IMG/VR virus record: IMGVR_UViG_3300027819_000006
DNA length: 64,000 nt
From: a virus
Lineage: Duplodnaviria; Caudoviricetes
Reading direction: 5' to 3' (one strand)
How positions within the stretch are numbered: the first letter of the stretch is position 1; each line of letters opens with the position of its first letter. A model generated the notes under the pieces. That model did not search any database. It was not told where the DNA came from and saw nothing but the letters and a program-made list of their open reading frames with translations. Both the position numbers and the translations under genes were made by a program. This document shows, piece by piece, positions 1 through 64,000 of this stretch.

Positions 1-135
1 CGTATTTGCTGTTTCTTGAGACAGTTTTTCAAATTGCTGTCTTAAAATGCGTATATTGCTTTCTCGTATAAACTTTTTTTCAGTATGCGATTTAACTATA
101 TTTCTGATAAAATTTTCAATACTTTTCATCAACAT
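1..135 (-). CDS. N-terminal part of a gene running off the window (possibly portal protein)
   Basis: Open frame MLMKSIENFIRNIVKSHTEKKFIRES... begins at 135 after a purine-rich RBS. The portal guess rests only on its position downstream of terminase. Confidence 0.3.
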   Translation of the reverse strand, partial: MLMKSIENFIRNIVKSHTEKKFIRESNIRILRQQFEKLSQETANT

Positions 136-304
136 GTTCCCTCTTCAAATTGTTTTCAAATTCTTCAAACATTTTTTTAAGTAATTCTATATGACATTTT
201 TTTGTCTCTATTACTCTATTACAATCTACACAAAAATTTTTACAAATGTATTTTCTAATATATGTTTCTAAAATTTTCAATCATTATTCTCTGCTTAATT
301 GCTT

Positions 305-1999
305 TTACAAAAGCCATCTAAATTCATTTATTGTATCTATTGCGCTTTTATGTTGCAATGGAACTTTTCTTATTACACCAGTATTTGCATCTTTTATTTC
401 ATGTTCTGTGCTCATTACAGAAGCGAAAGATTTAGATTCTTGTCTAAAACTATTTACTAGAGTATGTTGCATTTCTATTGAATTATTGAATTTGACTCCA
501 GCATTTCTAGCATACATTCCAATTCCCAGCGACATGACTAAATCGTCATGAGCATCTTCAGATGCCTGTGGTTTGCCATATAGCATGATAAATGTTTTTA
601 GTTCTTCTAATACTCTGTTAGAGTGCAATATAATTTCTTTATTTCTTATATCTTCTTGCATTTTTGCGATCATTACTGGTCTAGTCTTGCCACTTGTAGT
701 GAAACCAGCAACAGCATTTTTAGAATATATGTCAATAAATTCTTCATCAGTATTCATGTTGACTACAGATAAAGAATCTCTTCTTTTAGAATAGTATACA
801 TTAGGATATTCAGCTTGTATAATATCTTCTAATACTCCAAGACCGTAGCTATTATTTTCTACTACTAATGTTGCTTCATTATATTCTCTACCTACTTCTA
901 TTAACATTTGAGCAAATAGTTCTGGTACAATTTTGCCTTTATATTCTGCTACTTGTTCATATTCTTCTAATTCTATTACGTGAAAAGCTGAAAAATCTGA
1001 AGAATCTCCTTTAGCAACGTCTGCAGATATTGTATATTGTTTGCCAAACTCTGGATCTTTCCAAACCCATAGATGGTTGTCTATTCCTTTTTTGTATAGT
1101 GGGTCTCTGATATATAGTTGGCCTTCACAGAAAGGGTCAAATGATTCTTTGTACCATATTAATGATTTTGGATCAAAAACAGAATTGCCAGACATCAAGA
1201 AATCTGCATCTTGCTCTTGTGCGAAGGCTTGCTCACCGATCTTCGCCTTCATTTCATCAGCCCAAGCTTGATTTCTATCTGGATGATTTTTCCAAGATAA
1301 TCTTATTGGATTGAAAAATTGCAATTTATTTCCTATTTGAGTTTGTATTCCAGATTCTGCTTCTATATATTGATTATAAAACCAACCATTAGCTCCATTT
1401 GGAGTAGACAATATAATACAATCTCCACCAGTAGATAATGTTGGTTGAGCAGATGTCCAAATGGTACGAAAATTTTTTACAAATGCGCACTCGTCTACTA
1501 CTAAAAGACTCAAAGCTTCAGATCTTGCTGCGTCTTTTGTGGTAGAAGAAGCTTGAGCTTTTGATCCATTAGCTAATGCAACAGATTGTACATTTTTTGT
1601 TTTTTGTTCTGGCTTTAACCATTCTGGTAGTTCTTCTAAAAATACCTTTATCTTTGATACAAGATTTGTTGCAACAGATGATTTAGTTGCTACTATATAT
1701 ACTTCTTTGTTAGCAAAAAAGGTTATTAACCAAGCAATATATCCTGCCACTAAAGTAGATATTCCTAATTGTCTACCTTTAAGTATTATATTATATGAAT
1801 GCTCAACAAATGCATTGATACATTCTTTCTGAAAATCCCAGAGAGCAAAGTCAATTAATCCTTTTGTGGGATGGCGCACTTTTCCATAATTTTCAAGAAA
1901 ATAGATGGGATTTTCTCGACATTTTATGTATTCTTCTAATTCTGAATTGTTCATAGAATATTCACTTCTTACATAATATAAATATAATTTGCAAAACAA
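305..1999 (-). CDS. Terminase large subunit (T4 gp17-like)
   Basis: ATPase motifs KGRQLGIST and LLVVDECAF, coupling motif STPNG, nuclease motifs ISADVA and HDDLVMS. True start is probably the internal MNNSEL. Confidence 0.93.
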   Translation of the reverse strand: MFCKLYLYYVRSEYSMNNSELEEYIKCRENPIYFLENYGKVRHPTKGLIDFALWDFQKECINAFVEHSYNIILKGRQLGISTLVAGYIAWLITFFANKEVYIVATKSSVATNLVSKIKVFLEELPEWLKPEQKTKNVQSVALANGSKAQASSTTKDAARSEALSLLVVDECAFVKNFRTIWTSAQPTLSTGGDCIILSTPNGANGWFYNQYIEAESGIQTQIGNKLQFFNPIRLSWKNHPDRNQAWADEMKAKIGEQAFAQEQDADFLMSGNSVFDPKSLIWYKESFDPFCEGQLYIRDPLYKKGIDNHLWVWKDPEFGKQYTISADVAKGDSSDFSAFHVIELEEYEQVAEYKGKIVPELFAQMLIEVGREYNEATLVVENNSYGLGVLEDIIQAEYPNVYYSKRRDSLSVVNMNTDEEFIDIYSKNAVAGFTTSGKTRPVMIAKMQEDIRNKEIILHSNRVLEELKTFIMLYGKPQASEDAHDDLVMSLGIGMYARNAGVKFNNSIEMQHTLVNSFRQESKSFASVMSTEHEIKDANTGVIRKVPLQHKSAIDTINEFRWLL

Positions 2000-2022
2000 A
2001 AAAGTACAATATCAGAAAACAC

Positions 2023-2056
2023 AAAAAGAGCCCCATAAATTAATATGGAGCTCTTT
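2023..2056 (-). terminator. Rho-independent terminator
   Basis: Hairpin AAAGAGCTCCAT..ATGGGGCTCTTT followed by T-run, downstream of the MoxR gene. Confidence 0.7.
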
Positions 2057-2083
2057 GATATTCTATTATAATCTATTTTCTAT

Positions 2084-3340
2084 CTACTTCTTCACAAAGT
2101 GTCTCTGTGCAATTTCTTTTACGATATTTCGATCATCTGTATCAAGCCGTGCATATACCACATTTTCCAGTGCTGTCTTCAATCCCCATTCATTGATCTT
2201 TTTTACAAACATCTTGAGTCTGCGAGTAGAGATTGTGCTAATGATATTTTCTGAAGCATTTGACTTGCGGACATCTAAAATGAATTCCATGATCCTCAGA
2301 GGTGTCACATCTGAAGGTTCATTCAGAATTGCTGTCACAATGTCAATTTCTTTATTTGTATATGACATTTCGAAGAAAGCATTGAACCTGTCAAGAAATG
2401 CTTCATTCAACTGAACTGTGCCTGCAAATTTCTGCTGATTCTCACCAAGTCCAAGAGTATTTGCAGTAGCAAGTACAGCAAAACCATTAGTGGGAGTCAA
2501 GACTTCTCCACCATTATCCATCAGTACGAGCTTTGCATTGTCGTCATCGAGTATAGAATGCAGAGCTGTCAGATAATGTGGGGGAGCAGAATCAATCTCA
2601 TTTACAATGATTGGAGCACCCAGCTTTATAGCCTGAGGAAAAATTCCATAAGCAAACTTTGTAATGTTTCTTCCATTCTCATCTACTGTAGCTTCTTTTG
2701 TTCCAAGAAATGTTGCCTCATCTACTCCTTGAGAAAAATCAATGTCAAAAGGATAGACTCCATCAACACAGAACTGAGGATACATTTCCTTGACAAGCAT
2801 TCTCAGAGCTGTAGTTTTACCACAGCCTGCAGGGCCATAGATATAAACGTGTTCACCATTCTCTACGCATTGCTTGATGTTATTGTAAAACTTTGGAAAA
2901 TAAAATTTGTTAGCATTCTCTTTCTTTATAGCTGTTTTTTCAAGGACAGAAATCAGATCTTCTTTAACCTGTTCAGGAGCAATCTCTACACCTTCAGAAT
3001 TAGTAGGGACAGTAGCAATGATTTTGTCAAAGTCACCAGCATTTATTTTATGGAAATTGCTGGGTATTGTCAGATGAACTGAATCTGTAAATTTTGCAAG
3101 TGGCTGAATCATGAAACCTTTGTACAATCTAGACCTGCTTATAGCTAGACTGTTATGGTTTTTGAGATTTTTACCAACTTTTGGACTAAAAACATTCCTG
3201 TACTTGAACCTATTATTGAGTGAATACTCGCAAATGAAGAATTCTCCATTTGCTTCTGGTATAGCTAAATTCAGCTTGCTATAGACATCAGAGATTTGAA
3301 TTGCCAGTTCTCTAGCAGCATATTTGTCGAATCTAGACAT
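2084..3340 (-). CDS. MoxR/CbbQ/CobS-type AAA+ ATPase
   Basis: Walker A GPAGCGKT, Walker B IVNEID, ATANT, LNEAFLDRF, ISTRRL. Confidence 0.9.
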   Translation of the reverse strand: MSRFDKYAARELAIQISDVYSKLNLAIPEANGEFFICEYSLNNRFKYRNVFSPKVGKNLKNHNSLAISRSRLYKGFMIQPLAKFTDSVHLTIPSNFHKINAGDFDKIIATVPTNSEGVEIAPEQVKEDLISVLEKTAIKKENANKFYFPKFYNNIKQCVENGEHVYIYGPAGCGKTTALRMLVKEMYPQFCVDGVYPFDIDFSQGVDEATFLGTKEATVDENGRNITKFAYGIFPQAIKLGAPIIVNEIDSAPPHYLTALHSILDDDNAKLVLMDNGGEVLTPTNGFAVLATANTLGLGENQQKFAGTVQLNEAFLDRFNAFFEMSYTNKEIDIVTAILNEPSDVTPLRIMEFILDVRKSNASENIISTISTRRLKMFVKKINEWGLKTALENVVYARLDTDDRNIVKEIAQRHFVKK

Positions 3341-3379
3341 TTGAAGAATCTCCTTTGTTTGTAGTAACCATCATTTTGT

Positions 3380-3416
3380 AATGGTTAAATATAAACAATC
3401 TATGTTAGAAAGTAAA
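3380..3416 (-). promoter_or_regulatory. Sigma70-like promoter, repeated motif copy 1
   Basis: TTTACT-17 nt-TATATT followed by TAACCATT. Near-identical copies at 5175, 36968 and 63075. Confidence 0.75.
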
Positions 3417-3421
3417 ACGTT

Positions 3422-5149
3422 TTATGATAAAGATGCAATTAATTTATTCTTGAGATTCTTCAAAAATGATTCTTCAAGATTTTCTACATCTTTTGCATAT
3501 ATAGAATTTTCTTTTCCATAATATTTTTCAATTTTTGTTGACCCACCAAATCCGAATGCAAATAGTTCAATATCAGTTTCATTCATGATTTTATTTACTA
3601 CATGCTTCAGATAATCATGTAACATAATTTTGCTATACTTTTCATTTATAACACCTTGTGGAGTTCCATCTGACAGTACAAATAGAATTTTTTTGTCTAT
3701 AGGACTAGAATTCTTCAACAAATGTTTTGCTGCATATTCAACAGATTCTCCATCATTATTTTCTGTGCTGCTTGGCAAGCCAGGTATTTGAAATTCATAA
3801 TCTGCATGATGAGCAAGTGCTTGAGACATGACATTGGAAATTGCAGAATCAGAATATTTGTCTTTGAAATCATGCATTATTTCATAAAACTTGGGATAAC
3901 AAGAAACATAATTCTTTGATTTGTGACAATGTTTGAATATCCAATCTCTATCTGGATTATCACTCGAAAATCCAATAACAGAAAATTCAATGCCGAGCAT
4001 AGACAAAGACTTGGAAATTATTTTAGCAAGATACAGAGCATTATAGAACCTGCTTTTACCATTTGTTTCTCGAGCAACCATTGAACCTGACATATCTACA
4101 AGAATAACAACTTTTGCATGTATTTTTTCTGTATTCACAACTTTATAGAATGGTGCATCTGTCAAATTGCAAGAAAACAACCCTAACTTGTTTTTAGCAA
4201 TTCTCTTACCTTTTTTGAAACCAGAAAATTTGAATTTGCTAGTCTTTGACCTCAGAATTGTAGCCATGATCTTTGTCATAGTACTTAGTTTAGAATTATT
4301 AGACTTGAATTGATTAGATACAGCATCATTCTTCTTGTACTTGTAGATATAGTCTCCGTCTGTATAGTTAGTAAATTTAGATATCTTCATTGAAGACTTT
4401 GAAATTGTCTTTATATCTTCTGATAATATAGTTTCTATAAGTTCTTTCTCTATATCTTTAGCTATAGCTTCAAGTTTTGTATTAATAAGACTAGTTTTAG
4501 ACTCATCAGAATCAGTTCCGGGAACTGGTTTCATAGAAATTCTTGTGACATACTTCTGTTCCTGCTCTTCCATTTTAATCTTGTCTTTGATAAATTCATA
4601 AATTTCTTTTGAGACATTGTAGACGTCTTGCAAATTTTTGGCCTTTGAAGCCTTGTCAAAATATGGCGAAAGCTCTGAATAGGCTTTCTCTACATCTTCT
4701 GGCAAGTCAAATTTAAAATGTGTTCTGTACATGTATGAAGAAATAGCATTTGCATATTCTGCGCCATCAGTTTTAGTTTCTTTTTCAAGCTTGTGTAAAT
4801 ATTCATTTAAATACTCTTCTCTGAGTGAATAAATATTCAGAGTTTCTCCAGGCTTATCTTGAATTGCATCAATTCTTGCATCTTCCAAACAATTACAGAT
4901 CTGCTTCAACAGCATATTTTTTTTGAACTCTGGAATATAGTCGTTCCATCCGAATGTATACCTCTTGTGTCGAACCTCATGATCAACAAAACCTCGAACC
5001 TTTTTGATATCTTTGTCTGAAATCTCTAGATCATTGATCTGCGGCAAGTGAATGATGTCTTTTTCATCAATATATGCTCCATCTTCTGAATCCCAGTAGA
5101 CTTCTGTATTATCAAGGTTTGCAATTGCTTCTGTTCTTGATTTCCACAT
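3422..5149 (-). CDS. CobT-like protein with N-terminal metallopeptidase-like HExxH and C-terminal vWA domain (MoxR partner)
   Basis: DHEVRH, NCLEDARI, MIDAS DMSGSM, NNDGESV, LFVLSDG; adjacent to the MoxR gene. Confidence 0.85.
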   Translation of the reverse strand: MWKSRTEAIANLDNTEVYWDSEDGAYIDEKDIIHLPQINDLEISDKDIKKVRGFVDHEVRHKRYTFGWNDYIPEFKKNMLLKQICNCLEDARIDAIQDKPGETLNIYSLREEYLNEYLHKLEKETKTDGAEYANAISSYMYRTHFKFDLPEDVEKAYSELSPYFDKASKAKNLQDVYNVSKEIYEFIKDKIKMEEQEQKYVTRISMKPVPGTDSDESKTSLINTKLEAIAKDIEKELIETILSEDIKTISKSSMKISKFTNYTDGDYIYKYKKNDAVSNQFKSNNSKLSTMTKIMATILRSKTSKFKFSGFKKGKRIAKNKLGLFSCNLTDAPFYKVVNTEKIHAKVVILVDMSGSMVARETNGKSRFYNALYLAKIISKSLSMLGIEFSVIGFSSDNPDRDWIFKHCHKSKNYVSCYPKFYEIMHDFKDKYSDSAISNVMSQALAHHADYEFQIPGLPSSTENNDGESVEYAAKHLLKNSSPIDKKILFVLSDGTPQGVINEKYSKIMLHDYLKHVVNKIMNETDIELFAFGFGGSTKIEKYYGKENSIYAKDVENLEESFLKNLKNKLIASLS

Positions 5150-5174
5150 TTTGAAGTTCCTTTCATTATTTTGT

Positions 5175-5211
5175 AATGGTTAAATATAAACAATTTAGCC
5201 ATAAAAGTAAA
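5175..5211 (-). promoter_or_regulatory. Sigma70-like promoter, repeated motif copy 2
   Basis: TTTACT-17 nt-TATATT-TAACCATT upstream of the vWA gene. Confidence 0.75.
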
Positions 5212-5212
5212 C

Positions 5213-5247
5213 AAAAAAGAGCAAACCACTAAAAAATAGTTTGCTCA
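5213..5247 (-). terminator. Rho-independent terminator
   Basis: GAGCAAAC/GTTTGCTC stem followed by T-run on the minus strand. Confidence 0.65.
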
Positions 5248-5269
5248 TTAAAATAGTATGCAACAAATA

Positions 5270-5605
5270 TTAAATTTTTACAGGCCAGCGTGCTCTAAAT
5301 CCTCTTTTTGATATCAAAACATTAGTTATTCTATCAACTAAAAATTTCTTTATGCTCTGCTTTTTGCCAGGAGTTATGTCATAAGCATACAGATAAACTC
5401 CATATTCTCCAATTTTCATTTCGTAGGGTTCAGTTATGCGTAAGCTTGCTGCACCGGACAGCTTTGTATAATTGATATTGATTATCTTCACTTTACTCAA
5501 AGCTTGTCTTATATGAGCTACTATAGCATCAGACTTCATAGTTCCCGGAGTTCTTTCAAACCAGTCTGTAGCTTCTGCAAGATGCTGCTTGTCTATACTG
5601 TTCAT
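5270..5605 (-). CDS. WYL-domain protein
   Basis: ININY..., RITEPY, YLYAYD, KKFLVDRI match the WYL pattern. Confidence 0.75.
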   Translation of the reverse strand: MNSIDKQHLAEATDWFERTPGTMKSDAIVAHIRQALSKVKIININYTKLSGAASLRITEPYEMKIGEYGVYLYAYDITPGKKQSIKKFLVDRITNVLISKRGFRARWPVKI

Positions 5606-5625
5606 TTATTGGAACTCCATTTTAT

Positions 5626-6375
5626 CTAATTTTTGTTTGATACATAAAATAAAGCTATATTTTTGATAAATTCTGCTGCTTTAATAGCATAATAATTGTC
5701 AGTTTCAACAATAACTTCATGACGATTATTATGTTTTAAAATATCTTTTAAATTACTATAACCATCAAAATGCAACTCTAATGCTTCTTTAATTTCATTA
5801 TATATCACATAAATATTAAAATTTAAAATAGTAGCGGGCTTTTTATATTCTTCCTCATGTTTTTCTATATATTCAATAATATCTTTTATCGTTTTTTCTT
5901 CAAATTTTTTATCTTGTTTGCATTTATCTATTAATTTTTGAAATATTCTATTGTGCAGCGTATAAAAATCATCAGTATGTTTTGATTGAAAGTATTTTGA
6001 TCCATCAATTGGGAATACAATATATGGATCACCATATCCAAAACTAACTGTTGCAGATGTATTTATTATACTTGTGTAGCAGAATATACTTTTTTGTCTT
6101 GATGGCAAATGTGAATAATGATTAATTCTATAATATTCTATAAACTCATCTATTCTACTATCAGTATCTATCAACTTTCTTTTACCATTTTTATGTATTT
6201 TATAAGCATTTGAATTTATTCCAGCTGACCTTCTCAATCCTCTAATCAGACATCTATCTATTTCATTAAATGCGTTATAAGCTTCTGAACAATATGTTTT
6301 AACATGAGTGGCAAATTTAGATATCGATATCATTTCATATGTAATGTTTTCTTTTAGTAGCGAAGATAATTTCAT
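5626..6375 (-). CDS. Hypothetical protein, possible ADP-ribosyltransferase-like fold
   Basis: LIRG, SIFCYT, PYIVFP and HEVIV spacing resembles ART strands; MKLSSLLKE leader. Confidence 0.4.
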   Translation of the reverse strand: MKLSSLLKENITYEMISISKFATHVKTYCSEAYNAFNEIDRCLIRGLRRSAGINSNAYKIHKNGKRKLIDTDSRIDEFIEYYRINHYSHLPSRQKSIFCYTSIINTSATVSFGYGDPYIVFPIDGSKYFQSKHTDDFYTLHNRIFQKLIDKCKQDKKFEEKTIKDIIEYIEKHEEEYKKPATILNFNIYVIYNEIKEALELHFDGYSNLKDILKHNNRHEVIVETDNYYAIKAAEFIKNIALFYVSNKN

Positions 6376-6376
6376 A

Positions 6377-6640
6377 TTAATCGTCTAATAAACTATACTG
6401 CGAGAACAACTGAATCAAATCTTTCTCAGTATGTATATTCAGCAGGTCTCCAATAAAAAATTTGACTGAATTAAAGTTCCAGCCCTTTCCAATCAATCTT
6501 CCAGTGATCAGTCCTTTATACTTACTAACAGCTGTAATGTTATCTTTTTGCATTGAGTTCACATATCTTATACATAGTCTCTCAATATCAGACATTGAAT
6601 CTTGAATTTCTATTGTTTCGGCTACTGTTCTTAATTTCAA
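6377..6640 (-). CDS. Hypothetical protein
   Basis: ORF coupled to its neighbours; MKL start. Confidence 0.55.
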   Translation of the reverse strand: MKLRTVAETIEIQDSMSDIERLCIRYVNSMQKDNITAVSKYKGLITGRLIGKGWNFNSVKFFIGDLLNIHTEKDLIQLFSQYSLLDD

Positions 6641-7284
6641 GTGTTTTCTCTATTTAAATCTATCATTAATTCTTCTTTTCTGATAATTTTTGTATCTTCT
6701 GAGAATACTAAAATTTCTTTCTGCTCTTCGTAAGCTATTTCTTCTTTGTGTATAGAATATTGATTTTGACCATACTGATAATATTTCCTCAAACAGCCAA
6801 TCACTTCAACAAATAGCTCTATTAATTCAGAATATGTTCTATTTTCTTTATGATTTTTTACTATATTTTCTAAAAAATCAGTTTTAGCTAATTGTTTCAA
6901 AATATTGTGCACAACTACTATATTTCCATTCATTTTAGCTAAATTTTTACAGATAATGAAACCATAGCTCTTATTGAAAGTTTTATTCAGCTGTTCAGGT
7001 TTTAATATGCTAAAAGAAACAGGCTGAAAGTTTAGATTATGAAAACCTATAGTATGTATATCTTCAATAAATTTAGCATATTCTTTTTCTATTAGATCGA
7101 ACCATCTGTAAACAATCAAATTTTTAGGAAGTTTTATACTAAATTTAGAGCTTGCAACAAGACTTTCATGTCTGAGTATATTTGATAAAGCTCGTCTTCT
7201 TTCTTCGCTGAAAGAATAGACATATTCCAATATTATGTATAGAGCATTTATATCATTGCTGTATAATATATCTTTCAGTTTCAA
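6637..7284 (-). CDS. Hypothetical protein, possible ADP-ribosyltransferase-like (R-S-E) fold
   Basis: LIVYRW, VSFS, EEQKEILV; MKLKDIL leader with TTG start. Confidence 0.45.
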   Translation of the reverse strand: MKLKDILYSNDINALYIILEYVYSFSEERRRALSNILRHESLVASSKFSIKLPKNLIVYRWFDLIEKEYAKFIEDIHTIGFHNLNFQPVSFSILKPEQLNKTFNKSYGFIICKNLAKMNGNIVVVHNILKQLAKTDFLENIVKNHKENRTYSELIELFVEVIGCLRKYYQYGQNQYSIHKEEIAYEEQKEILVFSEDTKIIRKEELMIDLNRENT

Positions 7285-7487
7285 AATTTATCTCTATTTA
7301 AACATTCCATTACATATTCAAAAGCTTTTTCTAGTTCTTTAGCAGCAACTTCAGGTTTAGCATTTATCTTTTTAGCTAATTTGAAACAAGGGTATGAAAA
7401 ATCCCCAAATTTATTCCTTAATTTAGGATCATTTTCTTTTATATCATTCAAAACACTATTAAAATCTTCTTCTATAATATAACTAAT
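7281..7487 (-). CDS. Short ORF resembling the arginyl-tRNA synthetase N-terminal domain (not in ORF track)
   Basis: Open frame ISYIIEEDFNSVLNDIKENDPKLRNKFGDFSYPCFKLAKKINAKPEVAAKELEKAF.... Start uncertain (ATT 7487 or TTG 7451). TGA overlaps the next TTG. Confidence 0.55.
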   Translation of the reverse strand: MSYIIEEDFNSVLNDIKENDPKLRNKFGDFSYPCFKLAKKINAKPEVAAKELEKAFEYVMECLNRDKF

Positions 7488-7537
7488 TATAGTTGTTCTA
7501 TAAATATAATGGAGCTGATAAAAATTGCATCTATTAT

Positions 7538-7882
7538 TGGTGGACCTGGAGAATATCGAAATTCTCGTGTAGTCTATGCTACATAAAAATTGTATTGTAC
7601 ATGCTTTTGCAAATTCTAATTTTTCATTCTGTTATAAAGAATTAGCAAAGTTTATAACAGAATTATTCTTTCTATTTATTAAAAGAAGTGTTCTTATCAG
7701 ATATGAATGATGCTATTCTATTTCCTATCTGCAAAATTTAGATAGCATAGCTGTTTAGCTCTTAAGCAGCTAGTTTGTATTGATTTTTGTCAATTACTAT
7801 TTTGCTGTAAGTTTAAAGAGTTTATAGCAAACTCTGCATGCAATTCTTACTTTACATACCTATCGATTCCAATTTCAGGCCC
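7538..7882 (-). ncRNA. ssrA: tmRNA (complete), tag (A)DKNQYKLAA
   Basis: 5' GGGCCTG pairs with 3' CAGGTCC-ACCA with a G3.U pair; AATCGATAGG D-loop region; GCATGC and AAGCATGTA; T-arm GAGAAT-TTCGAT-ATTCTC; tag ORF GAC...GCT GCT TAA at 7762-7791. Confidence 0.92.
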
Positions 7883-7889
7883 AAAATCT

Positions 7890-8201
7890 TTCCTACTACA
7901 TGCTTTTTGTAGAATTCTACATTTCAACAATATTTTGAATCCCTACAAAGTATAATATTATTGAATTAGATTGATTTCATTTGCATCTATCTAACCAATC
8001 AATGCAAATTATCTCATTTAAATGATATCTCAGTAAAATCTATGAGATAAGACTTTATAGAGACAAGCAGTTTAATCTCCTAAGCTGCTAGTTTGTAGCT
8101 TTGATTGTCATTTAAGACTTTAATCAGCTTTTAACGAAGCCTCTGATTAACTTCGGCATGCAATCATACTAATTATTATCCAGTCGATTATAATCGCCCC
8201 C
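7890..8201 (-). ncRNA. ssrA: Second tmRNA lacking T-arm and 3' acceptor strand, tag (A)DNQSYKLAA
   Basis: 5' GGGGGCGATTATAATCGACTGG; pseudoknot CGAAG/CTTCG plus TTAATCAG/CTGATTAA; tag ORF at 8080-8109; AAGCATGTAG, then runs directly into the next tmRNA 5' end. Confidence 0.8.
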
Positions 8202-8253
8202 GTTATTTTTGATTTGTGTTGATATTTACTTCTGATAGCTTCAAGTTTGTTCT

Positions 8254-9804
8254 CTAAATAAGTACAGTATTTCCATTTGAGTTCAGAAATGTTGTAGTCT
8301 TTTCTGGTCCTTTTGATTCTAATCTTACAGGATTACTCCACAATATAAATATACTGTTGAGAACCTCTTTAGTATCAGCTATATCTAAAGTAATATCTTT
8401 ATCTGTATTATGTTTTAGCAACAGAGTTCCATTTCTACCATAGTTCATATCTACTACTTCTAGATTCGGCCTACCATGATTTGTTAACATGAATAATAGT
8501 TTTTGTTTCACATCTTTGAATTCTTTTGAAGATATTTGATATGTTATACCTTTTGGATCACCTTCTGCAGGTTCAGCTTTTGATTTATCTATTGTAAAAA
8601 GTTTCAGCTGAACACAAAGTTCTCTTGTAAAAAATTCATCTATGAACTCAACATCATTATAATATTTTCTAACTTCAAATATCTTTTCATGTCCAATATT
8701 CAGCTTCTTGTCCCAGTTCTTTTTTGTCTTGTAATCATCACATTCTTCCCATTCTCTGCCGAACTGTCCTTTATTCCATCTTTCTTCAATATCATTCCAT
8801 ATTTCTAGACCTAGTTTGTATGGATTCAAAGATCTAGATGATCCCATGGTGGCAGCATGATGCTCAGCATAATCTATAATTTCTGAATCGTCAAGAATTC
8901 CTCTTTTTGTAAGAATATGACTATGCCAATAACTTGCCCATCCCTCATTCATAATTTTCGTCATTCCTTGTGGAGCAAAGTAATATGCCTCTTCTCTGAT
9001 CATAGACATAATATTTCTCTGCCACTGTTTCATCGGAGCATGTTCAATCAGAAATAGAAGGAGATCTTTATAGGGTTTCTTAAGACTTTTTGCTTCCTCT
9101 TCTTCAAGTTCTTTCTTCTTTTCTTTTTTAAGTTTTTCAATTTCATCATCAGGATTAACAAATTTGTCCATATAAAATTTATCTGCAGAAACTTTAATTC
9201 TGTCTATATTCTGAGATTCTAAATCTATGTTCTTGTCTTCTTGTTCTTCTGGTGCTTTACTCTTTGCCATTAATATTTCATGTCTATCAATGTGTTGTTC
9301 TAAACTTGAGCAGATATCAATGAAATCTTCTACTTCTTTTTCTCCATATAGATCTATATATTGACTTACAATCTTAGCATGATTGCTGAATTGATTGATC
9401 ATTTTTCTATCTGTATTGGAAAACCAGATATTGTTTTTAAAGAAATCAGCATGTCCATAGACATGAGCCATAACTAATTTCTGATCTACTAATGTATTAT
9501 TTGTCATTAGATATGCATATACAGGATCTGTATTTACAACCATCTCTGATATTTTAGATAGACCGTAAAAATATTCTTTGTACATATGAGAATATGATTG
9601 TCCAAATTCCCAGTGAGAATATCTTTCCATGAAACCTGTTCTTGCAGCTATCTGATAAAGATCATCTGGTGAAACCATTTCAAAGACAGTTTTAAAAAAA
9701 TCAAGCTTTTCTTCTATAGCGATATCTTCTATTTTATATTTCCATTCTTTAAGATAATAAGGAAATTTTATTACTTGATCAAATTTATTATATGATTTTT
9801 CCAT
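8254..9804 (-). CDS. spoVR: SpoVR/YcgB family protein
   Basis: HWEFGQSY, SKISEMVVNTDP, AHVYGHADFFKNN, TKIMNEGWASYWH, LNPYKLG. Confidence 0.95.
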   Translation of the reverse strand: MEKSYNKFDQVIKFPYYLKEWKYKIEDIAIEEKLDFFKTVFEMVSPDDLYQIAARTGFMERYSHWEFGQSYSHMYKEYFYGLSKISEMVVNTDPVYAYLMTNNTLVDQKLVMAHVYGHADFFKNNIWFSNTDRKMINQFSNHAKIVSQYIDLYGEKEVEDFIDICSSLEQHIDRHEILMAKSKAPEEQEDKNIDLESQNIDRIKVSADKFYMDKFVNPDDEIEKLKKEKKKELEEEEAKSLKKPYKDLLLFLIEHAPMKQWQRNIMSMIREEAYYFAPQGMTKIMNEGWASYWHSHILTKRGILDDSEIIDYAEHHAATMGSSRSLNPYKLGLEIWNDIEERWNKGQFGREWEECDDYKTKKNWDKKLNIGHEKIFEVRKYYNDVEFIDEFFTRELCVQLKLFTIDKSKAEPAEGDPKGITYQISSKEFKDVKQKLLFMLTNHGRPNLEVVDMNYGRNGTLLLKHNTDKDITLDIADTKEVLNSIFILWSNPVRLESKGPEKTTTFLNSNGNTVLI

Positions 9805-9806
9805 AT

Positions 9807-10931
9807 CTAGTTGCCCTTTCCCAGCATGCTATGTATAACATTATAACAATCATTTCTAGAACTAGCTTTTGTCATTACAGTTTTTTCTTTAAACTCTTTA
9901 TCTTCGCCAAATTTACCAATTAGATGATCTGAAAAATTTTTATAATTTGACATATAAGAATATTGACCAGAAAGCATGCATAAACTTAGCTGATTTACAT
10001 TCGGAAGTATACTTTCTAATATTATTTTTGCTGTCTCTTCATCGTCTTCAGAATTCCAATTTTGATAATCTCCAAAATAAGCACAATAAATATTCCAATC
10101 AACTGAAGGATAAAATGTTCTCATTCTATCATCTAATATTTTAAATGCGCTTGAAATTAATGTTCCGCCTCCAGGAGTTAATTTATAAAATCTCTCCTTA
10201 TCAACTTCTGCAGCTTCTGTATCATGTAAAATATATCTAATATCTACATCATGATAAAACTTTTTTAACCATATTTCAATCCAATAGCATATTGTTTTTA
10301 CTATATCTAATTGTTCATCTGTCATAGAACCGGATACATCCATCATGTAGAATATGACAGCATTATTCATAGGCATAGGTTTAGTTTTCCAAGATTTATA
10401 TACAACATCATCTGTATAAGGTATTATTCTCGGAGATATTGGATTATATTGATTAGATTTAAGTTGTTTAAGAATAGTTTTAAGAATAGTTCTTTTTTTG
10501 TGTCTTAATGTTCGAGGTCCAGTAGAAGCAACAGTATTATATTTGTTTTTATAACCCTTCATCATTCTCTTGCCTTTTGGTAAAATATTAGGCAATGCTA
10601 ATTCTTCTCCTAACATCTCAGCTAATTCTTCTATATTCAATTCTGCATATTGTGAATGTCTGCCTTTTTCGTTACTAGCTTTACCTATTTCTTCTTCATC
10701 TGGATCAAAATCGACTATATCACCAACTTCTCCATCACCTCTACCAACAGAGCCAACTTCTCCTTTACTATATTTTATAGTAGGAATATGAATAGATTCA
10801 ATTGGAATTTTTATGGAATCTTTACCTCTAACAGAATTTATCTCACCATTAATAACTTTCTTTATCTTATCTTTGGCATTCTCACGCAATTTTTTTCTAA
10901 ATCTATCAGCGTCTTGTAAAGTTGAACCCAT
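9807..10931 (-). CDS. yeaH: YeaH/YhbH (DUF444) vWA-domain protein
   Basis: GRGDGEVGD, AVIFYMMDVSGSM, GGGTLISSA; lies between prkA and spoVR. Confidence 0.93.
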   Translation of the reverse strand: MGSTLQDADRFRKKLRENAKDKIKKVINGEINSVRGKDSIKIPIESIHIPTIKYSKGEVGSVGRGDGEVGDIVDFDPDEEEIGKASNEKGRHSQYAELNIEELAEMLGEELALPNILPKGKRMMKGYKNKYNTVASTGPRTLRHKKRTILKTILKQLKSNQYNPISPRIIPYTDDVVYKSWKTKPMPMNNAVIFYMMDVSGSMTDEQLDIVKTICYWIEIWLKKFYHDVDIRYILHDTEAAEVDKERFYKLTPGGGTLISSAFKILDDRMRTFYPSVDWNIYCAYFGDYQNWNSEDDEETAKIILESILPNVNQLSLCMLSGQYSYMSNYKNFSDHLIGKFGEDKEFKEKTVMTKASSRNDCYNVIHSMLGKGN

Positions 10932-10953
10932 TATTTATATCTCTCTTAAACGT

Positions 10954-12945
10954 TTATGAAGTCACTTTTGGATTTGACCTACTCATGATAGAACTTACGA
11001 AATTCAAACTATCAGTTGCACAATTATCGCAATAACCATATTCACTAATTAATCTTCCTTTAACTATATCTATTTTAGCTTGAGTATCTGAATCTACTAC
11101 ACCCGTAACAAGCTGATTAAGTTTAATTGTGTCTTTCTGATCTTCAAACAATTTCAGTTCAAGAGCCATTTGCAATCTTGGATTAGACTTATAATCAAAT
11201 TTCTTTCCGTCTACAGCTAACCCTCCAATATAGTTCATGATTGCAAGTCTGAAATCTCCTTTTCTTTCATCTGGAATATCAATTTTTTCTTCAATTGCTC
11301 GCATCAATCTTTCATCTGGCTCTTCATCTTTACCAGTATATTTATTTTTAACCTTTTCTTTTGAAGTGAAAGCTTTAATATTGTCGATATAATTCTGACA
11401 AATTCTAGCTAAACCTTGATCATCTGCTGCAATAGCTCTCTGAACTTCTCTTTTTACAATGTATTCATACTCTTCTTTTACATCATTTAATAAAGCTCTA
11501 AATTTCTTTCTTGTTTCTGGAGATGAAGTAAGTGAATAAATATCTAAACCTTTGTCTAATTCATTCATTACCATGAATGGGTTAATACATTTGAATTCTG
11601 AATTAACAATTGCATTTGAAATCTTATCTTGAATATATCTTGGAGAAATCCCTTCCATACCTTCTCTAGATTCTGCTTGCATCATTTCTTTTACATGATC
11701 TTCTGTAAATCCAGGTAAAGTTTTACCATTATACAATTTCATTTTCTGTACAATTGATAATTTACCACCTTCAGGATCTCTCAGTCTTGTCAAAACTGAC
11801 CACATTGCTGCAACCTCTAAAGTATGTGGAGCAATATGAGGATCTTTCATATTTTTAAATCTTTTTTCATAAATTTTCATTTCAGAATCAAGAATCTTAA
11901 TATATGGAATATCTACTCGAACAGTTCTATCTCTTAAAGCTTCCATACTCTCGTTTTTTTGCAGGTTTACGAAATCGGAAGCATTACAATGTCCCAAAAT
12001 TACTTCATCAATATCAACATGACTAAATTTCTTGGGTTTTATCTTATGCTCTTGTGAAGCAGTTAATAGATCATAAAGGAATGCTACATCTAATTTGAGA
12101 ACTTCAATCATTTCAATCATACCTCTATTTGCTACACAAAATTCTCCATCAAAGTTGAATGCTCTTGGATCAGAATCTCTACCATATTCAGCAATTTTTC
12201 TATAATCAATGTCTCCAGTTAACTCTGTAGAGTCTTGATTCTTTTCATCTTTTGGTTGAAATGTAGCAATTCCTATTCTATCATCTTCTGAAAATACATA
12301 TTTGAATACTTTAATATGATTGTCATAAATTTTTTCCACATCTCCGCTATATTTAGTCATCAGTTCATTGAAATAAAATCTGCATAAAGGACATAGATTA
12401 CCTAAAGATTTTCCAAATCCAAAAGTTTCTCTATGCTCTAATGGAATTAGATGTAGAGGATCTTCGTGCATTGGACAGACTACTTCAGTCTTATTTTCAT
12501 CATCTAATATCCATTTGAATGAATATACAGCTCCATCATCTTTCTTGCTGTATTCTTGAAGTCCCTTCTTCATTAGTCTAGCAATAGTAGATTTAGATGA
12601 TCCTACTGGCCCATGTAATAGAAAAATTCTACTTTCTGTACCATAACTATTCGCAGCAGATTCAACTAGCTTTACAAGCTTCATTAAATGGGGATCTATT
12701 CCATATACTGCATCTAGACCATCTTCCATAGGATCATCAAAGAAATTATAATGAATTACTCTTTCTTTAAAATGAGTATATTCATTAGTCCCATGAGATA
12801 AAATCATGTCAAACATTCTCTGAAATGCATTTCTATATAACTTTGGATTTTCTTTACATAGATCTATATAATTATTGAAACTCCCCTCCCAGTGCTCCCT
12901 ATCATACTTTGTCTGTTCTAACGCTGAGATAGATTTAAAATCCAT
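10954..12945 (-). CDS. prkA: PrkA/YeaG AAA-type serine kinase
   Basis: [54 protein letters not shown]. Confidence 0.96.
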
Positions 12946-12970
12946 TTTGTTTCACTTTCTCCTATTTTTA

Positions 12971-13669
12971 TTATATGAACTGCTCTATGTAATTTCTATC
13001 TTCTGTGAATATTGGAATTTCATTATCTATTTTCCAATAACCTTCTATTTTAAAACAACACGCTCCTCTTTTAAAACTTGTTATTTCTTTTTCCCAACAA
13101 ACATCAACATCTTCTAATAGCATCTGTTTGACTTCTTTTGTGCTCTTGCTATCTAATTGTTTGTGAGAAAAGTGTTTCTGTCCTAAACAATTTATACTAT
13201 TTCTTTCACAGTCTTTCTGTCTCCAAATGAAATAATTGCAAACTTCTTCTTTGGGTAGAGAAAATACTCTGCAGTCAAAGAAAGCTGTTTGTAGTGGTAC
13301 TTTTAATTTAATAGGTTGCAAATATATATTTGCATAAGCTGTACATAATGAAGCTGCTACAGAAACTATCTTTTGAATATTACCACCAAACCACTGTTCA
13401 GTTTCAAATGTTTCATAGTCTGTCAACAATAAAGAAATTTCATCTGATTGAGTATAAGCTAATTTACAGTTCTGAACTTCACCACACAAATCTAATATTG
13501 TATATTTGAAAGCATTCATTAGATCTTCGTCATACGGCTTTTTCAGATGCTTTGTAAATGTATGGAAAGCCTTGCCATCCAATCTGATAATTGCTGGCAT
13601 TCTTGGAATTAGACGTTGTTCAGTGAAACATTTCTCAAATTTCTTCATGCGATCTGCGATATTTATCAT
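12971..13669 (-). CDS. thg1: tRNA-His guanylyltransferase Thg1-like protein
   Basis: IIRLDGKAFHTFT, YTQSDEISL, FDCRVF, YFIWRQ.D..RN. Confidence 0.93.
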   Translation of the reverse strand: MINIADRMKKFEKCFTEQRLIPRMPAIIRLDGKAFHTFTKHLKKPYDEDLMNAFKYTILDLCGEVQNCKLAYTQSDEISLLLTDYETFETEQWFGGNIQKIVSVAASLCTAYANIYLQPIKLKVPLQTAFFDCRVFSLPKEEVCNYFIWRQKDCERNSINCLGQKHFSHKQLDSKSTKEVKQMLLEDVDVCWEKEITSFKRGACCFKIEGYWKIDNEIPIFTEDRNYIEQFI

Positions 13670-13677
13670 AAAAACTC

Positions 13678-14454
13678 CTATGGATTGAATCTACTACCCC
13701 AATTATTATGGATTTCTTTATGACACTTCCTGCAAAGTATTAATCCATTCAATAAGTTTTCATCTTTTATTCTATCACAATTAGCTAAATAAGCAGCTTT
13801 ATCATCGTCACAATCGAAAACAATATTACATTTTGCTAATTCCTCTTTTATTAATATGACCATAGGAACTATATGATGAGCATCTAATTGTTCTTTGCTT
13901 CCGCATTTTGAACATTTATCATATGCAGCATACATTTTATTGTACCATTTAAATCTTCTACTGACTTCTATTTTAACTTTAACTGTTAGAGTGTGAAATC
14001 TACCACCTTTCCATGCAGTAGCATTTTTGCCGGTCTTGCCTGTTCTCGATATAGACATTTTATTCCTAGTAGCTATAGAATGTTTTTTATGATACATACT
14101 ATTTTTAGGACCAGATGTATCTCTAATTTTTATAGCATTTTGATATTTTTCTGAATTTCTTACAGCATTTCCATGTTCTTTCTTTTTTTCATCAGTCCAA
14201 AATGCTTTAGTTCTTTGAGGAGGATGATTTATGGGAACTATTTTTCTATAACATGGCTGGCATATATCTATATGAGATTGTCTATTTATTTTATTTCCAC
14301 ATTCACACATCATATTATTTCTACAGGGTCCACATATTTCGTATCCACATCTTATAGAATCTTCTTTTAATTCATTATTACAGCTGCGTATTTCACATTT
14401 CATTTTTATCTCCTTGAATATAATAAATATACTCAAGAGAGACAAATGAATCAA
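13678..14454 (-). CDS. HNH homing-endonuclease-like protein with NUMOD3-like motif
   Basis: KKHSIATRNKMS, CSKCG...HHI...LCRKCHKEIH. True start is probably MKCEIR. Confidence 0.8.
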   Translation of the reverse strand: MIHLSLLSIFIIFKEIKMKCEIRSCNNELKEDSIRCGYEICGPCRNNMMCECGNKINRQSHIDICQPCYRKIVPINHPPQRTKAFWTDEKKKEHGNAVRNSEKYQNAIKIRDTSGPKNSMYHKKHSIATRNKMSISRTGKTGKNATAWKGGRFHTLTVKVKIEVSRRFKWYNKMYAAYDKCSKCGSKEQLDAHHIVPMVILIKEELAKCNIVFDCDDDKAAYLANCDRIKDENLLNGLILCRKCHKEIHNNWGSRFNP

Positions 14455-14523
14455 TCGGCCAGAGAATCTTCGATCATAGTAACCTCCTGTTTGTCTTTAT
14501 TTTTAATAAAATAGCAATCAGAT

Positions 14524-14670
14524 TTAATCTAGAAGCAGTTTTTTATTCTCTGTTAATGATTGCTCTTTTATAATTCCAGTACCTAAGCAATTAGGACAGA
14601 TTTCAATCTTTTCTTCTAGTTTTATTACTTTCTTGCCTTCACAGATCTTGCATATGATCACATCTGACAT
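14524..14670 (-). CDS. 48-aa DnaJ-type zinc-finger protein (not in ORF track)
   Basis: MSDVIICKICEGKK...CPNCLGTG. Confidence 0.6.
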   Translation of the reverse strand: MSDVIICKICEGKKVIKLEEKIEICPNCLGTGIIKEQSLTENKKLLLD

Positions 14671-14671
14671 G

Positions 14672-14857
14672 TCATTTTTCCCTCATTAATATGATGATTT
14701 TATCTAATCTTACTACAGTATTTTCAATCACAGTCATGAATTGCTCTATAGTTTGTTCAATGTTTTCTATATCTTCTTTATTATATTCTTTTTCTAAATT
14801 TTTGAATATAGTATATAGCCTGAGTACTTCAATTTTAACTTTGTCTTTATTTCTCAT
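14672..14857 (-). CDS. Hypothetical coiled-coil protein
   Basis: ORF in a tightly packed operon. Confidence 0.5.
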   Translation of the reverse strand: MRNKDKVKIEVLRLYTIFKNLEKEYNKEDIENIEQTIEQFMTVIENTVVRLDKIIILMREK

Positions 14858-14859
14858 TT

Positions 14860-15132
14860 TTAATAGTTATGTAATACATTGATTATAACTTCATCAGGTA
14901 GATTGTCCATATAGATAAAATAGTTGTTCTGAACCACAGATTTTACAAACTGAAAACCATAGACATTTTCTACTACATTTTTAATTTTAGCTTCACCATA
15001 TTCCATTGGAATGACTATTATTCTTTTATTTGTTATGCTTGCTTGTAATATCTTCCATACCAAATCTGGTCTTGTTTTGAACGTTCCAGTATATAGAATT
15101 TCAAAATTATCTCCCCACACTTTCTCTGTCAA
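14860..15132 (-). CDS. Hypothetical protein
   Basis: ORF with RBS in a tightly packed operon. Confidence 0.55.
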   Translation of the reverse strand: MTEKVWGDNFEILYTGTFKTRPDLVWKILQASITNKRIIVIPMEYGEAKIKNVVENVYGFQFVKSVVQNNYFIYMDNLPDEVIINVLHNY

Positions 15133-15145
15133 ACTATTTCTCCAA

Positions 15146-15391
15146 CTAAGTTTGTTCTACAACTTGATTGTTTGCTACTTTCCATTGTTCAGCTGACAAA
15201 ATGATATCACTTGTTTCATCATCTATTCTCATGTTCAGAGGCCAAATACTTTTACACTGATTAGATTTGCCATCTTCAGTTTCTATCCATACAGTGCCCT
15301 CTATTACAGAATCTGGCAAACTATTTAGACAGTTTTTTAGCTGTCTAATTGTGATTCCATTTGAATTTTCTAGTTTTTTGATCTCTTCCAT
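15146..15391 (-). CDS. Hypothetical protein
   Basis: ORF in a tightly packed operon. Confidence 0.55.
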   Translation of the reverse strand: MEEIKKLENSNGITIRQLKNCLNSLPDSVIEGTVWIETEDGKSNQCKSIWPLNMRIDDETSDIILSAEQWKVANNQVVEQT

Positions 15392-15392
15392 T

Positions 15393-15620
15393 TTAACACT
15401 CGAATGAATTTCTTATGAAATGTATCAGATATTCTTTACTAGCTCCTTCAAGCTGCATTTCTTCTGCTTTATCAAGTATCAGTTTAAAATGTGGTCCTGG
15501 CTTAATTCCAAGAGTAATCAGATCATTTCCAGTTACAAGTCTTGGTGCATTAATCTTGTCTTCAGTAAAATCAGGTTCTGCAAGTTTTGCAACCAGAAAT
15601 TTGTAATAGTTATAAACAAT
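15393..15620 (-). CDS. Fragment resembling the C-terminal tail of CCA-adding enzyme/poly(A) polymerase (not in ORF track)
   Basis: ...KINAPRLVTGNDLITLGIKPGPHFKLILDKAEEMQLEG...*; start not defined. Confidence 0.55.
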   Translation of the reverse strand: MVYNYYKFLVAKLAEPDFTEDKINAPRLVTGNDLITLGIKPGPHFKLILDKAEEMQLEGASKEYLIHFIRNSFEC

Positions 15621-15703
15621 TTTGATGCAAAAGTAAATAAAAAGATGCTTCCCATATAAAATAAATATATAAGAAACATCACTTTAAAACATCTGTCTAA
15701 CAA

Positions 15704-18700
15704 CTAAACAATCTTGAAACCATCTACAGAATATCTAGAAATTCTATTAACCTCTTCTTCTTCATGTTTCTCCATCTGATTCAAATAGAAAGCAAATCTC
15801 TCTTCTATATGCTCGTTCAAATCGTAAACTTTATCAGAATAAACTTTCAAATCTGCTGCTTTCTTCTTTGATTCTTCAAAATTCTCGACATGTTTAGATA
15901 TAGCATCTGTCCACACTTTAGGAGCTGTAACACTTACTGCCATGTTTTCAAATCTTAGTTTATCGGGAACAGTTTTCCAGAAGTCATGATAACCTCCATA
16001 ATTGCTGAATACTGGGACTGCTCCATAATACAAAGATTCTATCAGCTTTATCTCTGATTTGCACTCGCTAAATGTATTATGTTCTACATATGCCAAAGAT
16101 ATATCAAACAGAGTATAGAATTTAGCATATTCTTCTAGAGGCAGAGCATCAAAAATTTTTATTCTCTTTGGATCAATACCTGAATATAGTTTCTCTACTC
16201 TGTTTCTATAAGTCAAGCTCTTGTCTTGCAATTCCATTTCTCTGAATTTAGCCTGACCATTCTCGTCATATTGTATTTCTACTTGTGAATCTTTCAATGC
16301 CATACCAGCAAGCACAAATACAGTCTGTGGATATCTGTCATGTATGACTTTTAGAATGGAATACATTTTTCTCAGATCTTCAAAATGACTTGTAAGACCT
16401 GCCCAGCCAATAACAATTTTATTGTCAGTTGAAGGAAACCATTCTGGTAACATTTGCTGTCTAGTATCAGAAATATTTAAATTCCATTGTGGCAGTTGCC
16501 AGTCAAACATATTTCTGATTATATGCACATTCTTATTGAAATTTCCAAATGTTTTACATAGTTTCTCAGTAGTAGTTGTAATAGCATGACTCTTGCTTAG
16601 AGAGTGAATGCTCATTTGATCTTTTTTGCTTGCATCAATTATGTTGCGATGATATCGATTCCATATCATCTCTTATGGTCACCCATAAGTTCAGACTATT
16701 TCTTGTGCTATATTCAAAAGCACCTCTCTGTTTCAGCTTCTCTTGAAGCTTACATTATATAGTCGTTGCACTATCTGTGTTTCAAATATTCAGCTATTAT
16801 GCTGATTACTGCAATAAGAGATATTACAGATAAAGCATATATTAAAATATACTTTCCAAATAGCTCAGAGTTTTCTCAGTGAGATTTTCTCTGAATTAAG
16901 AGAGTTTTTATTATGTGAAGCAATTTAATACCACACATCACGCATCAATTATGTTATCTTAGAAGTTCTTTATCTTCTAATTCTGATAATTTTATTCTTA
17001 TCAGTTCGGACTATATCATCAGTATTGAAATACTGTCTCTTTTTCTTGGATATTTCTATCTAGTCTCTGAACCTTCTATTTTATCAATAGTTTAGCTGCT
17101 GATTAGCATTTCAGCTTTCCAGCAATTTAAGAGATTTTTCATTGAATTATTCAATGCCCCAATTTTTATTCAGGGTGCGTTCTTGGTAAGTTGAATTCAT
17201 TATCTATTTATTTGTTAACTGCAATTTCTTTTATTATAGTTGCAGATCGGACTATTTCATCTAGTTCTATGTCTAGTCTCTGAACCTTCTATTTATATAG
17301 CTTGGCTGCAGATTGTCTCTGTCTGAGATATCCCTGCAATTTATAGAATTTATTGTGGACAATATTTGAATTCTAAAAACTTAATCCACATCATGACAGA
17401 CCCAAGCAGATTTCTCTGTCTTCGGCCACATGTTTACTGCTGATAAAAAATGTGAATGTAAATTTCCACATCTGTGCATTATTATTCCATCTGCTAATTT
17501 GAGATGATTCGGTTGTCATTTATGTTGCGGAATTTATTCGCAATAAGCTGCTGAAAATAATATGCATGGTTTCTTAACTTTTATATTGATTTCTTCGAAG
17601 CTATAATCTCTAAAAGTATGAAAATTAAATTCATCTTCATTTCCAAAAGATCTTTTTAGTGTTGCTTTAGCCTCTTCTAAATCTTTTGCTGCTATAAAAA
17701 TTATACTAAGTGAATAACCTTTACATGCTTTTACTTTAAAATATTTCATAATAAATTCCTCTACAATTTTTTATATTGTTGTAGTTCGGACTATCACATG
17801 ATCTTATAATATACTAAGCTGCTACCATTCAATTTTACCAGATTTACGAACTAATTTGTTGCCATATAGAGTAACTACTAATACATCTTCTAATACTTTA
17901 TATGTTCTTTGTGCAGCGTTTGATTTAAATAATTTCTTAACAGAAGCTGCTTGTTTCTTAGTCATATATCTGTAATTCACCATAAGACCTCCAAGGTTTA
18001 GTCTCTTCTACTGCATTTTCATGCTTGTAGTTTGTTAGCTTTAATTATGTTTCTAATTTGTTTTTTGTCTAATTTATCAGAAGATATTACGCATCCAAAA
18101 TCGCTAGTATTTTTAGTGTCAGGATGTTGATAAATGTGTAATCCAAATTTGTATTTTAAAACATGTTCTAATATCTCTATGTAGCTCATTGGACCTCCTG
18201 CAATTATTTCTTGATTCATAGTCAAAGCCTTTCAATTTAATTACTTAAGATTCTCATTTCTATATTGCTATAGAATGATCCACATTGTCTAGATTTTCAG
18301 TATAAACTAAATTTATCTCATCTCTAAAATTCTTCCACAGTACTCTCATCGGTTCAAAGATTCTGAAATATGCTTTCATGTTAGCTACAATTTTTGATAT
18401 AGTTGTAGTTCGGACTATCATATGATCTTTATGCTTTACCAAGTCTCAGGATCATTTCTATAAAAGTGTACAAATGCTAAAAATATTATAATACATCCTA
18501 GTGGTAAAATTAAACATTTTAGATCTCCAATCGTTTAGTCTCTCAAGCTGCAAAATTGTTTATAAAGCTTCCTGTCTTGATTAAAATATACTTTTTCTAT
18601 TGAAAGCTCTACTAAATTATAAATATATGCACACTTTCTATTATCTTTGGGACATCCTGGATCTTCTGCTTCTAAATATATAAGAGGAGAATATTTATCT

Positions 18701-19309
18701 CTATATATTTTAGCAATTTTATAATCCCAACTTTTGAGCTGTCTTACCTGAACTTCAACCCAAAAAGGCATGTACCTATAGTTCATCATGTTTTGCTTGC
18801 TCCTTGTTGTCTGATTTCTATGATCAGATATTCAAGTGATTAGATTAGATTCTCATTCTATATTATTAGAATGACACCATTTAAAATGTTCCAGTTTCTG
18901 CTTTATGTTAATCTCTAATTTTTTGTATAGTTAGAGTTCGGACTATCATATGATCTTTACAGATTATTAAAATCAAAACCTTCTCCTTTATAATTCTCTG
19001 TACAATATGTCGCAACGAATATTAAAAGAAAAATTATTATTCCGCCCATAAAAATCTCCAATCGTTTAGTCTCTCAAGCTGTATTTAAACTTGTTCCTTG
19101 TTGTCTGAATTTTATTCAGATATTCAAGTGATTAGATTAGATTTTCATTCTATTGCTTATAGAATGCCGCCAGAATTTAACGGAGTGCTAAAAACGATAC
19201 AGCGCTTAGATCGATCGATGCTAGATGGATTAGTGAACATTTGTTTCAACTTGTTTCTTTCTTCAGCATTTTTATAGTTCAAATGCTCTTCTACATTTTC
19301 TTCTGTAAT
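15704..19309 (-). CDS. GT-B glycosyltransferase, 7 exons interrupted by six group I introns (446 aa spliced)
   Basis: Exons 19309-19180, 18900-18886, 18372-18291, 17516-17384, 17204-17172, 16945-16930, 16635-15704 total 1341 nt in frame: ...STPSETGTSYFRIFEP...HDVDDNEFNLPRTHPMRDVWYASKKDQ...IGWAG...KSEIKLIE. Probable ATT start behind AAGGAG. Confidence 0.88.
16636..16929 (-). mobile_element. Group I intron 6 (294 nt)
   Basis: P1 GUGUGGU/GCUUCAC; AAUCAGCA; GCAACGACUA; AAGAAAUAGUCUG; ends AACAUAAUUG; splicing restores the TAT codon. Confidence 0.88.
16946..17171 (-). mobile_element. Group I intron 5 (226 nt)
   Basis: P1 CCCU/GGGG; AAAUUGCUGGAAA; AAUCAGCAG; UUCAGAGACUA; GAUGAUAUAGUCC; ends AACAUAAUUG. 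Confidence 0.92.
17205..17383 (-). mobile_element. Group I intron 4 (about 179-180 nt, very compact)
   Basis: P1 GUGGAU/GUCCAC; AAAUUGCAGGGA; AAUCUGCAGCCAAG; UUCAGAGACUA; GAUGAAAUAGUCC. Confidence 0.9.
17534..17749 (-). CDS. 71-aa ORF looped out in a 3' helix of intron 3
   Basis: Flanked by complementary GAGGAATTTATT / AATAAATTCCGC. Confidence 0.55.
   Translation of the reverse strand: MKYFKVKACKGYSLSIIFIAAKDLEEAKATLKRSFGNEDEFNFHTFRDYSFEEINIKVKKPCILFSAAYCE
17822..17983 (-). CDS. 53-aa basic ORF inside intron 3 (not in ORF track)
   Basis: GGAGG then ATG; MVNYRYMTKKQAASVKKLFKS...KIEW. Confidence 0.5.
   Translation of the reverse strand: MVNYRYMTKKQAASVKKLFKSNAAQRTYKVLEDVLVVTLYGNKLVRKSGKIEW
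18019..18225 (-). CDS. Small ORF inside intron 3
   Basis: ORF track; AGGAGG before internal ATG (MSYIEILEH). Confidence 0.5.
   Translation of the reverse strand: MTMNQEIIAGGPMSYIEILEHVLKYKFGLHIYQHPDTKNTSDFGCVISSDKLDKKQIRNIIKANKLQA
18373..18885 (-). mobile_element. Group I intron 2 (513 nt), core nearly identical to intron 1
   Basis: P1 ACAU/GUGU, P10 AUG/CAU, same P3 and P7 strands as intron 1, ends AACAUGAAAG. Confidence 0.92.
18535..18789 (-). CDS. 84-aa ORF inside intron 2 (no homing endonuclease motif seen)
   Basis: ORF track; AAGGAG upstream within the intron core. Confidence 0.55.
   Translation of the reverse strand: MMNYRYMPFWVEVQVRQLKSWDYKIAKIYRDKYSPLIYLEAEDPGCPKDNRKCAYIYNLVELSIEKVYFNQDRKLYKQFCSLRD
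18901..19179 (-). mobile_element. Group I intron 1 (279 nt)
   Basis: P1 CCGU/GCGG with U.G at the 5' site; P10 UUCUG/CAGAA; P3 UCUAAUC/GAUUGGA; P7 GAGACUA/UAGUC; ends AACAUAAAG. Confidence 0.92.
18957..19049 (-). CDS. 30-aa hydrophobic mini-ORF inside intron 1
   Basis: GGAG-6 nt-ATG; MGGIIIFLLIFVATYCTENYKGEGFDFNNL. Confidence 0.45.
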   Translation of the reverse strand: MGGIIIFLLIFVATYCTENYKGEGFDFNNL

Positions 19310-19356
19310 GTTAGTTCTCCTTATTTAAATGTTTAACATCTATTTATTTTATAAAA

Positions 19357-19390
19357 CAAAAACAAAGCAATTTAAACTGCTTTGTTTTTT
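19357..19390 (-). terminator. Terminator-like hairpin
   Basis: AAAAACAAAGCA / TGCTTTGTTTTT inverted repeat. Confidence 0.6.
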
Positions 19391-19448
19391 GCTGAAATAT
19401 GATGCCGCTACATCTATTTCGTTACTACATCTTCTCTTGGAAGATAAG

Positions 19449-19892
19449 CTATTTAACTTCTACTTCTACTTTATCTACTGGTTTTGGAATTTCATCTGTA
19501 AATTCTGTGATTGAAATAGAATCTAAATCTACTCTGCACTTACCTTGCAGAATCAGTTTCAATTTTGTTGCAGATTCTCCACACAGCATTCTACAATCAT
19601 TACCAAATTGTACATATAGAAAATCATTATTTACGTGAGCATTTGTAATCTTGTTTAAGTCTAATATAGAATCATTGACTTTAACAAAATAAGGTTTAGC
19701 ATTATCGACCAATATCTTCAATTCATCTACTACTCTATTAAAATCTTTATTCTGTGATTTAATATCTATGTTTTGTTTAATGATAGTCTCATCTAGCTGC
19801 TGATTAACTGATTTCTGATTTTTGAGTTCTAATTTTATCTTTTCTAATTCTTCTTTCAACTGTTTTACATCTTCTTTCTTTTTACCCAACAT
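19449..19892 (-). CDS. Hypothetical coiled-coil protein (paralog of 19926-20321)
   Basis: Shared FV.V.D..IDLNKI motif. Confidence 0.6.
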   Translation of the reverse strand: MLGKKKEDVKQLKEELEKIKLELKNQKSVNQQLDETIIKQNIDIKSQNKDFNRVVDELKILVDNAKPYFVKVNDSILDLNKITNAHVNNDFLYVQFGNDCRMLCGESATKLKLILQGKCRVDLDSISITEFTDEIPKPVDKVEVEVK

Positions 19893-19925
19893 TTGTAAGT
19901 TCCTTTTTAAACAATATTAACTGTT

Positions 19926-20321
19926 TTATTTAGTAGTTCTTTTTAATTTATTAGCAATTGCTCCGTAATATTTTTCAGCAATACCATTAACTAATATAAT
20001 TTCTATATTCTCTTCATCTAATACTTTATTTGATTTCACTGTGCATATTTTATTTAAATCTATTGTATTGTCTTCTACTGACACGAAATGGTTCTCATTC
20101 TTACAAGTTATTAATTTCAATTCATCTATCACAGCATATAATGCATCAAATTCTTTTTTAGATAACTCTTTTTCTTTTAACCTATTCTGTAATTCTTTTA
20201 TAATGTCAGATTGTATTGCAAATAGACTATTCACACGCTTCAGTTCTTTTTCGATACTTAACAGATCTTCTTTTAATATTTCGATTTCTTCGTTCTTGTC
20301 GCTTTGTCGCATAAACAGCAT
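19926..20321 (-). CDS. Hypothetical coiled-coil protein (paralog of 19449-19892)
   Basis: Shared FV.V.D..IDLNKI motif. Confidence 0.6.
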   Translation of the reverse strand: MLFMRQSDKNEEIEILKEDLLSIEKELKRVNSLFAIQSDIIKELQNRLKEKELSKKEFDALYAVIDELKLITCKNENHFVSVEDNTIDLNKICTVKSNKVLDEENIEIILVNGIAEKYYGAIANKLKRTTK

Positions 20322-20333
20322 ATGTATTCTCCT

Positions 20334-20618
20334 CTAAATAGTGTTCACAATTGCTTTATAGTAGTTGTTTGTATCCTTTCTGATAAAAATTTTGTATTTG
20401 TCTCTATAATTATATATTGTCTCATCTTGATCTGATACTCTTCTAGCTTTACCTTGAAACACATGAACATTAATTTTTTCCAAAGCAAATAGAGCTGATT
20501 GATAACTCATAGGTCCAGACTGCACTTCTTTGTCATTGACTTTAAAAAGTGTAAGTTTTGCATCTCCTCTCATCAGTTTGAGAAGAATTAGATCTGTGAT
20601 TGCTTCAGATAAGTTCAA
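20334..20618 (-). CDS. Hypothetical protein
   Basis: Packed ORF. Confidence 0.55.
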   Translation of the reverse strand: MNLSEAITDLILLKLMRGDAKLTLFKVNDKEVQSGPMSYQSALFALEKINVHVFQGKARRVSDQDETIYNYRDKYKIFIRKDTNNYYKAIVNTI

Positions 20619-20619
20619 T

Positions 20620-21048
20620 CTATTTCTTCTCTAATTCATATACAGAAGTTATGCAATAAGCAACAGTTCTATTTGTTTGCTGTCCCATTGCTCTAAAATC
20701 TGTGTCTACATGTTTTACACTGTATCCAGAATGTCCTTTTTCTCTCAGTACTCTTGGAATATCTTTTGCAATTTCATCCATCTCATCTTGCATGCTCTTC
20801 TGAGTATCTGTATAGTTTGCCGGAGCATACCTCTGAGTCTTTAAAAGCATTTTAGATCCTTCAAACTTCACATTTACTTCTGGGATCTTTGCTACATAGT
20901 TTCCGACAGTTTCTATAGCATCTCTGACACTAGTATCTTTGACTCTGTTTGGAGACTTGTCATATACATCTCCTACAGCTTTTCTGACATCTTTTTTGAT
21001 ATTGTAGTCATCTTTTGGTATGAAATCTGCTGCTTTTTTTGCTGGCAT
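20620..21048 (-). CDS. Hypothetical protein
   Basis: Packed ORF. Confidence 0.6.
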   Translation of the reverse strand: MPAKKAADFIPKDDYNIKKDVRKAVGDVYDKSPNRVKDTSVRDAIETVGNYVAKIPEVNVKFEGSKMLLKTQRYAPANYTDTQKSMQDEMDEIAKDIPRVLREKGHSGYSVKHVDTDFRAMGQQTNRTVAYCITSVYELEKK

Positions 21049-21050
21049 TT

Positions 21051-21305
21051 CTATTTAAGCTCCATGTGTGAATCTGTTTCTTTTAAATATTCTTCTACTT
21101 CAAAATAGTGAGGATTAAACTTTTTAAAACAATCTCTGCACATACCTAATATTGCGTAATATTCAGAGTCATCTGCATCCATCAGTTTATTGCATCTTAT
21201 ATTGGTATCAGGATCTAGACATGTGCAATACCATTGCCTGATATCTGAATCTTCACTTTTTCTTTCAATTAGTTTGTAACCTGATTTTTGTGTTACAGTT
21301 TTCAT
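21051..21305 (-). CDS. Small Cys-rich (Zn-binding) protein
   Basis: CTC..., RCNKL, GMCRDC; similar to the adjacent ORF. Confidence 0.55.
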   Translation of the reverse strand: MKTVTQKSGYKLIERKSEDSDIRQWYCTCLDPDTNIRCNKLMDADDSEYYAILGMCRDCFKKFNPHYFEVEEYLKETDSHMELK

Positions 21306-21556
21306 TTATCTGATTTTTCTAATGGGAAGAATTTGCCTTCGTCTAAGTGGTTTTTTCTAGTACATTCTTCACAAGCTCCAAACTGACTAAAAAATTGTGC
21401 TGACCATCCCGTCAGTAGATTACCACATTTTTTACCATGTTCATCGACTCTGTCGCAAAAAACTGGAGAAATAGGTTTGTGATTTTCTTTTATAGTGCTC
21501 ATGTTGCTGTGCCATTTTTTTGTTTTATTTATTGGCAATCCTTGAAAGTTTTCCAT
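21302..21556 (-). CDS. Small Cys-rich (Zn-binding) protein
   Basis: FCD..., KCGNL, GACEEC. Confidence 0.55.
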   Translation of the reverse strand: MENFQGLPINKTKKWHSNMSTIKENHKPISPVFCDRVDEHGKKCGNLLTGWSAQFFSQFGACEECTRKNHLDEGKFFPLEKSDK

Positions 21557-22428
21557 TTGCTATCCTTTTTTAAATCTTCATAGAACAATATATAATATAT
21601 GTTTTCTAAATTATATTTTTCTAGAAAGTTTTTTATTTTAATTTTATTACACTCTGTTAAATATCCTTTGACTTCTTCTATTCTTATCAAATTATCATTC
21701 TCATCATAAATAAAGAAATCAGGAGTATATGTAGTTCCTTCTAATCTATATGTTATTTCTTCATACTTCCAGTTTGCAGATATAGAATCTAAAAATTGAG
21801 CCCTCTCTAATTCATAAGAAGATTTCAAATAATAATCTCTATATTCACTTTTTATATATCGATTTTTTATATTTGGGCTAACTTTTCTGCTCTGAACTAT
21901 CTTAACATTTCTATCGAACCACATCTCTTCAGCTTTTTCAACACCATATTCAGCTATCCACATATCTTTTACTGATACACCAAACATCCCATTCATAGAG
22001 CCAGTTAAACTCCAAGTTCCATTTTTCTTTTTACTTTCTTCTGATTTTGTAGTAATTTTTATCATAGTTTCTTTAGAATGGCGATGTCCAGTCATAGGAG
22101 GTATCTGTTGCAAACGTTTATCACGTCTTTCTTTTGAATCATAGACATGTTTTTTACAATATCCGTATTTATTCGGATTAATCCTTTTATTACAGCCTTC
22201 ATGTTTGCATATTACTTTTCTGTCATCAAAATATTTTCGCTTTCCATAGTTTGGACCATGGTGTCCTATACAAATGTAACATCTCAAAACTTTATTACTA
22301 ACGATATTATTCAGACATTGATTGCAATATTTATCTATATTGCTACAATATAAGCAGAAACTATATTCTTCAAATTGCATAGAGCGTTTATTACATTTGC
22401 TACATTCTCTGATAATTTCTTGTATCAT
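21529..22428 (-). CDS. Free-standing endonuclease-like protein (Zn ribbons, NUMOD3-like, PD-(D/E)xK)
   Basis: CxxC repeats, GHRHSKET, KSSYE...YTPDFFI...EEVKG. Confidence 0.75.
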   Translation of the reverse strand: MIQEIIRECSKCNKRSMQFEEYSFCLYCSNIDKYCNQCLNNIVSNKVLRCYICIGHHGPNYGKRKYFDDRKVICKHEGCNKRINPNKYGYCKKHVYDSKERRDKRLQQIPPMTGHRHSKETMIKITTKSEESKKKNGTWSLTGSMNGMFGVSVKDMWIAEYGVEKAEEMWFDRNVKIVQSRKVSPNIKNRYIKSEYRDYYLKSSYELERAQFLDSISANWKYEEITYRLEGTTYTPDFFIYDENDNLIRIEEVKGYLTECNKIKIKNFLEKYNLENIYYILFYEDLKKDSKWKTFKDCQ

Positions 22429-22607
22429 TTATCCTCTCCAACTAAAGTTAAAGGGCTTCAGCTGAGTTGGCAGCTAATTAAGAGGTAATTAATCTCAAGC
22501 CCTGGTTATTATTTTTATTCTTCAGGTTTTGCTAGTTTTTAAATTTTTCTTCCAACCTCTAGTTTTTCTGATAGGAAGTCCAAGCTCTTCTGCTATATTA
22601 TTTTTTT

Positions 22608-22925
22608 TCATACTCTTCTTTCTTCGAATGTTGTGTATTTTGGAAATCTTTTATAATCTTTGTTCATCTTGTAGTCATTATACCACCAACTCTTTATTTC
22701 TGTATTCACTCTATCTAGTCCATGTTGCTCTACATATTCTTTAAATCCAAAATTGTCTTTGAACCCATCATAGCTACTCTTCATATCCATAGATCTAAAT
22801 ACTTCTGCAATCTTTGTGATAGTAGCTTTTCTATCTCTTTTTTGTAGCATAGCAAGAGCTATATAAGCTAGTTCAGAGAAAGAGTTAGTTTTAGTAGATT
22901 CATTTAGAATATTTTTTAATTTCAT
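22608..22925 (-). CDS. Hypothetical protein with MKLKNILNE leader
   Basis: ORF behind a promoter-like AT motif. Confidence 0.55.
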   Translation of the reverse strand: MKLKNILNESTKTNSFSELAYIALAMLQKRDRKATITKIAEVFRSMDMKSSYDGFKDNFGFKEYVEQHGLDRVNTEIKSWWYNDYKMNKDYKRFPKYTTFEERRV

Positions 22926-22971
22926 ATATTAAATTTAATCAATCTCAATGTAAAAGTAAACAGCTAAATAT

Positions 22972-25900
22972 CTATGCATGTACATTTCCAAATTGTGGAG
23001 TCCATACAAAAGCTCTGAATGCAGATGCTGAACCTGTAAATCCACCAGCATTATAAATTCTAATCCATCTATATGCACCATTCCCTACGTATGCAGAAGC
23101 CGTAATATCTCCAACACTAATCCAGTTTCCTTCAAAATCTGTAGCAGAAGCAGAAGCTTGATTAAATCCAGATGCATTGCTTGTAGGTTTGAAGGAGAAA
23201 TTAGTTGGATGAACATAGTGCCCAGCCTTTGCTTCGTCAAATGGATTGCTATTATTTACTTGCAGAATGAATGTTGTTCCAGATGCAGGTGCAGCTGTTC
23301 CATTTGGAATTATCATTGTCCAAGCATTTGTATTAATATATGCAAAATTTGTTGCAGTATTTGTTGATTGCATGATATTGGCAGACAGTGATTTTGCAGA
23401 AACATCGTCAATAATTCCACCACCTGTAGAAGATCCAGTCATTAATGCAGACACTGCATCTACTATAGCTCCACCTGTTGGAGATACTAAACTAAAACTG
23501 ATATCATCTACATAAGAAGTATTAGTTATTCCATTTAGAACAAAGTTGAAATCATCTAATATTACACCGCCAGTTACAGATTGTTGAGCTAATGTAATAG
23601 AATCTATTTGAGCTGTTGGACCATTTACTTTTACGAATGTTCCAGTAACTGTATCAATATAAGCTGTTACAGAATTGTCTGTAGATTCGCCAAGCCACAC
23701 CCAAACTGTTGAAGCAGTATTAGCCCAAGTCAGAGATAATTTCTCATATGCAGCTGTTACAGTAGAAGTTGTACTTGCTTGCCAGTTAGTTCCCCCTGAA
23801 TTGGGTCCTACTCTCATTACTACTTTACCTGCTGTTGGTCCTTCTACATATACAAATGCAGATACAGCATAATCAATACTTGTAGATAAGCTAGTCAATT
23901 GTTGAGCTATTACAGAAGATAAACCAACATTTGATACATATCTAATTTGTTGTGATGAAGATCCTGCATTTACTGGAGTGGCTGTTCCTGCTCCTGACAA
24001 TGAAAATGAAGTTACTTCTGTCGCAGATACTGCGTCTAGATATACTAAACATGCTGTTGCAACGTTAGCATTTGTTATTGTGACCCAAACATTTGAAGCT
24101 GTATTAGTCCAATTTACAGTTTTGAGTGTATATGTAGCTCCAGTTACAGATAAAACATTACTTGTAATAGATCCAGAATCTGCAGAATTTGCTTTAATTG
24201 CTAAGGTTACTGCTAATCCATTACCGCTATTTGTAGCATTTAAGTTTTCAATTCTTAATAATGCAGATAAACTATATGTTGCATAAACATCTAATCCTGT
24301 AAGATTTGTTGCAAAAGCACTTGTTGAAGTGGAGTTCAAAGGATATCTTAAAACTTGAGCAGATAATCCTTCATAAGCTCCAGCTCCGGAAGTTATAGAA
24401 GCTGTAATCGTTGCATTTGCTACCCAACCTGAAGCAACATTGCTTGCATCAAATCCTTGTTGAAATCCAGAGTTAGAAACTATATTTGAAACTGCATAAT
24501 TTCTAATTGTAGAAATCCATCCATTTCCTATACCATTTGTAAATCCATTTTCAAATGTTCCAGATCCAACAATTGCAGTTTCTGGAGTAATTGTATCTGT
24601 TACCCAAATCCATAATGAAGTGGCGGTATTAGTCCAACTAAATGCAGTATTTGTATATGCTCCGGTTACAGTAGCAGTTGTTGAAGCTTGAAAATCCTTT
24701 GCTCCAGAATTAGGTCCAACTCTTAACATTAATTTATGCATTTGTAAAGCTGTTGTTGAAGCTAAGAAATTTATGTAAGCACTAACAGCATAGCTTACCC
24801 AAGGAGTTAATCCTGTAATATTTTGTGATAGGGCTTCTGTTTCATCTGCTGTTGAACTAAATATTAATTCTTGCGCTTGAGTTCCAGAATATGGAGCTGT
24901 TGATCTTTGAACAATTAATCCATTTGAGCTCTTTAGCCAGCTTGCCGCTAATCCATTCGTAAATGTTGATTCAAAAGTTCCATTTGCTATTTGATTAGTT
25001 GTATTGCCTTTATATCTTGATCCAACCCACATCCAAATACTATTAGCACTACTATTTACTGTGGTTGTTAAAGTTTGTAAAGCTGCTGTATTTGAAGCTG
25101 TCATTGAATTAGTCCAATCTTTTCCTCCAGAATTTGGCCCTAATCTAATATATGTGTCATATACTCCTGAAGTATTTAAGCTAGCTAATTGAGCACTTAC
25201 AGTTACAGAATAATCAGATAATGAAGATAATCCTGTAAGATTTTGTGTAAATATTTGTGTTTCATTGGCATTTGTATCCCAAGCTAATCTTTGAGCAGAA
25301 ACACCCAAACCAATAATCGTTGTTTCAACAGATCCAGTGATTCCAGAACTTGATCCAGACCAAGAATTTGCAAAACCTCCGTTATAAGCTCCTTCAAATC
25401 CAGAATTTGAAATAATATTTGTTGTACTTGCTCTGAAATCATCAGTAACCCAAACCCACACTGAAGTTGCAGTATTTGCCCAAGATAATACTAAAGCTTG
25501 ATATGCTGCCGTAGAAGAATCAGATGCAGTTGCAGATGCTTGCCAGTCTCCAGCTCCAGAGTTAGGTCCTACTCTAAATACTAAGTTATGTTGTTTGAAT
25601 GCACTTAAATTATTTGTTCTTACCCAAGCTGTTGCAGAATAATTGTGGTTTGTACTTAAACCTGCAACATTTTGAGCAAATGAAGCTACACCAGATGCAG
25701 CAGTTTTAAAAGCCAATAACTGAGAAGATACTCCTCCATGAACTATCGTCCCATTTGCTTGTGCAGACAGAGAAGAATTTGGAGAAATTATCCATCCTGC
25801 TTCTATACCATTTGTATAAGCAGCTTCCATATCTCCATTAGCAACCATGCTAGAAGTACTTCCAGTATAAGAAGCAGTAACCCACACCCAAACATTAGAT

Positions 25901-26769
25901 GCAGTGTTAGTCCAGTTTACAATCATTCCAGAGAACGATGCAGTAGCTGAATTTACAGCACTAGATGAAGCTTGAAAATTTGCTCCACCACTATTAGGTC
26001 CGACTCTTAAAGTTACTACATAATCACTAACAGCTGTCGATGTTGGAATTCTAATATTTGCTGAAAGTGAATAATTTTGATTCGGCACTAAATTTGTAAT
26101 ATTTCTTGCAAATGCCTGTGTTCCGTTTGCATTTGTATCCCATGCAAGTCTCTGAGCAGAAGTACCAGCATGAACAGTTGTAGTTTCAACAGTTGCTGTA
26201 ATTCCACCAGCAGAAACACTCCATCCTGGAGCGACACCATTTATATATCCTCCTTCCATGCTACCACTCAAAACTACATCATTATTATTTCTTCTAATAG
26301 TAGTGAACCACAGCCAGACACTAGAAGCAGTGTTAGACCAAGTTACTATCAATTGCTGAAATGCTGCTGTATTTGAAGCTGTTGCTGAAGCTTGATAATT
26401 TGTACTTCCAGAAGCTGGACCTACTCTAAATACTAAATCATTCAATTGAGATGCAGAAAGAGTCAATATTTCTACCCAGGCTGTTGCTCCATATGTATTA
26501 TTTGTATCTAGTCCGTTTAATTGTTGAGCAAATCCTATAGTTCCGTCTGCTGTAGTTGCCCATGAAATATTTTGAGCAGAAGTGCCCCCATGAGTTACAC
26601 CTGTATTGATTGTTGCAGTAACACCATGACCGGGAGTAGCAGAAATTATCCATCCTGGAGCTATACCATTTGTAGCAATGCCTTCCATATTGCCACTTGC
26701 TACTCTGTCGGCAGTATCTCCTCCGAAAACTAATTGTGGAGCTAATACTACTCTGTCTGTGTTGAACAT
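22972..26769 (-). CDS. 1265-aa Ser/Thr/Ala-rich protein with tandem CBM-like beta-sandwich repeats (probable virion appendage)
   Basis: About seven roughly 150-aa repeats: NG.(F/M)E..., A.GW, RVGPNSG, W.NTA..VWVW. Confidence 0.7.
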   Translation of the reverse strand: MFNTDRVVLAPQLVFGGDTADRVASGNMEGIATNGIAPGWIISATPGHGVTATINTGVTHGGTSAQNISWATTADGTIGFAQQLNGLDTNNTYGATAWVEILTLSASQLNDLVFRVGPASGSTNYQASATASNTAAFQQLIVTWSNTASSVWLWFTTIRRNNNDVVLSGSMEGGYINGVAPGWSVSAGGITATVETTTVHAGTSAQRLAWDTNANGTQAFARNITNLVPNQNYSLSANIRIPTSTAVSDYVVTLRVGPNSGGANFQASSSAVNSATASFSGMIVNWTNTASNVWVWVTASYTGSTSSMVANGDMEAAYTNGIEAGWIISPNSSLSAQANGTIVHGGVSSQLLAFKTAASGVASFAQNVAGLSTNHNYSATAWVRTNNLSAFKQHNLVFRVGPNSGAGDWQASATASDSSTAAYQALVLSWANTATSVWVWVTDDFRASTTNIISNSGFEGAYNGGFANSWSGSSSGITGSVETTIIGLGVSAQRLAWDTNANETQIFTQNLTGLSSLSDYSVTVSAQLASLNTSGVYDTYIRLGPNSGGKDWTNSMTASNTAALQTLTTTVNSSANSIWMWVGSRYKGNTTNQIANGTFESTFTNGLAASWLKSSNGLIVQRSTAPYSGTQAQELIFSSTADETEALSQNITGLTPWVSYAVSAYINFLASTTALQMHKLMLRVGPNSGAKDFQASTTATVTGAYTNTAFSWTNTATSLWIWVTDTITPETAIVGSGTFENGFTNGIGNGWISTIRNYAVSNIVSNSGFQQGFDASNVASGWVANATITASITSGAGAYEGLSAQVLRYPLNSTSTSAFATNLTGLDVYATYSLSALLRIENLNATNSGNGLAVTLAIKANSADSGSITSNVLSVTGATYTLKTVNWTNTASNVWVTITNANVATACLVYLDAVSATEVTSFSLSGAGTATPVNAGSSSQQIRYVSNVGLSSVIAQQLTSLSTSIDYAVSAFVYVEGPTAGKVVMRVGPNSGGTNWQASTTSTVTAAYEKLSLTWANTASTVWVWLGESTDNSVTAYIDTVTGTFVKVNGPTAQIDSITLAQQSVTGGVILDDFNFVLNGITNTSYVDDISFSLVSPTGGAIVDAVSALMTGSSTGGGIIDDVSAKSLSANIMQSTNTATNFAYINTNAWTMIIPNGTAAPASGTTFILQVNNSNPFDEAKAGHYVHPTNFSFKPTSNASGFNQASASATDFEGNWISVGDITASAYVGNGAYRWIRIYNAGGFTGSASAFRAFVWTPQFGNVHA

Positions 26770-26863
26770 GTTTTAAATTTCTCCATTCATTTATTTCGCA
26801 TAATTAAAAAATAAGAACACGTTTAAATTTCAAACTTTTATTCTAATATAAATATATTGGAGC

Positions 26864-26899
26864 AAAAAAAAAAGATCATCTCATTAGAAATGATCTTTT
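26864..26899 (-). terminator. Rho-independent terminator
   Basis: AAAGATCAT/ATGATCTTT stem followed by long T-run on the minus strand. Confidence 0.75.
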
Positions 26900-26926
26900 A
26901 ACATATTCAATTTTATAATTGTCTAA

Positions 26927-27727
26927 CTAAAATAATACATAGATTAATCTTAAAGTAGCAAATTTATTCATGTATTCAACATTTGCATCATAGTGTTTTC
27001 TCAATCTAACAGATGAGCTAACATATAGACTATTAAATTTACCTATATATGAATTGAAATCTTTGATTCTTAAATAGACTACTGGCATAATAACTGATTT
27101 ATACGAATTGTCTGTACTTATCAATCCTCCAAATCCTAATGAGAATCTTTTTTCTGTATTCAGTCTTGATATGTTGAGTTTAATATTTGAAAATCTTGAC
27201 CTGTCATAGTCTAATCTTGCTACTTTTAGACCTTCTGGAGTAGAGCTAACTATTAGATTTAATTCTACAGGATCTTCTGTTATAAACACATTTTCTAAAC
27301 TAGATTTGAAATTGCTAAAATTTGAATTTGTGTCATAATGAAATGAAGAAACTATGTTTGATTGCAATCTCAACCATTTAATTTTCTGATCTATAGAAGA
27401 AGTGAATTCTACATTTCTATTTACAGTATCTCTTTTTACTATGACTATAGTGTCAGTTTTGATTTCTTTGACATATATTGGAATTACATCCATAGTTATT
27501 TTAGACACTTCTTCTAGTTTCTCTTGGTTCTTTTTCAGTACAATTTTCAAGCTATCTGTTATAAGCTTGTTCAGCTTTCTTTCATTTATAATTTGCACCA
27601 CAGTAGCAGTAGAATCTCTAGTATATTTTTCTTTGTATGATCTACCTATTTCTCCCTGAATCAATTTCTGAACAAATATTACACTAAGTATTGATGCTAT
27701 ATAAATTATAATCCACTTTTTCATCAT
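26927..27727 (-). CDS. Hypothetical membrane-anchored/secreted protein
   Basis: N-terminal KKWIIIYIASILSVIFV hydrophobic segment. Confidence 0.55.
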   Translation of the reverse strand: MMKKWIIIYIASILSVIFVQKLIQGEIGRSYKEKYTRDSTATVVQIINERKLNKLITDSLKIVLKKNQEKLEEVSKITMDVIPIYVKEIKTDTIVIVKRDTVNRNVEFTSSIDQKIKWLRLQSNIVSSFHYDTNSNFSNFKSSLENVFITEDPVELNLIVSSTPEGLKVARLDYDRSRFSNIKLNISRLNTEKRFSLGFGGLISTDNSYKSVIMPVVYLRIKDFNSYIGKFNSLYVSSSVRLRKHYDANVEYMNKFATLRLIYVLF

Positions 27728-30700
27728 TCAATCCTCACTTCTGAAAATCCTTCTTTATTTCTTTCAACATGGATAAAATGATCCATGCTATCTTGCAGTT
27801 CTGTTATATGAGAAATACATATTACAGTCTTGAATATACTTTTTAGATGATCTAATAGAGAAGATAGATTTGATAGATGTTCGGTATCTAGAGAAGAAAA
27901 TGCTTCATCTAAAAAGAAAATATCAGATTTAGGTAATACAGAAACTTTTGATAAAGCAGTTCTTATTGCTATAGAGGCAACTATTCTTTCCATGCCAGAA
28001 CCTATTTCTATATTTCTTTTGTCTCCTTCGCTGTTCTCTATGTATATAAATATACTCTGACTATCGTCTATTTCCAAATAGATGTTAAAATCTACTGTAG
28101 TAGCTAATACTTTTTTGATCTCTTCATTAATTGATGGAATTGCTGATTTAATGATCTCTAGCTGTATACCATCTTTTGACAGAGTAGAAGTCAGCATACT
28201 ATGAATTTTAAAGCTATTTTCAATTTCTCGTACTTTTTCTACTGATTCTCTAACATCTTTTATCTTTTGTTTGACAGATCCTAATTCTATATTCTTTTCT
28301 GTTATGAACTGATTCAGATTCTTTATCTTTGATTCTAAGTTATTTAAATTCAGTTCATTTTCTTCTATATTAGCATGTATTTCATTATTCAGTTGAATGA
28401 TGTCTTTGTTAATTTCATATACTTTAGCTTTATCTTCTAGTTGTAGCTTTATATTCTTTTCATATTCTAATATCTGCTCTTCTTTTTTCAGTTCTGTTTC
28501 TTTATGCTTGAGATCACTTTTAGCATATTCAATTTTACTTGCTACTTTATCCAGTAGCTTCAGCTTGTCTTCATACTCTGTAAATTCATCAATTTTTGAG
28601 CTGACATCTTCTATGTTTGTTTCTATATCTGTTTTACTAATTTGAATAGATGATATTTTAGAATCTGACTCAAATGCATCTTTCAGAAAATTACATTTTT
28701 TGCACAATTCAGATGTTTTGAACCAATCATGAGCATTTAAATTTTTAGCATATTTCTGATTTATTTCTAAATCTTTTATAGTAGATGTTCTTTTGCTTTC
28801 CTGTTCTTTTAAATACTTTCTCAGCTTATCTAATAGTTTGTTCTGTTTTATCAGAAAATCTCTATCTTCTTCTATCAGCTTGCTGAACTCTTCTATTGAT
28901 TCATTTAGAAACACTATACTTTTGTTAATATTTTTCTTATTGTTTGTTATAGAATCAATCTTTTCTGCTACCAATTTAAGCCCTAATTCTATATTATCTA
29001 TATTAATACTATCAATATTTTTTAACTGGTGCTTCAAATTATCAATACTAGAGACTGTTCTATTCTTCTCTTGATCGATAGTTTCTTTTAAATCAGAGCT
29101 TTTGTCTATAATATCTGAAAGATCTACTTCTTCTTTTATTAGATTTTGTTCTAGAGCTAGATAATCATTATTTTTATAATGACTCAATATACTTTTCAGA
29201 TTATTAGTATTATCTTTTACTGTAGCATAAAGTTCTTCAATTATGTCAATACCAATAAATTTAGATAGCAGTATTTTTCTTGCAGACTGACTTTCATCTA
29301 TAAAACAAGTTAGATCATTTTGAAGTCCGAATGTGGTCATTCTGTGCTCTTGGAATCCACCAATCAGATCTCTGATAATCTTTTCTATTTCAGATGAATT
29401 GCTTTCACCTCCAATATCTATTATTTTGCCATCTTTTATTTCAAATAGACTGACTCTGCTTCTAGCTTTATTTTCAATCTTCTTGTAGTTTCTTTTAATT
29501 AGATATTTTTTGCTATCTAGAATGAATTTTACTTCTATATCTGCATCGTCTAATCTTTTATTTATTACATCTGCTAAGTTTCCTTTGCTAGTTCTATCAG
29601 ATTGATTGAATAATCCGCACAATAGCGAAGACAACATGCTACTTTTGCCTTGCATGTTTGGCGAGAACATTCCAACAAGACCATTCAGATTATTGAAATT
29701 AACAGAATTATCTGCTCCATATGAAAATGTATTAGAGAAATTCAATTCTTCTATTTTTAGTATTTTTCCATAGTTCTTTGTATGAATATCTATTGCAGAA
29801 TAATAGTCTGAATGAAGTTTTAGAACTTGCTGAACAGCAGTAGCATCTTGATCTTTCAAATATTCTTTAATTAGATCTTGCTGATTATTTATGTTAGTTA
29901 TATTATAAGATATTAAATTGTTTTTTTTACTGCTACTAGAATCGAATTCTTGCTCAATAGACAAAGATAATGGATTGAACTGTAGCTTTATATGGTTCTC
30001 TATCTCTTTTACTTTAGTGGCATTGCATTCAGAATGAAGAATTAATCTGATATATGGATTTTTTGATATGTCTTTGAAGTCGTATTCATATATGTTCTCT
30101 ATATTATCTTTATCTATATGATATGTATGAAATCCATAGTCATTCTGTAATTTGACAAATTTACAAGTTTTTTCAACTATGTTCCAAGCTAAATATCCTT
30201 TGTCTCTGCTTTCTCCCTGGTTGTTCTGTAGAGTTGCTCCTGAAAATCCTATATTAGGATGTCCTTCTTTATCATATCTTAAGAATTGTTGTTTATGTAT
30301 GTCTCCTAAGAATGCATAGTCATAATTCTTAAACAGAGACAAATCAGAAGTACTATTCATAGTAAATCCAGTGTCTGTCTTAGAATTATTTATAGGACCA
30401 TGAAACAAAGCTATATAAGTTTTATCATCTTCTCTTTTAAAATTGATAGGATAGTTTGCTACATCAGTCAAAGAAAATATTCCATAGACTACACTATTAG
30501 AAACTTTAACTAACTCTGATCTTTCATATAAAGTAGTTTTATGTTTAGTATCTATTATTTCTACTATAGGTTTTATAGAATTCAATCTATTCTGCTGATT
30601 TACTACTAGATCATGATTGCCACAAATAATATCTAGATCAGCACAGTTTCCTAAATTTGTCAATAGCTCTATAGCTAATTTAACAGATTCAGGAGATAGA

Positions 30701-30861
30701 TGATTCTTAGAATGGAATAGATCGCCTACTAAAACTATTCTATTGGGTTTCTCTATTTTTACAGCTTTATATAGATTTTCAAAAACTTGTCTGAACTCAG
30801 TATGCCTCTTGTAAAGAGGTAAATGAAGATCTGCGATGTGAAGAATTCGTTGAATGTCCAT
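27724..30861 (-). CDS. Fused SbcD/Mre11 nuclease + SbcC/Rad50 ATPase
   Basis: HIADLH, GDLFH, GNHD, LGDIH, then Walker A SPNMQGKSS, coiled coil with CxxC hook, SGME, FFLDEAFSSLD, ISH. Confidence 0.92.
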   Translation of the reverse strand: MDIQRILHIADLHLPLYKRHTEFRQVFENLYKAVKIEKPNRIVLVGDLFHSKNHLSPESVKLAIELLTNLGNCADLDIICGNHDLVVNQQNRLNSIKPIVEIIDTKHKTTLYERSELVKVSNSVVYGIFSLTDVANYPINFKREDDKTYIALFHGPINNSKTDTGFTMNSTSDLSLFKNYDYAFLGDIHKQQFLRYDKEGHPNIGFSGATLQNNQGESRDKGYLAWNIVEKTCKFVKLQNDYGFHTYHIDKDNIENIYEYDFKDISKNPYIRLILHSECNATKVKEIENHIKLQFNPLSLSIEQEFDSSSSKKNNLISYNITNINNQQDLIKEYLKDQDATAVQQVLKLHSDYYSAIDIHTKNYGKILKIEELNFSNTFSYGADNSVNFNNLNGLVGMFSPNMQGKSSMLSSLLCGLFNQSDRTSKGNLADVINKRLDDADIEVKFILDSKKYLIKRNYKKIENKARSRVSLFEIKDGKIIDIGGESNSSEIEKIIRDLIGGFQEHRMTTFGLQNDLTCFIDESQSARKILLSKFIGIDIIEELYATVKDNTNNLKSILSHYKNNDYLALEQNLIKEEVDLSDIIDKSSDLKETIDQEKNRTVSSIDNLKHQLKNIDSINIDNIELGLKLVAEKIDSITNNKKNINKSIVFLNESIEEFSKLIEEDRDFLIKQNKLLDKLRKYLKEQESKRTSTIKDLEINQKYAKNLNAHDWFKTSELCKKCNFLKDAFESDSKISSIQISKTDIETNIEDVSSKIDEFTEYEDKLKLLDKVASKIEYAKSDLKHKETELKKEEQILEYEKNIKLQLEDKAKVYEINKDIIQLNNEIHANIEENELNLNNLESKIKNLNQFITEKNIELGSVKQKIKDVRESVEKVREIENSFKIHSMLTSTLSKDGIQLEIIKSAIPSINEEIKKVLATTVDFNIYLEIDDSQSIFIYIENSEGDKRNIEIGSGMERIVASIAIRTALSKVSVLPKSDIFFLDEAFSSLDTEHLSNLSSLLDHLKSIFKTVICISHITELQDSMDHFIHVERNKEGFSEVRIE

Positions 30862-31762
30862 TAAGTTCTTTCTTTACTCTAGTTGTAATGTCATATTCAA
30901 TTAAATTGTGCTCTACTGCTTCAAAAGCTTTGTTTCCAAGATCAGCTATATCTTCTTTTATGTTAATCCAATCTACATAGCTAACTTTGATTCCATAGTT
31001 ATAGAAATCATCAGACATCTTTAAAGCTTTATCTTCAGCATCAGGATCTAGACATATTGCTACATCTGTTTCATTTTTTATGATCATTTTAAACAATCTA
31101 GACTTTGTATTTAGAGTAGATCCTAATAGTGGCACAGCATTGCTGTCTAGAACCATATAGTCAAATATGCCTTCTACTATATATAATCTTTTAGACCAGT
31201 CTATATTCCACTCATTGAAAATAATTTTAGTCTTATCCTGTTCAAAATTGATGTATGAATTATTCTTTCTAATAGATCTTGTAATGTAGTAGTTCAGATT
31301 GAAATTTTTGTCATATGAGGGTATGAGTATTCTTTCATTCAAGATGTTGTAGTGAATGTTATATTTCATAACATTTTCTTGCTTTACATTTCTACTTACT
31401 ACATAGTTATATGCAGCAGAATATAGTTTGCTTTTCTGTTTATGATACAAATTTTTATAGTTGTCTGGAATATATGGCTTTTTGACTACTTCTTTTTTGT
31501 TGTCAAAAACATTATCTATATCTCCAGCAATTTCTTTTCTTATTCTTTTTGCTACATCTGCTCTACCAGCTTTTCGAAGTATAGAATAGATGTTTCCTTT
31601 TTCGTTGCAACTCCAACAATGAGCAACAAATTTTTTGACATTGATCACTAGATGAGGTCTTGGATGTTTGCAAAAAGGGCACATAAAAGTTATATCTTCT
31701 TTGATGTGATAAGATTCTGGCTCTCCAAACACTTCAACTAAGTTTTTGATCAAGTCTGTCAT
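30797..31762 (-). CDS. dnaG: DNA primase (Zn finger + TOPRIM)
   Basis: CPFC...CWSC, YIVEGIFD, CLDPDA. Confidence 0.88.
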   Translation of the reverse strand: MTDLIKNLVEVFGEPESYHIKEDITFMCPFCKHPRPHLVINVKKFVAHCWSCNEKGNIYSILRKAGRADVAKRIRKEIAGDIDNVFDNKKEVVKKPYIPDNYKNLYHKQKSKLYSAAYNYVVSRNVKQENVMKYNIHYNILNERILIPSYDKNFNLNYYITRSIRKNNSYINFEQDKTKIIFNEWNIDWSKRLYIVEGIFDYMVLDSNAVPLLGSTLNTKSRLFKMIIKNETDVAICLDPDAEDKALKMSDDFYNYGIKVSYVDWINIKEDIADLGNKAFEAVEHNLIEYDITTRVKKELNGHSTNSSHRRSSFTSLQEAY

Positions 31763-32312
31763 TTCGATGTTCTTCTATATATGCTAAACTTATTACAATA
31801 GAATCTGTCACGTCTGCTGCTTGGTTAATCCACTTGTTTTTGTTTTTATCAAATAGATTTTCCAAATTAAACCTTGCAGTAATTTTTTCAAATGCAAAAT
31901 CTTTAGCTTTTACACCTTTTGGCACTTTTTCATTCAAAGCTAATTTTCTTGCATGCAATACATTTATATGTTCTGGTTTGATACCAAAAATACAATAGCA
32001 CCTGTAAGTTACTAACATGTTGAACTTAGCAAGTGCTATGATTGTACTGATTCTTGATCCTCCGAATACAAATTTGCTCATTATATCTTCTATAGCTATA
32101 TGGTCTATAGAATGCTGCTGTTTCAAATCATTGAAAACTTTATCTACACTATCAATTTTTTCGTATACATCTTTGCATTTTGAAAGATTGATGAAATCAC
32201 ATAGAAGCAAACTTCTGTTTTGATCTAAAATGCTATATCCAATAGTAAGAGTTGAGATGTCAAGACCTAATATCAAACTATTCTCCACACTAAATCCTCT
32301 TCTCCATTCCAA
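31734..32312 (-). CDS. RuvC-like Holliday junction resolvase
   Basis: ILGLDISTLTIG, IAIED, D..DSIVI. Confidence 0.8.
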   Translation of the reverse strand: MEWRRGFSVENSLILGLDISTLTIGYSILDQNRSLLLCDFINLSKCKDVYEKIDSVDKVFNDLKQQHSIDHIAIEDIMSKFVFGGSRISTIIALAKFNMLVTYRCYCIFGIKPEHINVLHARKLALNEKVPKGVKAKDFAFEKITARFNLENLFDKNKNKWINQAADVTDSIVISLAYIEEHRNDRLDQKLS

Positions 32313-32944
32313 ATTCTTACAATTCTATATCCATTTCTTTTTGCTAAATTGTTTTTATATATGTCATTATCAGTTCCGAATGGATAATTATGATAATATT
32401 TTCCATCTACTTCCACCAACATGTTAAAATCTGGTAGATAAAAATCAAATGTTCTTGTTTCTATTCTTTTTTGTTTAACATAGTTAATATTGCTCTCTAT
32501 CAATATAGATTCTACTTTTAATTCTGGTTTAGTGTCACAAAATTTTGCAGGTATTTTTCTATTACCATTTTCATAACTTTTTTTATTTCCTTCTGATATA
32601 TTTTTTTTCCCTTGCTCAGATACTTTTCTACCCTTAGTTTTAATAGACATGTTCTTTTTTTGTTCATCTGTCCATTTATTTCCATAATTAGAATTTTTAT
32701 CTCCAGTTCTAAGTTTAGCTGCTTTTGAAAGTTTCTTTATGCTTTCTTCTGAAAAGGTCCTTCCATAAAAAGAATTTTTATCTCCAGTTCTAAGCTTTAG
32801 AGCTTTGATCTTACCTTCTCTACCACATTCTTTAGAACAATATTTTTTAAATATATTTTCATAACATTTAGCATATTTGCAATATACTATAAATTCTAAA
32901 TTACAATTGGCACATATAAAGCTTTTAGGTATTAATACTCTCAT
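32273..32944 (-). CDS. NUMOD3-repeat + Vsr/DUF559-like endonuclease
   Basis: Repeated KLRTGDKNS, TKPE, FDFYL...VEVDGKYYH, IVRIW. Confidence 0.8.
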   Translation of the reverse strand: MRVLIPKSFICANCNLEFIVYCKYAKCYENIFKKYCSKECGREGKIKALKLRTGDKNSFYGRTFSEESIKKLSKAAKLRTGDKNSNYGNKWTDEQKKNMSIKTKGRKVSEQGKKNISEGNKKSYENGNRKIPAKFCDTKPELKVESILIESNINYVKQKRIETRTFDFYLPDFNMLVEVDGKYYHNYPFGTDNDIYKNNLAKRNGYRIVRIWNGEEDLVWRIV

Positions 32945-33026
32945 TCTATTCTCCTTTTATAATAAATATAAAGAGAGAATAGAAAATTACATCAAGTTAA
33001 ATACATCCATCCCACAAACTAAAATA

Positions 33027-33476
33027 TCATTCCTCCTCTATTTTCATCTTCACTATGTCAGAAGATTTAAAGAAAGAAGCGACTGGAGGCTCTTGTTTTT
33101 TAACTAAAGATGGATTTGACATTTCAATAAGTCTTTTAGGTCCAACACCTCTTTCATTTAGAATTCTCATTAAATCAGATTCTTTTGTAGATTCATCTTT
33201 TTCATCATCAGATGAAATATCTAATATCTTGGGTATTGTACCTAATAGTTTTGTAATGTTGTCTGTAGCTTTTTGTGCAATCTCAAGATATGAAGCGGGT
33301 TTATCTCCATTCATAAATAGACCCTCATCATCATCAATCATAGCTTTATATTCTTTAAAAGTACTTAAAGCTTCATTTCTTTCTTCTAGAGCATTTGTTA
33401 CTACTATCTTAAATATATCTTCTAGTGTTACATCTCCATAGAGCTTAATACTCTTTACTTCTTCTACATTGTTCAA
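33027..33476 (-). CDS. Hypothetical protein
   Basis: ORF track. Confidence 0.55.
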   Translation of the reverse strand: MNNVEEVKSIKLYGDVTLEDIFKIVVTNALEERNEALSTFKEYKAMIDDDEGLFMNGDKPASYLEIAQKATDNITKLLGTIPKILDISSDDEKDESTKESDLMRILNERGVGPKRLIEMSNPSLVKKQEPPVASFFKSSDIVKMKIEEE

Positions 33477-33491
33477 AATACTTCTCCGATT

Positions 33492-33797
33492 TTAATTTTC
33501 TTCATTTTCAATGTCATAATTCTCATTGACATTTTTAAGATAACCATTAATTTCTGCTAATCTATGAACAAAATCTTGTATGACTGGGTCATTGCTATAT
33601 ATTTCTCTGCTAAGTAAATCATTACAAGCAATTCTAAAATCTCTAAACATTGGAATAAGAGAATCTAAATTTAATTCTCTTTCTTGTGAATAGTTTAGAG
33701 ATCTATTCAGAAGAATACCAAGTAGAGTATTAATTCCAATACTTATTATCAGACAAATAATTAGAATGATCATGTTTTCTCCACAAACGTTATCCAA
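33492..33797 (-). CDS. Small membrane protein
   Basis: N-terminal hydrophobic helix. Confidence 0.55.
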   Translation of the reverse strand: MDNVCGENMIILIICLIISIGINTLLGILLNRSLNYSQERELNLDSLIPMFRDFRIACNDLLSREIYSNDPVIQDFVHRLAEINGYLKNVNENYDIENEEN

Positions 33798-34411
33798 GAA
33801 TCAGTGAAACTCAATAATCTATATAATTTATTCTTAGAATATAAAACTTCTTTATTTTGATTTTCTGGAACATAAAGTCCATCATGATGTAAAATGCTAT
33901 CATATTCTTGATTTGATAACTTTACACTACTCTGCATCAATATTCTAACACTTCTCTGAGCATGAGTAAGTCCATCTTTCAGTTCTTCATTCCATTTATA
34001 CATCTCTCCAAGTTTATTTCTTCTCCACTCATCATCCTGGACTATGTATTGAGGAACTCCGTCTAGAGTTCCTATCTTGCCAATATCATGAAATAGTCCA
34101 CATAATATAAGACTACTTTTTGAAACATCTTCATCATCTATAGATAGAGCAGAATGCATTTTCATCAAAAGTTTAGTCTGCTCTACTGAATGCATAACCA
34201 ACCCGCCAGGATATGCTCCATGATAATCTTCTTTTGTAGAAGCTGGACATGAAAAATATCTGTCTCCAATAGATTCTAGCATTGCTTCAACTGATTCTTT
34301 TCTGTCATCTAGCATAGAAATCAGTCCATATGTAGCATTAACGTATTTCTCTACATCAATTTTCATGTTTCTCTTTCTTTCTTTATCTATATATTTTTTG
34401 AAATCTGACAT
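33770..34411 (-). CDS. HD-domain phosphohydrolase
   Basis: PAS...YHGAYPGGLVMHS, LFHDIGKIG, HHDG. Confidence 0.88.
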   Translation of the reverse strand: MSDFKKYIDKERKRNMKIDVEKYVNATYGLISMLDDRKESVEAMLESIGDRYFSCPASTKEDYHGAYPGGLVMHSVEQTKLLMKMHSALSIDDEDVSKSSLILCGLFHDIGKIGTLDGVPQYIVQDDEWRRNKLGEMYKWNEELKDGLTHAQRSVRILMQSSVKLSNQEYDSILHHDGLYVPENQNKEVLYSKNKLYRLLSFTDSWITFVEKT

Positions 34412-34415
34412 ATAG

Positions 34416-35024
34416 TTATTTTTCTAAGAATAGATTACACTGATGAATTTCAAAAGCTTGTTTGCATGTGTTTTTACATGTCTTGCATAGCTTTGCTTCT
34501 TTTATCCAGAAATAATAGTTTGATACTTCTTCTAGTACTTTGTTATAATCTATCTCTGTAAATTCATCTGAAACTTTGAGTCTATATATTAGCTTCCATC
34601 CAGTATCTGTTTTCTCTAATATATCTCCAACGTTGAAACTTATATTTTCTTCTGCAAGTTCACTTTTTGATAATCTGTAGAATGTCTCATTTAAAAAGTC
34701 TAATAAGATATAACCTCTTTTTATTGGCACATTGAAAAAGAAGTCAGAAACTTTAATGCATAGAAGAGTAGTCTTTATGTCAAATTTTTTATACTCTAAA
34801 TAGATAGGTTTCAAATTAGTGTTCTTTGAATCACGTTTCTGTTCATTTATGATTTCTTTATGAGCACTTTTAAATTTAGAGACTACACTTTTAACATTTT
34901 CTGTAAAAAATCCACTTCTCAGACTATAAAAATGACTCTTGACAGCTTTGTTTTTTGAATCTACTGGATGCACATCTATTAATTCTAATCTATCCACCAG
35001 TGTGGTACTGTTCTTCTTGTCCAT
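34416..35024 (-). CDS. Hypothetical protein
   Basis: ORF track; C-terminal CxxCxxxC. Confidence 0.5.
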   Translation of the reverse strand: MDKKNSTTLVDRLELIDVHPVDSKNKAVKSHFYSLRSGFFTENVKSVVSKFKSAHKEIINEQKRDSKNTNLKPIYLEYKKFDIKTTLLCIKVSDFFFNVPIKRGYILLDFLNETFYRLSKSELAEENISFNVGDILEKTDTGWKLIYRLKVSDEFTEIDYNKVLEEVSNYYFWIKEAKLCKTCKNTCKQAFEIHQCNLFLEK

Positions 35025-35455
35025 TTTGCTAAATGTCTCTTTTCTTTGTTGTAGTAGTTTCTATATGATTCAACAGCATTTTCTGTTTTGCAATAATCAG
35101 GCATGCATAGAGGAACAGATGTTAGCTCTTCTGAATCAAATTTCAGCAAACGTTTGTTGCTATCAACCCATTCTAATATTTTAGAACAAGCATGAATCTT
35201 GCCATATCTAAAAGTGTATTCATAACATATGTTCTGTGCTAATTTTAACAATAGATTAAAATTTTTTAAACTGTGTCTACACCATTTAGAGCAAGGATGA
35301 TTTTTATGTACTAATTTGTATGGAGCTTCTAAATTCTGCAACCAGAAAGCTGAGCATAACATCTGACAACTTTCAATCTGCATTTTAAGAATGTGGCGGT
35401 CAACATAGAATCTGACCGCCAATTCAGGATTTTCATCTAGATAGAATACATTCAT
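34985..35455 (-). CDS. Pyrimidine-dimer DNA glycosylase (DenV-related family)
   Basis: MNVFYLD, D.HILKMQIESCQML, HKNHPC..W, EYTFRYGKIH, YRNYY. Confidence 0.8.
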   Translation of the reverse strand: MNVFYLDENPELAVRFYVDRHILKMQIESCQMLCSAFWLQNLEAPYKLVHKNHPCSKWCRHSLKNFNLLLKLAQNICYEYTFRYGKIHACSKILEWVDSNKRLLKFDSEELTSVPLCMPDYCKTENAVESYRNYYNKEKRHLAKWTRRTVPHWWID

Positions 35456-35459
35456 CTGT

Positions 35460-36257
35460 TTAGAATCTTACTTTAAATCCATTACCATAGAATTGAATCT
35501 TATCATCATGCTTCTTATGTCCAAAAATCAGAGCATCAACAATATTCATTGCATAGATGCCCGCTGCCACATAAGTAGCTCCTCTGCGATAAGTCTTCCA
35601 ATCCTGTCCCTTGAAATTATTTTTCTCAAGTACATAGCAAGTGCCTGCTGCTAGACCTGCAAGAGTTGCTGTAGTTGCATAGAATACTCCTGGTCCAACT
35701 CTACCCTGTCTGATCTGTCCCCATCCAGGATATACAGCACTATGGACAACTGCATCGAATCGATATGCAATTCCCTTGCCTACACTTGCAATAAGAGAGG
35801 GACTATTCTTCTGCTTCTTAAATAGAATATAGTAATGCTGAGCAGCCTTTCCATTCTGAGCAGAAACTTCTGTATAATCAGCAACAAAAGCCAACCCATT
35901 CAATTTTGCTGCATTAAATACGACTGTAGCTTCTGTGGCAAGACTCTCTGCTTGAGCAGTAACTTTTACATAGTCTACAAGATTATCAGTCGATCCTTGC
36001 TGTGTTGCCATAATATATTTACGTACAGCATCTACACGAGCTTTCAGCTTTGCTTGCTCATAATTGACATCAATTGCATCTCCTTTATAATAGTCAAAAT
36101 AATCACTATTGGGAAGTGCATAAACCCATTTAGGAGCTGTAATTACATTAACTACTGTATTTTGATTTTGCTGAAAATTGTAATATGGTTGAGCATCTGT
36201 CTTTGAAGAAACAAAAACTGTCAGCATAAGTGCTGATGCAACAATAAACTTTTTCAT
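35460..36257 (-). CDS. Secreted/membrane protein with C-terminal SAV.PGWGQ motif
   Basis: Signal peptide MKKFIVASALML; SAVYPGWGQ followed by hydrophobic helices. Confidence 0.6.
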   Translation of the reverse strand: MKKFIVASALMLTVFVSSKTDAQPYYNFQQNQNTVVNVITAPKWVYALPNSDYFDYYKGDAIDVNYEQAKLKARVDAVRKYIMATQQGSTDNLVDYVKVTAQAESLATEATVVFNAAKLNGLAFVADYTEVSAQNGKAAQHYYILFKKQKNSPSLIASVGKGIAYRFDAVVHSAVYPGWGQIRQGRVGPGVFYATTATLAGLAAGTCYVLEKNNFKGQDWKTYRRGATYVAAGIYAMNIVDALIFGHKKHDDKIQFYGNGFKVRF

Positions 36258-36269
36258 CTGAATTCTCCT

Positions 36270-36941
36270 TTAGCGTTTTAATCGTTTCTCAACTATGTCA
36301 TTACGCTTCTTTTTATATTCTTCAGGCATAATTTCATCTTCTGCATTTTCATCTAGCAATTCATCTTCTAATTTTACTGCTTCTTTACCTATTGCATCAG
36401 ACCATAGATCTTTATATTTTAACTTTAAGCATTCTATTTCTAATGCCAATTCTTTTTTTTCTTTCTGTCTGTTTTTGTTTGTTTGTTTCAGTAACCTTTT
36501 CTTTTCGCACTCTTCCTCCTTTCTAAGATCATTTAATGCTTGACACCTGTCTAAATCTAATTTAAGAACTTCTATTGTAGCATCATCGTCTAAAAATAAA
36601 CATTTAGTTGTTGCATATCTATCTTTACTATATTTTCTATATAGAAAAACATCATAACAAGAACTTCTATTATTTATAACTGATAGAAATTGATAAAAAT
36701 CATTTTTAGTAATCTTAAATTTATATAATTCATGGCTAATCAAAAAATTTACGTTTCTGTCGGAGAAAATATCTAGCTCTACATAGTGGGCTAAACATTT
36801 CTTCCAATTTTTACCACCATAAAATCTGTTTACAATTCCAACTTTTGCTATTGAACCTGTAACATAGTCACCAAATTCTAGCTGAGCAATTTTATGTTTA
36901 ATAGAATGATCTATAATCTCGTTAGTATAGAGCCATTTCAT
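36270..36941 (-). CDS. Hypothetical protein
   Basis: ORF directly behind the repeated promoter. Confidence 0.55.
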   Translation of the reverse strand: MKWLYTNEIIDHSIKHKIAQLEFGDYVTGSIAKVGIVNRFYGGKNWKKCLAHYVELDIFSDRNVNFLISHELYKFKITKNDFYQFLSVINNRSSCYDVFLYRKYSKDRYATTKCLFLDDDATIEVLKLDLDRCQALNDLRKEEECEKKRLLKQTNKNRQKEKKELALEIECLKLKYKDLWSDAIGKEAVKLEDELLDENAEDEIMPEEYKKKRNDIVEKRLKR

Positions 36942-36967
36942 GAGTTATATCAACCTTTCTTTTTATA

Positions 36968-37002
36968 TAGTTAAATATAAACAATCTATGTTATAAAGTA
37001 AA
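36968..37002 (-). promoter_or_regulatory. Sigma70-like promoter, repeated motif copy 3
   Basis: TTTACT-17 nt-TATATT with ATAGATTGTT spacer as in copies 1 and 4. Confidence 0.72.
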
Positions 37003-37005
37003 CAA

Positions 37006-38139
37006 TTATTTCACAATTATACCAATATTTTTTATATAATCATATCCATGATCAAGTAGCCATTTTTTCATCTTTTTACTTACCCATATTTCTGATATTG
37101 TGGCTGATAGCTTTCCTGTATCTACTATAACTTCATTTTGCCCATGAAACTGAAATTGTTTCTTAGTTTCATAACTCAATTCTGTAAAATCTATTATAAC
37201 TTGTTCTGGTTTTATACTTGTGCACACTAAAAAATTTATAGAATTTAAAGACATAGTGAATGTTTTTGCTATTTGTGGTGTAGTGCTCCAAGAAGATTCT
37301 TTACCTCTAGATAATAATATTTTGTTGCCGACATAAATATCTTCTATATTTTTTAATCCTATATATTTTTTTATTTTTTTTAAAATATATTCTATAGTAG
37401 CTTCTTCGTAACTTACTATATCATCAATATCTAATCCGAATCCTCTATATATTTTTTTTGATTCATATTGCTTTGATAAATTTGTTTTAAGCCACTCTTT
37501 TACACCTTTATTCATTTTTACTTCTGCACTGTTTGTATATTTTTTCAATTCATCCACTACAAATTTAGGGAATTCTATATCTATATTTGAATCTTTTGAA
37601 AATCTTTTTAGCATCCCATCTATTAAAGTTAAATTGTTTTTTATTTTTTCAAAATCAGCCCACATAGTAGGATGCTCATCATTTATTGTTTTGTAATTTA
37701 TAAATCCATCATAATAATTTAAAAATTCTTCAGAAATTCTTTGCATAATTTCATTTGTAATATTTAAATTTCCCATTTTGAGTTTTTCATATATATATGT
37801 TATCAGTGATTCATTGTCTATATCGAGATTATAATATGATTTTATATTTTCAGACTCTATTATGTTTTTGTTTAAAGCATTTCTAAATTCTCTAATATTT
37901 TTTATGTCGAATAAATTCAAGATTTTATCAGATTTATAAATAAAATTATATGATGGTCTAGCCATTGAAAAACTAGCAATATTTTTTTTAAAAGACATAT
38001 AATCTTTTTTGTCCACTATTTGTATATATTTTCCTAATTCTAGTTCATAATTCTGTAAATTATCAATTGATGATTTTAAATAAATATATGAATATCCAAT
38101 TTGGTGTTCTATCAATAGTTGTTTTAATCTCAATTTCAA
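37006..38139 (-). CDS. Probable ADP-ribosyltransferase-fold protein (C-terminal domain)
   Basis: IYRGF, SSWSTTPQIAKTF, QNEVIV (R-S-E); MKLRLKQLLIE leader. Confidence 0.6.
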   Translation of the reverse strand: MKLRLKQLLIEHQIGYSYIYLKSSIDNLQNYELELGKYIQIVDKKDYMSFKKNIASFSMARPSYNFIYKSDKILNLFDIKNIREFRNALNKNIIESENIKSYYNLDIDNESLITYIYEKLKMGNLNITNEIMQRISEEFLNYYDGFINYKTINDEHPTMWADFEKIKNNLTLIDGMLKRFSKDSNIDIEFPKFVVDELKKYTNSAEVKMNKGVKEWLKTNLSKQYESKKIYRGFGLDIDDIVSYEEATIEYILKKIKKYIGLKNIEDIYVGNKILLSRGKESSWSTTPQIAKTFTMSLNSINFLVCTSIKPEQVIIDFTELSYETKKQFQFHGQNEVIVDTGKLSATISEIWVSKKMKKWLLDHGYDYIKNIGIIVK

Positions 38140-38166
38140 TTTTCTCCATTAAAAATTATATTCGTA

Positions 38167-38388
38167 TTAAACATGTTCATCTACATTAGTTTTAATAGAA
38201 TTCATACTTGCTAATTTTTCATTGACCATCTCTAATTCTTGTCCATAATTGTTTAATTGTATTACAAGTTTCTTGACAAGATTTTCTGTTTCTACTACTC
38301 GTTTATGTAGAGCAATCAGAACCTCTGTGGGTTCAACTTCATCTGGTCGTATACCATATTTGTTAATTAGCATTATTTTCTTCAACAT
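38167..38388 (-). CDS. Hypothetical protein
   Basis: ORF track. Confidence 0.5.
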   Translation of the reverse strand: MLKKIMLINKYGIRPDEVEPTEVLIALHKRVVETENLVKKLVIQLNNYGQELEMVNEKLASMNSIKTNVDEHV

Positions 38389-38857
38389 CCTTTGCTACGA
38401 TTGTTAATTTTTTAGTATTCTTTGTCATCATATCTATAGTACTCAGTTTACTATTTCTTACTTTTTCATTTCTATGCAGTATAACAGAATCTATGCTATA
38501 AGTTCTTGAAGCACCATTTGGATCAACTACAGTTACAGCTTTATCACTTACTCCCATCAACTTAAAATAGTCATTATTCTTGTATCCAGCTACTTCTAAT
38601 ATTGCTCCAACATCTTCTAGTTTTGGAGTCAGCTCTTTTGGATAATCTTTATATACTTCAAATTTTCTGCCATACAGCCATTCTTTTTCAATAGTTTCTA
38701 GTTTGCCATATTTGACAGTTTTGTGAAATTTACTCTGTCTTTTCTTTCTGGTTTTTTTAGATGCAGTATCAGTTTTTACAACTTCTTCATTAGCTGCAGT
38801 AACAACTTCTTTTGCTTTATTTTTAGATTTATTTTTGCCACCTTTTCTTCTACCCAT
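38363..38857 (-). CDS. Basic hypothetical protein
   Basis: Lys/Arg-rich N-terminus. Confidence 0.55.
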   Translation of the reverse strand: MGRRKGGKNKSKNKAKEVVTAANEEVVKTDTASKKTRKKRQSKFHKTVKYGKLETIEKEWLYGRKFEVYKDYPKELTPKLEDVGAILEVAGYKNNDYFKLMGVSDKAVTVVDPNGASRTYSIDSVILHRNEKVRNSKLSTIDMMTKNTKKLTIVAKDVEENNAN

Positions 38858-39236
38858 CTAGTTCTCCTTTGGGTTCATTGATGACAAAATTGAATTTATA
38901 GCCTTCAGATTCTGTTTTAATGATCTGTATATCAAATTGAGCTAATAGATTCATCAAATTGCCTTTGCAACCTTCCCACATAATATACAAAAGTCTGTTG
39001 AATTCAGAATTGTCTTCATCTTTATTCGACAGACTTATGATATTTGATATGATTAAACAACTTTTATAGACATCAGAATTTACTAACTCTTCTTCTGACA
39101 TCTTTTCATCTATTTTGTTTCTTAATACATCATAATAATTGTTTAAACGTGCTCTGATTAGATTCAATCTACTGTTTAGAGTATCTTCGGATATATCTAT
39201 CAGATTGTCTAATTCTTGTTCGAGATCTTCTTCCAC
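38850..39236 (-). CDS. Hypothetical protein
   Basis: ORF track. Confidence 0.5.
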   Translation of the reverse strand: MEEDLEQELDNLIDISEDTLNSRLNLIRARLNNYYDVLRNKIDEKMSEEELVNSDVYKSCLIISNIISLSNKDEDNSEFNRLLYIMWEGCKGNLMNLLAQFDIQIIKTESEGYKFNFVINEPKGELDG

Positions 39237-39344
39237 TTAAAATGATCCTTTCTATTTTTTTGAAAACTTTTAAAAGCTGAAATATGAATTCTGCTGCTAC
39301 TAACCAGTTGCTTTAAGGGAGACTGCAGCATCACAAATCAGCTT

Positions 39345-39875
39345 TTAAAAGTTCTCATTATTCTCGATTCCATCATGCACCTCGTATTGTTTAGTCTCCT
39401 TATTGAATACAAGATGTGTCAGTTTTTCCTCTTCATATGCATCAAAATTATTTTCGTCAGCAGAATAGTTGACAGAACTTCTCTGTAAAATGCTTCTGAT
39501 TTGTGTCAGTTTCAGAGGCACAAAAAATGTAGGCAGAGCGGGATTTATCAAAATATTATCTAAAATGCTGACAGTCTCAGGATTTAACATAGTCTGTAAA
39601 TACATCAAAGATAGATTGGCACAAACTATATGTTCACCAAAATTATTCAGTAATAGTTTTCTATTTCTGTTCATGAAAGCATGAGCTATATTGAAATCTG
39701 TAAATGCTACTATTCCATAAGAATTATTCACTCCAACAGTTAGCAGGGCTGTACCAAATAGATTGCCGATGAACCACAGCTTGTTGTTGTTCTTAGATAT
39801 TTTGTCTAATACGATTTGAGCAGATAATAATCCAGGTTTACTTTCTATTTCGTCTGTCGTCATTTTTAATATCAT
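39345..39875 (-). CDS. Hypothetical protein
   Basis: ORF track. Confidence 0.5.
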   Translation of the reverse strand: MILKMTTDEIESKPGLLSAQIVLDKISKNNNKLWFIGNLFGTALLTVGVNNSYGIVAFTDFNIAHAFMNRNRKLLLNNFGEHIVCANLSLMYLQTMLNPETVSILDNILINPALPTFFVPLKLTQIRSILQRSSVNYSADENNFDAYEEEKLTHLVFNKETKQYEVHDGIENNENF

Positions 39876-39985
39876 CTATAAAATCCTCTGTAATATTATA
39901 AATATACTACTAAGTTTTAAAAAAGTACATTTTCACAATAACATAATAACAATAAACTATAAACACTTTAGTATACATCTGTATA

Positions 39986-40942
39986 CTATTGTTTGTTTAA
40001 ACTTCTCAACACAAAATTGGTATATGGATTATGTTTTGAAATCATAATACCTATAAAACTCTTACTAATTTGTTTTTTATATTTCAATTTTGAATAACAT
40101 ATTAATAATTCTACTATATCTTCAATAAATTTATTATCATGATGCTTGAAATCAGGATTATCATTGTAATAACATAAAAATCTATTATACTGTTCAATTT
40201 CTTTTAATTCATCAATCCAAGAAATCATTTTGCTACTTTCAAAATTCATCTTATTTTGAATTGTTGTTTCTACATCATTTATTTGTTGTACTTTTTCAAA
40301 TTCTGTTTCATACAAATGTAAACTATTAACTATATGTGTATATGTTCCAATTTCTATTCCTAATTCTGTAGCAAACATCTCCTGTATCATTGTAAAATTA
40401 AACAAATCATTTGGAAATCCAAAATATATATCATTACTTCTCATGTGAGAAATCATATTAAGTTTATTATTTCTTATAAAAAATTGAAAATCAATTGTAC
40501 ATGGCACATCTTTAGTATTAATGAAATCTATTTGTGGGTCCAAAATAGTCATGACTGCTTGACGTGTGTCAATATCTTTCAATTTATTCAAAACATATTC
40601 AAATTGATCTATATTTCTATTTCTCAATCTTTTTCCATATGCACCATGTAATGTTCTGCCATTATCAGAATATTTTAACATTTTAGAATTATAGAATGTC
40701 AACATTTTTAAATCATCTTGGCCAGACACTATCCACAACCATTCTGCAATAGAAAATGCCATATTCATATTTCTAATTGTGTCATAAAATATTCTATCAT
40801 GTGGATTATTAACTATTATTGTACATGGAGATATTTCTAATGTATTCATCCCTCTTGGAGAAACTTTTTTACCATGTTCAAAAACATTGTCTATTACTTT
40901 TTTATATCCTGTAGATATTCCATCAATTTCAATAATTTTCAT
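39986..40942 (-). CDS. Thymidylate synthase superfamily enzyme of dCMP hydroxymethylase type
   Basis: GAYGKRL, DTRQAV, PCT, MRSNDIYFGFPND (Asp at the ThyA Asn177 position), SLHLYE. Confidence 0.8.
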   Translation of the reverse strand: MKIIEIDGISTGYKKVIDNVFEHGKKVSPRGMNTLEISPCTIIVNNPHDRIFYDTIRNMNMAFSIAEWLWIVSGQDDLKMLTFYNSKMLKYSDNGRTLHGAYGKRLRNRNIDQFEYVLNKLKDIDTRQAVMTILDPQIDFINTKDVPCTIDFQFFIRNNKLNMISHMRSNDIYFGFPNDLFNFTMIQEMFATELGIEIGTYTHIVNSLHLYETEFEKVQQINDVETTIQNKMNFESSKMISWIDELKEIEQYNRFLCYYNDNPDFKHHDNKFIEDIVELLICYSKLKYKKQISKSFIGIMISKHNPYTNFVLRSLNKQ

Positions 40943-42129
40943 ATGTCACTTAAATTTGTTAGAATTTTATCTAATTTATTTATGACGATCTCAGAAGAAT
41001 AATTTGATAAATAGAAATTTTTTACATTTTCTATTGTACAATCATATGGATGATTAACATAATAACATATTTTTTTAACATAAGATTGTATATCTTCACA
41101 CAACCCACTATAATTATCTGGTACCATTTCTTTGTATCCTGAATGATTTGGAAGAATAACTATGTAATTAGATAATATACTTTCTGCTATAGACATAGAC
41201 CAACATCCACCATTATTTGAAAATGTAGATACAGACATGTTGCATTCTTTTAAAACTTTATTGTATTCTTCTCTAGATAAGTTATTTTTAAGAATTATTT
41301 TAATGTGTTTTGTGTCTTTTAATGGTATATCATTTCTAGATGATAATTTACCACTAACATCTGTAAATATTACTTCTATTTTATTTTCTAAAAATTGTTC
41401 TAATTCTATTAAAATGTTTAAAAATTTTTTGAAAGCATCATCATAATACCTCATTGTAGAAATTCTATGATTATATAAAATTTTAATATCTCGATTATAT
41501 CCTGAATTAAAAAGATTTTCTTCATTTATAATTGGTTGAACCGCAAACAATTTATCAAAACAACTTTCATCTTTATTTCTTAACATCAATGGAAAAGTTT
41601 TAATAAATTGTTCTTTAATTTGTAAAATTGCAAATTTAGAATTGCATAGATAAGCATCAGACAACAACAATCCTTCAAGTTGTCTAATAAAATATGGACA
41701 TCTTGCATCTATTTTTGAATATTCATATGTATCTATCCAATGATTATATGCAACTACTTTAATTTTGTCTATTAATTTTTCTTCCAACAACAATGTTTTC
41801 CAGTTATTTACTAATGTGGGATTGTTTTCAAATATAATATCAGGTTGAAATTCTATGATCATGTTTGAATATTTTTCTGAATCCCAATCATATCTAGAAC
41901 TGAATACTCTTTTATTAAAATTTGTCATAATGAATGAAACATTTTCCGCATGAACATACTTACTTCCATGTGGTATCAAAATTAGAAATTTGTATTTGTT
42001 TGGCAAATATTTATTACAACCATTAACTATATTAGTGAAAAAGTTAAAATTAGAATCATTCTCTAAAAGAAACTCATGTGTATCTTTTGATATACAACTA
42101 AGTTGAGGGTTCCACAATATTGTTTTCAT
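40939..42129 (-). CDS. GT-B glycosyltransferase-like protein
   Basis: ILYNHRI, LSREEY...L, W.MSIAE, PNHSGYKEM. Confidence 0.7.
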   Translation of the reverse strand: MKTILWNPQLSCISKDTHEFLLENDSNFNFFTNIVNGCNKYLPNKYKFLILIPHGSKYVHAENVSFIMTNFNKRVFSSRYDWDSEKYSNMIIEFQPDIIFENNPTLVNNWKTLLLEEKLIDKIKVVAYNHWIDTYEYSKIDARCPYFIRQLEGLLLSDAYLCNSKFAILQIKEQFIKTFPLMLRNKDESCFDKLFAVQPIINEENLFNSGYNRDIKILYNHRISTMRYYDDAFKKFLNILIELEQFLENKIEVIFTDVSGKLSSRNDIPLKDTKHIKIILKNNLSREEYNKVLKECNMSVSTFSNNGGCWSMSIAESILSNYIVILPNHSGYKEMVPDNYSGLCEDIQSYVKKICYYVNHPYDCTIENVKNFYLSNYSSEIVINKLDKILTNLSDI

Positions 42130-42653
42130 TTAGATTTGTCAACAATAAATTGCATTATTTGACTTATTTCATCTGATAAACACTCAGAATCAGTATACAA
42201 TTTTATTGTATTACATTTAGTCCAAATATAAAAATCTTTCTTGTACATATCATGCAACAATTTTATGTTGTCTTTATTAACAAATTCATCATCATATTTA
42301 TACTTCATTCTCAAACAAATTATAATAAAAGTATTTAATTCACTAAATTTTTTGTCTACTAATTCTAAAATTTCTTCATTGGTTTCTCTATTAAACACTT
42401 TTGAATAGACATACTCTGACGGAAAAGCTCTATCAAATATTACAGAGGTATTAGTTTGTTTCAAAAAATCTACAATATATGTTTGATCATATATCATAGC
42501 ATCTTTAAAATTAAATTTGTTATCTGTAAACAGTGTTTTTTCTTTAATTTCATCTAAAGATCTTTTGAACACCGGAATGTTTAATATTTCAGACATTCTA
42601 CTTGCAATTGTAGATTTTCCTACTCTGTCTGGACCCTCAAAAATTAATATCAT
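42126..42653 (-). CDS. Deoxynucleoside monophosphate kinase
   Basis: IFEGPDRVGKST, IFDRAFPSEYVY. Confidence 0.85.
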   Translation of the reverse strand: MILIFEGPDRVGKSTIASRMSEILNIPVFKRSLDEIKEKTLFTDNKFNFKDAMIYDQTYIVDFLKQTNTSVIFDRAFPSEYVYSKVFNRETNEEILELVDKKFSELNTFIIICLRMKYKYDDEFVNKDNIKLLHDMYKKDFYIWTKCNTIKLYTDSECLSDEISQIMQFIVDKSK

Positions 42654-42932
42654 CTAAACCTCTAGTTTTGGTACATTAACCATTTCACTTCTAGATTTTG
42701 TTTGATCATAATAATGTCTAATTTCAAAATGAGATTCACTAATATCTTCTATAAATTTTTTTATAGCAATTTCTCTATTACAGTTTCTATTTGATAATAT
42801 TGAAACTTCTTGTTTGTTTTTAAATATTACTGTAGTGTCTATATACTTTATATAACAAATATATTCACCATATGCATATTGTATATTAAATGTTATATCA
42901 TCTCTAGTATCAATAAATTGTTCTATTGTCAT
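42654..42932 (-). CDS. Hypothetical protein
   Basis: Packed ORF. Confidence 0.45.
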   Translation of the reverse strand: MTIEQFIDTRDDITFNIQYAYGEYICYIKYIDTTVIFKNKQEVSILSNRNCNREIAIKKFIEDISESHFEIRHYYDQTKSRSEMVNVPKLEV

Positions 42933-42936
42933 AATT

Positions 42937-43989
42937 TTATAAAAATACCTTTTCAGTTATAGATGAATTTTGAGAAGCTTGTAACCAATCATCATAATTC
43001 CAATTAGCTACATTATATCTATCACACATTTTACAAACACTTTCTTGTGCATTATATACTCTATTTCTAATTTTCTTTGCTCTTTCAGATATCCAAATTT
43101 TATTTATGTCTTCTTGTAATACATTTCCCATTACAATTGATGGATCTCTTATAAATGAACCATTGTCCCGAGCCATTCTACAACAATTTAGAATATCTCC
43201 ATTTGCATCACAAAATATATGAACCCATGGCATTATACAAAGTGGTGGTGTTTTTCTATCCAATAAACTTATAAAACTTTTAATATTAGTTTTATATTTA
43301 GTTTTAACACAAAGTGCTTCATCTACATATTCTTTAACTTTATTCTTATCTATATTATTTACCTGCAACTCTGACCAAGTATGTAATGGATAAAAATTAT
43401 TTTCAATTTCTAATTCTTCATTACACATTGTTAATATATCTTTCATCTCATGTATGTTGACTGTAGATATCGTAGAATTACACCGTATTCTTAAGTTTGG
43501 ATTATATTCATTCTTAAGTTTATTCAACAGTTTAATATTTTCTTTTACAGATTTAAGTGTATTTACTCCTCTAGTAGCTGTATATATTTTTTCAGATGCT
43601 CCATCTATAGATATAGAAATCCAATTAGAATTTATTACGAATTTTTCTGTGTTAAATCTACTACCCCACAAACATGCAGTAAGTGTGCCTGTACCCAATC
43701 CAATATTGTGAGCAGTTTCTAAAAATTCGATAAAATTTTCATGTGCAGGAGGATCTCCGCCTGAAAAAACTACAGTATTTGCAGGATTAAAATTAGCCCA
43801 TTGAATTATGTTTAATACAATATCTTTTGGCAGTTTTACATCAGGCCAATCAGGTTTACGACATCCTATACATCTTTGATAACATTTATTTAGAATATTA
43901 AGTTGTATTGATAGTGGTAGATATGTATTTGTAGATTTTGTTTCTATAGCATTTTTAATATTTTTATAATATGGATACAATTTGTCCAA
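42937..43989 (-). CDS. Radical SAM protein with SPASM/twitch domain
   Basis: CYQRCIGC, FSGGDP, SIDGA, C..PW...GD...CC, MGNV, CKMC. Confidence 0.9.
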   Translation of the reverse strand: MDKLYPYYKNIKNAIETKSTNTYLPLSIQLNILNKCYQRCIGCRKPDWPDVKLPKDIVLNIIQWANFNPANTVVFSGGDPPAHENFIEFLETAHNIGLGTGTLTACLWGSRFNTEKFVINSNWISISIDGASEKIYTATRGVNTLKSVKENIKLLNKLKNEYNPNLRIRCNSTISTVNIHEMKDILTMCNEELEIENNFYPLHTWSELQVNNIDKNKVKEYVDEALCVKTKYKTNIKSFISLLDRKTPPLCIMPWVHIFCDANGDILNCCRMARDNGSFIRDPSIVMGNVLQEDINKIWISERAKKIRNRVYNAQESVCKMCDRYNVANWNYDDWLQASQNSSITEKVFL

Positions 43990-43990
43990 T

Positions 43991-44836
43991 TTATTTCTCC
44001 AGTGTATTGTAAACTTTTTTCATATTTTTACGATACAAATCAATATCATTACCTTGTCTCATTATATATGATGGGTGAAATATTTTTGCAATTCTATAGT
44101 CTTTAAATAAATTACTGTTGCATATTATATCATGTACAAAATTTCCCAAACACACAATAAATTCAGGATTTAGTATATGTAATTCTTTTTGTAAATATTT
44201 TAAACTGTTGTCCAAACGTTCATCTAATATTTTATCTTCAGGAAACACTCCACATTTAAATATATTTGTATACCAATTTTTAGTACCAAATACTAGATTA
44301 GACAATATTCTAAACAATAGACAATTTTTGCCTTGAGTATATACTCTTGTTTTTGTATTGTAATAAGTATTTGACTCATTCGATAATCTAGATTTACTTG
44401 GAGCTTCACCTATAAAAACATACCTTGGATGTAAAAATCCAGATGGCAGTGAAACATCGCCTTTGTCAAATTTTGTGTCAATGTAATATTCTTCATTATA
44501 ATACAGTGACCAAATATTTGTCAAATTTAATATATCATTATCACATGACGTTGGTAATGTAAGAAATGGATAAATGTTAAATTTTGTTATATCACCATTA
44601 TTATATAAAAAACATAAATCATGTTCATTTGTTAAAATTTCTTTATTTTCTAATTTCCAATGACAAAAATTGAATTTTTTAATCAGATAGTCTTCAAATT
44701 TACATAATTTATCTCTACCATTATTTCTTTTAAATTCTAACAATTCTTGTATATTTGTATTTTGTATATCAATAACACTATTAGTTGTTATCAGTTTCAT
44801 TTCTTTGCAACATTTTTTTGTTGTTTTTAGTAACAA
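43991..44836 (-). CDS. Uracil-DNA glycosylase family 4-like protein
   Basis: FIGEAPS, YTNIFKC, LNPEFIVCLG, FHPSY. Confidence 0.75.
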   Translation of the reverse strand: MLLKTTKKCCKEMKLITTNSVIDIQNTNIQELLEFKRNNGRDKLCKFEDYLIKKFNFCHWKLENKEILTNEHDLCFLYNNGDITKFNIYPFLTLPTSCDNDILNLTNIWSLYYNEEYYIDTKFDKGDVSLPSGFLHPRYVFIGEAPSKSRLSNESNTYYNTKTRVYTQGKNCLLFRILSNLVFGTKNWYTNIFKCGVFPEDKILDERLDNSLKYLQKELHILNPEFIVCLGNFVHDIICNSNLFKDYRIAKIFHPSYIMRQGNDIDLYRKNMKKVYNTLEK

Positions 44837-45719
44837 TGTTGAATTGTTTCAATATTGGTATATATAATTTTTTATTACTTCCAGCTGCATAATGTATCAT
44901 TACAGGTGCATTTAACATTTTCTTTTGTATTTTTGAAGTATCTTTTAATTTGGTTAAAATTAATCTTACTTCACCGTTTTCATAAGTAAACTTATTGTTA
45001 TTGTCTTTGATTATTTTTTTAAAATACCAATTCCAAAATTGATCTGCAAAAAAAGATTTTGAAACATAACCATCTTTTTTATATCCATTTTCATATTTGT
45101 AATAGTGTTGTTTAAATATGTTCATTAAAAAATCATTGGCATAAAATTTATTAAGATAGTCAATCATCCTGTCTTCAAACGTATATGTAAATGTTCCTGC
45201 ACCAAGTGTATCTGAGTTATATTCATCAACTGAAATGTCTAATTCAAATATATTTCTATATTCATAAAACTGTTGTGGAATATTGTTTTTATCATATTTA
45301 TTAAACGGTACACGAATAAATGCATTGTCATATTTAAATAATAAAGAAGCATCCTGATATATAACAATATCATCATCTGTCATAACTATCTTGTCTGTCT
45401 TGTCACTGAAGTATATTGGTATCGTAAATTGTGAATTATATCTATAGTAATTAAAAAACAACTTTGCATCTATGTTTAAAGGATTTAATTTACTAATTGC
45501 TTTTGTGTCGATGTCTTTAGAATCATATATACAATAATTATTTTTTATAGAACTACATTTACTATTCATAATCATTTTATCTATTTCTTTTCTTTTGTCC
45601 ACATTTCTAGTATCATTTACAAAATGAAATAACACATTGTTGTCTGTTTCTTTGGGATATTTATATAGTAATAACTCTAACATATCCATATCATTTTGTA
45701 ATATAATTAAATCTTTCAT
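44781..45719 (-). CDS. GT-A glycosyltransferase-like protein
   Basis: IVMTDDDIVI (DxD), DQ motif, IHYA. Confidence 0.55.
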   Translation of the reverse strand: MKDLIILQNDMDMLELLLYKYPKETDNNVLFHFVNDTRNVDKRKEIDKMIMNSKCSSIKNNYCIYDSKDIDTKAISKLNPLNIDAKLFFNYYRYNSQFTIPIYFSDKTDKIVMTDDDIVIYQDASLLFKYDNAFIRVPFNKYDKNNIPQQFYEYRNIFELDISVDEYNSDTLGAGTFTYTFEDRMIDYLNKFYANDFLMNIFKQHYYKYENGYKKDGYVSKSFFADQFWNWYFKKIIKDNNNKFTYENGEVRLILTKLKDTSKIQKKMLNAPVMIHYAAGSNKKLYIPILKQFNIVTKNNKKMLQRNETDNN

Positions 45720-48037
45720 TTGTTTCCGTTTAAAAGATTATCTATGTTCATTATTGAAAAATCAGCTTGATCTTGGGTATATTTCCATGTTTTGAATCCC
45801 AACATTATTTCATTCTTATCATTTTTGTAAAATCTTATTAAATACAATCCATTCAATATCAAATTTTTTATGAATGAATACAATCCTGTAAATATTGGAA
45901 ATGACAATTTTGTATTATTCATATCACTTACTTGAATAAATGCCATATCATTTTTGTTTTTATCTTTCATTTCTCTTTTACTATCTATTTTTACCACTAC
46001 ATATGCTTCCTCATCTTTTGAATTTTGAAATTCTTCAAATTCACATATATTTAAATCTTTAAAAAATGAACATGATGTTTTATGTATTTCATAAAATTCT
46101 ACAATTTTTTTGGCTTGTTTCATCACTTTTACTTCACTTTGTTTGTTTATGAATAAAACATTGCCATACAATTCTTCCTCAAAAATTGATAGTTCATCAT
46201 TAGTGAATTCTTTTACAGCTAAATTATCAGCATCTTTTTCAAATCTATCATGATTTGAAATATATCTTTTTTTTCTTTTTTCATTGTTTTCTGAATAAGA
46301 TGAACCATATAACTCTAATTCATGTATTAATTTATTTCTATTTTCAGTCCCATGTAAAGAATCAAATGCACCAAGTTTAATCAAATTTATGATATTTTTA
46401 TTACCACATTTTAAATTTCTATACAAAAAGTCTCTGAAAGATTTATAATTACCATTTTTTTCTCTATCTTCTATGATAACTGTAGGAGATTTTTCTCCCA
46501 TGCCCTTTATTTTGCTAAATGGTAATCTTATAGAATTTTGTTCAATACTAAATTCTAAAAATGAATTGTTTGTATCCGGTTGTAATATATTAATTTTAGT
46601 ATTTCTTATTTCTTTTACAGCTGTAACAAAATCCTCTTTACCACTATATGATAATGTAGCTGTATAAAATTCAAGCGGATAATGTGTAGCAAGATATGCT
46701 GTTTGATATGAAATCATGGAATAGCTAAAAGAGTGGGCCCGATTGAAAGAGTACCCTGCATGATTCATTATTTTTTTCCACAAATCTTCTGCAACTTCCT
46801 TTTTACATCCATTAACAATTGCATTGCTTACAAATTTATTTTCAAACTCTTTCCATTCTTTGTGAACTTTTTCCATGTCTAAAGACTTGCTTCTTTTAAC
46901 AACAGATTTTCTAAATGCATTTATTTCTGGCCAGGTAAATCCGCCCAATTCTTTACATAAAATCATAAAATCATCTTGAAAACATACAATAGAATATGTT
47001 TCTTTTAAAACTTTTTCTATAATTGGATGTTCATATGCAATCAACTCAGGACTATGTTTTCCTTTTGCATATTCATCCAGCATTCCAGATCTTAATGGAC
47101 CAGGTCTATATAATGCAGCTATAACAGCAATGTCTACAAAACAATCAGGTATTATTTTTTTTGCTAATTTTCTAATACCATTCTCTGTAAATTGAAATAT
47201 GCCACAAAAATTTCCATCTTGAAAAACATGTTTAAAAACTTGTTGATCTTTTATGTCTATATTATTTGGATGAAATCTTTTTACTATTTCTTTGTAGTCA
47301 ATACATTCTTTTTTTGATATTAATCTATATGTATGGTCCAAAACTCTTAATGTACTTAATCCCAACACATCAAATTTTAAAAATCCAAATTCAGACAATG
47401 TTTTAGATGCTACACCTTCAGTATAAGCAGTTTGCATCACTCTTTTACCATCATCTCCAGCAGTAGATTGTAATGGCATTTTTTTATATAAATCATCAGC
47501 AATACATATACCAGCAGCATGTTTACCCAATGATCTATTTTTACCAAACAACACTTTAAATGTTTCTTCAATACCATCAGCAGATTTAACAAAATTAACA
47601 AATGTTGGTGAATATTCTGACAATTCATCAAATCCTATTTTAATCGTAGATTTGTCTTGATCGTTGTTGTCATGATATATTTCAGATAATTCTATAGAAA
47701 TATTTTTTGTAATTTTATTCATTTCTTCAAATGAACGTCCATATATTCTACCAATATCTTTTACTAAGTTTCTATAAGAAAATGTACCATATAAACTTAC
47801 TTGAGCAACATTATCTTCATGATATCTTTGTTTTAGATATGTTTTTATTCTATCTGGATATTCCCAATCCATGTCGATATCTGGAAGTTCTGAATTGTGT
47901 GAAATTATATATGTATTTCCGAGTTGAGATATTTGATATGAATGGACATTTTCAATTTCTAAATCATATACAATTCCATCATAATCTATTTCTTCTATAG
48001 ATGAAACTTTATGAAAATTTACATTTTCAATATCCAA
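45716..48037 (-). CDS. dnaE: DNA polymerase III alpha, C-terminal part, with N-terminal split-intein C-fragment
   Basis: VYDLEIE...ISHN then SELPDIDMD, GKHAAG, KFDVLGL, FQF, ALYRPGP, YSFNRAHS. Confidence 0.95.
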   Translation of the reverse strand: MDIENVNFHKVSSIEEIDYDGIVYDLEIENVHSYQISQLGNTYIISHNSELPDIDMDWEYPDRIKTYLKQRYHEDNVAQVSLYGTFSYRNLVKDIGRIYGRSFEEMNKITKNISIELSEIYHDNNDQDKSTIKIGFDELSEYSPTFVNFVKSADGIEETFKVLFGKNRSLGKHAAGICIADDLYKKMPLQSTAGDDGKRVMQTAYTEGVASKTLSEFGFLKFDVLGLSTLRVLDHTYRLISKKECIDYKEIVKRFHPNNIDIKDQQVFKHVFQDGNFCGIFQFTENGIRKLAKKIIPDCFVDIAVIAALYRPGPLRSGMLDEYAKGKHSPELIAYEHPIIEKVLKETYSIVCFQDDFMILCKELGGFTWPEINAFRKSVVKRSKSLDMEKVHKEWKEFENKFVSNAIVNGCKKEVAEDLWKKIMNHAGYSFNRAHSFSYSMISYQTAYLATHYPLEFYTATLSYSGKEDFVTAVKEIRNTKINILQPDTNNSFLEFSIEQNSIRLPFSKIKGMGEKSPTVIIEDREKNGNYKSFRDFLYRNLKCGNKNIINLIKLGAFDSLHGTENRNKLIHELELYGSSYSENNEKRKKRYISNHDRFEKDADNLAVKEFTNDELSIFEEELYGNVLFINKQSEVKVMKQAKKIVEFYEIHKTSCSFFKDLNICEFEEFQNSKDEEAYVVVKIDSKREMKDKNKNDMAFIQVSDMNNTKLSFPIFTGLYSFIKNLILNGLYLIRFYKNDKNEIMLGFKTWKYTQDQADFSIMNIDNLLNGNK
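47894..48037 (-). other. Split intein C-fragment (48 aa)
   Basis: Block F VYDLEI, block G SHN, +1 Ser. Confidence 0.92.
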
Positions 48038-49138
48038 TTTTCACCTTCTTTGATGTAGACATTATCATTTAAATTTTTCATATGCCATTTATGTTTGTTG
48101 GCACACAAACTATTGCAATATGTTTTTTTCTTAGAATTTTTCGTAACTTTACCAATAAGAAAATATTCATTACATCCAATACATCTTTTATAATATTGTT
48201 TTTCTAAATATTTTATTGAATCTTCATATTTTAATTCTAAATTTGATATTACATTTATTAACTTGGAATTTACAAGTAATTTATAAAAATCATTTTGATA
48301 TATAACTTTCAAATTTTTTATAAAATTATTTTGTATATATTGATATTTTTTTTCTATTTCTTCTGTTTTAAAGCCCTTCAGTTCTATATATTCATCTTCA
48401 TCTATTATATAAAAATCAGGAGTATATGATTTGAATCCAATATCAAAAGTTTTAGGATGAAAAACGTAATTTTTATTAATATAAATAAGATATCTTATAA
48501 AATTTGCTTCAAAACTTGAGTGACACAATTCATTAATATCATCTCTATAACCAATAAATCCTCTTGAATATATTTTTATTTGTCCATTTGATTGAGCTAA
48601 AAATTGACATTTTCTAGAACAAAATCTTTTTTTTGCAGATGTTTTTTTTATCTATCCTTATATTAAATTATTACAAGATATATATTCACATTTTTTTTCT
48701 ATAGTACTTTGTTGTATTTTATTATTTTTGAATGTTTTTTTACACTCTGTGGAACAAAATTTTTCAGCAGCCATGACTCTTTTATTCAGCTTAGATATAT
48801 AATAAGTTATCCCACAATTTTTACAAATTACTTCTAATTTATTATATTCAAATTTTAATTTGTTCAAGATAGTTGTATTTATATCTACAAATGTTTGAAC
48901 AGCATTTAACATAAATATCATTTTTGTATATTATAAATTTATTTTTGCAAACTATACATTCCTTTTCTATTAATATTGCATTTTGTAAATTGATATCTAT
49001 TAAACTTGTATTTCTATAATTTTTAGTACATTCTATTGAACAACAATTAACATTACCAATTGTATCAAATAAACTTTTACAATTTAAGCATTTTTTCTGC
49101 ATTTTTTCACCTGTTTGAAAGATTATATAATATATCAT
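48019..49138 (-). pseudogene. Zn-ribbon-repeat PD-(D/E)xK endonuclease between the dnaE halves, broken into three ORFs
   Basis: CxxC..CSxxC repeats; SSFEANF, YTPDFY, IELKG; disruptions near 48850 and 48650. Confidence 0.7.
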
Positions 49139-49166
49139 TCAAAGCAAAAAAATACAAAAAAAATAT

Positions 49167-49445
49167 TTATTTTTTTACCTCAACTAGATAATCGTTTAAT
49201 GTGATATCACATGCTAATTTGTATTCAATTTTATCTTTATTATATACTAATAATCTATGATTCTTTGTACATATTATAAAATCATCATGATATTTTATCT
49301 TCAAAAGCTTTTCTTTCTTGTTGTATTTAAAAACATTTTTTACTATATCTTCACTATTTATATTTTTTACAATGTCATTCTTAATTACTTTATTAATTTG
49401 TTTTACAGAATCATTCATCATTATTTTTGTAGTTGGTACCAAACA
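49167..49445 (-). other. Split intein N-fragment (92 aa)
   Basis: Block A CLVPTTKI, block B ICTKNHRL, then stop. Confidence 0.92.
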
Positions 49446-50774
49446 TCTACCTGGACTTAGAAATCGTTCAAACATAATATCATATTTAATAGGATCCAAA
49501 GCTATTATATCTAACAAATGAAGCAATAAAGATCCCCCACCTGATCCTCTTCCGGGTCCTGCTAATTGATTCTGTAAACCATATTTATAAATATCATAGA
49601 TTATATAAAAATATGTTCCCAAATTTCTTTCTTGTATTGTACTTATTTCAGTCTTTAATCTATCTACATATACTTTGTTTACATGTAAATTTCTATCTTT
49701 CAAATTTTTTATAGCAACTTTAGTCAAAATTTGCATACATTCTTCTTCAGACAACTCAATATTGTTTTCATCATATACAACAGGTATTTTTAAAGATCTG
49801 TCTAAATGTATTGTGTCTATGATAGTAGATAGTTGGAATGAGTTATCTATGGCTTCTTCTACATTTATCTTGTTTATATCTTTTGAAAATATACTAGCAG
49901 AAGATAGTATTTCTTCTGCACTCTTCAAATAAAGATTTTCACATTTAAATTCATCATTAACAAGTGTTTCATTATCTAATTTTGTTTTTTCTAGTTCTTC
50001 ATCTGTCATATTCATCATTTTATTACCCTCAAGCATCTTAAGTATATCATAAATTTTATGATGCTCTTGTTTAATATAATGAGAATCTGTAGTAACTATA
50101 TAAGGTATTTTTAAAAATTTATTTATTTTCAACAATATCTTGTTGTATGTATCTTGCCATGGTATTTCATTAAATTGTAATTCTAAAAAGTACCTATCTC
50201 CAAATACACTTTTCCACCATTCTACTTCTTTCACAACATTATTTATATTTATATTTTTGCCATCTGTAGAAGCAATTCTACTAATTGGTCCTGCAATACA
50301 AGAGCTTGTAGTTATTATACCTTCATTGTATTTTTCTAGTAATTTTTTGTCTATTCTTGGTTTTCTATAAAATCCATATTTATGTGATAAAAAATTGAGT
50401 TGAAATATATTTTCCAACCCAACATTATTTTGTGCCAATAATACTACATGTGCATAACTATTTACCTTTTTTCTTCTACCTTTTAATTCTTCTTTGCTTA
50501 AAGTTTCTTTTAATTCATCTAATTCTTTTCTATCATTTGCATTTTTTTCCAAATCATTTACTAAATATGCTTCAATACCAAAAATGTGTTTAGTTACAAA
50601 ATTGTTCTTTTCTGCAGCTGTATAAAAATCAGCTATACCATTAAGATTACCATGATCTGTTAGTGCAATTGCATCTATATTTTTATCAATAGCAGTTTTT
50701 ATAATTTCTGCAGGTTTTGCAAGTCCGTCCTGAATACTTGCATCTGAATGATTGTGAATAGATGCATATTTCAT
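49167..50774 (-). CDS. dnaE: DNA polymerase III alpha, N-terminal (PHP) part, ending in split-intein N-fragment
   Basis: IHNHSD, LTDHG, TTDSHY, GRGSGGGS, FERFLSPGR then CLVPTT...CTKNH. Confidence 0.95.
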   Translation of the reverse strand: MKYASIHNHSDASIQDGLAKPAEIIKTAIDKNIDAIALTDHGNLNGIADFYTAAEKNNFVTKHIFGIEAYLVNDLEKNANDRKELDELKETLSKEELKGRRKKVNSYAHVVLLAQNNVGLENIFQLNFLSHKYGFYRKPRIDKKLLEKYNEGIITTSSCIAGPISRIASTDGKNININNVVKEVEWWKSVFGDRYFLELQFNEIPWQDTYNKILLKINKFLKIPYIVTTDSHYIKQEHHKIYDILKMLEGNKMMNMTDEELEKTKLDNETLVNDEFKCENLYLKSAEEILSSASIFSKDINKINVEEAIDNSFQLSTIIDTIHLDRSLKIPVVYDENNIELSEEECMQILTKVAIKNLKDRNLHVNKVYVDRLKTEISTIQERNLGTYFYIIYDIYKYGLQNQLAGPGRGSGGGSLLLHLLDIIALDPIKYDIMFERFLSPGRCLVPTTKIMMNDSVKQINKVIKNDIVKNINSEDIVKNVFKYNKKEKLLKIKYHDDFIICTKNHRLLVYNKDKIEYKLACDITLNDYLVEVKK

Positions 50775-50786
50775 GATAAACCTTTC

Positions 50787-51152
50787 TTAATATTTTTCAT
50801 CAACTCTCTTGTTATTTTTATCATTTTTACTTATATACAAATTAGTAATTTTATCTGCATCAATATTAGACAATATTAACAATTCTAAAAATAGATGTAG
50901 TGCATCAACTAATTCTTCTTCATATTCTTCTCTATTAAAATCTTTTATTTCAGATACTCTATTTGGTCTATTTTTTAAATGATATATTGCTTCAAATAAT
51001 TCTTGTGTAATATGAAAAACACATTCTCTTACAGTCTTTACATCATTTTTTACAGATAAATCTAGTGGAAATTGTGGAAGAAATCCAAGATTTACATATC
51101 TTTTCATTAATTTTGTTTGTAGATTAAACAACATGTCTAATTTGTCACTCAT
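50787..51152 (-). CDS. MazG/dimeric dUTPase-dCTPase-like nucleotide pyrophosphatase
   Basis: QELFEA, EEELVDALHLFL, N..R.. Confidence 0.8.
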   Translation of the reverse strand: MSDKLDMLFNLQTKLMKRYVNLGFLPQFPLDLSVKNDVKTVRECVFHITQELFEAIYHLKNRPNRVSEIKDFNREEYEEELVDALHLFLELLILSNIDADKITNLYISKNDKNNKRVDEKY

Positions 51153-51155
51153 CTA

Positions 51156-51647
51156 TCATATCTCCAGTTTAACTGTTTCAACATTATATTGTTTTAAAAA
51201 ATCTAACCCCTCTGTTAAACGGTATTCTTCTAAATATTTAAATATTTTAATTCCAGATGCTACCAATAATCTTGCACACGATATACAGGGAGTCATAGTA
51301 CAATAAATTGTTGAACCAAAAACAGAAACTCCTTGCATGTTAGAATATGATATTGCATTTTGTTCAGCATGTATTGCACGTAAACAACTATTTTGACTAT
51401 CTTTACCACATATGCTTTCACCATTCTCTAATTCTATACAATTTATATCACCAGAAACAGGACCATTTATTCCTAAAGATATAATCCTATTGTTTTTTAC
51501 TATCAAAGCAGCCTGTTTAGTTTTTGCACAACTAGATCTATAGGATACTATTTTAACTATAGATGAAAATATGTCATCCCATGATGCTCTAGATTTTTCA
51601 TATTTTTTATCTAGTTGTTCAAATAAAAATTTGTTATCAAATAACAT
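51156..51647 (-). CDS. dCMP deaminase
   Basis: IHAEQNAI, PCISCA. Confidence 0.92.
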   Translation of the reverse strand: MLFDNKFLFEQLDKKYEKSRASWDDIFSSIVKIVSYRSSCAKTKQAALIVKNNRIISLGINGPVSGDINCIELENGESICGKDSQNSCLRAIHAEQNAISYSNMQGVSVFGSTIYCTMTPCISCARLLVASGIKIFKYLEEYRLTEGLDFLKQYNVETVKLEI

Positions 51648-51649
51648 TG

Positions 51650-52072
51650 TTACTCTTGAAATATAGTTTTTGTGTTTTCATCATATACTACTTTACCAGT
51701 TTTCATATTAATTATTTGATTTTCTTTAGTGATATATTTTAATAATTGCCCATTAGAGCAATGTCTAAAAATTTCATGTATAGTTTTATATTTTTTAGCC
51801 AAAGTCTGTATAGTTCCTTCAAACTGAAGACCTGCACTGCTATAGTTAGCTTTCTTGTTGTGAGCTTCCTTTTCAAATAAATTAATGATTCTTTCTGAAC
51901 TCAATTGCTTACTTCTCCACTTATCATGATTTGTAGGATCTGTTTTTGTTGCTCTATTATGTAATTCTCTATCTATTCCGCTTAAAGAATCTGTCTCGTA
52001 TTTTGTATCGATGCCAGCATAATGTTCAGCTTTCTTAATAACTTCTTTCAACAGATTCCTATTCATTTTCAT
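51650..52072 (-). CDS. Hypothetical protein
   Basis: ORF track. Confidence 0.5.
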   Translation of the reverse strand: MKMNRNLLKEVIKKAEHYAGIDTKYETDSLSGIDRELHNRATKTDPTNHDKWRSKQLSSERIINLFEKEAHNKKANYSSAGLQFEGTIQTLAKKYKTIHEIFRHCSNGQLLKYITKENQIINMKTGKVVYDENTKTIFQE

Positions 52073-52079
52073 ATCCTTT

Positions 52080-52625
52080 TCAGATTAAGAATTGTGAAAA
52101 TCTTTTGAATTGAGAATTTATCATTATGTATCTTAAATGCGTACCATCTCTTCTGCTAACTATATATGGAAGTTTTGTAAATGCTACTTTAGGTTCTATG
52201 TAACCTACTTCTATATAATTAAGTTTTCCATCCTCTTTTAATAAAATCGAGAGTGCGTATAAACTGGTGTCTTTAAAATAGTCCTTTTCGCTACCAATAA
52301 AAATTCTAATTTTGTTTTCTTCTATCAGTGGGCATTTTAAATCAATATTCTTTCCATTTTCATCTATAAAATCAATACCATTTCTGTCGAATTCACTGCC
52401 TCTTTCTGGCTGTATGATATCACCATTTCTTTTCTTCTTGTACATGACTTCGCCTAAAATTCCTACAGCAAAACTCTCTGTGTTAACTCTATCAGGATAT
52501 TTTGTCTTAACTACTTTTGAAGCCTCATCTATATCTTTTTTTGTTACTCTCAATCTTTTGCTACTTAATATGATCTCGTGCAATTTGCTGCTCAAAAGTG
52601 TTCTCCAAATGTTATAGTTTTTCAA
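52080..52625 (-). CDS. Hypothetical protein, possible PD-(D/E)xK nuclease
   Basis: GILGE, GIDF, IDLK. Confidence 0.45.
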   Translation of the reverse strand: MKNYNIWRTLLSSKLHEIILSSKRLRVTKKDIDEASKVVKTKYPDRVNTESFAVGILGEVMYKKKRNGDIIQPERGSEFDRNGIDFIDENGKNIDLKCPLIEENKIRIFIGSEKDYFKDTSLYALSILLKEDGKLNYIEVGYIEPKVAFTKLPYIVSRRDGTHLRYIMINSQFKRFSQFLI

Positions 52626-53360
52626 ACATCATCACATATTCATGTTTGAAAAGTAAAGTTCCCCAAGCTAAAGACCTGTATGTTCTTAACGGTTCATTTT
52701 TACTATTTTGTGTTTCTCCAAAATCTTTCACAGCTACAAACGTACATTTATATCCATTATTCTCTATTATATCTGCTAGTTTACTTGATAATCTATACCA
52801 AGAAGACTTGTAATAAACATCGCCGATAACTAAACATATTAAAGATTCTGCATCTGTAAAAATGTTTATATTTTGTATAACAGAAGAAAATTTAACTAAA
52901 AAATCTTCAACAGAATAATTACTTAAATCTAATTCATCTTCAGAAAATTTTATAATATTTGTATATGGAGGATGTAACATCACTAAAGATGGTTTTATAA
53001 TATTTTTTCATGCATCATTTTTACTTCAGCTATATTAGATATGTCACATTTAATTATAGAGTCTCGAGTTGGATTCAAATCTGAAGATATGCATTTTCTG
53101 TTTAGTTTTTTACAAACATCTATAGTTGTTCCAGATCCAGCAAATGGATCAAATACTGTATCTCCTTCTTTTGTAAATCTTATCACTGCTTGCTTAACTA
53201 TGTCGGGATGGAAATTACCATGAAATTTATTATCTCCACAATTGTCTCTATCTACAAATTTTCCAATCCATATAGATGAAATCCAGATAATATTATCTTT
53301 AATTTGTTTCCAATTATTTTTAATATCAGCAGAAGTTTTCTTATGATATTTTGTTAACAT
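52612..53360 (-). CDS. N4/N6 DNA methyltransferase, one gene split by a frameshift near 52990
   Basis: VFDPFAGSGTT in the first ORF and HPPY in the second; one extra A in an A6 run joins them. Confidence 0.82.
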
Positions 53361-53367
53361 TTTTTAT

Positions 53368-53799
53368 TTATTCTAACCCTAGTTCATGTCTTGTTTTAAT
53401 CAGATCAATCCTTTTCAGCTTATTTTCTTCTGACAAATCTTCATATCTACTCTCATTAATGTCAAAATTCTTAACATCAAAAAGTGTTCTGCTGTCATTC
53501 ATGCATACTATTAGATACTCATCGTTATCAGTTTTGTAGTGCAGACAAAGACCTCCTATTCCATTCTCATCATGCGATGGAAATATTTTTTTAAAACAAG
53601 AAAATTCTATTTTTTCCATTAATACTAAACAATTGCTTATAGCAATTCTATTTGGATGTTCAAAATCGCCATCCCAAGTTTCTTTAAAGTTATTGTATAG
53701 AGCTTCTACTCTTTCTTCATGAGATAAATCATCAGTATTCAGTGTGAGATTGTCTTTGTTTATCACTTTATTCTCTCTATGAACATTTTGAATAGCCAC
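53368..53799 (-). CDS. Hypothetical protein
   Basis: ORF track. Confidence 0.45.
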   Translation of the reverse strand: MAIQNVHRENKVINKDNLTLNTDDLSHEERVEALYNNFKETWDGDFEHPNRIAISNCLVLMEKIEFSCFKKIFPSHDENGIGGLCLHYKTDNDEYLIVCMNDSRTLFDVKNFDINESRYEDLSEENKLKRIDLIKTRHELGLE

Positions 53800-56677
53800 A
53801 TGATATGCACACGCTGCAGCCGTTCTCCAATTTTAAACTTTTAGTATAACATTTAGGACAATCTAAATAGTTTAAAATTATTGTGGTTTTTTCATCAAGT
53901 TTAGCTAAATAATTTTTTATATTTTTCTTCTCTTCTTCATCTGTTATTTCTTCTGAAGAATAGCATGTAAGATTTTTATTTGAAATATCTGATTTTATAG
54001 CATCTATATCTTTTTCAGTCAAATTGTTTACTTTTTTTCTACTAACAAACATGTCTAATGCTACACTGATTGCTTTTGAAACAGAGTTCATATAATGTCT
54101 ATTATCATTACAATCATACCACCATACTCCCTGATTAGGAGATTCTATCTTCTTCAGATGGTTTATGATAAAAGTCATGTCTTCTGTTCGTCTCATTAGA
54201 GCAGATAGCAATATAGAGATAGTCTTTACATCTGTGTCATCTTTGCCATGAGAATTTACAAATATTTCAAATGGTCTGTTAGGATTGTCAGTAAAAGAAT
54301 TGATTGTTATGTATAAGTTTCTGTCAGGATCACATGGGATTTTGTAAGTTTCTCCTTTCAGAACTCTATCTCTTTTCTTTTTCTTTTCAGGTTTTGTAAC
54401 AACTTTTTTCTCAGTATCCAACAAATTCCAAAACTCTTTGTTCACAGCTTGCTGTATATCTGTATCTAATGGTTTACTATTTTCTATCAAATTTTCTGCA
54501 ACTTTATTCATTTCTTCTAACATCTTTGATTCTATGCCTGAAAGTATTTCATCTGAAGAATTAGCAGCTTCTAAAGTTTGTACTATTTTATCTAATTCTT
54601 CTGTGTTATCTTTCATTATTCTCATTTTTTCATTGAATTCTTTTTCTGTTTTCAACCCTTTGTTTTTGAATTCATCAGATATCAAAACTCCTTCTCTAGA
54701 TCCTTCTCTATATACTGTTATAGATTTTAATCCATCTTTCCAAGCTTGTCTATATATCTGATCTACAATGGCTACTGGAATATCATTTTTTAAGGACACA
54801 GTACTAGATATACTATTATCAATATATCTCTGAACGACTGACTGCAATTTAACTCTATAGAATGGATCTATATCGTGAGATGTTATTACATAATCTGGAA
54901 GTTTTGAATAATCTTCAAATAATTCTTTAATAACTCCAGGATATGTTTTAAACTCTTTGAAAGTTTCGCCATCAGCTTGTCTAACTCTTCTAGCATAAGA
55001 TTTAGCGAACAGAGGTTCGATTCCCGAAGACACTCCGACAGTCATGTTATTTTTTTCTTCACAGCCATTCCTGCAAATTATAGAGCCAGTCCCAACAGGA
55101 GCTACAGTAGTTAAAAATGAATTTCGAATGCCAAATTCTTTTAAAGTAGCTACTATATTAGATTCTATTCCACAATTAGTAGAATGATCTTCTATCCATC
55201 TTTGTACAAATTCAGATTTAGACCATTTTTCAAAATTGAATAATAAGAAAGATTTCTTTTCTTTTGCTAGTTCTACAGAAGTTTCATAAGCTGAATTTCT
55301 AAAAGTTTTCATTACTTCTTCAGTGAATTTTAAAGCTTCTTCAGAATCATATTTTATTTCTAATCTTATCAAACAATCTGCTAACCCTGTTATTCCTAAC
55401 CCTATTCTTCTTTCATTTAAAACAGTTTCTTCTTGCTGAGGTAAAGCATGTTTTCCTTTATTCCAGTCTATTACATTGTCTAAAAATCTTACAGCAATTT
55501 TAACATCTTTAAAGAAAGAATCAAAATTGAATTTATGTTTTTCAATACCAGCTACATTTATGCCAGTTATATAAACATATTTACTTAAATTCATATGTCC
55601 AAGATCACATGCAGAAAATGCACCTAAGAATTGCTCTCCGCATGGATTGACTGATATAGCTGGATTACAATACCATAGAGCATCATTTCTTCTATGATTA
55701 TCAATCAGCAGAATTCCTGGTTCTGCATGCTCATGAGCATTTCTAATCAATTCATCCCAAATATCTCTTGCTTTTACTATTTTAATTATCTTTGGATTAT
55801 CAGAATCTATTGGCCATTTTTGTACAAAATCCGTATCATTTTCAACAGCTTTCATAAATTCATCTGTTATCATCACAGAAATATTAGCATGCTCTACTAA
55901 CTTATACAGATTATTTCTATTTTTTTTATCTTCTTCATTGACATAATCTATTTTGCCCAATATTTTCTTTACATTAATGAATGACAAGATTGATGGATTC
56001 TGGACACTCATCGTGAGCATCAGAGCTCCTCTTCTTAGTTTCTGATGCACTGTATGTGTAGATTCAGACATCAAATTCATAAAAGAGCATGGTCCTGGTG
56101 AGAATCCACCAGAATTTTTAACCGGCATTCCTTCTGGTCTTAATACATCTAGAGAAGTTCCTACACCTCCAGTTGAACGAAAAACAACTGCCGACTCTTT
56201 TAGCCAAGTATAGATACCTTCTAAAGAATCAGCCGGTATTTTGTATTTATTTAATACAGAATCATCAAATGCATTACTATAATCTATTAATTCAAATTTT
56301 TCATCTGTATCTATATACCATCTTTCCCAATCTATTGTTTCTCGAATTGGTATAACATAACAATTCATTGCTGTTACTTTTTCATCTCTTCCAAGAGCAT
56401 AGTTTATTCTACCACCTGGTATAAATTTCCAATCATCTAATAGATTATAGAATTCGTTATACCAGTGTTTCACTCTTGAATCTATAGAATTAGCTGTTTG
56501 TTCTCCATATTCTCTTTCAATATTTGCTGCAGCACTAGCTAGTCTTTTCCACATATCTGAAGGATGATTTTCATTATCCATTAGATATTTATCTATTAGA
56601 ACTTGGCTAGCTAATTCATCTCCATTGTAGTAGTCTAAAATCTTATTATATCTATCTTGTTTTTGCTCTTCAGTCAT
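53777..56677 (-). CDS. nrdJ: Class II (B12-dependent) ribonucleotide reductase
   Basis: PGGRI, NCYV, NPCGE, TVAPVGT, SSGIEP, YREGSR, C-terminal CPKC...C..CG. Confidence 0.95.
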   Translation of the reverse strand: MTEEQKQDRYNKILDYYNGDELASQVLIDKYLMDNENHPSDMWKRLASAAANIEREYGEQTANSIDSRVKHWYNEFYNLLDDWKFIPGGRINYALGRDEKVTAMNCYVIPIRETIDWERWYIDTDEKFELIDYSNAFDDSVLNKYKIPADSLEGIYTWLKESAVVFRSTGGVGTSLDVLRPEGMPVKNSGGFSPGPCSFMNLMSESTHTVHQKLRRGALMLTMSVQNPSILSFINVKKILGKIDYVNEEDKKNRNNLYKLVEHANISVMITDEFMKAVENDTDFVQKWPIDSDNPKIIKIVKARDIWDELIRNAHEHAEPGILLIDNHRRNDALWYCNPAISVNPCGEQFLGAFSACDLGHMNLSKYVYITGINVAGIEKHKFNFDSFFKDVKIAVRFLDNVIDWNKGKHALPQQEETVLNERRIGLGITGLADCLIRLEIKYDSEEALKFTEEVMKTFRNSAYETSVELAKEKKSFLLFNFEKWSKSEFVQRWIEDHSTNCGIESNIVATLKEFGIRNSFLTTVAPVGTGSIICRNGCEEKNNMTVGVSSGIEPLFAKSYARRVRQADGETFKEFKTYPGVIKELFEDYSKLPDYVITSHDIDPFYRVKLQSVVQRYIDNSISSTVSLKNDIPVAIVDQIYRQAWKDGLKSITVYREGSREGVLISDEFKNKGLKTEKEFNEKMRIMKDNTEELDKIVQTLEAANSSDEILSGIESKMLEEMNKVAENLIENSKPLDTDIQQAVNKEFWNLLDTEKKVVTKPEKKKKRDRVLKGETYKIPCDPDRNLYITINSFTDNPNRPFEIFVNSHGKDDTDVKTISILLSALMRRTEDMTFIINHLKKIESPNQGVWWYDCNDNRHYMNSVSKAISVALDMFVSRKKVNNLTEKDIDAIKSDISNKNLTCYSSEEITDEEEKKNIKNYLAKLDEKTTIILNYLDCPKCYTKSLKLENGCSVCISCGYSKCS

Positions 56678-57025
56678 CTATTTCTCAGTTTTAAAAGTTA
56701 GTATATAGTCAAAATCATTTCTGTCAATGTGTTTTATTGTAAATTCTCTTAAAGCTTTTGCTCCTAATTCTATTTCATTTACAACATATCCTGTAGGATC
56801 TAGTGATTGCATTTTTATATTTCTTGAATCATGCATTAATATGTATTCTGTGAGAATGCATTGAGCAGCATAATCTATTAAATCGTATAGAGTTATGCTA
56901 TTAAAAATATTTGGCAAACTTCTTGTAAATCCTACAGGTTTATCATCTATGAATAGAAGATATCTGTTTTTCTTTGCAGACTCATATTGAGCTACATTTT
57001 CACTTGTCATTTTTAATCTGCTCAT
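56678..57025 (-). CDS. Possible divergent tail-tube (gp19-like) protein
   Basis: KKNRYLLFID, ITLYD, LDPTG.VV pattern seen in large-phage tube proteins. Confidence 0.4.
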   Translation of the reverse strand: MSRLKMTSENVAQYESAKKNRYLLFIDDKPVGFTRSLPNIFNSITLYDLIDYAAQCILTEYILMHDSRNIKMQSLDPTGYVVNEIELGAKALREFTIKHIDRNDFDYILTFKTEK

Positions 57026-57419
57026 TCAATTCTATAAAGAAAAATTTAGCTGCGCTGATCAAGTTCATAAAAGATTTAGCTTTGAATGTTAGAACTGACT
57101 GCTCATCAGCAAATAAACTTTTTCTTTCTACTAACTGTCCATCTTTTTTAATATGTTCTGGAATGCTCACAACTTTTAAATACCATACATCTTCGAACAT
57201 TTCTGAAGCTCTGCCCCAGGGTTCAAATTCTTGTTTAAAGCTTATTTCGAACTCATCTAATGTTTGATATTCATGCCTAAGAACTCTATATTCCATCATC
57301 AATCTTTTTAATTCTGTCACAGGCAAATATTCTTGTTTATCAGACATGTAGCGATCAAAATCATTATTTCTTTTACTCTGCAAAGAATTAACTTTTGAAT
57401 CTATGTCTGAAACTTTCAT
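57000..57419 (-). CDS. Hypothetical protein
   Basis: Packed ORF. Confidence 0.55.
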   Translation of the reverse strand: MKVSDIDSKVNSLQSKRNNDFDRYMSDKQEYLPVTELKRLMMEYRVLRHEYQTLDEFEISFKQEFEPWGRASEMFEDVWYLKVVSIPEHIKKDGQLVERKSLFADEQSVLTFKAKSFMNLISAAKFFFIELNEQIKNDK

Positions 57420-57640
57420 ACACCATAAATCCTCTCTTGAGTACCGCTTTCATGAGTAACCCATAGCTCAAATTCAATTTTCTGGTTGAATCTGGGTTTT
57501 GAATTATTCTTCATCTCTTGACATATTCTTCTCATTTTTTCTTCTGAAGTCTTGTGTTTTGGTGCAGACATAACTACAGAAGTAGAAATACCTTCTAGTC
57601 CATCATATAAAATTTCATTTATGAAAAATCTTGCATTCAT
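57416..57640 (-). CDS. Hypothetical protein
   Basis: Packed ORF. Confidence 0.5.
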   Translation of the reverse strand: MNARFFINEILYDGLEGISTSVVMSAPKHKTSEEKMRRICQEMKNNSKPRFNQKIEFELWVTHESGTQERIYGV

Positions 57641-57812
57641 CTATTACTCCTTATTAATTCTACATTGATACAAAAAATAATGCAAATAATAGCCAAGCTA
57701 CACAAGCCAATATCTTTGATAAAAATGATACTAGATGCAATATATTCATGCAAACTATCGGCCACCCTAATAGCCAGACTAATATCGTTAGTGCTTTGAA
57801 ATTTTTATCCAT

Positions 57813-58052
57813 TTAATATTTCCCTTTATTGCTAAACCAGTTTCCGACCCAGTTAAACATTACTTTTCCAGTATATAGTCGTGTGCATTCTGTATTTCCG
57901 CAATTATTACAATATGGAATAACTTTAGAAGCATCTTTTATTCCTTTACCTTTATCAGAACTCCACTCATCATATTCTTTGAAAGACATTTCAACTTCCC
58001 ATATTCTTTTGCATTTATTGCACTGAAAATCATAAATTGGCACAAAAATCAA
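57813..58052 (-). CDS. FmdB-type zinc ribbon protein
   Basis: PIYDFQCNKC...CNNCG. Confidence 0.85.
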   Translation of the reverse strand: MIFVPIYDFQCNKCKRIWEVEMSFKEYDEWSSDKGKGIKDASKVIPYCNNCGNTECTRLYTGKVMFNWVGNWFSNKGKY

Positions 58053-59452
58053 TCACCTCTATCTGCTTTGAAATCATCATAGAGCTTACCCAATTTTGCT
58101 CTAACAGTTTGTTGGGGATCTAAATATTCTGAACTACTCTGATCTTGTCCTTGTTCATTGATTTCATTAGTTATATCTATAAAGCTTGTAGCTGTATCTA
58201 TAAAAACATTATATATCTGACCATCTTTACCGATTCTATTTTTAGCAATATATAGTTTGCCATGATTTGTCAATTTATCTTTCAGACTTCTTGAAAAACT
58301 CATTACGAAATCTGCAACTTGAGCTTTAGCATAAGATTCACCAATTCTGTCTAAAGTTATTATTTCCTCATTATTTCCCATCCTATTACTCTGAGAAGCA
58401 CTCAAGATTGGGAGTTGCAATTCACCAGACATCCTTCTCAAATCTTCATATATTGCCTCTACTTCAAATCTTTTCTGTTCATATCCCCTTTTTGAAAGCA
58501 TTAAATCTGCATAATCTACAATCACTAATCCTGGTTTAAAACCCGATGAAAGCAATCTTCCTAAGTGAAATCTAAGAGTATTTACAGTAGCAGATTTAGT
58601 AGGATATTCTTTAATAATTAATTTGCCACCTTTAAACTGACTTAATTTTTCTTCCGCTTCTTCAGCTCTTTCTCTGATTTTCTTTATCGGAATTCCTGTA
58701 ATTCTTGCATCATATCTATTTCCAATATTTCTTTCAGATAATTCAAAACTATAATGAACTACATCTATACCAGCTTTCAGAGCACCATATCCAAGATTAA
58801 TTAACCAGAAACTTTTGCCCCCACCAGTTGGAGCTAATATTATAGCAAGTTCTCCTCCAGCAAATCCACCATCTAGACAATCTATATCATCTAGTTGTTT
58901 GAATCCTGTAGGTACTGCTTTTCTAATATTTATTTGAGTTCTAATATTCAACCCTTCAAAATAATCATGCCCTAAATCTATACTTGTTCCAATTTTTAGA
59001 GCATCTTCTACTGTCTTGAATATTTTTTCAAATCTTGAATCATCACCAGTTTTCAATAAATCAACAGATCTTAATATAGCATGTTCCATTGATTTATTTT
59101 TGCAGAATTCAAAAACTTTATCTTTAGTCTGTTCTAATTCTTTTACATTCACTTTATGCTCTATATCAAATAGAGCTTTTAAAATCAATTCTTTTAGATC
59201 ATCATCTGGATAATATGCTATTTCTACTTTTACTGCATCAAATGTTGGTAAACATTGATATTTTTCGTAGTACTTTTTAATCTCATTCCATATTACTTTA
59301 TGAGGTTCAGATCCAAAATATTCAGATTTTAGAACTTCATATACATTATCAAAAAATTTAGCATCTGTTAGTGCACTTTGTAAAGTTTTTGTTTGAAAAT
59401 CAATTCCAAACATTGAAAATGTATCATAGTGGTTAGACATCAAGTTCTCCAA
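58049..59452 (-). CDS. dnaB: DnaB-like replicative helicase
   Basis: APTGGGKS, SFELSE, IVDYADL, SASQSNR, AKNRIG. Confidence 0.93.
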   Translation of the reverse strand: MENLMSNHYDTFSMFGIDFQTKTLQSALTDAKFFDNVYEVLKSEYFGSEPHKVIWNEIKKYYEKYQCLPTFDAVKVEIAYYPDDDLKELILKALFDIEHKVNVKELEQTKDKVFEFCKNKSMEHAILRSVDLLKTGDDSRFEKIFKTVEDALKIGTSIDLGHDYFEGLNIRTQINIRKAVPTGFKQLDDIDCLDGGFAGGELAIILAPTGGGKSFWLINLGYGALKAGIDVVHYSFELSERNIGNRYDARITGIPIKKIRERAEEAEEKLSQFKGGKLIIKEYPTKSATVNTLRFHLGRLLSSGFKPGLVIVDYADLMLSKRGYEQKRFEVEAIYEDLRRMSGELQLPILSASQSNRMGNNEEIITLDRIGESYAKAQVADFVMSFSRSLKDKLTNHGKLYIAKNRIGKDGQIYNVFIDTATSFIDITNEINEQGQDQSSSEYLDPQQTVRAKLGKLYDDFKADRGD

Positions 59453-60550
59453 AATGTGTTATTGTTCTTCGAATATCCATATTGCCAAGATGTATCAAAA
59501 TCATAAAAAGTATCTATCCATTTATCTACTTTCTGTTGAGATAGATCATCTTCTACTGTTAAATATCTTGTTGTAACTGCATTGAATGTTGGTTCTACTG
59601 AAAATGTTTTTTCTATTGAGTCTATTGCTGCGAGGCTTATATTTGGTTCAAGAAGCTGTATAAGTTCTTGATTTTGTTGAAGTGTTGCTATATTTTCTTC
59701 TGTTATGTACTTTTCATATCTCTTATTTATTTTGCTCTCCTGTTTAGCATATTGTACAATATCGTTGATCTCATATTTTCTTTCAGAAGACAGAAATGGA
59801 AAATCTTTCAACACTGTTTTCTCACCTACTCTTGGTATTCCTTTGATATTATCAGCATCTCCAGTAAAGCATTTTATTATGATATAATTCTGAGGATAAC
59901 ATTTAACATAATTAACTAAATAGTTGTATGTGATTATTTCACCATATGTTTTTAAATTATCCCCTTTCTTATTTAAAACTGGAGTTGCTTCTTTTGTTAA
60001 ATCTTTTCCAATTGCTATATTCCCATCTAATATGTCGTTTGCTAATATGTTTCTTTTTACTGGTCTCAACAATTTAGTATGCTTATCTATTAGCTGATAG
60101 TAATCTCTATCAGTAGATAGAATTATTTTTTCATAATTGCTACTTTTAAATACTTTGTTACAGCTATATGCTATGACATCATCTGCTTCTAGATAGTCTA
60201 TACTGAACTGGTAAAATGGAAATGAATTGACATATTTTTTCAATCTTATCAATTCACTTTTTATTGCTGCTCTTTCAACATCTGGATCAGTAAACATTTT
60301 TCTATTAAATCCTGAACTTTTGCGCCCTGCTTTATATTCTGCTAATAGTTTTCTTCTTCTTTCTGCTGAACCCTTGCCTTCCCAATAGAAACATACTATA
60401 TCAGGTTTTAATCTATTCATAACTCCTAATATGCTATCTATAGAAGTTATATATCCTCCTGTATGTTCACCATTATCATTACATAGAGAAGAAGCGCAAA
60501 AATTTCTAAAAAAAAAGGTTCATGCTATCAATTAACAGCACTGTTTTCAA
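59440..60550 (-). CDS. 5'-3' exonuclease / RNase H (FEN-like), frameshifted in a T9 run near its 5' end
   Basis: TTG start at 60550 gives KTVLLIDSMNL; EADDVI, STDRD, GDADNIKGIPRVG. Removing one T at 60508-60516 restores the frame. Confidence 0.88.
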
Positions 60551-61404
60551 TTATATTATTCTCCATTCTTTATGAATTTCATTATCCCAAATACGTATCA
60601 ATTTATATCCATACTTTTTTGCTAACTGGTTTTTATATTCATCATTTTTCATTATTTCTTGCCACATCTTAGGTCTACATTCTTCATATCTAGCATGCCA
60701 ACAACAACCATCTAATTCAATCAATGTATTATAATCAATTAAAAATCATAACATTTATTTTCTAATCTATATTGCTGTTTGAAATTTATGTTCATACTTT
60801 TTAATATTTCTTTAACTTCTAGTTCTGGCTTAGATATCGATACATTATGGTGAGTAGATAAATAATTCAATCTAGCATCTGACATTTTAAGCTTAGATGC
60901 TTCAGAATGTGCTCTTCCATAAGCAGCTGATAATTCACCAGTTAGGCCATACTGCGAATGATTTTCTCCTCTCAGATGATCATTACAGTACTGATCCCAT
61001 ACTTTAACTCCTTCAACTTCTCCGAATGTTTTAAATATAAAAGATTTTTGACTGTGATGTTTACTTCCTTTCTTCATATTAGCTTTATGCTCTTCAGTTT
61101 TCTCCTTTCCTTTCATTGAAAGACTGATTTTATTTCTAGAAAAATCAGAAGTTATTTCAGCTAATTCAAATTTTGTTAAATATTCAGCTGTTGTCATATT
61201 ATGTTTATCTAACAAGTGTTGAGCATTTACTCTTCTGAATTTTTCATGACATATTAAGCATTCGACAGTTCTTTCTATATCATTTATTTTATTTTCTGCT
61301 TTTATTTCAGCTTGACAATCTTTACATATTCCACATTTATTTGTTACTCCTAATGGTTTAATTTTACATACAGAGCATCTTTCATTATTCTTAAATCCTC
61401 TCAT
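60551..61404 (-). CDS. NUMOD-type + Vsr/DUF559-like endonuclease, frameshifted at about 60741
   Basis: SKPE...YDF, then in the shifted frame LIELDGCCWH...LIRIWD to stop at 60551. Confidence 0.75.
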
Positions 61405-61757
61405 CTTATTTCTCCAACTAACAAACCAATTAGTGACGTCCTAATAGGTAGACCTACAGGCTAATTGGTTTGTAATATATTTATATTTAAGCCTATTAGA
61501 ACGTCATATATAAATATACTATGAGAAATAAAAGAATTACAAATTATGAGAATCTACTAAAAGTATTGTTCTTTTTGAATTGTTGTCCATTAAACTCCTT
61601 GTATTTATAAATATCACTTTCAAAGCTTATAAGACATGAAGAACAAACTAAAATGGTAACCATTTTTAATTAAAATAGTTACTATTTTAAAACAAATTGT
61701 CTATTCATTTATGACTGAGGATACTCATTTAAAAAATCAACATTATCAGATATTTCA

Positions 61758-62315
61758 TCAACTATAAATTTGATCACATGAATGTCCTCTAAATGTTTGA
61801 GCTTCTTTTTCATACCATTCTTCTGGATGAGTCAAAAAAGAATTTGGTATAGAAAATCTTCTATCTACTCCATATTCTTTATCTTCATACAGATAATCAA
61901 ATGCTTCTTTATAAGACAATCCTTCAGACAGCTTCTGATTAAAATCTTCTCTCAATGGAATACTAGAATTTGATTCACCCTTTACAGGTCTTGAAGCTAA
62001 TTTATCAGAATTTCCATCAATTTTTTCACCACATTCATAGCAATAAATACATTTATCTATTGTATTGATGAAAAAACTGACATTCAATTTGCTATATAGA
62101 TGATTAGCTATATCACTTGTTGCAGTGTACAAATATTTTCTACTTGTCCTTTTTATTGCTAGTGCTTGAAAATAGCATGATTCATAATGCCATTTTCTGT
62201 GAAGATCTCTAAGTTGGTAATCTTGTAGTTTCATAGTTTTAACAATTTCATAAAAATACCCATGCTCATCATAAATGGCATGCCAGAAGTGAATACTGAA
62301 AAGAATGTGATACAA
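61758..62315 (-). CDS. Hypothetical protein
   Basis: ORF track. Confidence 0.5.
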   Translation of the reverse strand: MYHILFSIHFWHAIYDEHGYFYEIVKTMKLQDYQLRDLHRKWHYESCYFQALAIKRTSRKYLYTATSDIANHLYSKLNVSFFINTIDKCIYCYECGEKIDGNSDKLASRPVKGESNSSIPLREDFNQKLSEGLSYKEAFDYLYEDKEYGVDRRFSIPNSFLTHPEEWYEKEAQTFRGHSCDQIYS

Positions 62316-62677
62316 ATTATGGCTGAGCTTGTATCGCCAAAACGCATCTTGTTCAGTAATTAAATTAGCTTTCTATCTCTCAAACAATTTAGAAATAAAA
62401 TAATCGCTGGGCCAAATGCTGCATACACAAAAGAATAAATTAATCCCCATTGATGGCTCATGCTATAGAAAAATAACAGAGCATATAGAATAGCATTGAG
62501 AGCACAATAATATCCTGAGTACATTATTCAGCCCTTCATATCAAATGTAGACTCATACATAGTTCTCATCTTAGCATCTATGAAGCTCTGAGATGACCAT
62601 AGAACAAACTTAAGTCTTTGTTTATATAATCTATTTAACTTAGCTTTATAGTTGATCAGATGTACATCTTTGATCAT

Positions 62678-62866
62678 CTAGTTAACTATGGTTAACATAG
62701 CTACAACTTCATTGTTATGCAAGAATACTTTGTAGTCAGAAATTGTTACATTTTCCATGTGCACATTGTTGTGATTCTTTACTCCAAAATCTAAAATTCC
62801 ATTCATTCTCTGTGTTAACTCTTCGTAGTTTTTACATTTCAGTTGCAGATAAAAAGTGCTGTTCAT
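62678..62866 (-). CDS. Hypothetical protein
   Basis: RBS AAGGAG. Confidence 0.5.
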   Translation of the reverse strand: MNSTFYLQLKCKNYEELTQRMNGILDFGVKNHNNVHMENVTISDYKVFLHNNEVVAMLTIVN

Positions 62867-62885
62867 TTATTCTCCTTTCTGAGTG

Positions 62886-63035
62886 TTAATTTAGATCAAC
62901 TCCTACAACATCGACAGGATAACGTGCAATATTCACTACAACCTTCTTCCGAGGATTCAGTTTAGAAGACTTTGTCATCTGAACAATCTTCATGCCGTTG
63001 ACAATTGTTTGTGAGAAATGGATATTTGTAGCATT
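62886..63035 (-). CDS. Small hypothetical protein (start re-called at MNATN)
   Basis: AGGAG before ATG at 63035; the upstream part of the tracked ORF overlaps the promoter. Confidence 0.45.
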   Translation of the reverse strand, partial: NATNIHFSQTIVNGMKIVQMTKSSKLNPRKKVVVNIARYPVDVVGVDLN

Positions 63036-63074
63036 CATTTTTTTAAGTCTCCTATGTGTTAAGTTGTTGCATTC

Positions 63075-63111
63075 AATGGTTAAATATAAACAATCTATGT
63101 TCAAAAGTAAA
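63075..63111 (-). promoter_or_regulatory. Sigma70-like promoter, repeated motif copy 4
   Basis: TTTACT-17 nt-TATATT-TAACCATT. Confidence 0.75.
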
Positions 63112-63117
63112 CAGTTT

Positions 63118-63567
63118 TTAATTCCACAGTGCTCTAAAATATATTGCAAAATTCATTAATCCTTCATTTATTATTTTTTCATTAGCTTCGAACAACTCTT
63201 GTGAAAAATGTCCATCTACATAGTCTATATCAAAATGATCATCTTCTCTTTTAATCAGTTCAAATGCTTCTATCATAGATTGCAATTTATCTTGCCATTC
63301 AGCAGAATATTTTACATCTCTTTCTTTTGATTCTTCTGTAGTCAGCTTTTGAGTGTCGTTATAATCAGAGAAAAAACATCCAGGAATTGTAGCATCTCCA
63401 TATTTCTCTTTAAATAATTTCAGCTTTGGAAGTACAAACTCTACTATAGCATGATCTAAATTCCAAATCTGAATATCTGAATAGCCTCTGAATGTTTTTT
63501 GTAGAAACATTTTGATTCTAAATTTATAGTCTGATATAGTATAAAGTATTCTATGTAAATGTATCAT
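63118..63567 (-). CDS. Conserved-looking phage hypothetical protein
   Basis: WNLDHAI..FVLPKL..F, W...L..MIEAF, G...F..YF..LW. Confidence 0.6.
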   Translation of the reverse strand: MIHLHRILYTISDYKFRIKMFLQKTFRGYSDIQIWNLDHAIVEFVLPKLKLFKEKYGDATIPGCFFSDYNDTQKLTTEESKERDVKYSAEWQDKLQSMIEAFELIKREDDHFDIDYVDGHFSQELFEANEKIINEGLMNFAIYFRALWN

Positions 63568-63818
63568 ATTAGATCCCTCTGATGTAGGTCTTCAATTTCT
63601 TCTCTTGTCAATCGTTTCAACACACATTTCGGAATGCCTTCTTTGCAGTTTCCATTCATATAGAAAGAAGCTTCTTTTAGGTAAGCTTTCTTGTCTATTA
63701 ATGGTAAGTCATCAAAACCTGTATATTCTGCTAACTCATTAATGCTCCACAGTCTATCTTCTCTTTTATCTTCTTCAAACATTATCTGAGCAAATCTTTG
63801 TACAGAAAGTTGAGACAT
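63564..63818 (-). CDS. Hypothetical protein
   Basis: RBS AAGGAG. Confidence 0.5.
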   Translation of the reverse strand: MSQLSVQRFAQIMFEEDKREDRLWSINELAEYTGFDDLPLIDKKAYLKEASFYMNGNCKEGIPKCVLKRLTREEIEDLHQRDLI

Positions 63819-63833
63819 TCTGAAAATCTCCTT

Positions 63834-64000
63834 CTATGAAAGAGGTTCATATACTACTATTCTACATTCACAATCTGAAAGTGTTAACTCGATTTGTTCT
63901 TTAACTGTTTTCCATTCTAAATTGCCTAATCCACAGCCTAATGCTGGAATTGCTATTGATTCAATATTTAACCTGCTCATTTCAGCTTTCATAGCAGTCA
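63834..64000 (-). CDS. C-terminal end of a macrodomain protein (partial)
   Basis: SIAIPALGCGLGNLEWKTV...VVYEP. Confidence 0.8.
   Translation of the reverse strand, partial: TAMKAEMSRLNIESIAIPALGCGLGNLEWKTVKEQIELTLSDCECRIVVYEPLS

Follow-up and report, generated by a model that had tools for sequence, protein, structure and literature searches.

A T4-like jumbo phage from groundwater carries a tmRNA locus composed of three parts: the 5' body of one tmRNA gene (A), a complete tmRNA gene (B) and a tmRNA 3'-end stub. The three-part layout follows from the finding that an orphan 8-mer past the complete gene is a real T-arm and acceptor stub. We consider it probable, with modest confidence, that B is the phage's working gene and that A and the stub are the remains of a second allele left by recombination, A being uncharged. 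Most likely, the locus is the scar of one tmRNA version replacing another and not a new two-gene system. The whole stretch of DNA that was analysed, 64,000 nucleotides long, is called the window throughout.

Genomic setting of the tmRNA locus

The window derives from the genome of an uncultured phage, and the longest contig carrying a neighbouring ORF measures 271,876 bp. The public runs that contain this DNA are groundwater metagenomes, with no RNA run among those listed. The terminase of this phage has at most 42% identity to any GenBank phage terminase. The features of the window that are relevant here all lie on the minus strand:

305-1999 (-): large terminase
around the tmRNA locus (-): CobS- and CobT-like genes
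around the tmRNA locus (-): Thg1-like gene
7281-7451 (-): 56-aa ORF, fragment of an ArgRS N-terminal domain (Pfam PF03485)
7510-7534 (-): tmRNA 3'-end stub, as read from the sequence
7538-7882 (-): tmRNA B, a complete one-piece gene (RF00023, fold and counterpart in the relative L002)
7883-7891 (-): spacer AAAGAUUUU, 9 nt, the upstream flank of B, which aligns with AAAGAAUUAU ahead of the L002 tmRNA
7892-8201 (-): tmRNA A, approximately the first 85% of a second one-piece tmRNA gene (RF00023 local match)
8202-8253 (-): spacer of 52 nt from the SpoVR stop codon to A, without a convincing promoter
8254-12945 (-): PrkA-YeaH-SpoVR operon

Between positions 7200 and 8400, five promoter-like sites were found against 7.7 expected, and neither the promoter nor the terminator scans rose above chance. 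No integrase was found among the ten large ORFs from 305 to 14454, and the tmRNA locus itself contained no nuclease, no integrase and no clean direct repeat marking an insertion. Direct repeats of 10-14 nt inside the locus occurred at about the level expected by chance for AT-rich DNA. No SmpB gene was seen among the annotated ORFs of the window.

The 56-aa ORF that follows the locus starts with TTG and matches PF03485 with 24.7 bits over profile positions 31-65 of 85. Comparison with longer proteins gave no match. The ORF is part of window-specific DNA past the stub and has no counterpart in the closest relative, L002. It lies right after the tmRNA locus and may represent a gene fragment that was captured or, alternatively, a mini tRNA-binding protein. 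The flanks of B are a patchwork of fragments, namely A, the stub and the ArgRS N-domain fragment.

Several other elements near the locus were recorded. A 14-nt direct repeat, TATTTA(G/T)AGAACAA, occurs at 8247-8260 and 7493-7506 (13 of 14 positions identical), with one copy at the SpoVR stop codon and the other just past the stub, so that the two bracket the entire tmRNA locus; its frequency is near chance in this AT-rich DNA, and its placement is striking. A 215-aa ORF (6637-7284, minus strand) had zero sequence relatives among 5.8 billion proteins, and its Atlas model suggests a weak structural likeness to ADP-ribosyltransferases (TM 0.45-0.49). Meanwhile, a 249-aa protein family (window 5626-6375, minus strand; L012 10129-12390; L002 731-1120; L011 16958-17182) occurs in several copies in the phage genomes of this clade, including three tandem paralogues in L012.

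Agreement between assemblies

The arrangement could in principle have been produced by an assembler that joined two tmRNA alleles of co-existing phage strains; mis-assembly had already been named as a concern by the sequence-only reading of this DNA. The metagenomic source would allow for this, as would the short identical stretches that A and B share (11 nt or less). These stretches are, however, shorter than assembly k-mers, and the identical join was recovered in three assemblies, namely the window, a 78-kb Logan contig and the JGI contig L164. Logan contigs from two groundwater runs (78 kb, depth ~18.6, even) cover positions 7000-9000 without a difference, joint or variant, while L164 (12.7 kb) matches at 100% identity across 5397 nt, a stretch that contains the entire locus. 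These additional assemblies are separate from that of the window but may share its site. With three assemblies agreeing on the join at the contig level, an artefact is extremely improbable.

The complete gene B and its relatives

Gene B matched RF00023 over its full length (Infernal/Rfam, model positions 1-374) with 56.7 bits, which passes the gathering score of 47. This agrees with the earlier description of a complete tmRNA at 7538-7882 with a G3.U pair, an encoded CCA and the tag (A)DKNQYKLAA. The acceptor stem, GGGCCUG/CAGGUCC, comprises 7 bp including G3.U, the T arm reads GAGAA-UUUCGAU-(A)UUCUC, and ACCA is encoded, so the CCA end is present. The tag frame at 7762-7791 reads DKNQYKLAA*; the stop codon sits in the loop of the hairpin UAGCUG/CAGCUA, after pk1 and a tag with an xLAA tail. 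The fold of B has a z of -4.8. The best reading of these features is that B is the phage's working tmRNA gene, with charging, SmpB binding and tagging as predicted activities.

Of the tools that had been proposed for checking the two genes, Infernal recovered both (B above the gathering score, A by local search only). ARAGORN called neither, and it also missed the tmRNAs in most relatives. Several IMG/VR phages (L174-L177, L180, L181 and L185) have a tRNA-Ala(UGC) that closely resembles B in its acceptor end and T loop, GGGCUUG...UUUCGAU...CAGGUCCACCA.

Contigs of relatives were fetched through their SpoVR homologues. In the closest of them, L002, SpoVR is 81% identical at the protein level and 78% at the DNA level. 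This contig encodes a single tmRNA, 80% identical to B and located ~3 kb downstream of SpoVR, and both A and the stub are absent from it. The window and L002 are homologous from ~9 nt before the tmRNA to 8-12 nt after it, and the genes flanking the tmRNA differ between the two on both sides. The more distant L005 and L012 have tmRNAs with GGGCCYG...CRGGUCCACCA ends directly after SpoVR. The identity of B to the sole tmRNA of L002, together with the matching ends after SpoVR in L005 and L012, indicates that B is the clade's resident tmRNA, the counterpart of the L002 gene, located in a variable slot. The idea of a replacement in progress comes near the best-supported reading in so far as a complete gene lies next to the remains of a different allele, with the correction that B, and not A, corresponds to the gene of the relatives.

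Comparison of window 7538-7566 with L002:10855-10887 revealed T arms that are wholly different (GAGAA-UUUCGAU-UUCUC versus CCGC-UUGCAAUA-GCGG) between identical flanks, suggesting that the 3' end of this gene has itself undergone a swap.

Pattern searches of IMG/VR found no closer relatives of B, a SpoVR-based IMG/VR search returned no relatives, and no GenBank phage matched the locus in blastn. The arrangement of A, B and stub was found in one phage genotype only.

The truncated copy A

Gene A was detected with RF00023 by local search only (7892-8163, minus strand, model positions 43-322, 42 bits, E 4e-15), below the gathering score of 47. It is absent from the whole-window Rfam results, and model positions 323-374 are missing from it. 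A 5' acceptor strand, GGGGGCG, and a D-loop analogue lie at 8183-8201. The gene further contains the P2 5' strand, pk1 (8120-8156), a tag frame at 8080-8109 that reads DNQSYKLAA*, i.e., the tag (A)DNQSYKLAA, the stop-codon hairpin, pk2-pk4 and GCAUGUAGUAGG, with which the P2 3' strand begins. Its sequence stops short of the remainder of P2 (the P2a 3' strand) and has no T arm, 3' acceptor strand or CCA. A terminates with ...AAGCAUGUAGUAGG at 7892, and B starts 9 nt on.

What is present of A is well formed. Its pk1 stems are CGAAG/CUUCG and UUAAUCAG/CUGAUUAA, and the alignment of this pk1 family (17 sequences) is 95.5% paired, with seven pairs changed on both sides; A supplies two compensated pairs. 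The RF00023 match includes few non-canonical pairs, and the fold has a z of -3.9. The local match, the pk1 covariation and the tag together bear out the earlier claim of a divergent second tmRNA from 8201 to ~7890 with an intact pk1. A and B are only about 58-61% identical, which indicates that they are not the products of a recent duplication.

The 5' acceptor strand of A has no evident partner. GGGGGCG pairs with CAGGUCC of B at only 3 of 7 positions, and the initial observation that the two cannot pair was correct. Strict scans of the 64-kb window revealed no partner for GGGGGCG behind a T-arm-like hairpin. Likewise, no partner was found in the window for the P2a 5' strand of A, and whole-window Rfam searches (E up to 0.5) revealed no further tRNA-like elements. 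A loose scan for acceptor partners, with G.U allowed everywhere, produced only noise. The candidate ...UGCCCCCACCA at 58816 (+) was rejected, as it lies in a coding region, lacks a hairpin and is on the opposite strand.

Processing of the 5' end by RNase P and charging both need the tRNA-like domain, and these are established requirements of trans-translation. Lacking the T arm and the 3' acceptor strand, A would not have its 5' end set by RNase P, would not be charged by AlaRS and would not carry out trans-translation. As a recognisable tmRNA without one gene end, situated beside the intact B, it has the character of a tmRNA pseudogene or fragment, and we infer that it is a non-functional remnant on the precursor of B. 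A role as a decoy for SmpB or RNase P, which had been put forward as one interpretation, is unlikely because both recognise the folded tRNA-like domain, which A cannot form.

The 3' stub

The orphan CAGCTCCA that had been noticed about 20 nt past the complete gene was found at 7510-7517, 20 nt beyond the CCA of B, and it turns out to belong to a tmRNA 3'-end stub. This stub spans 25 nt (7510-7534, minus strand), equivalent to roughly the last 25 positions of the tmRNA model, and reads AUAGA-UGCAAUU-UUUAU-CAGCUCC-A. It comprises a 5-bp T stem (AUAGA/UUUAU), a T loop (UGCAAUU), an acceptor strand (CAGCUCC) and a discriminator A, which is followed by UUA and not by CCA. With 0.09 occurrences expected, the motif TGCRAWT-N8-YTCCA has a single match in the window, and it marks acceptor arms in ~19 of the fetched phage tmRNA loci. 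The T loop of the stub is identical to those of L140 and L163, two independently found phage tmRNA acceptor arms, and the absence of an encoded CCA is shared with many tmRNAs of their group. Collectively, these features indicate that the stub is a real tmRNA 3' end.

The stub probably represents the second end of a displaced gene, derived from A itself or from an earlier 3' end of B. An origin from A agrees with the type of loop and with the lack of CCA, but not with the pairing, since the stub pairs with the 5' strand of A at just 5 of 7 positions, and joining A and the stub into one old gene would require two more changes. An older 3' end of B is favoured by pairing at 6 of 7 positions with the 5' strand of B and by a weak likeness to the 3' end of L002. 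It is also favoured by the T loops, as that of L002 contains UGCAAU while that of B is of the L005 type. Searches revealed no identical att-type repeat of a tmRNA 3' end here: CAGCUCC of the stub differs from CAGGUCC of B, and so do the T arms.

Affinity of A to two-piece tmRNAs

The 3' half of pk1 of A, a 19-mer, is an exact match to at least 15 tmRNAs of aquatic myophage contigs from metagenomes and viromes, and the first 95-125 nt of A are 70-76% identical to those tmRNAs. A hence appears to belong to another tmRNA group than B. The term group is used loosely here, as the contig L183 combines B-like ends with an A-like pk1, indicating that tmRNA groups are not sharply separated.

Most of the genes resembling the 5' third of A are permuted two-piece genes, in which the acceptor piece lies 13-613 nt upstream of the 5' strand (mostly 13-20, in some cases ~600); the others are compact one-piece genes (L155, L156, L026). 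Short relatives of A (L021, L090 and others) were considered as acceptor-less RNAs, and this was rejected, as they are permuted genes with the acceptor piece upstream.

These relatives raise the possibility that A is the coding part of a working split tmRNA, which would pair in trans with the stub or with a distant acceptor piece once B has been excised by RNase P and 3' trimming, and which would then be charged and add DNQSYKLAA. Two-piece tmRNAs are established in phages (PMC9004378), the relatives of the 5' third of A are mostly of this kind, some with an acceptor piece ~600 nt off, and the stub has the right architecture and is on the same strand. However, the acceptor piece of a two-piece gene lies upstream and carries the P2 3' strand, whereas upstream of A there is SpoVR coding sequence, with no acceptor piece and no YGYYYYY strand behind a minus-strand hairpin. 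The permuted two-piece model RF04321 scored 13.3 bits on A, and A runs through pk2-pk4 into GCAUGUAGUAGG, which is a one-piece topology, unlike a two-piece coding piece, which ends after the tag region. The stub pairs with GGGGGCG at 5 of 7 positions and lacks a P2 strand, so the two would be held together by four or five base pairs, and no other acceptor piece was found in the 64-kb window (out of a genome of ~272 kb). We regard a split tmRNA as very unlikely.

Some of the two-piece genes have features of their own. A permuted two-piece tmRNA with its pieces ~600 nt apart is present at L090:4888-5520 (minus strand), as well as in L153 and L161. The gap between the pieces in L090 contains an ORF for a 178-aa endonuclease (phrog_3322, E 7e-23), and the end of this ORF overlaps the 5' acceptor strand. 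The segment between the two pieces of this tmRNA gene seems to harbour a homing-type nuclease. In many aquatic myophage contigs (L142, L153, L158, L163, L152/L154, L144 and L145), a compact permuted tmRNA heads a tRNA cluster and abuts tRNA-Asn or tRNA-Glu. It is made up of the acceptor piece and, after 13-20 nt, a ~170-nt coding piece whose end is a conserved pseudoknot with ACCUUAUNACCCAA. In L144 and L145, the permuted tmRNA is followed by another pseudoknot element similar to this one.

Tag ends and exchange between A and B

The tag ends encoded by L002, L005 and L012 are YALAA, whereas B and A encode YKLAA by means of identical codons; the codon at position -4 is GCN in the former three and AAA in the latter two. 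The own relatives of A have tag tails of the ALAA type. B and L002 differ at 56 aligned sites, and A has the state of B at 32 of them and that of L002 at 10, whereas base composition predicts 15.5 and 15.4 agreements, respectively (permutation P < 5e-5, with no permutation reaching the observed excess). In its first 130 nt, A shares 61% identity with B and 50% with L002. Polarising the differences between B and L002 with L005 and L012 worked at the tag codon only, these outgroups being too distant elsewhere.

From these patterns, A and B appear to have exchanged short patches, the tag end being the clearest of them, by gene conversion while adjacent. Shared adaptation to a host with a YKLAA-ending tag fits as an alternative, and the excess of shared states could also have arisen from faster change in the L002 lineage. 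YKLAA tags were also found in one MAG each of Gammaproteobacteria and Verrucomicrobiia, as well as in another phage, and these carriers are too scattered for a host to be named from the tag. One of them, the uncultured marine Gammaproteobacteria MAG FRAM18_bin228, has two near-identical tmRNAs (L168:4256-4613 and L169:1674-2031) with the tag ANDNNYKLAA. The notion of A as an alternative-tag donor gains indirect support in a DNA sense only, from the tag end of B, which is now the YKLAA of A, and from the excess of shared states; tagging by A itself gains none.

The likeness between the two genes could alternatively reflect an old tandem duplication in situ, after which A lost its 3' end and L002 lost A. 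The tandem placement in the same orientation, 9 nt apart, the higher identity of A to B than to L002, and the tag end and stop-codon hairpin common to both genes all speak for such paralogues. The acceptor strands, however, differ at 4 of 7 positions, and a tree (poorly resolved) does not join A with B and L002. The additional likeness between A and B is also patchy, as expected of gene conversion. The foreign pk1 of A, with its exact 19-nt match to the other tmRNA group and its dissimilarity to B or L002, makes duplication in situ less likely, and we find this origin quite doubtful.

A third possibility is that A is kept as a functional RNA without a tRNA-like domain. Acting as a structured 5' leader, it might stabilise pre-tmRNA B or set its timing; it might also be a sponge for proteins with affinity for the mRNA-like and pseudoknot part (ribosomal protein S1, RNase R), or serve as a standing donor for tag exchange with B through gene conversion. 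The intact helices and tag frame argue for this, as does the tag end, which is the same as that of B while both are unlike those of their own relatives. The excess of shared states would imply long co-residence, and RNase P cleavage of B would free A with a defined 3' end. Yet A is not conserved in any other genome, including L002, a promoter or processing site for its 5' end is not evident, and a full-text literature search found no functional acceptor-less tmRNA. Moreover, a recent truncation would leave the structure equally intact. A functional A is therefore an improbable explanation, albeit one to bear in mind.

A model for the origin of the locus

Based on these findings, we postulate that the locus was formed by recombination between phage tmRNA alleles. 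This is suggested by the layout, by the patchwork of neighbours such as the ArgRS fragment and by the endonuclease ORF inside the related tmRNA of L090. During exchange between co-infecting phages, a complete tmRNA allele would have been inserted into another or joined next to it; alternatively, flanking pieces of another allele may have been captured around B. In the process, ~30 nt of P2 would have been lost. Today, B would be transcribed with or after the PrkA-YeaH-SpoVR genes, with its 5' end cut by the host RNase P, its charging performed by the host AlaRS via G3.U, and the host SmpB being used. A would form the 5' leader of pre-tmRNA B and then be discarded. The anatomy of the locus, the status of B as counterpart of the L002 gene, the different affinity of A, its lack of a partner in the 64 kb and the concordance of the three assemblies are observations; the sequence of events, the co-transcription, the gene conversion and a non-functional A are what we infer. 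Against this reading, A is very well preserved for a dead gene in its structure, fold and intact tag frame ending in YKLAA, which means that it is either young or kept.

A more specific scenario is selfish replacement, in which a complete tmRNA allele would have been written into the allele of another lineage by nuclease-driven end replacement, leaving a 5' body and a 3' stub. The broken copy would then have acted as a reservoir that rewrote the tag from YALAA to YKLAA via gene conversion. We put this forward tentatively, as a possible but unlikely course of events.

Comparison with known systems

tmRNA genes are known from ~2.3% of phage genomes (PMC9004378). Like the tmRNAs of the Bxz1 group, Bacillus phage G, Melnitz and the pelagimyophages (PMC4131195, PMC9004378), B is complete, and it resides in a large T4-like phage. 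A resembles the genes of the aquatic myophage group in its 5' third, permuted genes included; a permuted two-piece ssrA has been described for the OM43 phage Melnitz and for pelagimyophages (PMC9004378). Descriptions of those phages give one tmRNA gene each, whereas the window has a second, truncated gene of another group as well as a 3' stub. No paper on tandem or truncated phage tmRNA genes was found by full-text search.

tmRNA pseudogenes without one end are known in bacteria (PMC4131195). As in such pseudogenes and at the borders of bacterial islands, A lacks one end beside an intact gene, and the stub is a 3' fragment. Unlike in those islands, the genome is that of a lytic-type phage, the locus showed neither an integrase nor an identical att-type repeat, and the fragments derive from another allele and are not the duplicated end of the same gene. 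The mycobacteriophage DS6A carries a tRNA-like domain only, which has been proposed to inhibit the host tmRNA (PMC4131195, PMC11915505). A is likewise a partial, phage-carried tmRNA, hence the decoy idea, but it is the reverse of the DS6A element, which has the tRNA-like domain and no tag part; mimicry of a tRNA or titration of SmpB in the manner of DS6A is therefore not open to A.

The locus is also reminiscent of the tandem-duplication model for the permuted two-piece tmRNA (Keiler 2000, Sharkady and Williams 2004, as cited in PMC9004378), as it has two tmRNA units head to tail, one of them incomplete. That model needs the 3' end of the first copy together with the 5' part and body of the second. 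Here, the first copy has lost its 3' end, so the locus is not an intermediate of this permutation path. What stands out as unusual is the adjacency of alleles from two groups, the three-part scar and the apparent exchange of tags.

These findings have implications for annotation, as ARAGORN misses both genes and Rfam reports one only. They also raise the possibility that a phage re-tunes its degradation tag with sequence copied from a dead allele next to it, or that both tags are tuned to that of the host. Should A prove to be expressed as a stable RNA, it would be the first tmRNA-like RNA to have a role without an acceptor, a far more interesting outcome. If our main reading is true, the locus would represent a clear, datable case of phage tmRNA genes being swapped between lineages as sharp-bordered modules, the leftovers of which can persist next to a working gene.

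Follow-up and report, generated by a model that had tools for sequence, protein, structure and literature searches.

The stretch of DNA analysed here (64 kb, hereafter the window) carries T4-type terminase, DnaB, RNR and DNA polymerase genes, in line with the phage origin given in a preliminary description of this sequence, and its source is an uncultured groundwater phage that is distantly T4-like. On the minus strand, between positions 19309 and 15704, lies an interrupted gene of the glycosyltransferase family, made up of 1341 nt of exons and 2265 nt of introns. Removal of six segments yields 1341 nt that form a single open frame of 446 codons. Exon 1 (19180-19309, 130 nt) specifies residues 1-43 and the first base of Ser44, and exon 2 (18886-18900) is a 15-nt micro-exon providing the rest of Ser44, the residues ETGT and the first base of Ser49. 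Exon 3 (18291-18372, 82 nt) and exon 4 (17384-17516, 133 nt, ending in ...HDVD) are followed by two further micro-exons, exon 5 (17172-17204, 33 nt, DNEFNLPRTHP) and exon 6 (16930-16945, 16 nt, MRDVW and the first base of Tyr137), whereupon exon 7 (15704-16635, 932 nt including the stop codon) encodes the last part of the N-terminal half together with all of the C-terminal half. All six introns are located within the first 409 coding nt, corresponding to codons 44-137 in the N-terminal Rossmann domain. Gene callers reported only a 321-aa fragment of the gene.

As read from the sequence, an SD motif (AAGGAG, 19323-19318, minus strand) is followed after a 7-nt spacer by a probable AUU start codon (19309-19307), with an in-frame TAA 15 nt upstream of it. 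Starting at AUU, the N-terminus would fit the lengths of the homologues; translation could alternatively begin at a TTG (19282) or at the ATG of Met24 (19240-19238). Terminator-like hairpins on the same strand bracket the split gene, and none was found inside it. One belongs to the upstream gene (19358-19389, a 14-bp stem with a U run behind it) and delimits the transcription unit on its 5' side; the other (15644-15680) lies 24 nt past the stop codon.

The exon borders were examined by comparison with intron-free homologues. tblastn of these proteins against the raw window recovered exons 1 (with P0004, P0060 and P0118), 3, 4, 5 and 7 at exactly the predicted borders, exon 5 with 10 of its 11 residues identical and exon 7 with 62-64% identity to its nearest relatives across 93-96% of the ORF. 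Micro-exons of 15 and 16 nt are below the length that BLAST can detect; exons 2 and 6 each bridge a gap between HSPs and provide exactly the residues otherwise missing, namely the invariant motif SETGT and MRDVW, where homologues have MRDIW or MRDMW. The peptide ETGT occurs only once in the six frames of the 64 kb, and this occurrence is micro-exon 2. The spliced protein aligned without gaps at every join with 12 homologues, and the frame did so across all six joins with the ~100 uninterrupted homologues of ~443 aa. Its N-terminal 140 aa (61-70% identity to closer homologues and 42-51% to four distant ones) are conserved as well as the C-terminal part, and all family-invariant columns (55/55) are kept. 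Junctions tended to lie at conserved codons, although this was a trend only (P about 0.08). The preliminary description had drawn a 446-codon frame split by six introns, with 15-, 16- and 33-nt micro-exons and every intron in the first 409 coding nt, and had proposed alignment with intron-free homologues as a check; each of these points was borne out.

The same description had called the product a glycosyltransferase, which agrees with the modelled structure of a homologue. The AlphaFold model of P0004, built from a 25-sequence alignment, reached a pLDDT of 91 and a pTM of 0.88, and Foldseek matched it to MshA, BshA, HepE and GlgM (each with a probability of 1.0) and to glycogen synthase, with E-values down to 8e-12 and TM scores up to 0.64-0.72. 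In addition, a match to PHROG phrog_7162 ('glycosyltransferase') was obtained at 1e-17. Pfam gave no hit on exon 7 or on P0020, and P0118 scored 23.8 bits against Glyco_trans_1_2, under the 25-bit cut-off. Judged from the model, proteins of this family adopt the GT-B (GT4-like) glycosyltransferase fold, with two Rossmann-like domains. Among cultured phages, neither megablast with the region nor tblastn with exon 7 gave a hit, and a full-length homologue gave matches of ~24% identity only.

The 64 kb contain exactly six paired R/S core elements (GACUA followed by AUAGUC), every one of them in the split gene on the minus strand, at 19074/18946, 18543/18418, 18006/17794, 17281/17255, 17068/17014 and 16767/16699 for introns 1 to 6, which reproduces the six P7 pairs noted before. 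The predicted P1 helices with a U.G pair at the exon end were likewise seen at every 5' splice site: all six 5' exons end in U, opposite a G of the internal guide sequence at about nt 8-30 of the intron. In the six window introns and six from relatives, P1 comprises 4-7 bp with the exon and 0-2 bp further into the intron. The contrast between own and foreign exons (4.4 versus 2.6 bp) is modest, the helices being short (mostly 4 bp). Introns 1, 2, 3, 5 and 6 end in G; the frame-preserving end of intron 4 is A17205. The intron borders drawn in the preliminary description held, with the correction that its intron 4 terminates in A rather than G.

The Infernal scan suggested there gave a divided result. 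When the region was searched alone with RF00028 (curated gathering score, 50 bits), intron 4 scored 51.4, intron 5 61.8 and intron 6 38.5 bits (E 1.7e-7), whereas only the 5' half of intron 1 aligned (16.7 bits, E 0.047) and introns 2 and 3 gave no hit. In the Rfam alignment introns 5 and 6 possess the full core, that is, the P3-P7 pseudoknot with the G-binding P7, the P4-P6 domain, P8 and P9. A Rfam search of the whole window with gathering and E-value thresholds found a tmRNA only and no introns, because its filters miss them; as the introns surface only in searches of a few kb, little weight attaches to a whole-contig scan without hits. Neither BLAST nor an R/S motif scan detected further copies of either intron class (described below) in the window, and no group I core was found in its split DNA polymerase gene.

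Introns 1 to 3 form a divergent class, termed class A. Intron 1 (18901-19179, 279 nt) has a P1 of CCGU(UA)/(U)GGCGG, and its minimum free energy fold recovered P1, P2, P3, P4, P5, P6 and P9; a 34-aa ORF (19061-18957) lies in its P8 region. The core of intron 2 (18373-18885, 513 nt), a paralogue of intron 1, is 84-88% identical to that of the latter, and its P6 loop contains an 84-aa orphan ORF (18789-18535) that ends inside P7 and for which no relatives were found. Intron 3 (17517-18290, 774 nt) carries three small ORFs, in the P6 loop (18225-18019), in the P8 region (17983-17822) and in a terminal loop 3' of P9 closed by a 10-bp helix (17749-17534), none with a family match. Inserts of 240-600 nt occupy the P6, P8 and P9 loops of introns 2 and 3. 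With helices assigned by hand on four sequences, P1-P7 and P9 follow in canonical order in introns 1-3 and P8 is variable; comparison with the intron of relative L001 revealed compensatory changes in P1, P2, P3, P5, P6, P7 and P9. The three introns are clearly a divergent paralogous trio and so have spread within the gene, the guide sequence of each copy suiting its own exon. Scanned for the exact class A motif, IMG/VR yielded no match, and a looser R...S pattern retrieved generic phage introns only.

Introns 4 to 6 (class B) are ordinary phage-type (IA-like) introns. Intron 4 (17205-17383, 179 nt) is compact and has a 7-bp P1 (UGUGGAU/GUCCACA); the P8 block is absent from its RF00028 alignment, every other core part being present. 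Its core is 76-78% identical to P8-less introns that interrupt phage class II RNR genes at the active-site NPCGE motif. The lack of P8 might be taken to mark intron 4 as a decayed wreck; as an argument by itself this was rejected, given that P8-less cores with a spacing of 17-19 nt, varying in sequence, turn up in some 20 viral contigs, in intact RNR genes. Intron 5 (16946-17171, 226 nt, ORF-less) is orthologous to the introns at the same site in L001-L007 and L035 (68-71% identity). Intron 6 (16636-16929, 294 nt) has a P1 of nine positions with one mismatch.

About 100 of the 121 loci of this family are uninterrupted. Five other lineages have introns in the same 94-codon stretch in varied combinations of one to three, L001 at two sites and L005 at three or more, giving eight distinct sites overall. 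Introns occupy site 1 in the window and in L031, which carries a different intron there, and site 5 in the window, L001-4, L005-7 and L035; at both sites homologous genes are thus polymorphic for intron presence, with about 100 loci empty. The site-5 introns of L001 and L035 encode an ORF of ~210 aa, and that of L001 matches the homing endonuclease family phrog_3339 (E 3e-9). For the ORFs of the window introns (34-84 aa), Pfam, PHROGs, a 5.8-billion-protein search and the ESM atlas provided no match, endonucleases included. Since relatives have introns in the same 94 codons at eight sites, one of them with a homing-endonuclease gene, the stretch is an intron hot spot, and the intron landing pad suggested in the preliminary description gains real support from this comparison.

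The integrity of the sequence is attested by a 78-kb contig from a second assembler (L212), letter-identical to the window over 6.2 kb, and by short contigs from other samples or studies that cross the borders of exons 2, 3 and 4 letter for letter. No RNA run was found to contain this DNA, and no intron-less joints were present among contigs from four DNA runs. At the 3' end of intron 4, all contigs compared were identical to the window; the 321-aa ORF, sought on record as independent coverage of this point, was not found. An assembly artefact, in which the intervening segments would not belong to one molecule, received no support from any observation and is practically negligible, because the same sequence appears in the contig of the second assembler and in those of other samples.

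Taken together, we put at roughly 85% the reading that a glycosyltransferase gene was invaded six times by group I introns of two families (class A, introns 1-3; class B, introns 4-6), all of which would have to be spliced out to give a 446-aa enzyme. Six guanosine-initiated self-splicing reactions on a 3.6-kb transcript would be needed for this enzyme. In each of them P1 would present the last U of the exon opposite a G, and the terminal nucleotide of the intron would then be exchanged into the G site with ligation of the exons, the shortest exons to be joined being 15 and 16 nt long. Such splicing presumably does take place. The introns may have arrived by endonuclease-driven homing and lost their endonuclease genes later, with only the site-5 introns of relatives retaining one, and they would now be passengers and not regulators.

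The irregular end of intron 4 leaves production of the full protein in doubt, and correct excision of all six introns is not assured. Only with A17205 as its last base does intron 4 preserve the frame and an invariant Asp; the canonical G is the next base, G17204. Shifting its borders to gain a terminal G was considered and rejected, as this gives HDVDYNEF and loses both the P1 U.G pair and the invariant Asp. It is possible, if rather doubtful, that the allele is freshly inactivated: splicing at G17204 would leave an mRNA one base short with a stop ~25 codons later, and instead of a working split gene the locus would be a dispensable gene serving as an intron graveyard. A terminal G in 11 of the 12 introns examined, and in all the kin of intron 4 in RNR genes, fits this possibility, as does a P7 that is the same as in intron 5, without a compensating change toward A. 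Moreover, the ending ...AUG|GAU of an intron at a neighbouring site in L005 suggests that intron 4 once ended in ...AG|GAU and has lost one G, and the gene may be dispensable because cultured phages lack its family, the ~24% identity matches excepted. However, 446 codons are free of stops and shifts, the invariant residues are complete and exon 5 is nearly identical to homologues in the required frame, so the event would need to be very recent, yet the same sequence is present in several samples. The opposite outcome, in which the full-length enzyme is made and intron 4, as a natural group I intron, ligates its exons by way of a 3'-terminal adenosine and leaves the adjacent G unused, seems to us unlikely. 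If it were true, the protein would depend on six ribozymes folding correctly on one transcript, and an organelle-style intron load, with three near-identical paralogues and a 15-nt exon in between, would be working in a phage. Intron 4 is a ready-made test of how strict the need of natural group I ribozymes for a terminal G is.

Some of the six introns might not be autonomous ribozymes and might need help in trans from a protein factor or a neighbouring intron; candidates are intron 4, which lacks P8, and the divergent introns 2 and 3 with their ORFs. This suggestion, which we hold only tentatively, draws on the missing P8 and terminal G of intron 4, on the large loop inserts of introns 2 and 3 and on Bastillevirinae, in which four of eight spliced genes were spliced in infected cells only (PMC11878797). 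Nevertheless, the recurrence of P8-less cores in intact RNR genes speaks against it, and peripheral-loop ORFs are normal for self-splicing phage introns. A regulatory gate, in which slow or conditional splicing or exon skipping would delay or tune the enzyme, is very improbable, and the splicing-gated switch raised in the preliminary description found no support. Exon skipping is documented in multi-intron phage genes (Twort orf142 and phage SIOphi, as reported in PMC11878797), the halves of the 84-88% identical introns 1 and 2 could mispair, and loss of the 15-nt or the 33-nt exon would preserve the frame. But skipping of exon 2 or 5 removes invariant residues, and the intron-free state of about 100 homologues together with different subsets in relatives is the pattern expected of selfish insertions and not of a conserved regulatory device.

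Phage group I introns are textbook objects. In the published phage cases a gene holds one to three introns and nearly always serves DNA metabolism or packaging, so that the six described here are twice the highest count found published for any phage gene. Twort orf142 (as reported in PMC11878797) similarly has several small phage-type group I introns and short internal exons in one gene outside nucleotide metabolism; it has three introns with demonstrated splicing as against six with predicted splicing here, and our locus further differs in having two intron families, one of them a paralogous trio within the gene, and exons of as little as 15-16 nt. The DNA polymerase, TerL and RNR genes of Bastillevirinae (PMC11878797) resemble our locus in having a small exon between introns and polymorphic intron presence, but contain at most three introns per gene and belong to DNA metabolism or packaging, whereas here the count is doubled in a glycosyltransferase-fold gene.

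The load of six introns in 409 coding nt shows that a phage gene can bear introns like fungal mitochondrial cox1. In Agaricus bisporus, for example (18 group I introns, PMC2987802), that single gene is an intron reservoir with insertions at conserved codons, and, as here, it has micro-exons and is polymorphic in intron presence from site to site. Organellar micro-exons go down to 1 bp (PMC5436844). In contrast to the phage genome, which is under packaging constraint, cox1 resides in an organelle with protein splicing factors and little size pressure. With intron numbers of 0, 1, 2, 3 or more, and 6, spread over eight sites, the set of relatives constitutes a natural series on gene colonisation, on intragenic re-targeting, each paralogue having its own guide sequence, and on the loss of homing endonuclease genes. 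The 321-aa gene call and the failure of default Rfam filters on the whole contig are a practical warning.

Introns 4-6 share the R/S consensus GGUUCAGAGACUA ... AUAGUCC and the overall architecture of the T4 td, nrdB and nrdD introns and of phage IA2-type introns generally (RF00028); each of these T4 genes has a single intron, in most cases with an endonuclease gene in it, whereas the introns of the window encode none. The trans-homing described for T4 mobE and I-TevIII (PMC2790892) is a possible mobility route for endonuclease-less introns. The window also contains free-standing HNH-like and resolvase-like nuclease genes (13678-14454, 21529-22428).

The interrupted gene lies on the minus strand of the window between positions 19309 and 15704, and its seven exons, 1341 nt when joined, read as one uninterrupted frame of 446 codons, as the preliminary description had proposed. 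Only the last 321 codons had been called as an ORF by the gene caller, and a search with this ORF as the query retrieved 132 relatives, mostly of ∼443 aa, free of interruption and derived from marine and other metagenomes. When three homologues were compared with the raw window by tblastn, exons 1, 3, 4, 5 and 7 were recovered at exactly the predicted borders. The micro-exons of 15 and 16 nt are below the usable length of BLAST; the residues absent between the HSPs were exactly those of these exons, SETGT (15 nt) and MRDVW (16 nt), and ETGT occurs only once across the six frames of the 64 kb. Alignment with intron-free homologues across the joins, named beforehand as the test that could refute the model, spoke in its favour, as the spliced product aligned gap-free over each of the six joins and kept all 55 family-invariant columns of a 25-sequence alignment. 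Its identity to the closer homologues was 61–70% over the N-terminal 140 residues compared with 54–62% in the C-terminal part.

At threshold, Pfam assigned nothing to the encoded protein family, which matched PHROG 7162 ‘glycosyltransferase’ (1e-17). A confident structural model of the homologue P0004 (pLDDT 91) displayed a GT-B fold with the GT4 enzymes MshA, BshA, HepE and GlgM as nearest neighbours. All six introns are located inside the part coding for the N-terminal Rossmann domain.

A filter-free scan of the whole window for group I core pairs (P7 5′ strand GACUA, followed by J8/7-P7 3′ strand AUAGUC) detected six, all of them inside the interrupted gene, in agreement with the six P7 pairs noted earlier for this region. 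The proposed P1 with a U·G pair at each 5′ exon end was likewise confirmed, the exon ending in a U opposite a guide-sequence G near the intron 5′ end in six out of six cases, and five of the six introns carry a terminal G. A scan with group I intron models agreed in part: the ordinary phage-type (class B) introns 4 (17383–17205, 179 nt), 5 (17171–16946, 226 nt) and 6 (16929–16636, 294 nt), all on the minus strand like the others, matched RF00028 with 51.4, 61.8 and 38.5 bits, respectively, whereas intron 1 (19179–18901, 279 nt) matched only with its 5′ half (16.7 bits), and introns 2 (18885–18373, 513 nt) and 3 (18290–17517, 774 nt) gave no hit. The matches of introns 4–6 were obtained only when the region was searched alone, as they were missed in whole-window Rfam scans because of the speed filters.

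Introns 1–3 form a separate class (class A) and are related to one another, their 5′ cores and 3′ cores being 84–93% identical; introns 2 and 3 carry large inserts. When introns 1 and 2 were folded without constraints, P1, P2, P3, P4, P5, P6 and P9 were recovered, and a helix table of introns 1–3 and a related intron from L001, a locus of a related phage, gave the canonical order P1-P2-P3-P4-P5-P6-P7-P3′-P8-P7′-P9. Among these four introns P1, P2, P3, P5, P6, P7 and P9 are kept by differing sequences, for example GACUA/UAGUC versus GACUG/CAGUC in P7, and CUCUAA/UUAGAG versus CUACAA/UUGUAG versus CUCUCA/UGAGAG in P9. This support for the class A helices is good but not statistical, since it comes from four sequences with helices assigned by hand. 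Both classes have a 3′ tail motif in common, (U/C)AACA followed by 3–9 nt and the terminal nucleotide (12 introns: window introns 1–6 and those of L001, L005, L031 and L035), and introns 5 and 6 possess an identical 14-nt 3′ junction, AACAUAAUUG|AUGC; this may stem from a common P9.0/P10 element or from gene conversion of one intron by another.

Intron 4 has the firmest 5′ splice site of all six, with a P1 of 7 bp, and an irregular 3′ end. If the frame and the invariant Asp120-Asp121 are to be kept, exon 5 has to start at G17204, and the intron would thus end in A17205. Moving both borders by one base, by which a terminal G is gained, was rejected, as the U·G pair is then broken and an invariant Asp becomes Tyr; if G17204 itself serves as the terminal G, the mRNA would be one base short and the protein truncated. 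The P7 of intron 4 is identical to that of intron 5, and thus gives no sign of adaptation to adenosine. An assembly error is unlikely since the junction sequence is identical in the contig of a second assembler. P8 is absent from intron 4, yet decay of the intron on this account was rejected as well, because P8-less cores whose P7 strands are 17–19 nt apart were met repeatedly, in ∼20 viral contigs, and its closest kin (76–78% identity) reside in intact-looking class II ribonucleotide reductase (RNR) genes at the NPCGE motif. All of these RNR-gene kin carry the terminal G, and a freshly inactivated allele, in which one G was lost from an original AG|GAU at the intron end, has in our estimate a minor but appreciable probability. 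In six IMG/VR contigs (L153, L168, L173, L188, L191 and L208), class II RNR genes are split precisely at NP|CGE, the active-site motif, by a family of compact P8-less introns with a 7-bp P1.

Exons were mapped in 121 loci carrying this gene family, and ∼100 of them lack any interruption. Loci L001–L004, representing one phage type (154-kb contig), contain two introns, one at QP|SH, 7 nt from window site 3, and a second of ∼1 kb at THP|M, which is window site 5. Another groundwater phage (L005–L007) has introns located at QP|SH, HDV|DD (3 nt from window site 4) and site 5. Site 5 is also occupied in L035, by an intron of ∼1 kb, and L031, with a protein identity of only 45%, bears a class B intron exactly at window site 1. 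The eight distinct sites, all within codons 44–137, lend substance to the earlier term ‘landing pad’ in its plain sense of a hot spot. Of the 446 codons, a stretch of 94 holds all six sites of the window (rough P about 0.002). Invariant or nearly invariant codons are found at four of the six junctions, but the enrichment for conserved codons amounts to no more than a trend (P about 0.08). Intron 5 is 68–71% identical to the other site-5 introns, of which those of L001 and L035 contain an ORF of ∼210 aa, matching a PHROG homing endonuclease (3e-9) in the case of L001. This site-by-site distribution is the pattern that would be expected of mobile introns.

None of the six window introns contains a recognizable endonuclease. 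Searches of Pfam, PHROGs, a collection of 5.8 billion proteins and the ESM atlas yielded no relatives of their ORFs (34–84 aa), each of which lies behind a Shine–Dalgarno-like GGAG or AAGGAG that in introns 1–3 is part of P3′ or P4′. It is therefore probable that the introns are stranded or else are moved in trans, by the route described for T4 mobE and I-TevIII (PMC2790892). Two free-standing nuclease-like genes on the minus strand flank the intron-rich gene, one HNH-like (258 aa, 13678–14454) and the other of 299 aa (21529–22428), containing a nuclease domain of the DUF1064/resolvase-like type, and both are candidates for trans-acting homing enzymes. In the class A introns an AUG placed 4–7 nt after the P3′ strand (UUGGAG) opens an ORF of 34, 19 or 53 aa (P3′ and AUG at 19064–19044, 18533–18513 and 17996–17978, minus strand). 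The 53-aa ORF shares the N-terminus M(M/V)NYRYM with the 84-aa ORF of intron 2 (BLASTP E 0.002), and the short class A ORFs may be what is left of a single ancestral intron protein.

Taken together, we favour, with a probability of about 0.85, a working-type glycosyltransferase-fold gene that would have been colonized by selfish group I introns and would require six obligatory self-splicing events per transcript. The suggestion that the introns act as a splicing-gated switch found no support, as the relatives do without introns or hold other subsets of them. Exon skipping is a fair prediction, since the 15-nt exon sits between introns 1 and 2, which are near-identical, and since precedents have been published (PMC11878797), but it would remove invariant residues.

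In the literature searched, three group I introns are the maximum for a phage gene (Twort orf142, Bastillevirinae DNA polymerase and TerL; PMC11878797), compared with six here, and no denser case is mentioned in a paper on group II introns of phages (PMC12350094). Multiple introns and micro-exons in a single gene are known from fungal mitochondrial cox1 (PMC2987802) and from other organelles (PMC5436844). Within the literature searched, the window gene has the densest and largest group I intron set found for a phage gene, located in an unusual host gene and including a divergent intron class and one irregular 3′ end.

The window, which originates from groundwater metagenomes, belongs to a large tailed phage and encodes a T4-type terminase, DnaB, RNR, a family B DNA polymerase, a thymidylate-synthase homologue, CobS/CobT-like proteins, a PrkA-DUF444-SpoVR triad and the phage's own tmRNA. 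Among cultured phages, Flavobacterium phage immuto and Microcystis phage Mel-JY01 come closest, at a TerL identity of only ∼41%. The polymerase gene (45716–50774, minus strand) is divided into two ORFs, 50774–49167 (N-terminal, phrog_405 positions 42–440) and 48037–45716 (441–1066), separated by ∼1.1 kb with a 169-aa ORF (48528–48019) showing weak nuclease-like PHROG matches; as this gap has neither an Rfam group I match nor an R/S core (the paired elements forming P7), the polymerase gene must be interrupted in another way. Immediately after the thymidylate-synthase homologue (phrog_5131, 3e-74) comes a second gene with weak similarity to glycosyltransferases (Glycos_transf_1, E 0.0025; together 39986–42129, minus strand), and the two could constitute a base-hydroxymethylation and glycosylation pair for DNA modification. 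The complete PrkA (AAA_PrkA and PrkA)-DUF444-SpoVR triad (8254–12945, minus strand; strongly supported by Pfam, with E values as low as 1e-124) is a bacterial stress- and sporulation-associated module carried on a phage, and a Thg1-family (tRNA-His guanylyltransferase-like) gene is located at 12971–13669 on the same strand (Pfam E 7e-32). The tmRNA (RF00023; 7538–7882, minus strand, 56.7 bits) was also detected in L001 (10348–10708), L003 (5958–6318) and L005 (3037–3386) with 62–123 bits, and in all three phage lineages it follows the glycosyltransferase gene downstream at a distance of a few kb.

Follow-up and report, generated by a model that had tools for sequence, protein, structure and literature searches.

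How did two group I introns with nearly the same catalytic core come to stand 15 nt apart in one phage gene? The earlier note on this locus proposed local intron multiplication by reverse splicing or recombination, with adaptation of the guide sequences, as a rarely seen route to new insertion sites. We know of no direct demonstration of ectopic group I intron spread in bacteria or phages. We address the question by reconstructing the host gene, the anatomy of its introns, and their relatives. The twins are probably paralogues of one ORF-poor lineage, here termed type A (our name for the group I subclass of introns 1 to 3), in which cores are homogenised by exchange between neighbours while guides, loops, and cargo evolve separately. 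Positions refer to the window, the whole 64-kb stretch of DNA analysed.

The host gene and its exons

The twin introns interrupt a glycosyltransferase (sugar transferase) gene of an uncultured groundwater phage. The gene, of the GT-B fold (GT4-like), occupies 15704..19309 on the minus strand and comprises seven exons and six introns, all on that strand. Exons were mapped by tblastn against uninterrupted homologues, and the map was revised using L005 and P0020; two readings of exon 6, DKELLR and EMIW, were discarded after comparison with the same two sequences. Exon 1 ends at 19180. It is followed by a micro-exon of 15 nt (exon 2, 18900-18886, CAGAAACTGGAACAT), which codes for (S)ETGT(S) and completes a PSxTGTS motif that is invariant in 21 homologues. 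The remaining exons are exon 3 (18372-18291), exon 4 (17516-17384), exon 5 (17204-17172), exon 6 (16945-16930), and exon 7 (16635-15704). With the six introns removed in silico, the exons join into an open frame of 1341 nt and 446 codons, collinear with the uninterrupted homologues. This frame restores PSETGTS and contains FSTPSETGTSYFR, an exact match to uninterrupted homologues of 443 aa.

The gene product matches a glycosyltransferase PHROG (1.2e-14); searching the PDB by sequence with the GT profile produced nothing, and the exon-1 read-through ORF, used as a protein query, brought up zero candidates. The AF2 model of the homologue P0004 has a pLDDT of 90.6 and, in Foldseek, matches MshA, BshA, and HepE at E of about 1e-11; the assignment to the GT family is made because of this fold search. 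Two candidate free-standing nucleases are encoded nearby, at 13678-14454 (weak HNH matches) and 21529-22428 (DUF1064).

Anatomy of the twin introns

Intron 1 (19179-18901; 279 nt; 5' end UAAAUUCUGGCGG) occupies site 1 and splits the codon of Ser44 as T|CA, as placed by the spliced frame. Intron 2 (18885-18373; 513 nt; 5' end UUUAAAUGGUGU) occupies site 2 and splits the codon of Ser49 in the same manner, again as placed by the spliced frame. The coordinates, sequence strings, and 15-nt spacing reported for these introns in the earlier note were all verified on the minus strand, and so were its guides, which differ and pair each with its own flanks. The guide of intron 1, UUCUG-GCGG (19167..19175), forms P10 with exon 2 (UUCUG/CAGAA, 5 bp) and P1 with exon 1 (GCGG/CCGU), across the site CCGU|CAGAA. 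The guide of intron 2, AUG-GUGU (18874..18880), forms P10 with exon 3 (AUG/CAU, 3 bp) and P1 with exon 2 (GUGU/ACAU), across ACAU|CAU. Both P1 helices have 4 bp, with U(-1) of the exon facing a G in a U.G pair at the splice site, and both introns terminate in AAAG, whose last letter is the terminal omega G. The minimum free energy fold of intron 1 contains P1, P2, P3, P4, P5, P6, P8, and P9 (z = -3.2) and agrees with the covarying P3, P8, and P9 of its relatives.

The coding content of the pair is slight. On its coding strand, intron 1 lacks any ORF above 35 codons. An 84-aa ORF that begins MMNYRYMP (18535..18789) lies in loop L6 of intron 2, is absent from intron 1, and has no Pfam or PHROG match; its N-terminus recurs in ORFs of intron 3 and of one intron of L017. 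The absence of homing endonucleases first read from the letters was borne out for all the introns, in that zero intron ORFs match a homing-endonuclease family of Pfam or PHROGs; judged by their ORFs and these two collections, introns 1 and 2 do not have the make-up of mobile introns of the homing-endonuclease type, which encode a LAGLIDADG, GIY-YIG, HNH, His-Cys, PD-(D/E)xK, or EDxHD enzyme. A twintron, or nested arrangement, is ruled out, as the 15 nt between the two introns code for the invariant SETGT.

A group I subclass missed by the general model

The Rfam model RF00028 failed to match introns 1 to 3, both at its gathering threshold and with the cutoff relaxed to E<=10 on 1.7 kb; five related type A introns likewise went unmatched. 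Introns of type B in those same genes reach 47-80 bits with it. The failure of RF00028 on type A is a limit of the model and not of intron anatomy. An nhmmer profile of type A, built without the window sequences, found introns 1, 2, and 3 and nothing else in the 64-kb window, with intron 1 at E 2e-10 and intron 2 in two halves at E 7e-7 and 0.1. Within the type A family, all 7 pairs of P3 are kept through compensatory changes in 6 sequences, with five different P3 sequences paired at 7/7, P7 switches an A-U pair to G-C (GACUA/UAGUC versus GACUG/CAGUC), and P8, P9, P2, and P5 covary as well. Introns 1 and 2 thereby display the features by which group I introns are recognised (P1, omega G with P10, a covarying core of P3-P8 and P4-P6 domains and the guanosine-binding helix P7, and restoration of the frame), and splicing is predicted for both. 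Since an entire subclass of group I introns in phages escapes the Rfam model, the intron density of environmental phages is probably underestimated.

Likeness and divergence between the twins

Introns 1 and 2 agree at 81 of 84 core positions (96.4%), and neither exceeds 70% identity to the six other family members. In a maximum-likelihood tree of the cores, a check that the earlier note had proposed, the two are each other's closest relatives, as sister taxa with support of 100/98, a shared stem branch of 0.47, and tips of only 0.011 and 0.027. The long identical blocks already noticed between them were recovered in a repeat search. A 28-nt block spanning P6'-J6/7-P7-P3' (19054..19081 in intron 1; strands assigned from P3/P7 covariation) is 100% identical to 18523-18550 of intron 2; a 38-nt block spanning P2'-P3-J3/4-P4-P5 (19116..19153) is 97% identical to 18824-18861; and a further common block measures 26 nt at 88%. 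Shared blocks this long in introns of 279 and 513 nt are far beyond chance. A 61-nt block at the 3' end of intron 1 (J8/7-P7'-P9-tail, 18899..18959, 80%) has copies in intron 2 (18371-18431) and in intron 3 (17747-17807).

The likeness is uneven along the introns. The strands of P3 and P7 are identical in the pair. P5 is changed on both strands in a compensatory manner (UCUGAA/UUCAGA versus UCUGAU/AUCAGA), and so is P9 (CUCUAA/UUAGAG versus CUACAA/UUGUAG). The content of L6 differs, and the L8 inserts are no more similar than shuffled sequences (z=0.18). A likeness between mini-peptides of L8, GGIIIFL and GCIIIFL, was considered; it has no nucleotide similarity behind it and is unproven.

Intron 3 (17517..18290; 774 nt; three small ORFs) is the third type A intron of the gene. 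Its P3-P6 core is closest to the introns that relatives carry at site 3b (it groups with L012-3b), and its P2 and P7-P9 resemble those of introns 1 and 2. In P9, intron 2 shares 22/24 positions with intron 3 and 18/24 (75%) with intron 1. Informative sites follow the same division: in the core, 25 unite introns 1 and 2 and 3 unite introns 2 and 3; in P9, the counts are 1 and 5 (Fisher p=0.0011, on few sites). The orthologous introns of L013 and L015, in contrast, diverge evenly, with 93% identity in the core and about 88% in P9. The mosaic P9 of intron 2 points to DNA recombination among neighbouring introns.

The other three introns of the gene have type B cores: intron 4 (17383-17205), intron 5 (17171-16946), and intron 6 (16929-16636), with RF00028 scores of 51, 62, and 38 bits. 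Their boundaries were set by homology with L005, L012, and P0020, and they are separated by exons 5 and 6. The string that introns 4 and 5 were said to share is present in the repeat search.

Relatives and site occupancy

Members of the type A family, with guides that match the flanks, are present at no fewer than five sites, spread over two genes. Beyond the twins, its members are found at site 3 of the window, at site 3b in three relatives, at site 2 in L009, and in a structural gene in L013 and L015. After each other, the closest relatives of the twins are these introns of L013 and L015, which sit in an unrelated gene of other groundwater phages. Presence per site had been suggested as a further check: the spread of the family over several sites favours multiplication, but site 1 can hold other types. 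In L017 it contains a type B' intron with the same 14 nt at the 5' end (UAAUUUCUGGCGGC; window counterpart UAAAUUCUGGCGGC), and in L020 an intron of a third type. The intron at site 2 of L009 belongs to the other type A sublineage and has a 3b-like (A2) 3' part.

Among 50,697 phage records compared at the DNA level, the only similarity was a 70-nt match in the core. Neither IMG/VR nor the GTDB genomes contained a match in exact-pattern scans for the blocks of P7-P9 and J6/7; JGI metagenomes, scanned with the first block pattern, had none either. Where contigs from four further groundwater or sediment runs aligned to this locus, they were identical fragments of low coverage, and none showed an intron-less joint; no RNA run was found to contain the sequence. 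The large ORFs within introns of the relatives have no endonuclease assignment in Pfam. The best GT identity found was about 60-68%; this leaves the window phage without a close relative by which to date the duplication or the conversion tracts. Closer relatives of introns 1 and 2 at unrelated loci would have spoken for independent invasions; none closer than the twins are to each other was found in the collections searched.

Origin of the pair

A fresh transposition at the RNA level would have an intron-2-like RNA reverse-splice into the similar neighbouring site and return to DNA, with the guide tuned afterwards. The target sites CCGU|CAGAA and ACAU|CAUAU share xCxU|CAxA, and in both a TCA codon is split after the T. 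The guide of intron 2 could already make 5 contiguous pairs across site 1, and the two guides may be separated by only two substitutions and a 3-nt extension of P10. The very high core identity and the presence of the family at several sites with matching guides are in keeping with this course of events, but the unrelated L8, the differing L6, and a P9 at just 75% with compensatory changes argue against a recent copy of the whole intron, and the mosaic P9 points to exchange at the DNA level; we regard it as rather unlikely. Together with the compensatory changes in P5, these features leave the idea that the process had been caught in the act unsupported. Local multiplication as such keeps its footing, on paralogues that are sisters in the tree and carry site-specific guides; the freshness of the copying does not.

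It is similarly unlikely, in our estimate, that sites 1 and 2 were colonised independently and that one core was then overwritten by its neighbour's through gene conversion, with the guide and 3' end kept and no new site created by the pair. The type B' and third-type introns at site 1 of L017 and L020, the 3b-like 3' part at site 2 of L009, and the indicated exchange of segments among the window introns all suit such a replacement. The 5' identity with L017, however, includes a guide imposed by the conserved exon and so does not prove common descent; conversion between unlike intron types would have had to start from very short stretches of homology, and P2 would also have been replaced. For the guides, then, site specificity is upheld, but their adaptation has a live alternative in core replacement at an occupied site. 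Two separate invasions from outside by near-identical donors, for example aided by free-standing nucleases and with no copying within the gene, are very improbable: although the lineage moves between genes, as its next relatives in a structural gene indicate, and candidate nucleases lie nearby, no donor above 70% appeared in any collection searched, and the long stem with its very short tips is consistent with a single entry and subsequent copying.

The data agree at least as well with older paralogues, their cores kept similar through recombination, as with fresh transposition, and it is this homogenised-paralogue reading that we prefer. Introns 1 and 2 would both be working copies descended from a single intron within the phage lineage, following a first colonisation of site 1 or 2; their positions, 15 nt from each other, fall among the codons for the invariant P-S-E-T-G-T-S loop in the GT-B gene. 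Each is predicted to fold its own ribozyme core and to choose its splice sites by a private guide, so that the 15-nt exon is retained; differing guides should keep the pair from skipping the micro-exon. In engineered tandem introns, differentiated splice-site elements enforce exon inclusion (PMC10136302). Segment exchange by DNA recombination (gene conversion) between neighbouring introns would keep the catalytic cores near-identical, and the guide, loops, and cargo inserts would diverge independently of the core. Purifying selection alone could account for part of the core identity, and turnover of the L8 and L6 cargo may be rapid, which by itself gives no proof of age. The first spread may have taken place by reverse splicing or by a DNA-level route, between which the data do not discriminate.

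A broader scheme, possible though doubtful, treats the group I introns of this phage clade as two separable modules. One, bound to the insertion site and made up of guide, P1/P10, and 3' tail, would stay in place, and the other, the core, would be copied between neighbours or jump a few nucleotides by reverse splicing; by this means, one lineage invisible to Rfam would have spread to five or more sites across two genes. If this is true, the eleven-site glycosyltransferase hotspot would be a natural system in which to reconstruct and test ectopic spread. The locus is in any case a compact test bed: near-identical ribozymes with different guides stand 15 nt apart, with a chimeric third intron in the same gene, and related phages add other types at site 1 and the type A family at nearby sites. 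Its sequences point to neighbouring introns that copy and exchange parts.

Comparison with known systems

Related introns at heterologous and sometimes neighbouring sites, each with its own guide, occur in the rDNA of fungi and protists, where they constitute the classical circumstantial argument for spread to ectopic sites (Bhattacharya et al. 2005, PMC1299323; PMC3984707). Reverse splicing is argued for in those eukaryotic rRNA genes, whereas here the setting is a phage protein gene and the mosaic points to DNA recombination. Reviews still term the reverse-splicing route unproven for group I introns without endonucleases (PMC3984707).

The nrdE and nrdF genes of the Bacillus cereus group and its phages also cluster insertion sites in conserved motifs, with occupancy that varies among strains; unlike the present pair, their introns are mostly IA, with GIY-YIG or HNH genes, and are not near-identical twins (PMC2248736, PMC2504315). 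Trans homing, as in T4 mobE/I-TevIII (PMC2790892) and cyanophage psbA (PMC3984707), likewise combines ORF-less introns with free-standing nucleases; however, it carries the intron to the same site, with no new one created, and the nucleases of the window are only candidates.

The closest precedent is orf142 of phage Twort, in which introns 2 and 3, a highly similar pair, flank a 23-nt exon (Landthaler & Shub 1999, as relayed in PMC10136302). The window pair is an arrangement of the same type: tandem similar introns around a micro-exon of 15 nt. Both are phage protein genes with several group I introns, and in the relayed account the Twort introns, as here, are without an endonuclease ORF. That account places them in IA2, found by standard models, unlike the subclass that RF00028 misses, and it gives three introns to the six of the window. 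It also describes exon skipping in the Twort pair, whereas the window pair is known from its letters; skipping here would remove an invariant in-frame pentapeptide. Because the enzyme's invariant loop would be deleted, the pair could act as a switch at the level of splicing. The twin-intron layout has been known from Twort since 1999, and the window locus is a clean example of it.

A glycosyltransferase gene with 6 introns

The window derives from a groundwater metagenome and has a G+C content of 29%; in the glycosyltransferase region, the minus strand is transcribed. The last large open reading frame (ORF) of this region (15704-16669) has a PHROG hit to a glycosyltransferase family (1.2e-14), and more than 100 metagenome homologues, of about 443 amino acids, are for the most part uninterrupted. 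In the protein search, the contig given for the window's own protein is 272 kb long. Mapping these homologues onto the window with tblastn, with 2 junctions corrected from relatives, resolves the gene into 7 exons and 6 introns, all on the minus strand: exon 1 (3' end at 19180), intron 1 (19179-18901), exon 2 (18900-18886), intron 2 (18885-18373), exon 3 (18372-18291), intron 3 (18290-17517), exon 4 (17516-17384), intron 4 (17383-17205), exon 5 (17204-17172), intron 5 (17171-16946), exon 6 (16945-16930), intron 6 (16929-16636), and exon 7 (16635-15704). The spliced frame is open over 1341 nt and collinear with the homologues. The AlphaFold model of one homologue, P0004 (pLDDT 90.6), resembles the retaining GT-B/GT4 enzymes MshA, BshA, and HepE (E ~1e-11).

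The apparent start is an ATT at 19307-19309, 7 nt 3' of an AGGAG and closely preceded by an in-frame TAA; the frame holds no ATG, GTG, or TTG at the position of the homologues' start. A few kb away from the glycosyltransferase gene is a gene for tmRNA, scoring 57-120 bits; this holds for the window (7538-7882, minus strand) and for the related contigs L005 (10348-10708) and L009 (3419-3768).

An intron subclass missed by RF00028

The Rfam model RF00028 scores introns 4, 5, and 6 at 51, 62, and 38 bits, respectively, and gives introns 1-3 no match, not even when 1.7 kb is searched at E<=10. Nor does it match 5 relatives of introns 1-3 on other contigs; introns of the other type in the same genes reach 47-80 bits. 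Because of this blindness, we use the name type A for introns 1-3 together with their relatives, and we examined the structure of this group directly. Across the window and contigs L005, L009, L012, L013, and L015, type A introns escape the model in 8 of 8 cases, and adjoining type B introns (the type of introns 4-6) are detected.

All pairs of the 7-bp P3 are formed in 5 distinct sequence versions, and P7 alternates between GACUA/UAGUC and GACUG/CAGUC. RNAalifold recovers P2, P3, P4, P5, P6, P8, and P9 with 15-18 compensatory pairs, whether intron 1 is in the alignment or not. When intron 1 is folded together with short flanking sequence, the minimum free energy structure contains P1, P2, P3, P4, P5, P6, P8, and P9 (z = -3.2), and none of 200 shuffles folds equally well. 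An nhmmer profile built from type A introns outside the window alone finds exactly 3 places in the 64 kb, namely intron 1 (E 2e-10), intron 3 (7e-8), and intron 2 (7e-7). The analysis thus shows the anatomy, the restored frame, and the covariation, and introns 1 and 2 are both predicted to self-splice. Since RF00028 misses type A, intron counts for environmental phages that rely on Rfam will probably be underestimates.

Kinship of introns 1 and 2

Introns 1 and 2 flank the 15-nt exon 2, and we refer to them as the twins. The earlier note had described long shared blocks and distinct guides, each fitting its own flanks; its strings and coordinates are all correct when checked on the minus strand. 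A repeat search returns shared blocks of 28 nt (100%), 38 nt (97%), 26 nt (88%), and 61 nt (80%). As read from the sequence, the guide of intron 1 is UUCUG-GCGG, whose GCGG segment pairs to CCGU in exon 1, including a U.G pair at the splice site, and whose UUCUG segment pairs to CAGAA in exon 2. The guide of intron 2 is AUG-GUGU, and its partners are ACAU in exon 2 and CAU in exon 3. G is the last nucleotide of both introns, and their insertion sites are alike (CCGU|CAGAA and ACAU|CAUAU), each interrupting a TCA codon for serine between T and CA.

Across the 84 positions of the core that can be aligned (P3-J3/4-P4-P5, P6'-J6/7-P7-P3', and J8/7-P7'-J7/9), the twins are 96.4% identical, and either twin shares at most 70% with any other member. 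They are sisters: the maximum likelihood tree joins them with support of 100/98, tips of 0.011 and 0.027, and a stem of 0.47. A closer relative at another locus, which the earlier note held would speak for independent invasions, was sought in all collections searched and was not found. The next relatives are the introns of contigs L013 and L015 (96/98), hosted by an unrelated virion-type gene in other groundwater phages; intron 3 joins relatives' introns at insertion site 3b (98/99).

The L013 (8959-9221) and L015 (315-585) introns interrupt that virion-type gene at ...ITKFSL|GDDE.... Their 3' exons are identical, their 5' exons unrelated, and their guides different, and L015 has no clean in-frame junction; this exon difference may reflect exon replacement through recombination at the intron.

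Divergence beyond the core

The proposal of local multiplication, by reverse splicing or recombination, is partly supported, in that the twins are sisters; the freshness of the event is not, and "caught in the act" was too strong, as the twins differ greatly beyond the core. An 84-codon ORF occupies L6 of intron 2 and is absent from intron 1. The L8 inserts (~93 nt) resemble each other no better than shuffled sequences do (z = 0.18, p = 0.45), L2 and L5 are unlike, and in P5 and P9 both strands have changed with pairing preserved.

As to the route, a mosaic signal among the window's type A introns favors exchange of DNA. In the core, 25 informative sites unite introns 1 and 2 and 3 unite introns 2 and 3; the corresponding counts for P9 are 1 and 5 (Fisher p = 0.0011). 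Intron 3 is chimeric, its P3-P6 core resembling the site 3b intron of L012 and its P2 and P7-P9 resembling introns 1 and 2. The orthologous L013/L015 pair has diverged evenly in core and periphery. The simplest reading of these sequences is that type A introns of the glycosyltransferase gene swap segments at the DNA level. Such exchange would keep the cores of the adjacent twins nearly identical, and selection would tie each guide to its own site.

An intron hotspot in related phages

Across a clade of mainly groundwater phages, the glycosyltransferase gene is a hotspot for introns, with 5 introns in L012, at least 4 in L009, 3 in L017, 2 each in L005 and L020, and 1 each in L018, L019, L023, and L024; many homologues have none. 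The 11 insertion sites are confined to the first 140 codons, and each lies in an invariant motif (PSxTGTS, HDxDDNEF, or HPMxxxW). In relatives, site 1 is occupied by a type B' intron (L017) or a third type (L020), site 2 of L009 by an intron whose 3' part is 3b-like, and L012 carries a type B intron at SET|GT, 7-8 nt from either twin's site. Thus, one site can host different cores and one core different sites, an occupancy that fits ectopic movement and equally fits replacement of the core at a site already occupied.

Two small-ORF families recur as cargo across different introns and loops (window 18789-18535, 17983-17822, and 17749-17534; L017 2451-2657 and 2708-2932). One begins with M(M/V)NYRY(M/L) and the other contains IAAK(D/N)LEEAK; neither has an endonuclease match in Pfam or PHROG. 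In relatives, the introns at sites 5 and 6 contain ORFs of 212-336 amino acids (L012 2712-3686, L020 3903-4913, L019 3675-4622, and L005 5013-5651) with a zinc-ribbon-like N-terminus and a "...F(Y/D)...(Q/E)(Y/I/F)(D/N)G..WHG" motif. Pfam finds only DUF7487 in them, and these ORFs are candidate members of an unclassified family of homing endonucleases.

The last nucleotide of intron 4 (boundaries at 17204-17206 and 17383-17385) seems to be A rather than G: joining GAU| to |GAUAAU is needed to preserve the invariant HDVDDNEF, and P10 supports the junction. P8 of this intron is nearly absent. L017 has the same ...AAAUA|GAUGAU junction (2985-2987), where a one-base shift, placing both splice sites after G, yields an identical mRNA; this is impossible in the window. 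The site-1 intron of L017 (1837-2060; RF00028 75.7 bits) has a frame-required junction, ...GGUGAC|CAGAAAC, without a preceding G, which reflects either an error due to low coverage (4 for this contig) or a further atypical 3' splice site. An identical 14-nt string, AACAUAAUUG|AUGC, spans the intron 5/exon 6 (16946-16959) and intron 6/exon 7 (16633-16646) junctions, and the site-5 introns of L005, L009, L012, L017, and L019 share the conserved tail GAUAACAxAAUUG|.

Routes of spread and comparison with known systems

One twin probably seeded the other. If this occurred by reverse splicing, movement of intron 2 into site 1 would be the easier direction, because its guide can form 5 contiguous pairs across site 1 and that of intron 1 only 3 across site 2. 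According to a review whose references include work of Parker, Belisle, and Belfort, the full RNA-based pathway is without direct evidence, and relaxed endonuclease specificity is another route to ectopic integration (PMC3984707).

By analogy, the private P1 and P10 of each twin would retain the 15-nt exon 2: in tandem Tetrahymena introns, exon skipping is suppressed once splice-site elements are differentiated (PMC10136302). A proposal cited in the same work holds that very similar neighboring introns build a single large hybrid ribozyme. The classical case for ectopic spread is built on related introns that occupy different sites in rDNA (PMC1299323). The twins are a well-resolved new case of a kind already known, to which the locus adds a core subclass invisible to Rfam, mosaic evidence of exchange between neighbors, and a rich comparative series.

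Follow-up and report, generated by a model that had tools for sequence, protein, structure and literature searches.

One phage glycosyltransferase-like (sugar-transferase) gene, on the minus strand of the window (the whole 64,000-nucleotide stretch of viral DNA analysed here), is interrupted by six group I introns. The first three each carry one to three small ORFs that fill the hairpin loops L5, L6, L8 and L9.1. These mini-ORFs are probably true genes, lodged in the terminal loops of self-splicing introns and encoding small proteins in which no nuclease domain is recognisable. Of the six small frames of introns 1-3, four are well-supported genes, one is a plausible peptide gene and one is probably a frameshifted copy. 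The new part is the presence of multiple small non-nuclease cargo genes per intron; the conflict between splicing and translation is, as a principle, already known from T4 td/I-TevI.

The host gene and its introns

Intron 1 (279 nt; 18901-19179, minus strand) possesses helices P2 to P9 and a P1 formed by the exon sequence CCGU and the guide GCGG. Its 3' terminus is AACAUAAAG, and at its junction the intron-free alleles L002 and L009-L012 read STPSETGT. Intron 2 (513 nt; 18373-18885, minus strand) shares 79-82% core identity with intron 1, and its P1 covaries relative to L002 (ACAU/GUGU against ACGU/GCGU). Intron 3 (774 nt; 17517-18290, minus strand) holds three ORFs; when compared with L002 it displays covariation in P1 (AUCU/GGAU against ACCU/GGGU) and in P6 (CUAC/GUAG against CUGC/GCAG). 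The complete P1-P9 set is found in introns 1-3, with compensatory changes in P1, P3 and P6 relative to L002, together with the P3-P7 pseudoknot architecture, a U.G in every P1 and a terminal G in all introns. The same helix map accommodates all five members of the lineage. Three distinct alleles were compared, all of them from groundwater metagenomes; L002 and L006 are the related phage alleles in which homologues of the ORFs occur. The helices are comparative secondary-structure models, mapped by hand with subsequent checking of the pairing because P3/P7 is a pseudoknot; RNAalifold, applied to the cores with the ORFs deleted, recovered P1, P2 and P9 only.

The Rfam model RF00028 scores only introns 4-6 of the window, which are without any ORF, and even these drop out in the larger search space created by applying an E-value threshold over the whole window. 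Removal of the introns at the predicted junctions restores the host frame (..STP/SETGT/SYFR..TENL/QPNH.., slashes marking the junctions), and the restored protein agrees with that of the uninterrupted alleles L009-L012 and also with those of L002 and L006 at sites where they lack an intron. From such sequence comparisons, introns 1-3 appear to be real self-splicing group I introns.

The mini-ORFs and their Shine-Dalgarno sites

ORF A (18957-19049, minus strand, as are all the ORFs below) encodes 30 amino acids, hydrophobic in an N-terminal segment and acidic in the tail, and occupies the P8 loop of intron 1. Its ATG at 19049 is preceded, with a spacer of 6 nt, by GGAG (19059-19056), which overlaps the P3' strand and the first G of P8 (19056-19063). 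The P3' strand proper, GAUUGGA (19063-19057), pairs with UCUAAUC (19136-19130), while the P8 strands (19056-19049 / 18959-18952) contain the A of the ATG and the stop codon TAA. In the P8 loop of intron 2, the region of ORF C (18436-18517) has a GGAG (18528-18525; spacer 7 nt) inside P3' (18532-18526) and P8 (18525-18521), and its ATG at 18517 opens a frame of only 19 amino acids. The +1 frame (18516-18436), one base off this ATG, encodes a TM-like peptide resembling ORF A, as the sequence-only reading had noticed when it described two similar hydrophobic peptides in introns 1 and 2, the latter one base out of frame. ORF C is therefore probably a frameshifted copy, so that at least this cargo is dispensable. 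The region is 100% identical in the independent assembly L001.

ORF D (17822-17983), in the P8 loop of intron 3, encodes a protein of 53 amino acids (MVNYRYM..., net charge +9). Its ATG at 17983 follows GGAGG (17992-17988) after a spacer of 4 nt, and this motif spans P3' (17995-17990) and the P8 5' strand (17989-17982), which includes the AT of the ATG. At the P8 ORFs, P3' finishes at its 3' side with the GGA of GGAG, and P8 begins with the G that follows. This bears out the earlier proposal that the P3' strand doubles as Shine-Dalgarno (SD) sequence before an ATG in introns 1-3, with GGAG or GGAGG serving ORFs A, C and D.

ORF B (18535-18789; 84 amino acids, MMNYRYMP...) fills the P6 loop of intron 2. 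AAGGAG (18805-18800) lies 10 nt ahead of its ATG at 18789 and had been described as a Q-like core strand; the comparative model agrees, in that AAG is assigned to P4', the 'Q' element, whose strand CAAG (18806-18803) overlaps the SD in the segment 18800-18806. Intron 1, which has no ORF in P6, has AAGGAA where intron 2 has AAGGAG. The last codons and the stop of ORF B traverse P6' (18548-18544), J6/7 and the P7 5' strand (18540-18536). The common start M(M/V)NYRYM, seen earlier in two ORFs, is that of ORFs B and D.

The remaining two ORFs belong to intron 3. ORF E (18019-18219; 66 amino acids) lies in the P5 loop (P5 18229-18224 / 18042-18037); GAAAGG, a weak SD, overlaps the 5' strand of P5, and towards its 3' end the ORF reads across P5', P4' and the 5' strand of P6. 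The AGGAGG (18199-18194) ahead of the internal ATG at 18189 had been taken for another Q-like core strand acting as SD. That assignment does not hold: the motif is coding sequence, occupying codons 7-9 of ORF E, and nothing resembling an SD is present at the corresponding position of the L002 homologue. ORF F (17534-17749; 71 amino acids) is enclosed by P9.1, a perfect 10-bp stem (17759-17750 / 17538-17529) whose 3' strand contains the stop codon TAA. Its GAGG (17761-17758; spacer 8 nt to the ATG at 17749) had been placed in a stem and indeed bridges P9 and P9.1, covering the end of the former and the beginning of the latter.

Thus, ORFs A, B, C, D and F have an SD 4-10 nt upstream of the ATG, within P3', P4', P8 or P9/P9.1, and the ORF stop codons fall inside the 3' strand of the closing stem or past it. 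GGAG or GAGG occurs 3-12 nt upstream of 6 of the 36 ATGs of introns 1-3, namely five ORF starts and the internal ATG at 18189; the background in the window is 5.1% for all ATGs and 34% for ORFs of at least 80 amino acids. All but two of the SD-like motifs in the 1.66 kb of introns precede an ATG.

Evidence that the ORFs are genes

The L002 homologue of ORF E is 76% identical, with a dN/dS of 0.10, and that of ORF B 55% identical, with a dN/dS of 0.36. The ribozyme cores of the window and L002 share 87-93% identity in most segments and 81% in two, compared with 80% for ORF E and 63% for ORF B; both frames nevertheless remain open, and identity at the third codon position is lowest in these two ORFs. 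This pattern indicates that ORFs E and B evolve under purifying selection. When openness of the frames was compared with mononucleotide shuffles, the probabilities were 3e-4 for B, 9e-4 for F, 3e-3 for E, 4.5e-3 for D and 0.05 for A. ORF F has a homologue in L006 (39-42% identical; phmmer E 6.7e-5 library-wide, local blastp E 9e-14), its one true homologue among 1.84 billion representative proteins. A second match, P0005, was spurious, being a low-complexity repeat protein. In scans of 5.8 billion proteins, ORF E found one homologue cluster, and the MxNYRY family of ORFs B and D has four members only, all inside these introns. Among these four, the codons for N-Y-R-Y in the N-terminal M-x-N-Y-R-Y differ only synonymously; the net charge of the family is +3 to +9.

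The P8-loop peptides are 24-30 amino acids long and consist of a single TM-like segment and a polar tail, which places them among peptides of at most 60 amino acids with a single TM segment. Their maximal 15-residue Kyte-Doolittle hydropathy (2.3-3.0) is above that of stop-free shuffles and of the other frames. The TM-like segment exceeds expectation from composition (p 0.03 for ORF A; p 0.002-0.09 for the peptides overall) in the reading frame only.

No significant match to Pfam, PHROGs or NCBIfam was obtained for ORFs A-F; the Pfam candidates DUF7716, DUF7635, DUF1647 and DUF2827 were all below cut-off. Profile searches of A-F also detected no homing endonuclease domain of the LAGLIDADG, GIY-YIG, HNH, His-Cys, PD-(D/E)xK or EDxHD type. 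As a positive control, the 360-aa ORF of L002 intron 4 matches NUMOD3. ORF B is without any His. The AF2 model of ORF E (pLDDT 73.5) has a small ferredoxin/PII-like shape. Foldseek against the PDB returned nothing at E <=0.001 for ORFs B and E, and the Foldseek/Atlas shape search gave nothing telling for B and only a generic small ferredoxin/PII/KH-like shape for E. The ESM Atlas feature search with ORF F was uninformative (scores <=0.86). The suggestion that the introns carry non-nuclease cargo is thus strengthened by the homologues in L002 and L006, by the selection apparent on E and B and by the failure to match these three profile collections.

Relatives of the ORFs exist in introns of L002 and L006; outside this locus family none were found. 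Elsewhere in the 64-kb window the mini-ORFs have no paralogues, IMG/VR scans gave no relatives of ORFs B and F, and the flanks of the intron-free alleles L009-L013 contain no match. An INPHARED search for close relatives of the phage returned no more than a 70-nt match to introns of Staphylococcus phages. The P7'-P9 pattern, searched in JGI metagenomes, gave seven chance matches and no lineage member, and contigs of four DNA sequencing runs yielded only identical low-depth fragments, with no variant alleles or joints. An IMG/VR scan with the P7' 14-mer found about nine other group I introns, all with a short P8 without ORF, and these were for that reason used only as an outgroup. The P3' of introns from this unbiased scan is mostly without GGAG.

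Cassettes in different loops and alleles

The same family can occupy different loops. ORF F resides in P9.1 of intron 3 in the window and in P8 of intron 4 in L006, while MxNYRY proteins are encoded in the P6 loops of introns 2 and 4 and in the P8 loop of intron 3. L002 intron 5 has a 63-aa ORF inserted exactly in the P2 hairpin loop, and the same hairpin is empty in the window. The introns of one lineage differ in their ORF sets. The SD-in-helix arrangement is not universal among homologous ORFs: in the L006 homologue of ORF F, the L006 MVNYRYL ORF and the P2-loop ORF of L002 intron 5, the SD lies in the loop directly after the 5' strand, and in the P8 ORF of L002 intron 3 it is degraded to TTAGAG, with loss of GGAG. 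The P8 ORFs of the window and L002 are unalignable (51-62% identity, many gaps); despite this divergence, the position of the ATG, the SD and the open frame are retained in four of five P8 loops.

These observations permit a broader proposal, which we put forward tentatively and regard as possible rather than probable. The intron loops may be a dedicated niche for exchangeable mini-gene cassettes that have their own closing stems, move between loops and introns and are gated by ribozyme folding. The introns would then be carriers of accessory genes, and the MxNYRY proteins a new intron-associated class, acting in mobility/targeting or as a folding factor.

A proposed model for expression

A T4-late-type promoter, TATAAATA, is absent from the minus strand at 17517-19179, although this motif may not be of the type used by this phage. 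Sigma-70-like sites are not in excess in introns 1-3 (18 versus 16.8 in shuffles), a count that likewise depends on a consensus which may not be this phage's, and the putative early-promoter repeat of this DNA has no copies inside the introns. Since no internal promoter is recognisable, the ORFs would most likely be read from the pre-mRNA or the excised intron.

Each cassette is closed by a stem, be it P5, P6, P8 or its own P9.1, that would leave the ribozyme geometry intact. Compaction may have driven the RBS into the 5' strand of the closing stem or the preceding core strand (P3', P4') and, likewise, the stop codon into the 3' strand or further. According to the helix model, folding of the ribozyme would pair both the SD and the ATG in ORFs A, B, C, D and F, and initiation would be blocked. 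Because of this pairing, and because ORFs B and E enter P4'/P6/P7, translation and the catalytic fold would be structurally incompatible at both ORF ends, much as the sequence-only reading had supposed in calling them mutually exclusive. A regulated splice-versus-translate switch is unproven. Ribosome loading would most likely take place in the few seconds that precede transcription of the 3' strand. The loaded ribosome would hold P3/P8 open and, on ORFs B and E, P4/P6/P7. The cargo would be expected to be expressed early, at a low level and about once per transcript, after which splicing would be protected, a logic shared with I-TevI of the T4 td intron. Probably the introns carry the cargo along when they spread by co-conversion, for which homing endonucleases in the vicinity, for example that of the NUMOD3 ORF in L002 intron 4, may be responsible.

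Alternative interpretations

In the case of the short P8 ORFs, what matters might be that they are translated, and not which peptide is made. The ribosome would then be a folding timer or chaperone that holds P8 open until termination in the 3' strand, or would shield the long untranslated intron array from Rho and RNases. Retention of ATG, SD and frame in four of five P8 loops whose ORFs cannot be aligned is consistent with this, as are the stop codons of the P8 ORFs, always within the P8 3' strand, and the known dependence of T4 introns on ribosomes for efficient splicing. We consider it unlikely, given that the TM-like N-terminal segment is kept beyond composition (in the reading frame only), that intron 3 of the window has a quite different, basic 53-aa protein in P8, and that selection on the amino acids of B, E and F would be left unexplained. 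Also quite unlikely, in our estimate, is that the basic small proteins (the MxNYRY family, perhaps E) are maturase-like or RNA chaperones, stabilising the ribozyme fold that buries their own RBS in a negative feedback. The confinement of these families to these introns among 5.8 billion proteins, the positive charge of MxNYRY and the location of the RBS in core helices would fit such a role. A group II precedent of SD autoregulation (Singh et al. 2002, cited in PMC3073962) and the small alpha/beta model of ORF E, with its weak KH/S6/PII-like matches, point the same way. However, there is no significant fold or sequence match to RNA-binding domains and no conserved GXXG motif in E. The occurrence of one family in different introns and loops and the variation of ORF sets within a lineage are unexpected for a dedicated maturase, and introns 4-6 of the window lack an ORF altogether.

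That the ORFs are decaying homing endonuclease remnants or chance frames in AT-rich loops, their SD-like motifs merely structural strands, is very improbable and already disfavoured. ORF C is frameshifted, ORF A alone would be open by chance at p 0.05, no homologues exist beyond this locus family, and the NUMOD3 endonuclease-like ORF, a real one, indicates that endonuclease genes do visit these introns. Nonetheless, E and B have dN/dS values well below 1, the shuffle tests for B, D, E and F give 3e-4 to 4.5e-3, and no ORF resembles any endonuclease family. Nearly all SD-like motifs precede an ATG, and the related introns of the P7' scan have short P8 hairpins, mostly with no GGAG in P3'.

Comparison with known systems

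In the T4 td intron, the I-TevI ORF is looped out of P6, its last 20 nt contribute to P6a and P7, and its RBS is sequestered in a hairpin (PMC3073962). Expression of intron ORFs is tightly controlled where the ORF overlaps the core (PMC3984707). Translation of I-TevI impairs splicing (PMC3073962 and PMC3984707, both citing Gibb and Edgell 2010), and efficient splicing of T4 introns depends on ribosomes (Semrad and Schroeder 1998; Sandegren and Sjoberg 2007; both cited in PMC3984707). The introns described here resemble td, and also the nrdB and nrdD/sunY introns, in that a phage group I intron accommodates an ORF in a terminal loop. As in td, the 3' ends of ORFs B and E overlap core helices, ORF B ending in P7 (18537-18535). 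The comparative model predicts a base-paired RBS, three homologous ORFs having theirs in a loop, and by analogy translation would be expected to disturb splicing. Unlike td, the cargo consists of one to three small ORFs per intron (19-84 amino acids) with no nuclease motif, the RBS would pair with catalytic-core strands (P3', P4', P8) rather than in a dedicated in-loop hairpin, and no late promoter was found ahead of the ORFs.

The mini-genes also recall group I introns that carry a gene other than a homing endonuclease. The fungal mitochondrial mL2449 group I intron carries rps3. In IStrons, IS200/605 tnpA/tnpB genes stand behind a group I ribozyme (PMC3984707; bioRxiv 10.1101/2023.11.20.567912). 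In both, however, there is one large, well-known gene at the 3' end of the intron or in a single loop, whereas the phage introns harbour several orphan mini-genes in P2, P5, P6, P8 and P9.1 loops. Type I toxin mRNAs (hok, tisB, fst) encode small hydrophobic peptides, with the SD locked in mRNA structure. The P8 peptides, with their 24-30 amino acids, TM-like segment and SD/AUG predicted to be sequestered by RNA structure, may be likened to them from sequence; unlike in the toxin mRNAs, the sequestering structure would be the ribozyme core. In the literature consulted, no directly comparable case of small non-nuclease ORFs in group I introns of phages turned up, which does not prove their absence.

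Implications

Bacterial and phage group I introns are usually seen as a ribozyme with a homing endonuclease, or as a ribozyme alone. If the mini-genes are expressed, such introns would also be vehicles for accessory genes, and the ribozyme core would double as a translational operator of its own cargo. Since the SD is placed in P3', the AUG in P8 and the stop in P8', they offer compact natural constructs for the competition between co-transcriptional ribosome loading and RNA folding. They would also lengthen the list of phage genes often missed by gene callers and intron annotators alike, the additions being orphan small proteins and membrane peptides.

The split gene and its intron alleles

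A glycosyltransferase-like gene (15704-19309, minus strand) is split by six group I introns, in a part of the window with a GC content of about 30% and every gene on the minus strand. The stretch is present in groundwater metagenome runs, related contigs bear names of the Hainich type, and the same ORFs are also found on a contig of 271,887 bases. The Rfam model RF00028 detects only introns 4-6, which are ORF-less (17407-17228, 17181-16997 and 16965-16672); introns 1-3 are missed because ORFs fill their loops. The boundaries of these three were derived from sequence. On the minus strand, exon 1 ends at 19180 and is followed by intron 1 (19179-18901), a 15-nt exon 2 (18900-18886), intron 2 (18885-18373), exon 3 (18372-18291) and intron 3 (18290-17517). 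The predicted junctions are independently confirmed by four IMG/VR relatives with an uninterrupted gene (L009-L012; ...FSTPSETGTSYFR...YTENIQPNH...HDADDNEFNLP...) and by two related groundwater phage alleles: intron 1 is absent from L002 and introns 2, 3 and 6 from L006, and reading is continuous across the predicted junctions in both.

Intron number at this gene varies strongly among relatives. The window has six introns and L009-L012 have none, while L002 carries introns at sites 2, 3, 4 and 5 (its contig ends at site 5) and L006 at sites 1, 4 and 5. The ORF-less site-1 intron of L006 (L006:1827-2056; Rfam, 75.7 bits) has about the first 17 nt in common with window intron 1, comprising the guide region (TAAWTTCTGGCGG), but its core is different; the core of window intron 1 resembles that of the neighbouring intron 2 instead. 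This looks like replacement of the core by recombination.

The host frame meets a stop 8 codons into intron 1 (19160-19158), 2 codons into intron 2 (18883-18881) and 10 codons into intron 3 (18261-18259, all minus strand). These stops lie at or before P2, so that ribosomes translating the exons are released short of the core, as in T4 introns. A terminator-like hairpin of 14 pairs with a T run (19389-19358, minus strand) lies directly 5' of the AAGGAG/start region of the host gene. Downstream of the gene the phage encodes a tmRNA (7538-7882, minus strand; Rfam, 56.7 bits), whose relative position is kept in all five IMG/VR relatives considered (L009-L013).

Shine-Dalgarno motifs in helix strands

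The structures are comparative models built on a lineage of five members, window introns 1-3 and L002 introns 2 and 3, all of which fit one canonical group I map. Covariation supports the helices relevant to ORF placement. In P1 of intron 2, exon ACAU and guide GUGU of the window correspond to ACGU/GCGU in L002; in P1 of intron 3, AUCU/GGAU corresponds to ACCU/GGGU, and in P6 of intron 3, CUAC/GUAG to CUGC/GCAG. P3 is UCUAAUC/GAUUGGA in the intron 1/2 type, UCU(U)AAG/CUUGGA in window intron 3 and UUUAAG/CUUAGA in L002 intron 3.

The sequence-only reading had proposed that the Shine-Dalgarno (SD) sequences of the intron ORFs are strands of intron helices. On the map this is confirmed almost in full. 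In introns 1-3 the last three bases of P3' (GGA; the prime denotes the 3' strand), together with the first base or bases of P8, form GGAG or GGAGG, followed after 6, 7 and 4 nt, respectively, by the ATG of ORF A (18957-19049), ORF C (ATG at 18517) and ORF D (17822-17983). The spacer is formed by the 5' strand of P8, which even extends into the start codon by its A or AT. ORF A has its stop in the 3' strand of this helix. For ORF B (18535-18789, intron 2), AAGGAG consists of P4' (CAAG, the classical Q element) and two junction bases, and the 5' strand of P6 is the spacer; intron 1, which has no P6 ORF, reads AAGGAA at this site. The GAGG of ORF F (17534-17749, intron 3) joins the final base of P9 to the start of a perfect 10-bp stem (17759-17750/17538-17529) that surrounds the ORF and holds its stop codon.

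One detail of that reading was wrong. The AGGAGG at 18199-18194, taken for a core strand ahead of an internal ATG of ORF E (18019-18219, intron 3), encodes ORF E residues 7-9, and nothing SD-like is present at this place in the L002 homologue. ORF E occupies the loop of P5 rather than that of P6 and most likely starts at 18219, after a weak GAAAGG overlapping the 5' strand of P5. The upstream residues EIIA are conserved between the window and L002, and the N-terminal extensions of the two differ by an in-frame 21 nt.

Within the 1,663 nt of introns 1-3, GGAG or GAGG occurs 3-12 nt upstream of 6 of 36 ATGs, a set that coincides with the start codons of A, B, C, D and F plus the ATG inside E. 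Background values for such a motif are 5.1% for ATGs and only 34% for window ORFs of at least 80 aa. About nine more distant introns came out of an unbiased scan with a P7' 14-mer, and every one of them has a short P8 hairpin. Their P3' strands are variable and mostly without GGAG, which is therefore no general structural need of such introns. L002 intron 3 has TTAGAG in place of TTGGAG. The SD is a helix strand in the P3'/P8, P4'/P6 and P9/P9.1 cases, but the rule fails for two L006 ORFs and for an ORF in P2 of L002, in which the SD lies just inside the loop.

Evidence that the ORFs are genes

Judged from their sequences, ORFs B, E and F are genes, ORF D very probably is one, and the short P8 peptides plausibly are. 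The comparisons rest on three alleles, contigs of other runs being identical fragments only. The same loops of the L002 allele hold homologues of ORF E (76% identical) and ORF B (55%), with dN/dS values of 0.10 and 0.36 and third codon positions the least identical. Most segments of the ribozyme core around the ORFs are 87-93% identical, and two are 81% identical, whereas the DNA of ORF B is only 63% identical, its frame still open over 71-84 codons. ORF F has a homologue in L006 that is 39-42% identical (phmmer E 6.7e-5 against 1.84 billion proteins; local blastp E 9e-14), a divergence too high for a meaningful dN/dS. In shuffle tests the probability of a frame being open by chance was 3e-4 for B, 9e-4 for F, 3e-3 for E, 4.5e-3 for D and 0.05 for A.

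The M-x-N-Y-R-Y start noticed earlier in ORFs B and D recurs in L002 ORF B and in a 68-aa ORF of L006. Its codons vary only synonymously (AAC/AAT, TAT/TAC, AGG/AGA), so it is the peptide that is constrained. The other end of ORF B differs between alleles: UAA inside P7 in the window (GACUAA; 18535-18548), UGA in P6' in L002 (GCUUGA; L002:611-625), where the ORF is 13 codons shorter. The core-overlapping C-terminal tail is therefore not kept as protein.

The P8 peptides of window intron 1, L002 intron 2 and L002 intron 3 cannot be aligned as DNA. Each has a TM-like N-terminal segment above compositional expectation in the reading frame only (p 0.03, 0.01 and 0.09, respectively). ATG 18517 of window intron 2 opens a frame of 19 residues that lacks a hydrophobic segment; the hydrophobic peptide is one base off this ATG, as the sequence-only reading had noted (p 0.002 for the TM-like frame), and an independent assembly has the identical sequence. 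A recent frameshift is the simplest explanation of this copy.

Nature of the cargo

No significant match for the intron ORFs was obtained in Pfam, PHROGs or NCBIfam, elsewhere in the window, in IMG/VR searches, in a collection of 5.8 billion proteins or in a PDB fold search. As a control, the 360-aa ORF of L002 intron 4 (L002:1569-2651), likely a homing endonuclease, matches NUMOD3; endonuclease genes are therefore detectable and visit this intron array. Together with the dN/dS values of E and B, this supports the earlier suggestion in that the cargo is real and is no recognisable nuclease. AlphaFold predicts, with moderate confidence in both cases, a helix, four strands and a helix for ORF B (pLDDT 75) and for ORF E a small alpha/beta fold (pLDDT 73.5) whose best shape match is a PII-like cyclic-di-AMP-receptor cluster (TM 0.76). 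These models are leads only.

Intron 4 of the window is a bare ribozyme of about 180 nt, unlike its L002 counterpart, whose likely endonuclease is a possible driver of co-conversion for the adjoining ORF-carrying introns. Two Cys-rich ORFs on the minus strand flank the array (258 aa, 13678-14454, with an HNH-like ...DAHHIVP... stretch; 299 aa, 21529-22428). Both resemble free-standing homing endonuclease genes, which could act in trans to mobilise the array.

Other readings of the small ORFs may be considered. Those in P8 may be translated for the sake of translation itself, and the basic MxNYRY proteins may have a maturase-like role. That the ORFs are decay remnants or chance frames is disfavoured, since both the selection seen in dN/dS and the shuffle tests stand against it.

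Translation and splicing

If the core folds as mapped, the SD and AUG of A, B, C, D and F would be paired, a ribosome on ORF B would unwind P6'/P7 and one on ORF E would unwind P5'/P4'/P6. No T4-late-type motif is present on the coding strand within introns 1-3, and sigma-70-like sites there are not above shuffles; the probable message for the ORFs is therefore the pre-mRNA or the excised intron. We infer a kinetic gate. P3 could form once P3' is transcribed, while P8, P6 or P9.1 could close only once the entire ORF is transcribed. The delay in stem closure would leave a brief interval for one ribosome to load, after which the fold would close the RBS and splicing would go ahead.

The principle of such a conflict is already known. 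According to PMC3073962 and PMC3984707 (with Gibb and Edgell 2010 cited there), I-TevI of the T4 td intron has its RBS sequestered in a hairpin, its ORF contributes the final 20 nt to P6a and P7, and its premature translation damages splicing. The logic of the gate is the same here. However, the operator in the window introns would be the catalytic core itself, and the cargo consists of several small orphan genes per intron. The splice-versus-translate interpretation is partly supported: the conflict follows from the mapped fold, and it would act as a kinetic gate rather than a regulated switch.

Cassette behaviour

In the mapped cases the ORF fills a loop. Its stop codon falls within the 3' strand or shortly ahead of it, except in B and E, which read past that strand. 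Related ORFs occupy different loops. Family F has its own stem after P9 in window intron 3 and lies in the P8 loop of L006 intron 4, with an 11-bp closing stem. MxNYRY ORFs are found in P6 of intron 2 (window and L002), in P8 of intron 3 (window) and in P6 of intron 4 (L006, 10-bp closing stem). L002 intron 3 has no ORF F, and its P8 ORF differs from that of the window. In L002 intron 5, the insertion of a basic ORF of 63 aa (L002:2766-2957), which contains Cys and is preceded by an AAGGAG of its own, falls precisely within the P2 hairpin loop (CATTGAAT/ATTCAATG), whereas the window hairpin (about 17140-17125) has a one-base loop; this is a clean presence/absence polymorphism of a cassette. 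A 102-aa ORF of L006 intron 5 (L006:3124-3432) runs from the P6 loop through P7, P3', P8 and P7' into P9, an unusually long overlap of ORF and core if real.

We regard the cassette behaviour as the most interesting result. The weight of the finding lies in the non-nuclease, multi-ORF, loop-hopping cargo more than in the splice-versus-translate idea.
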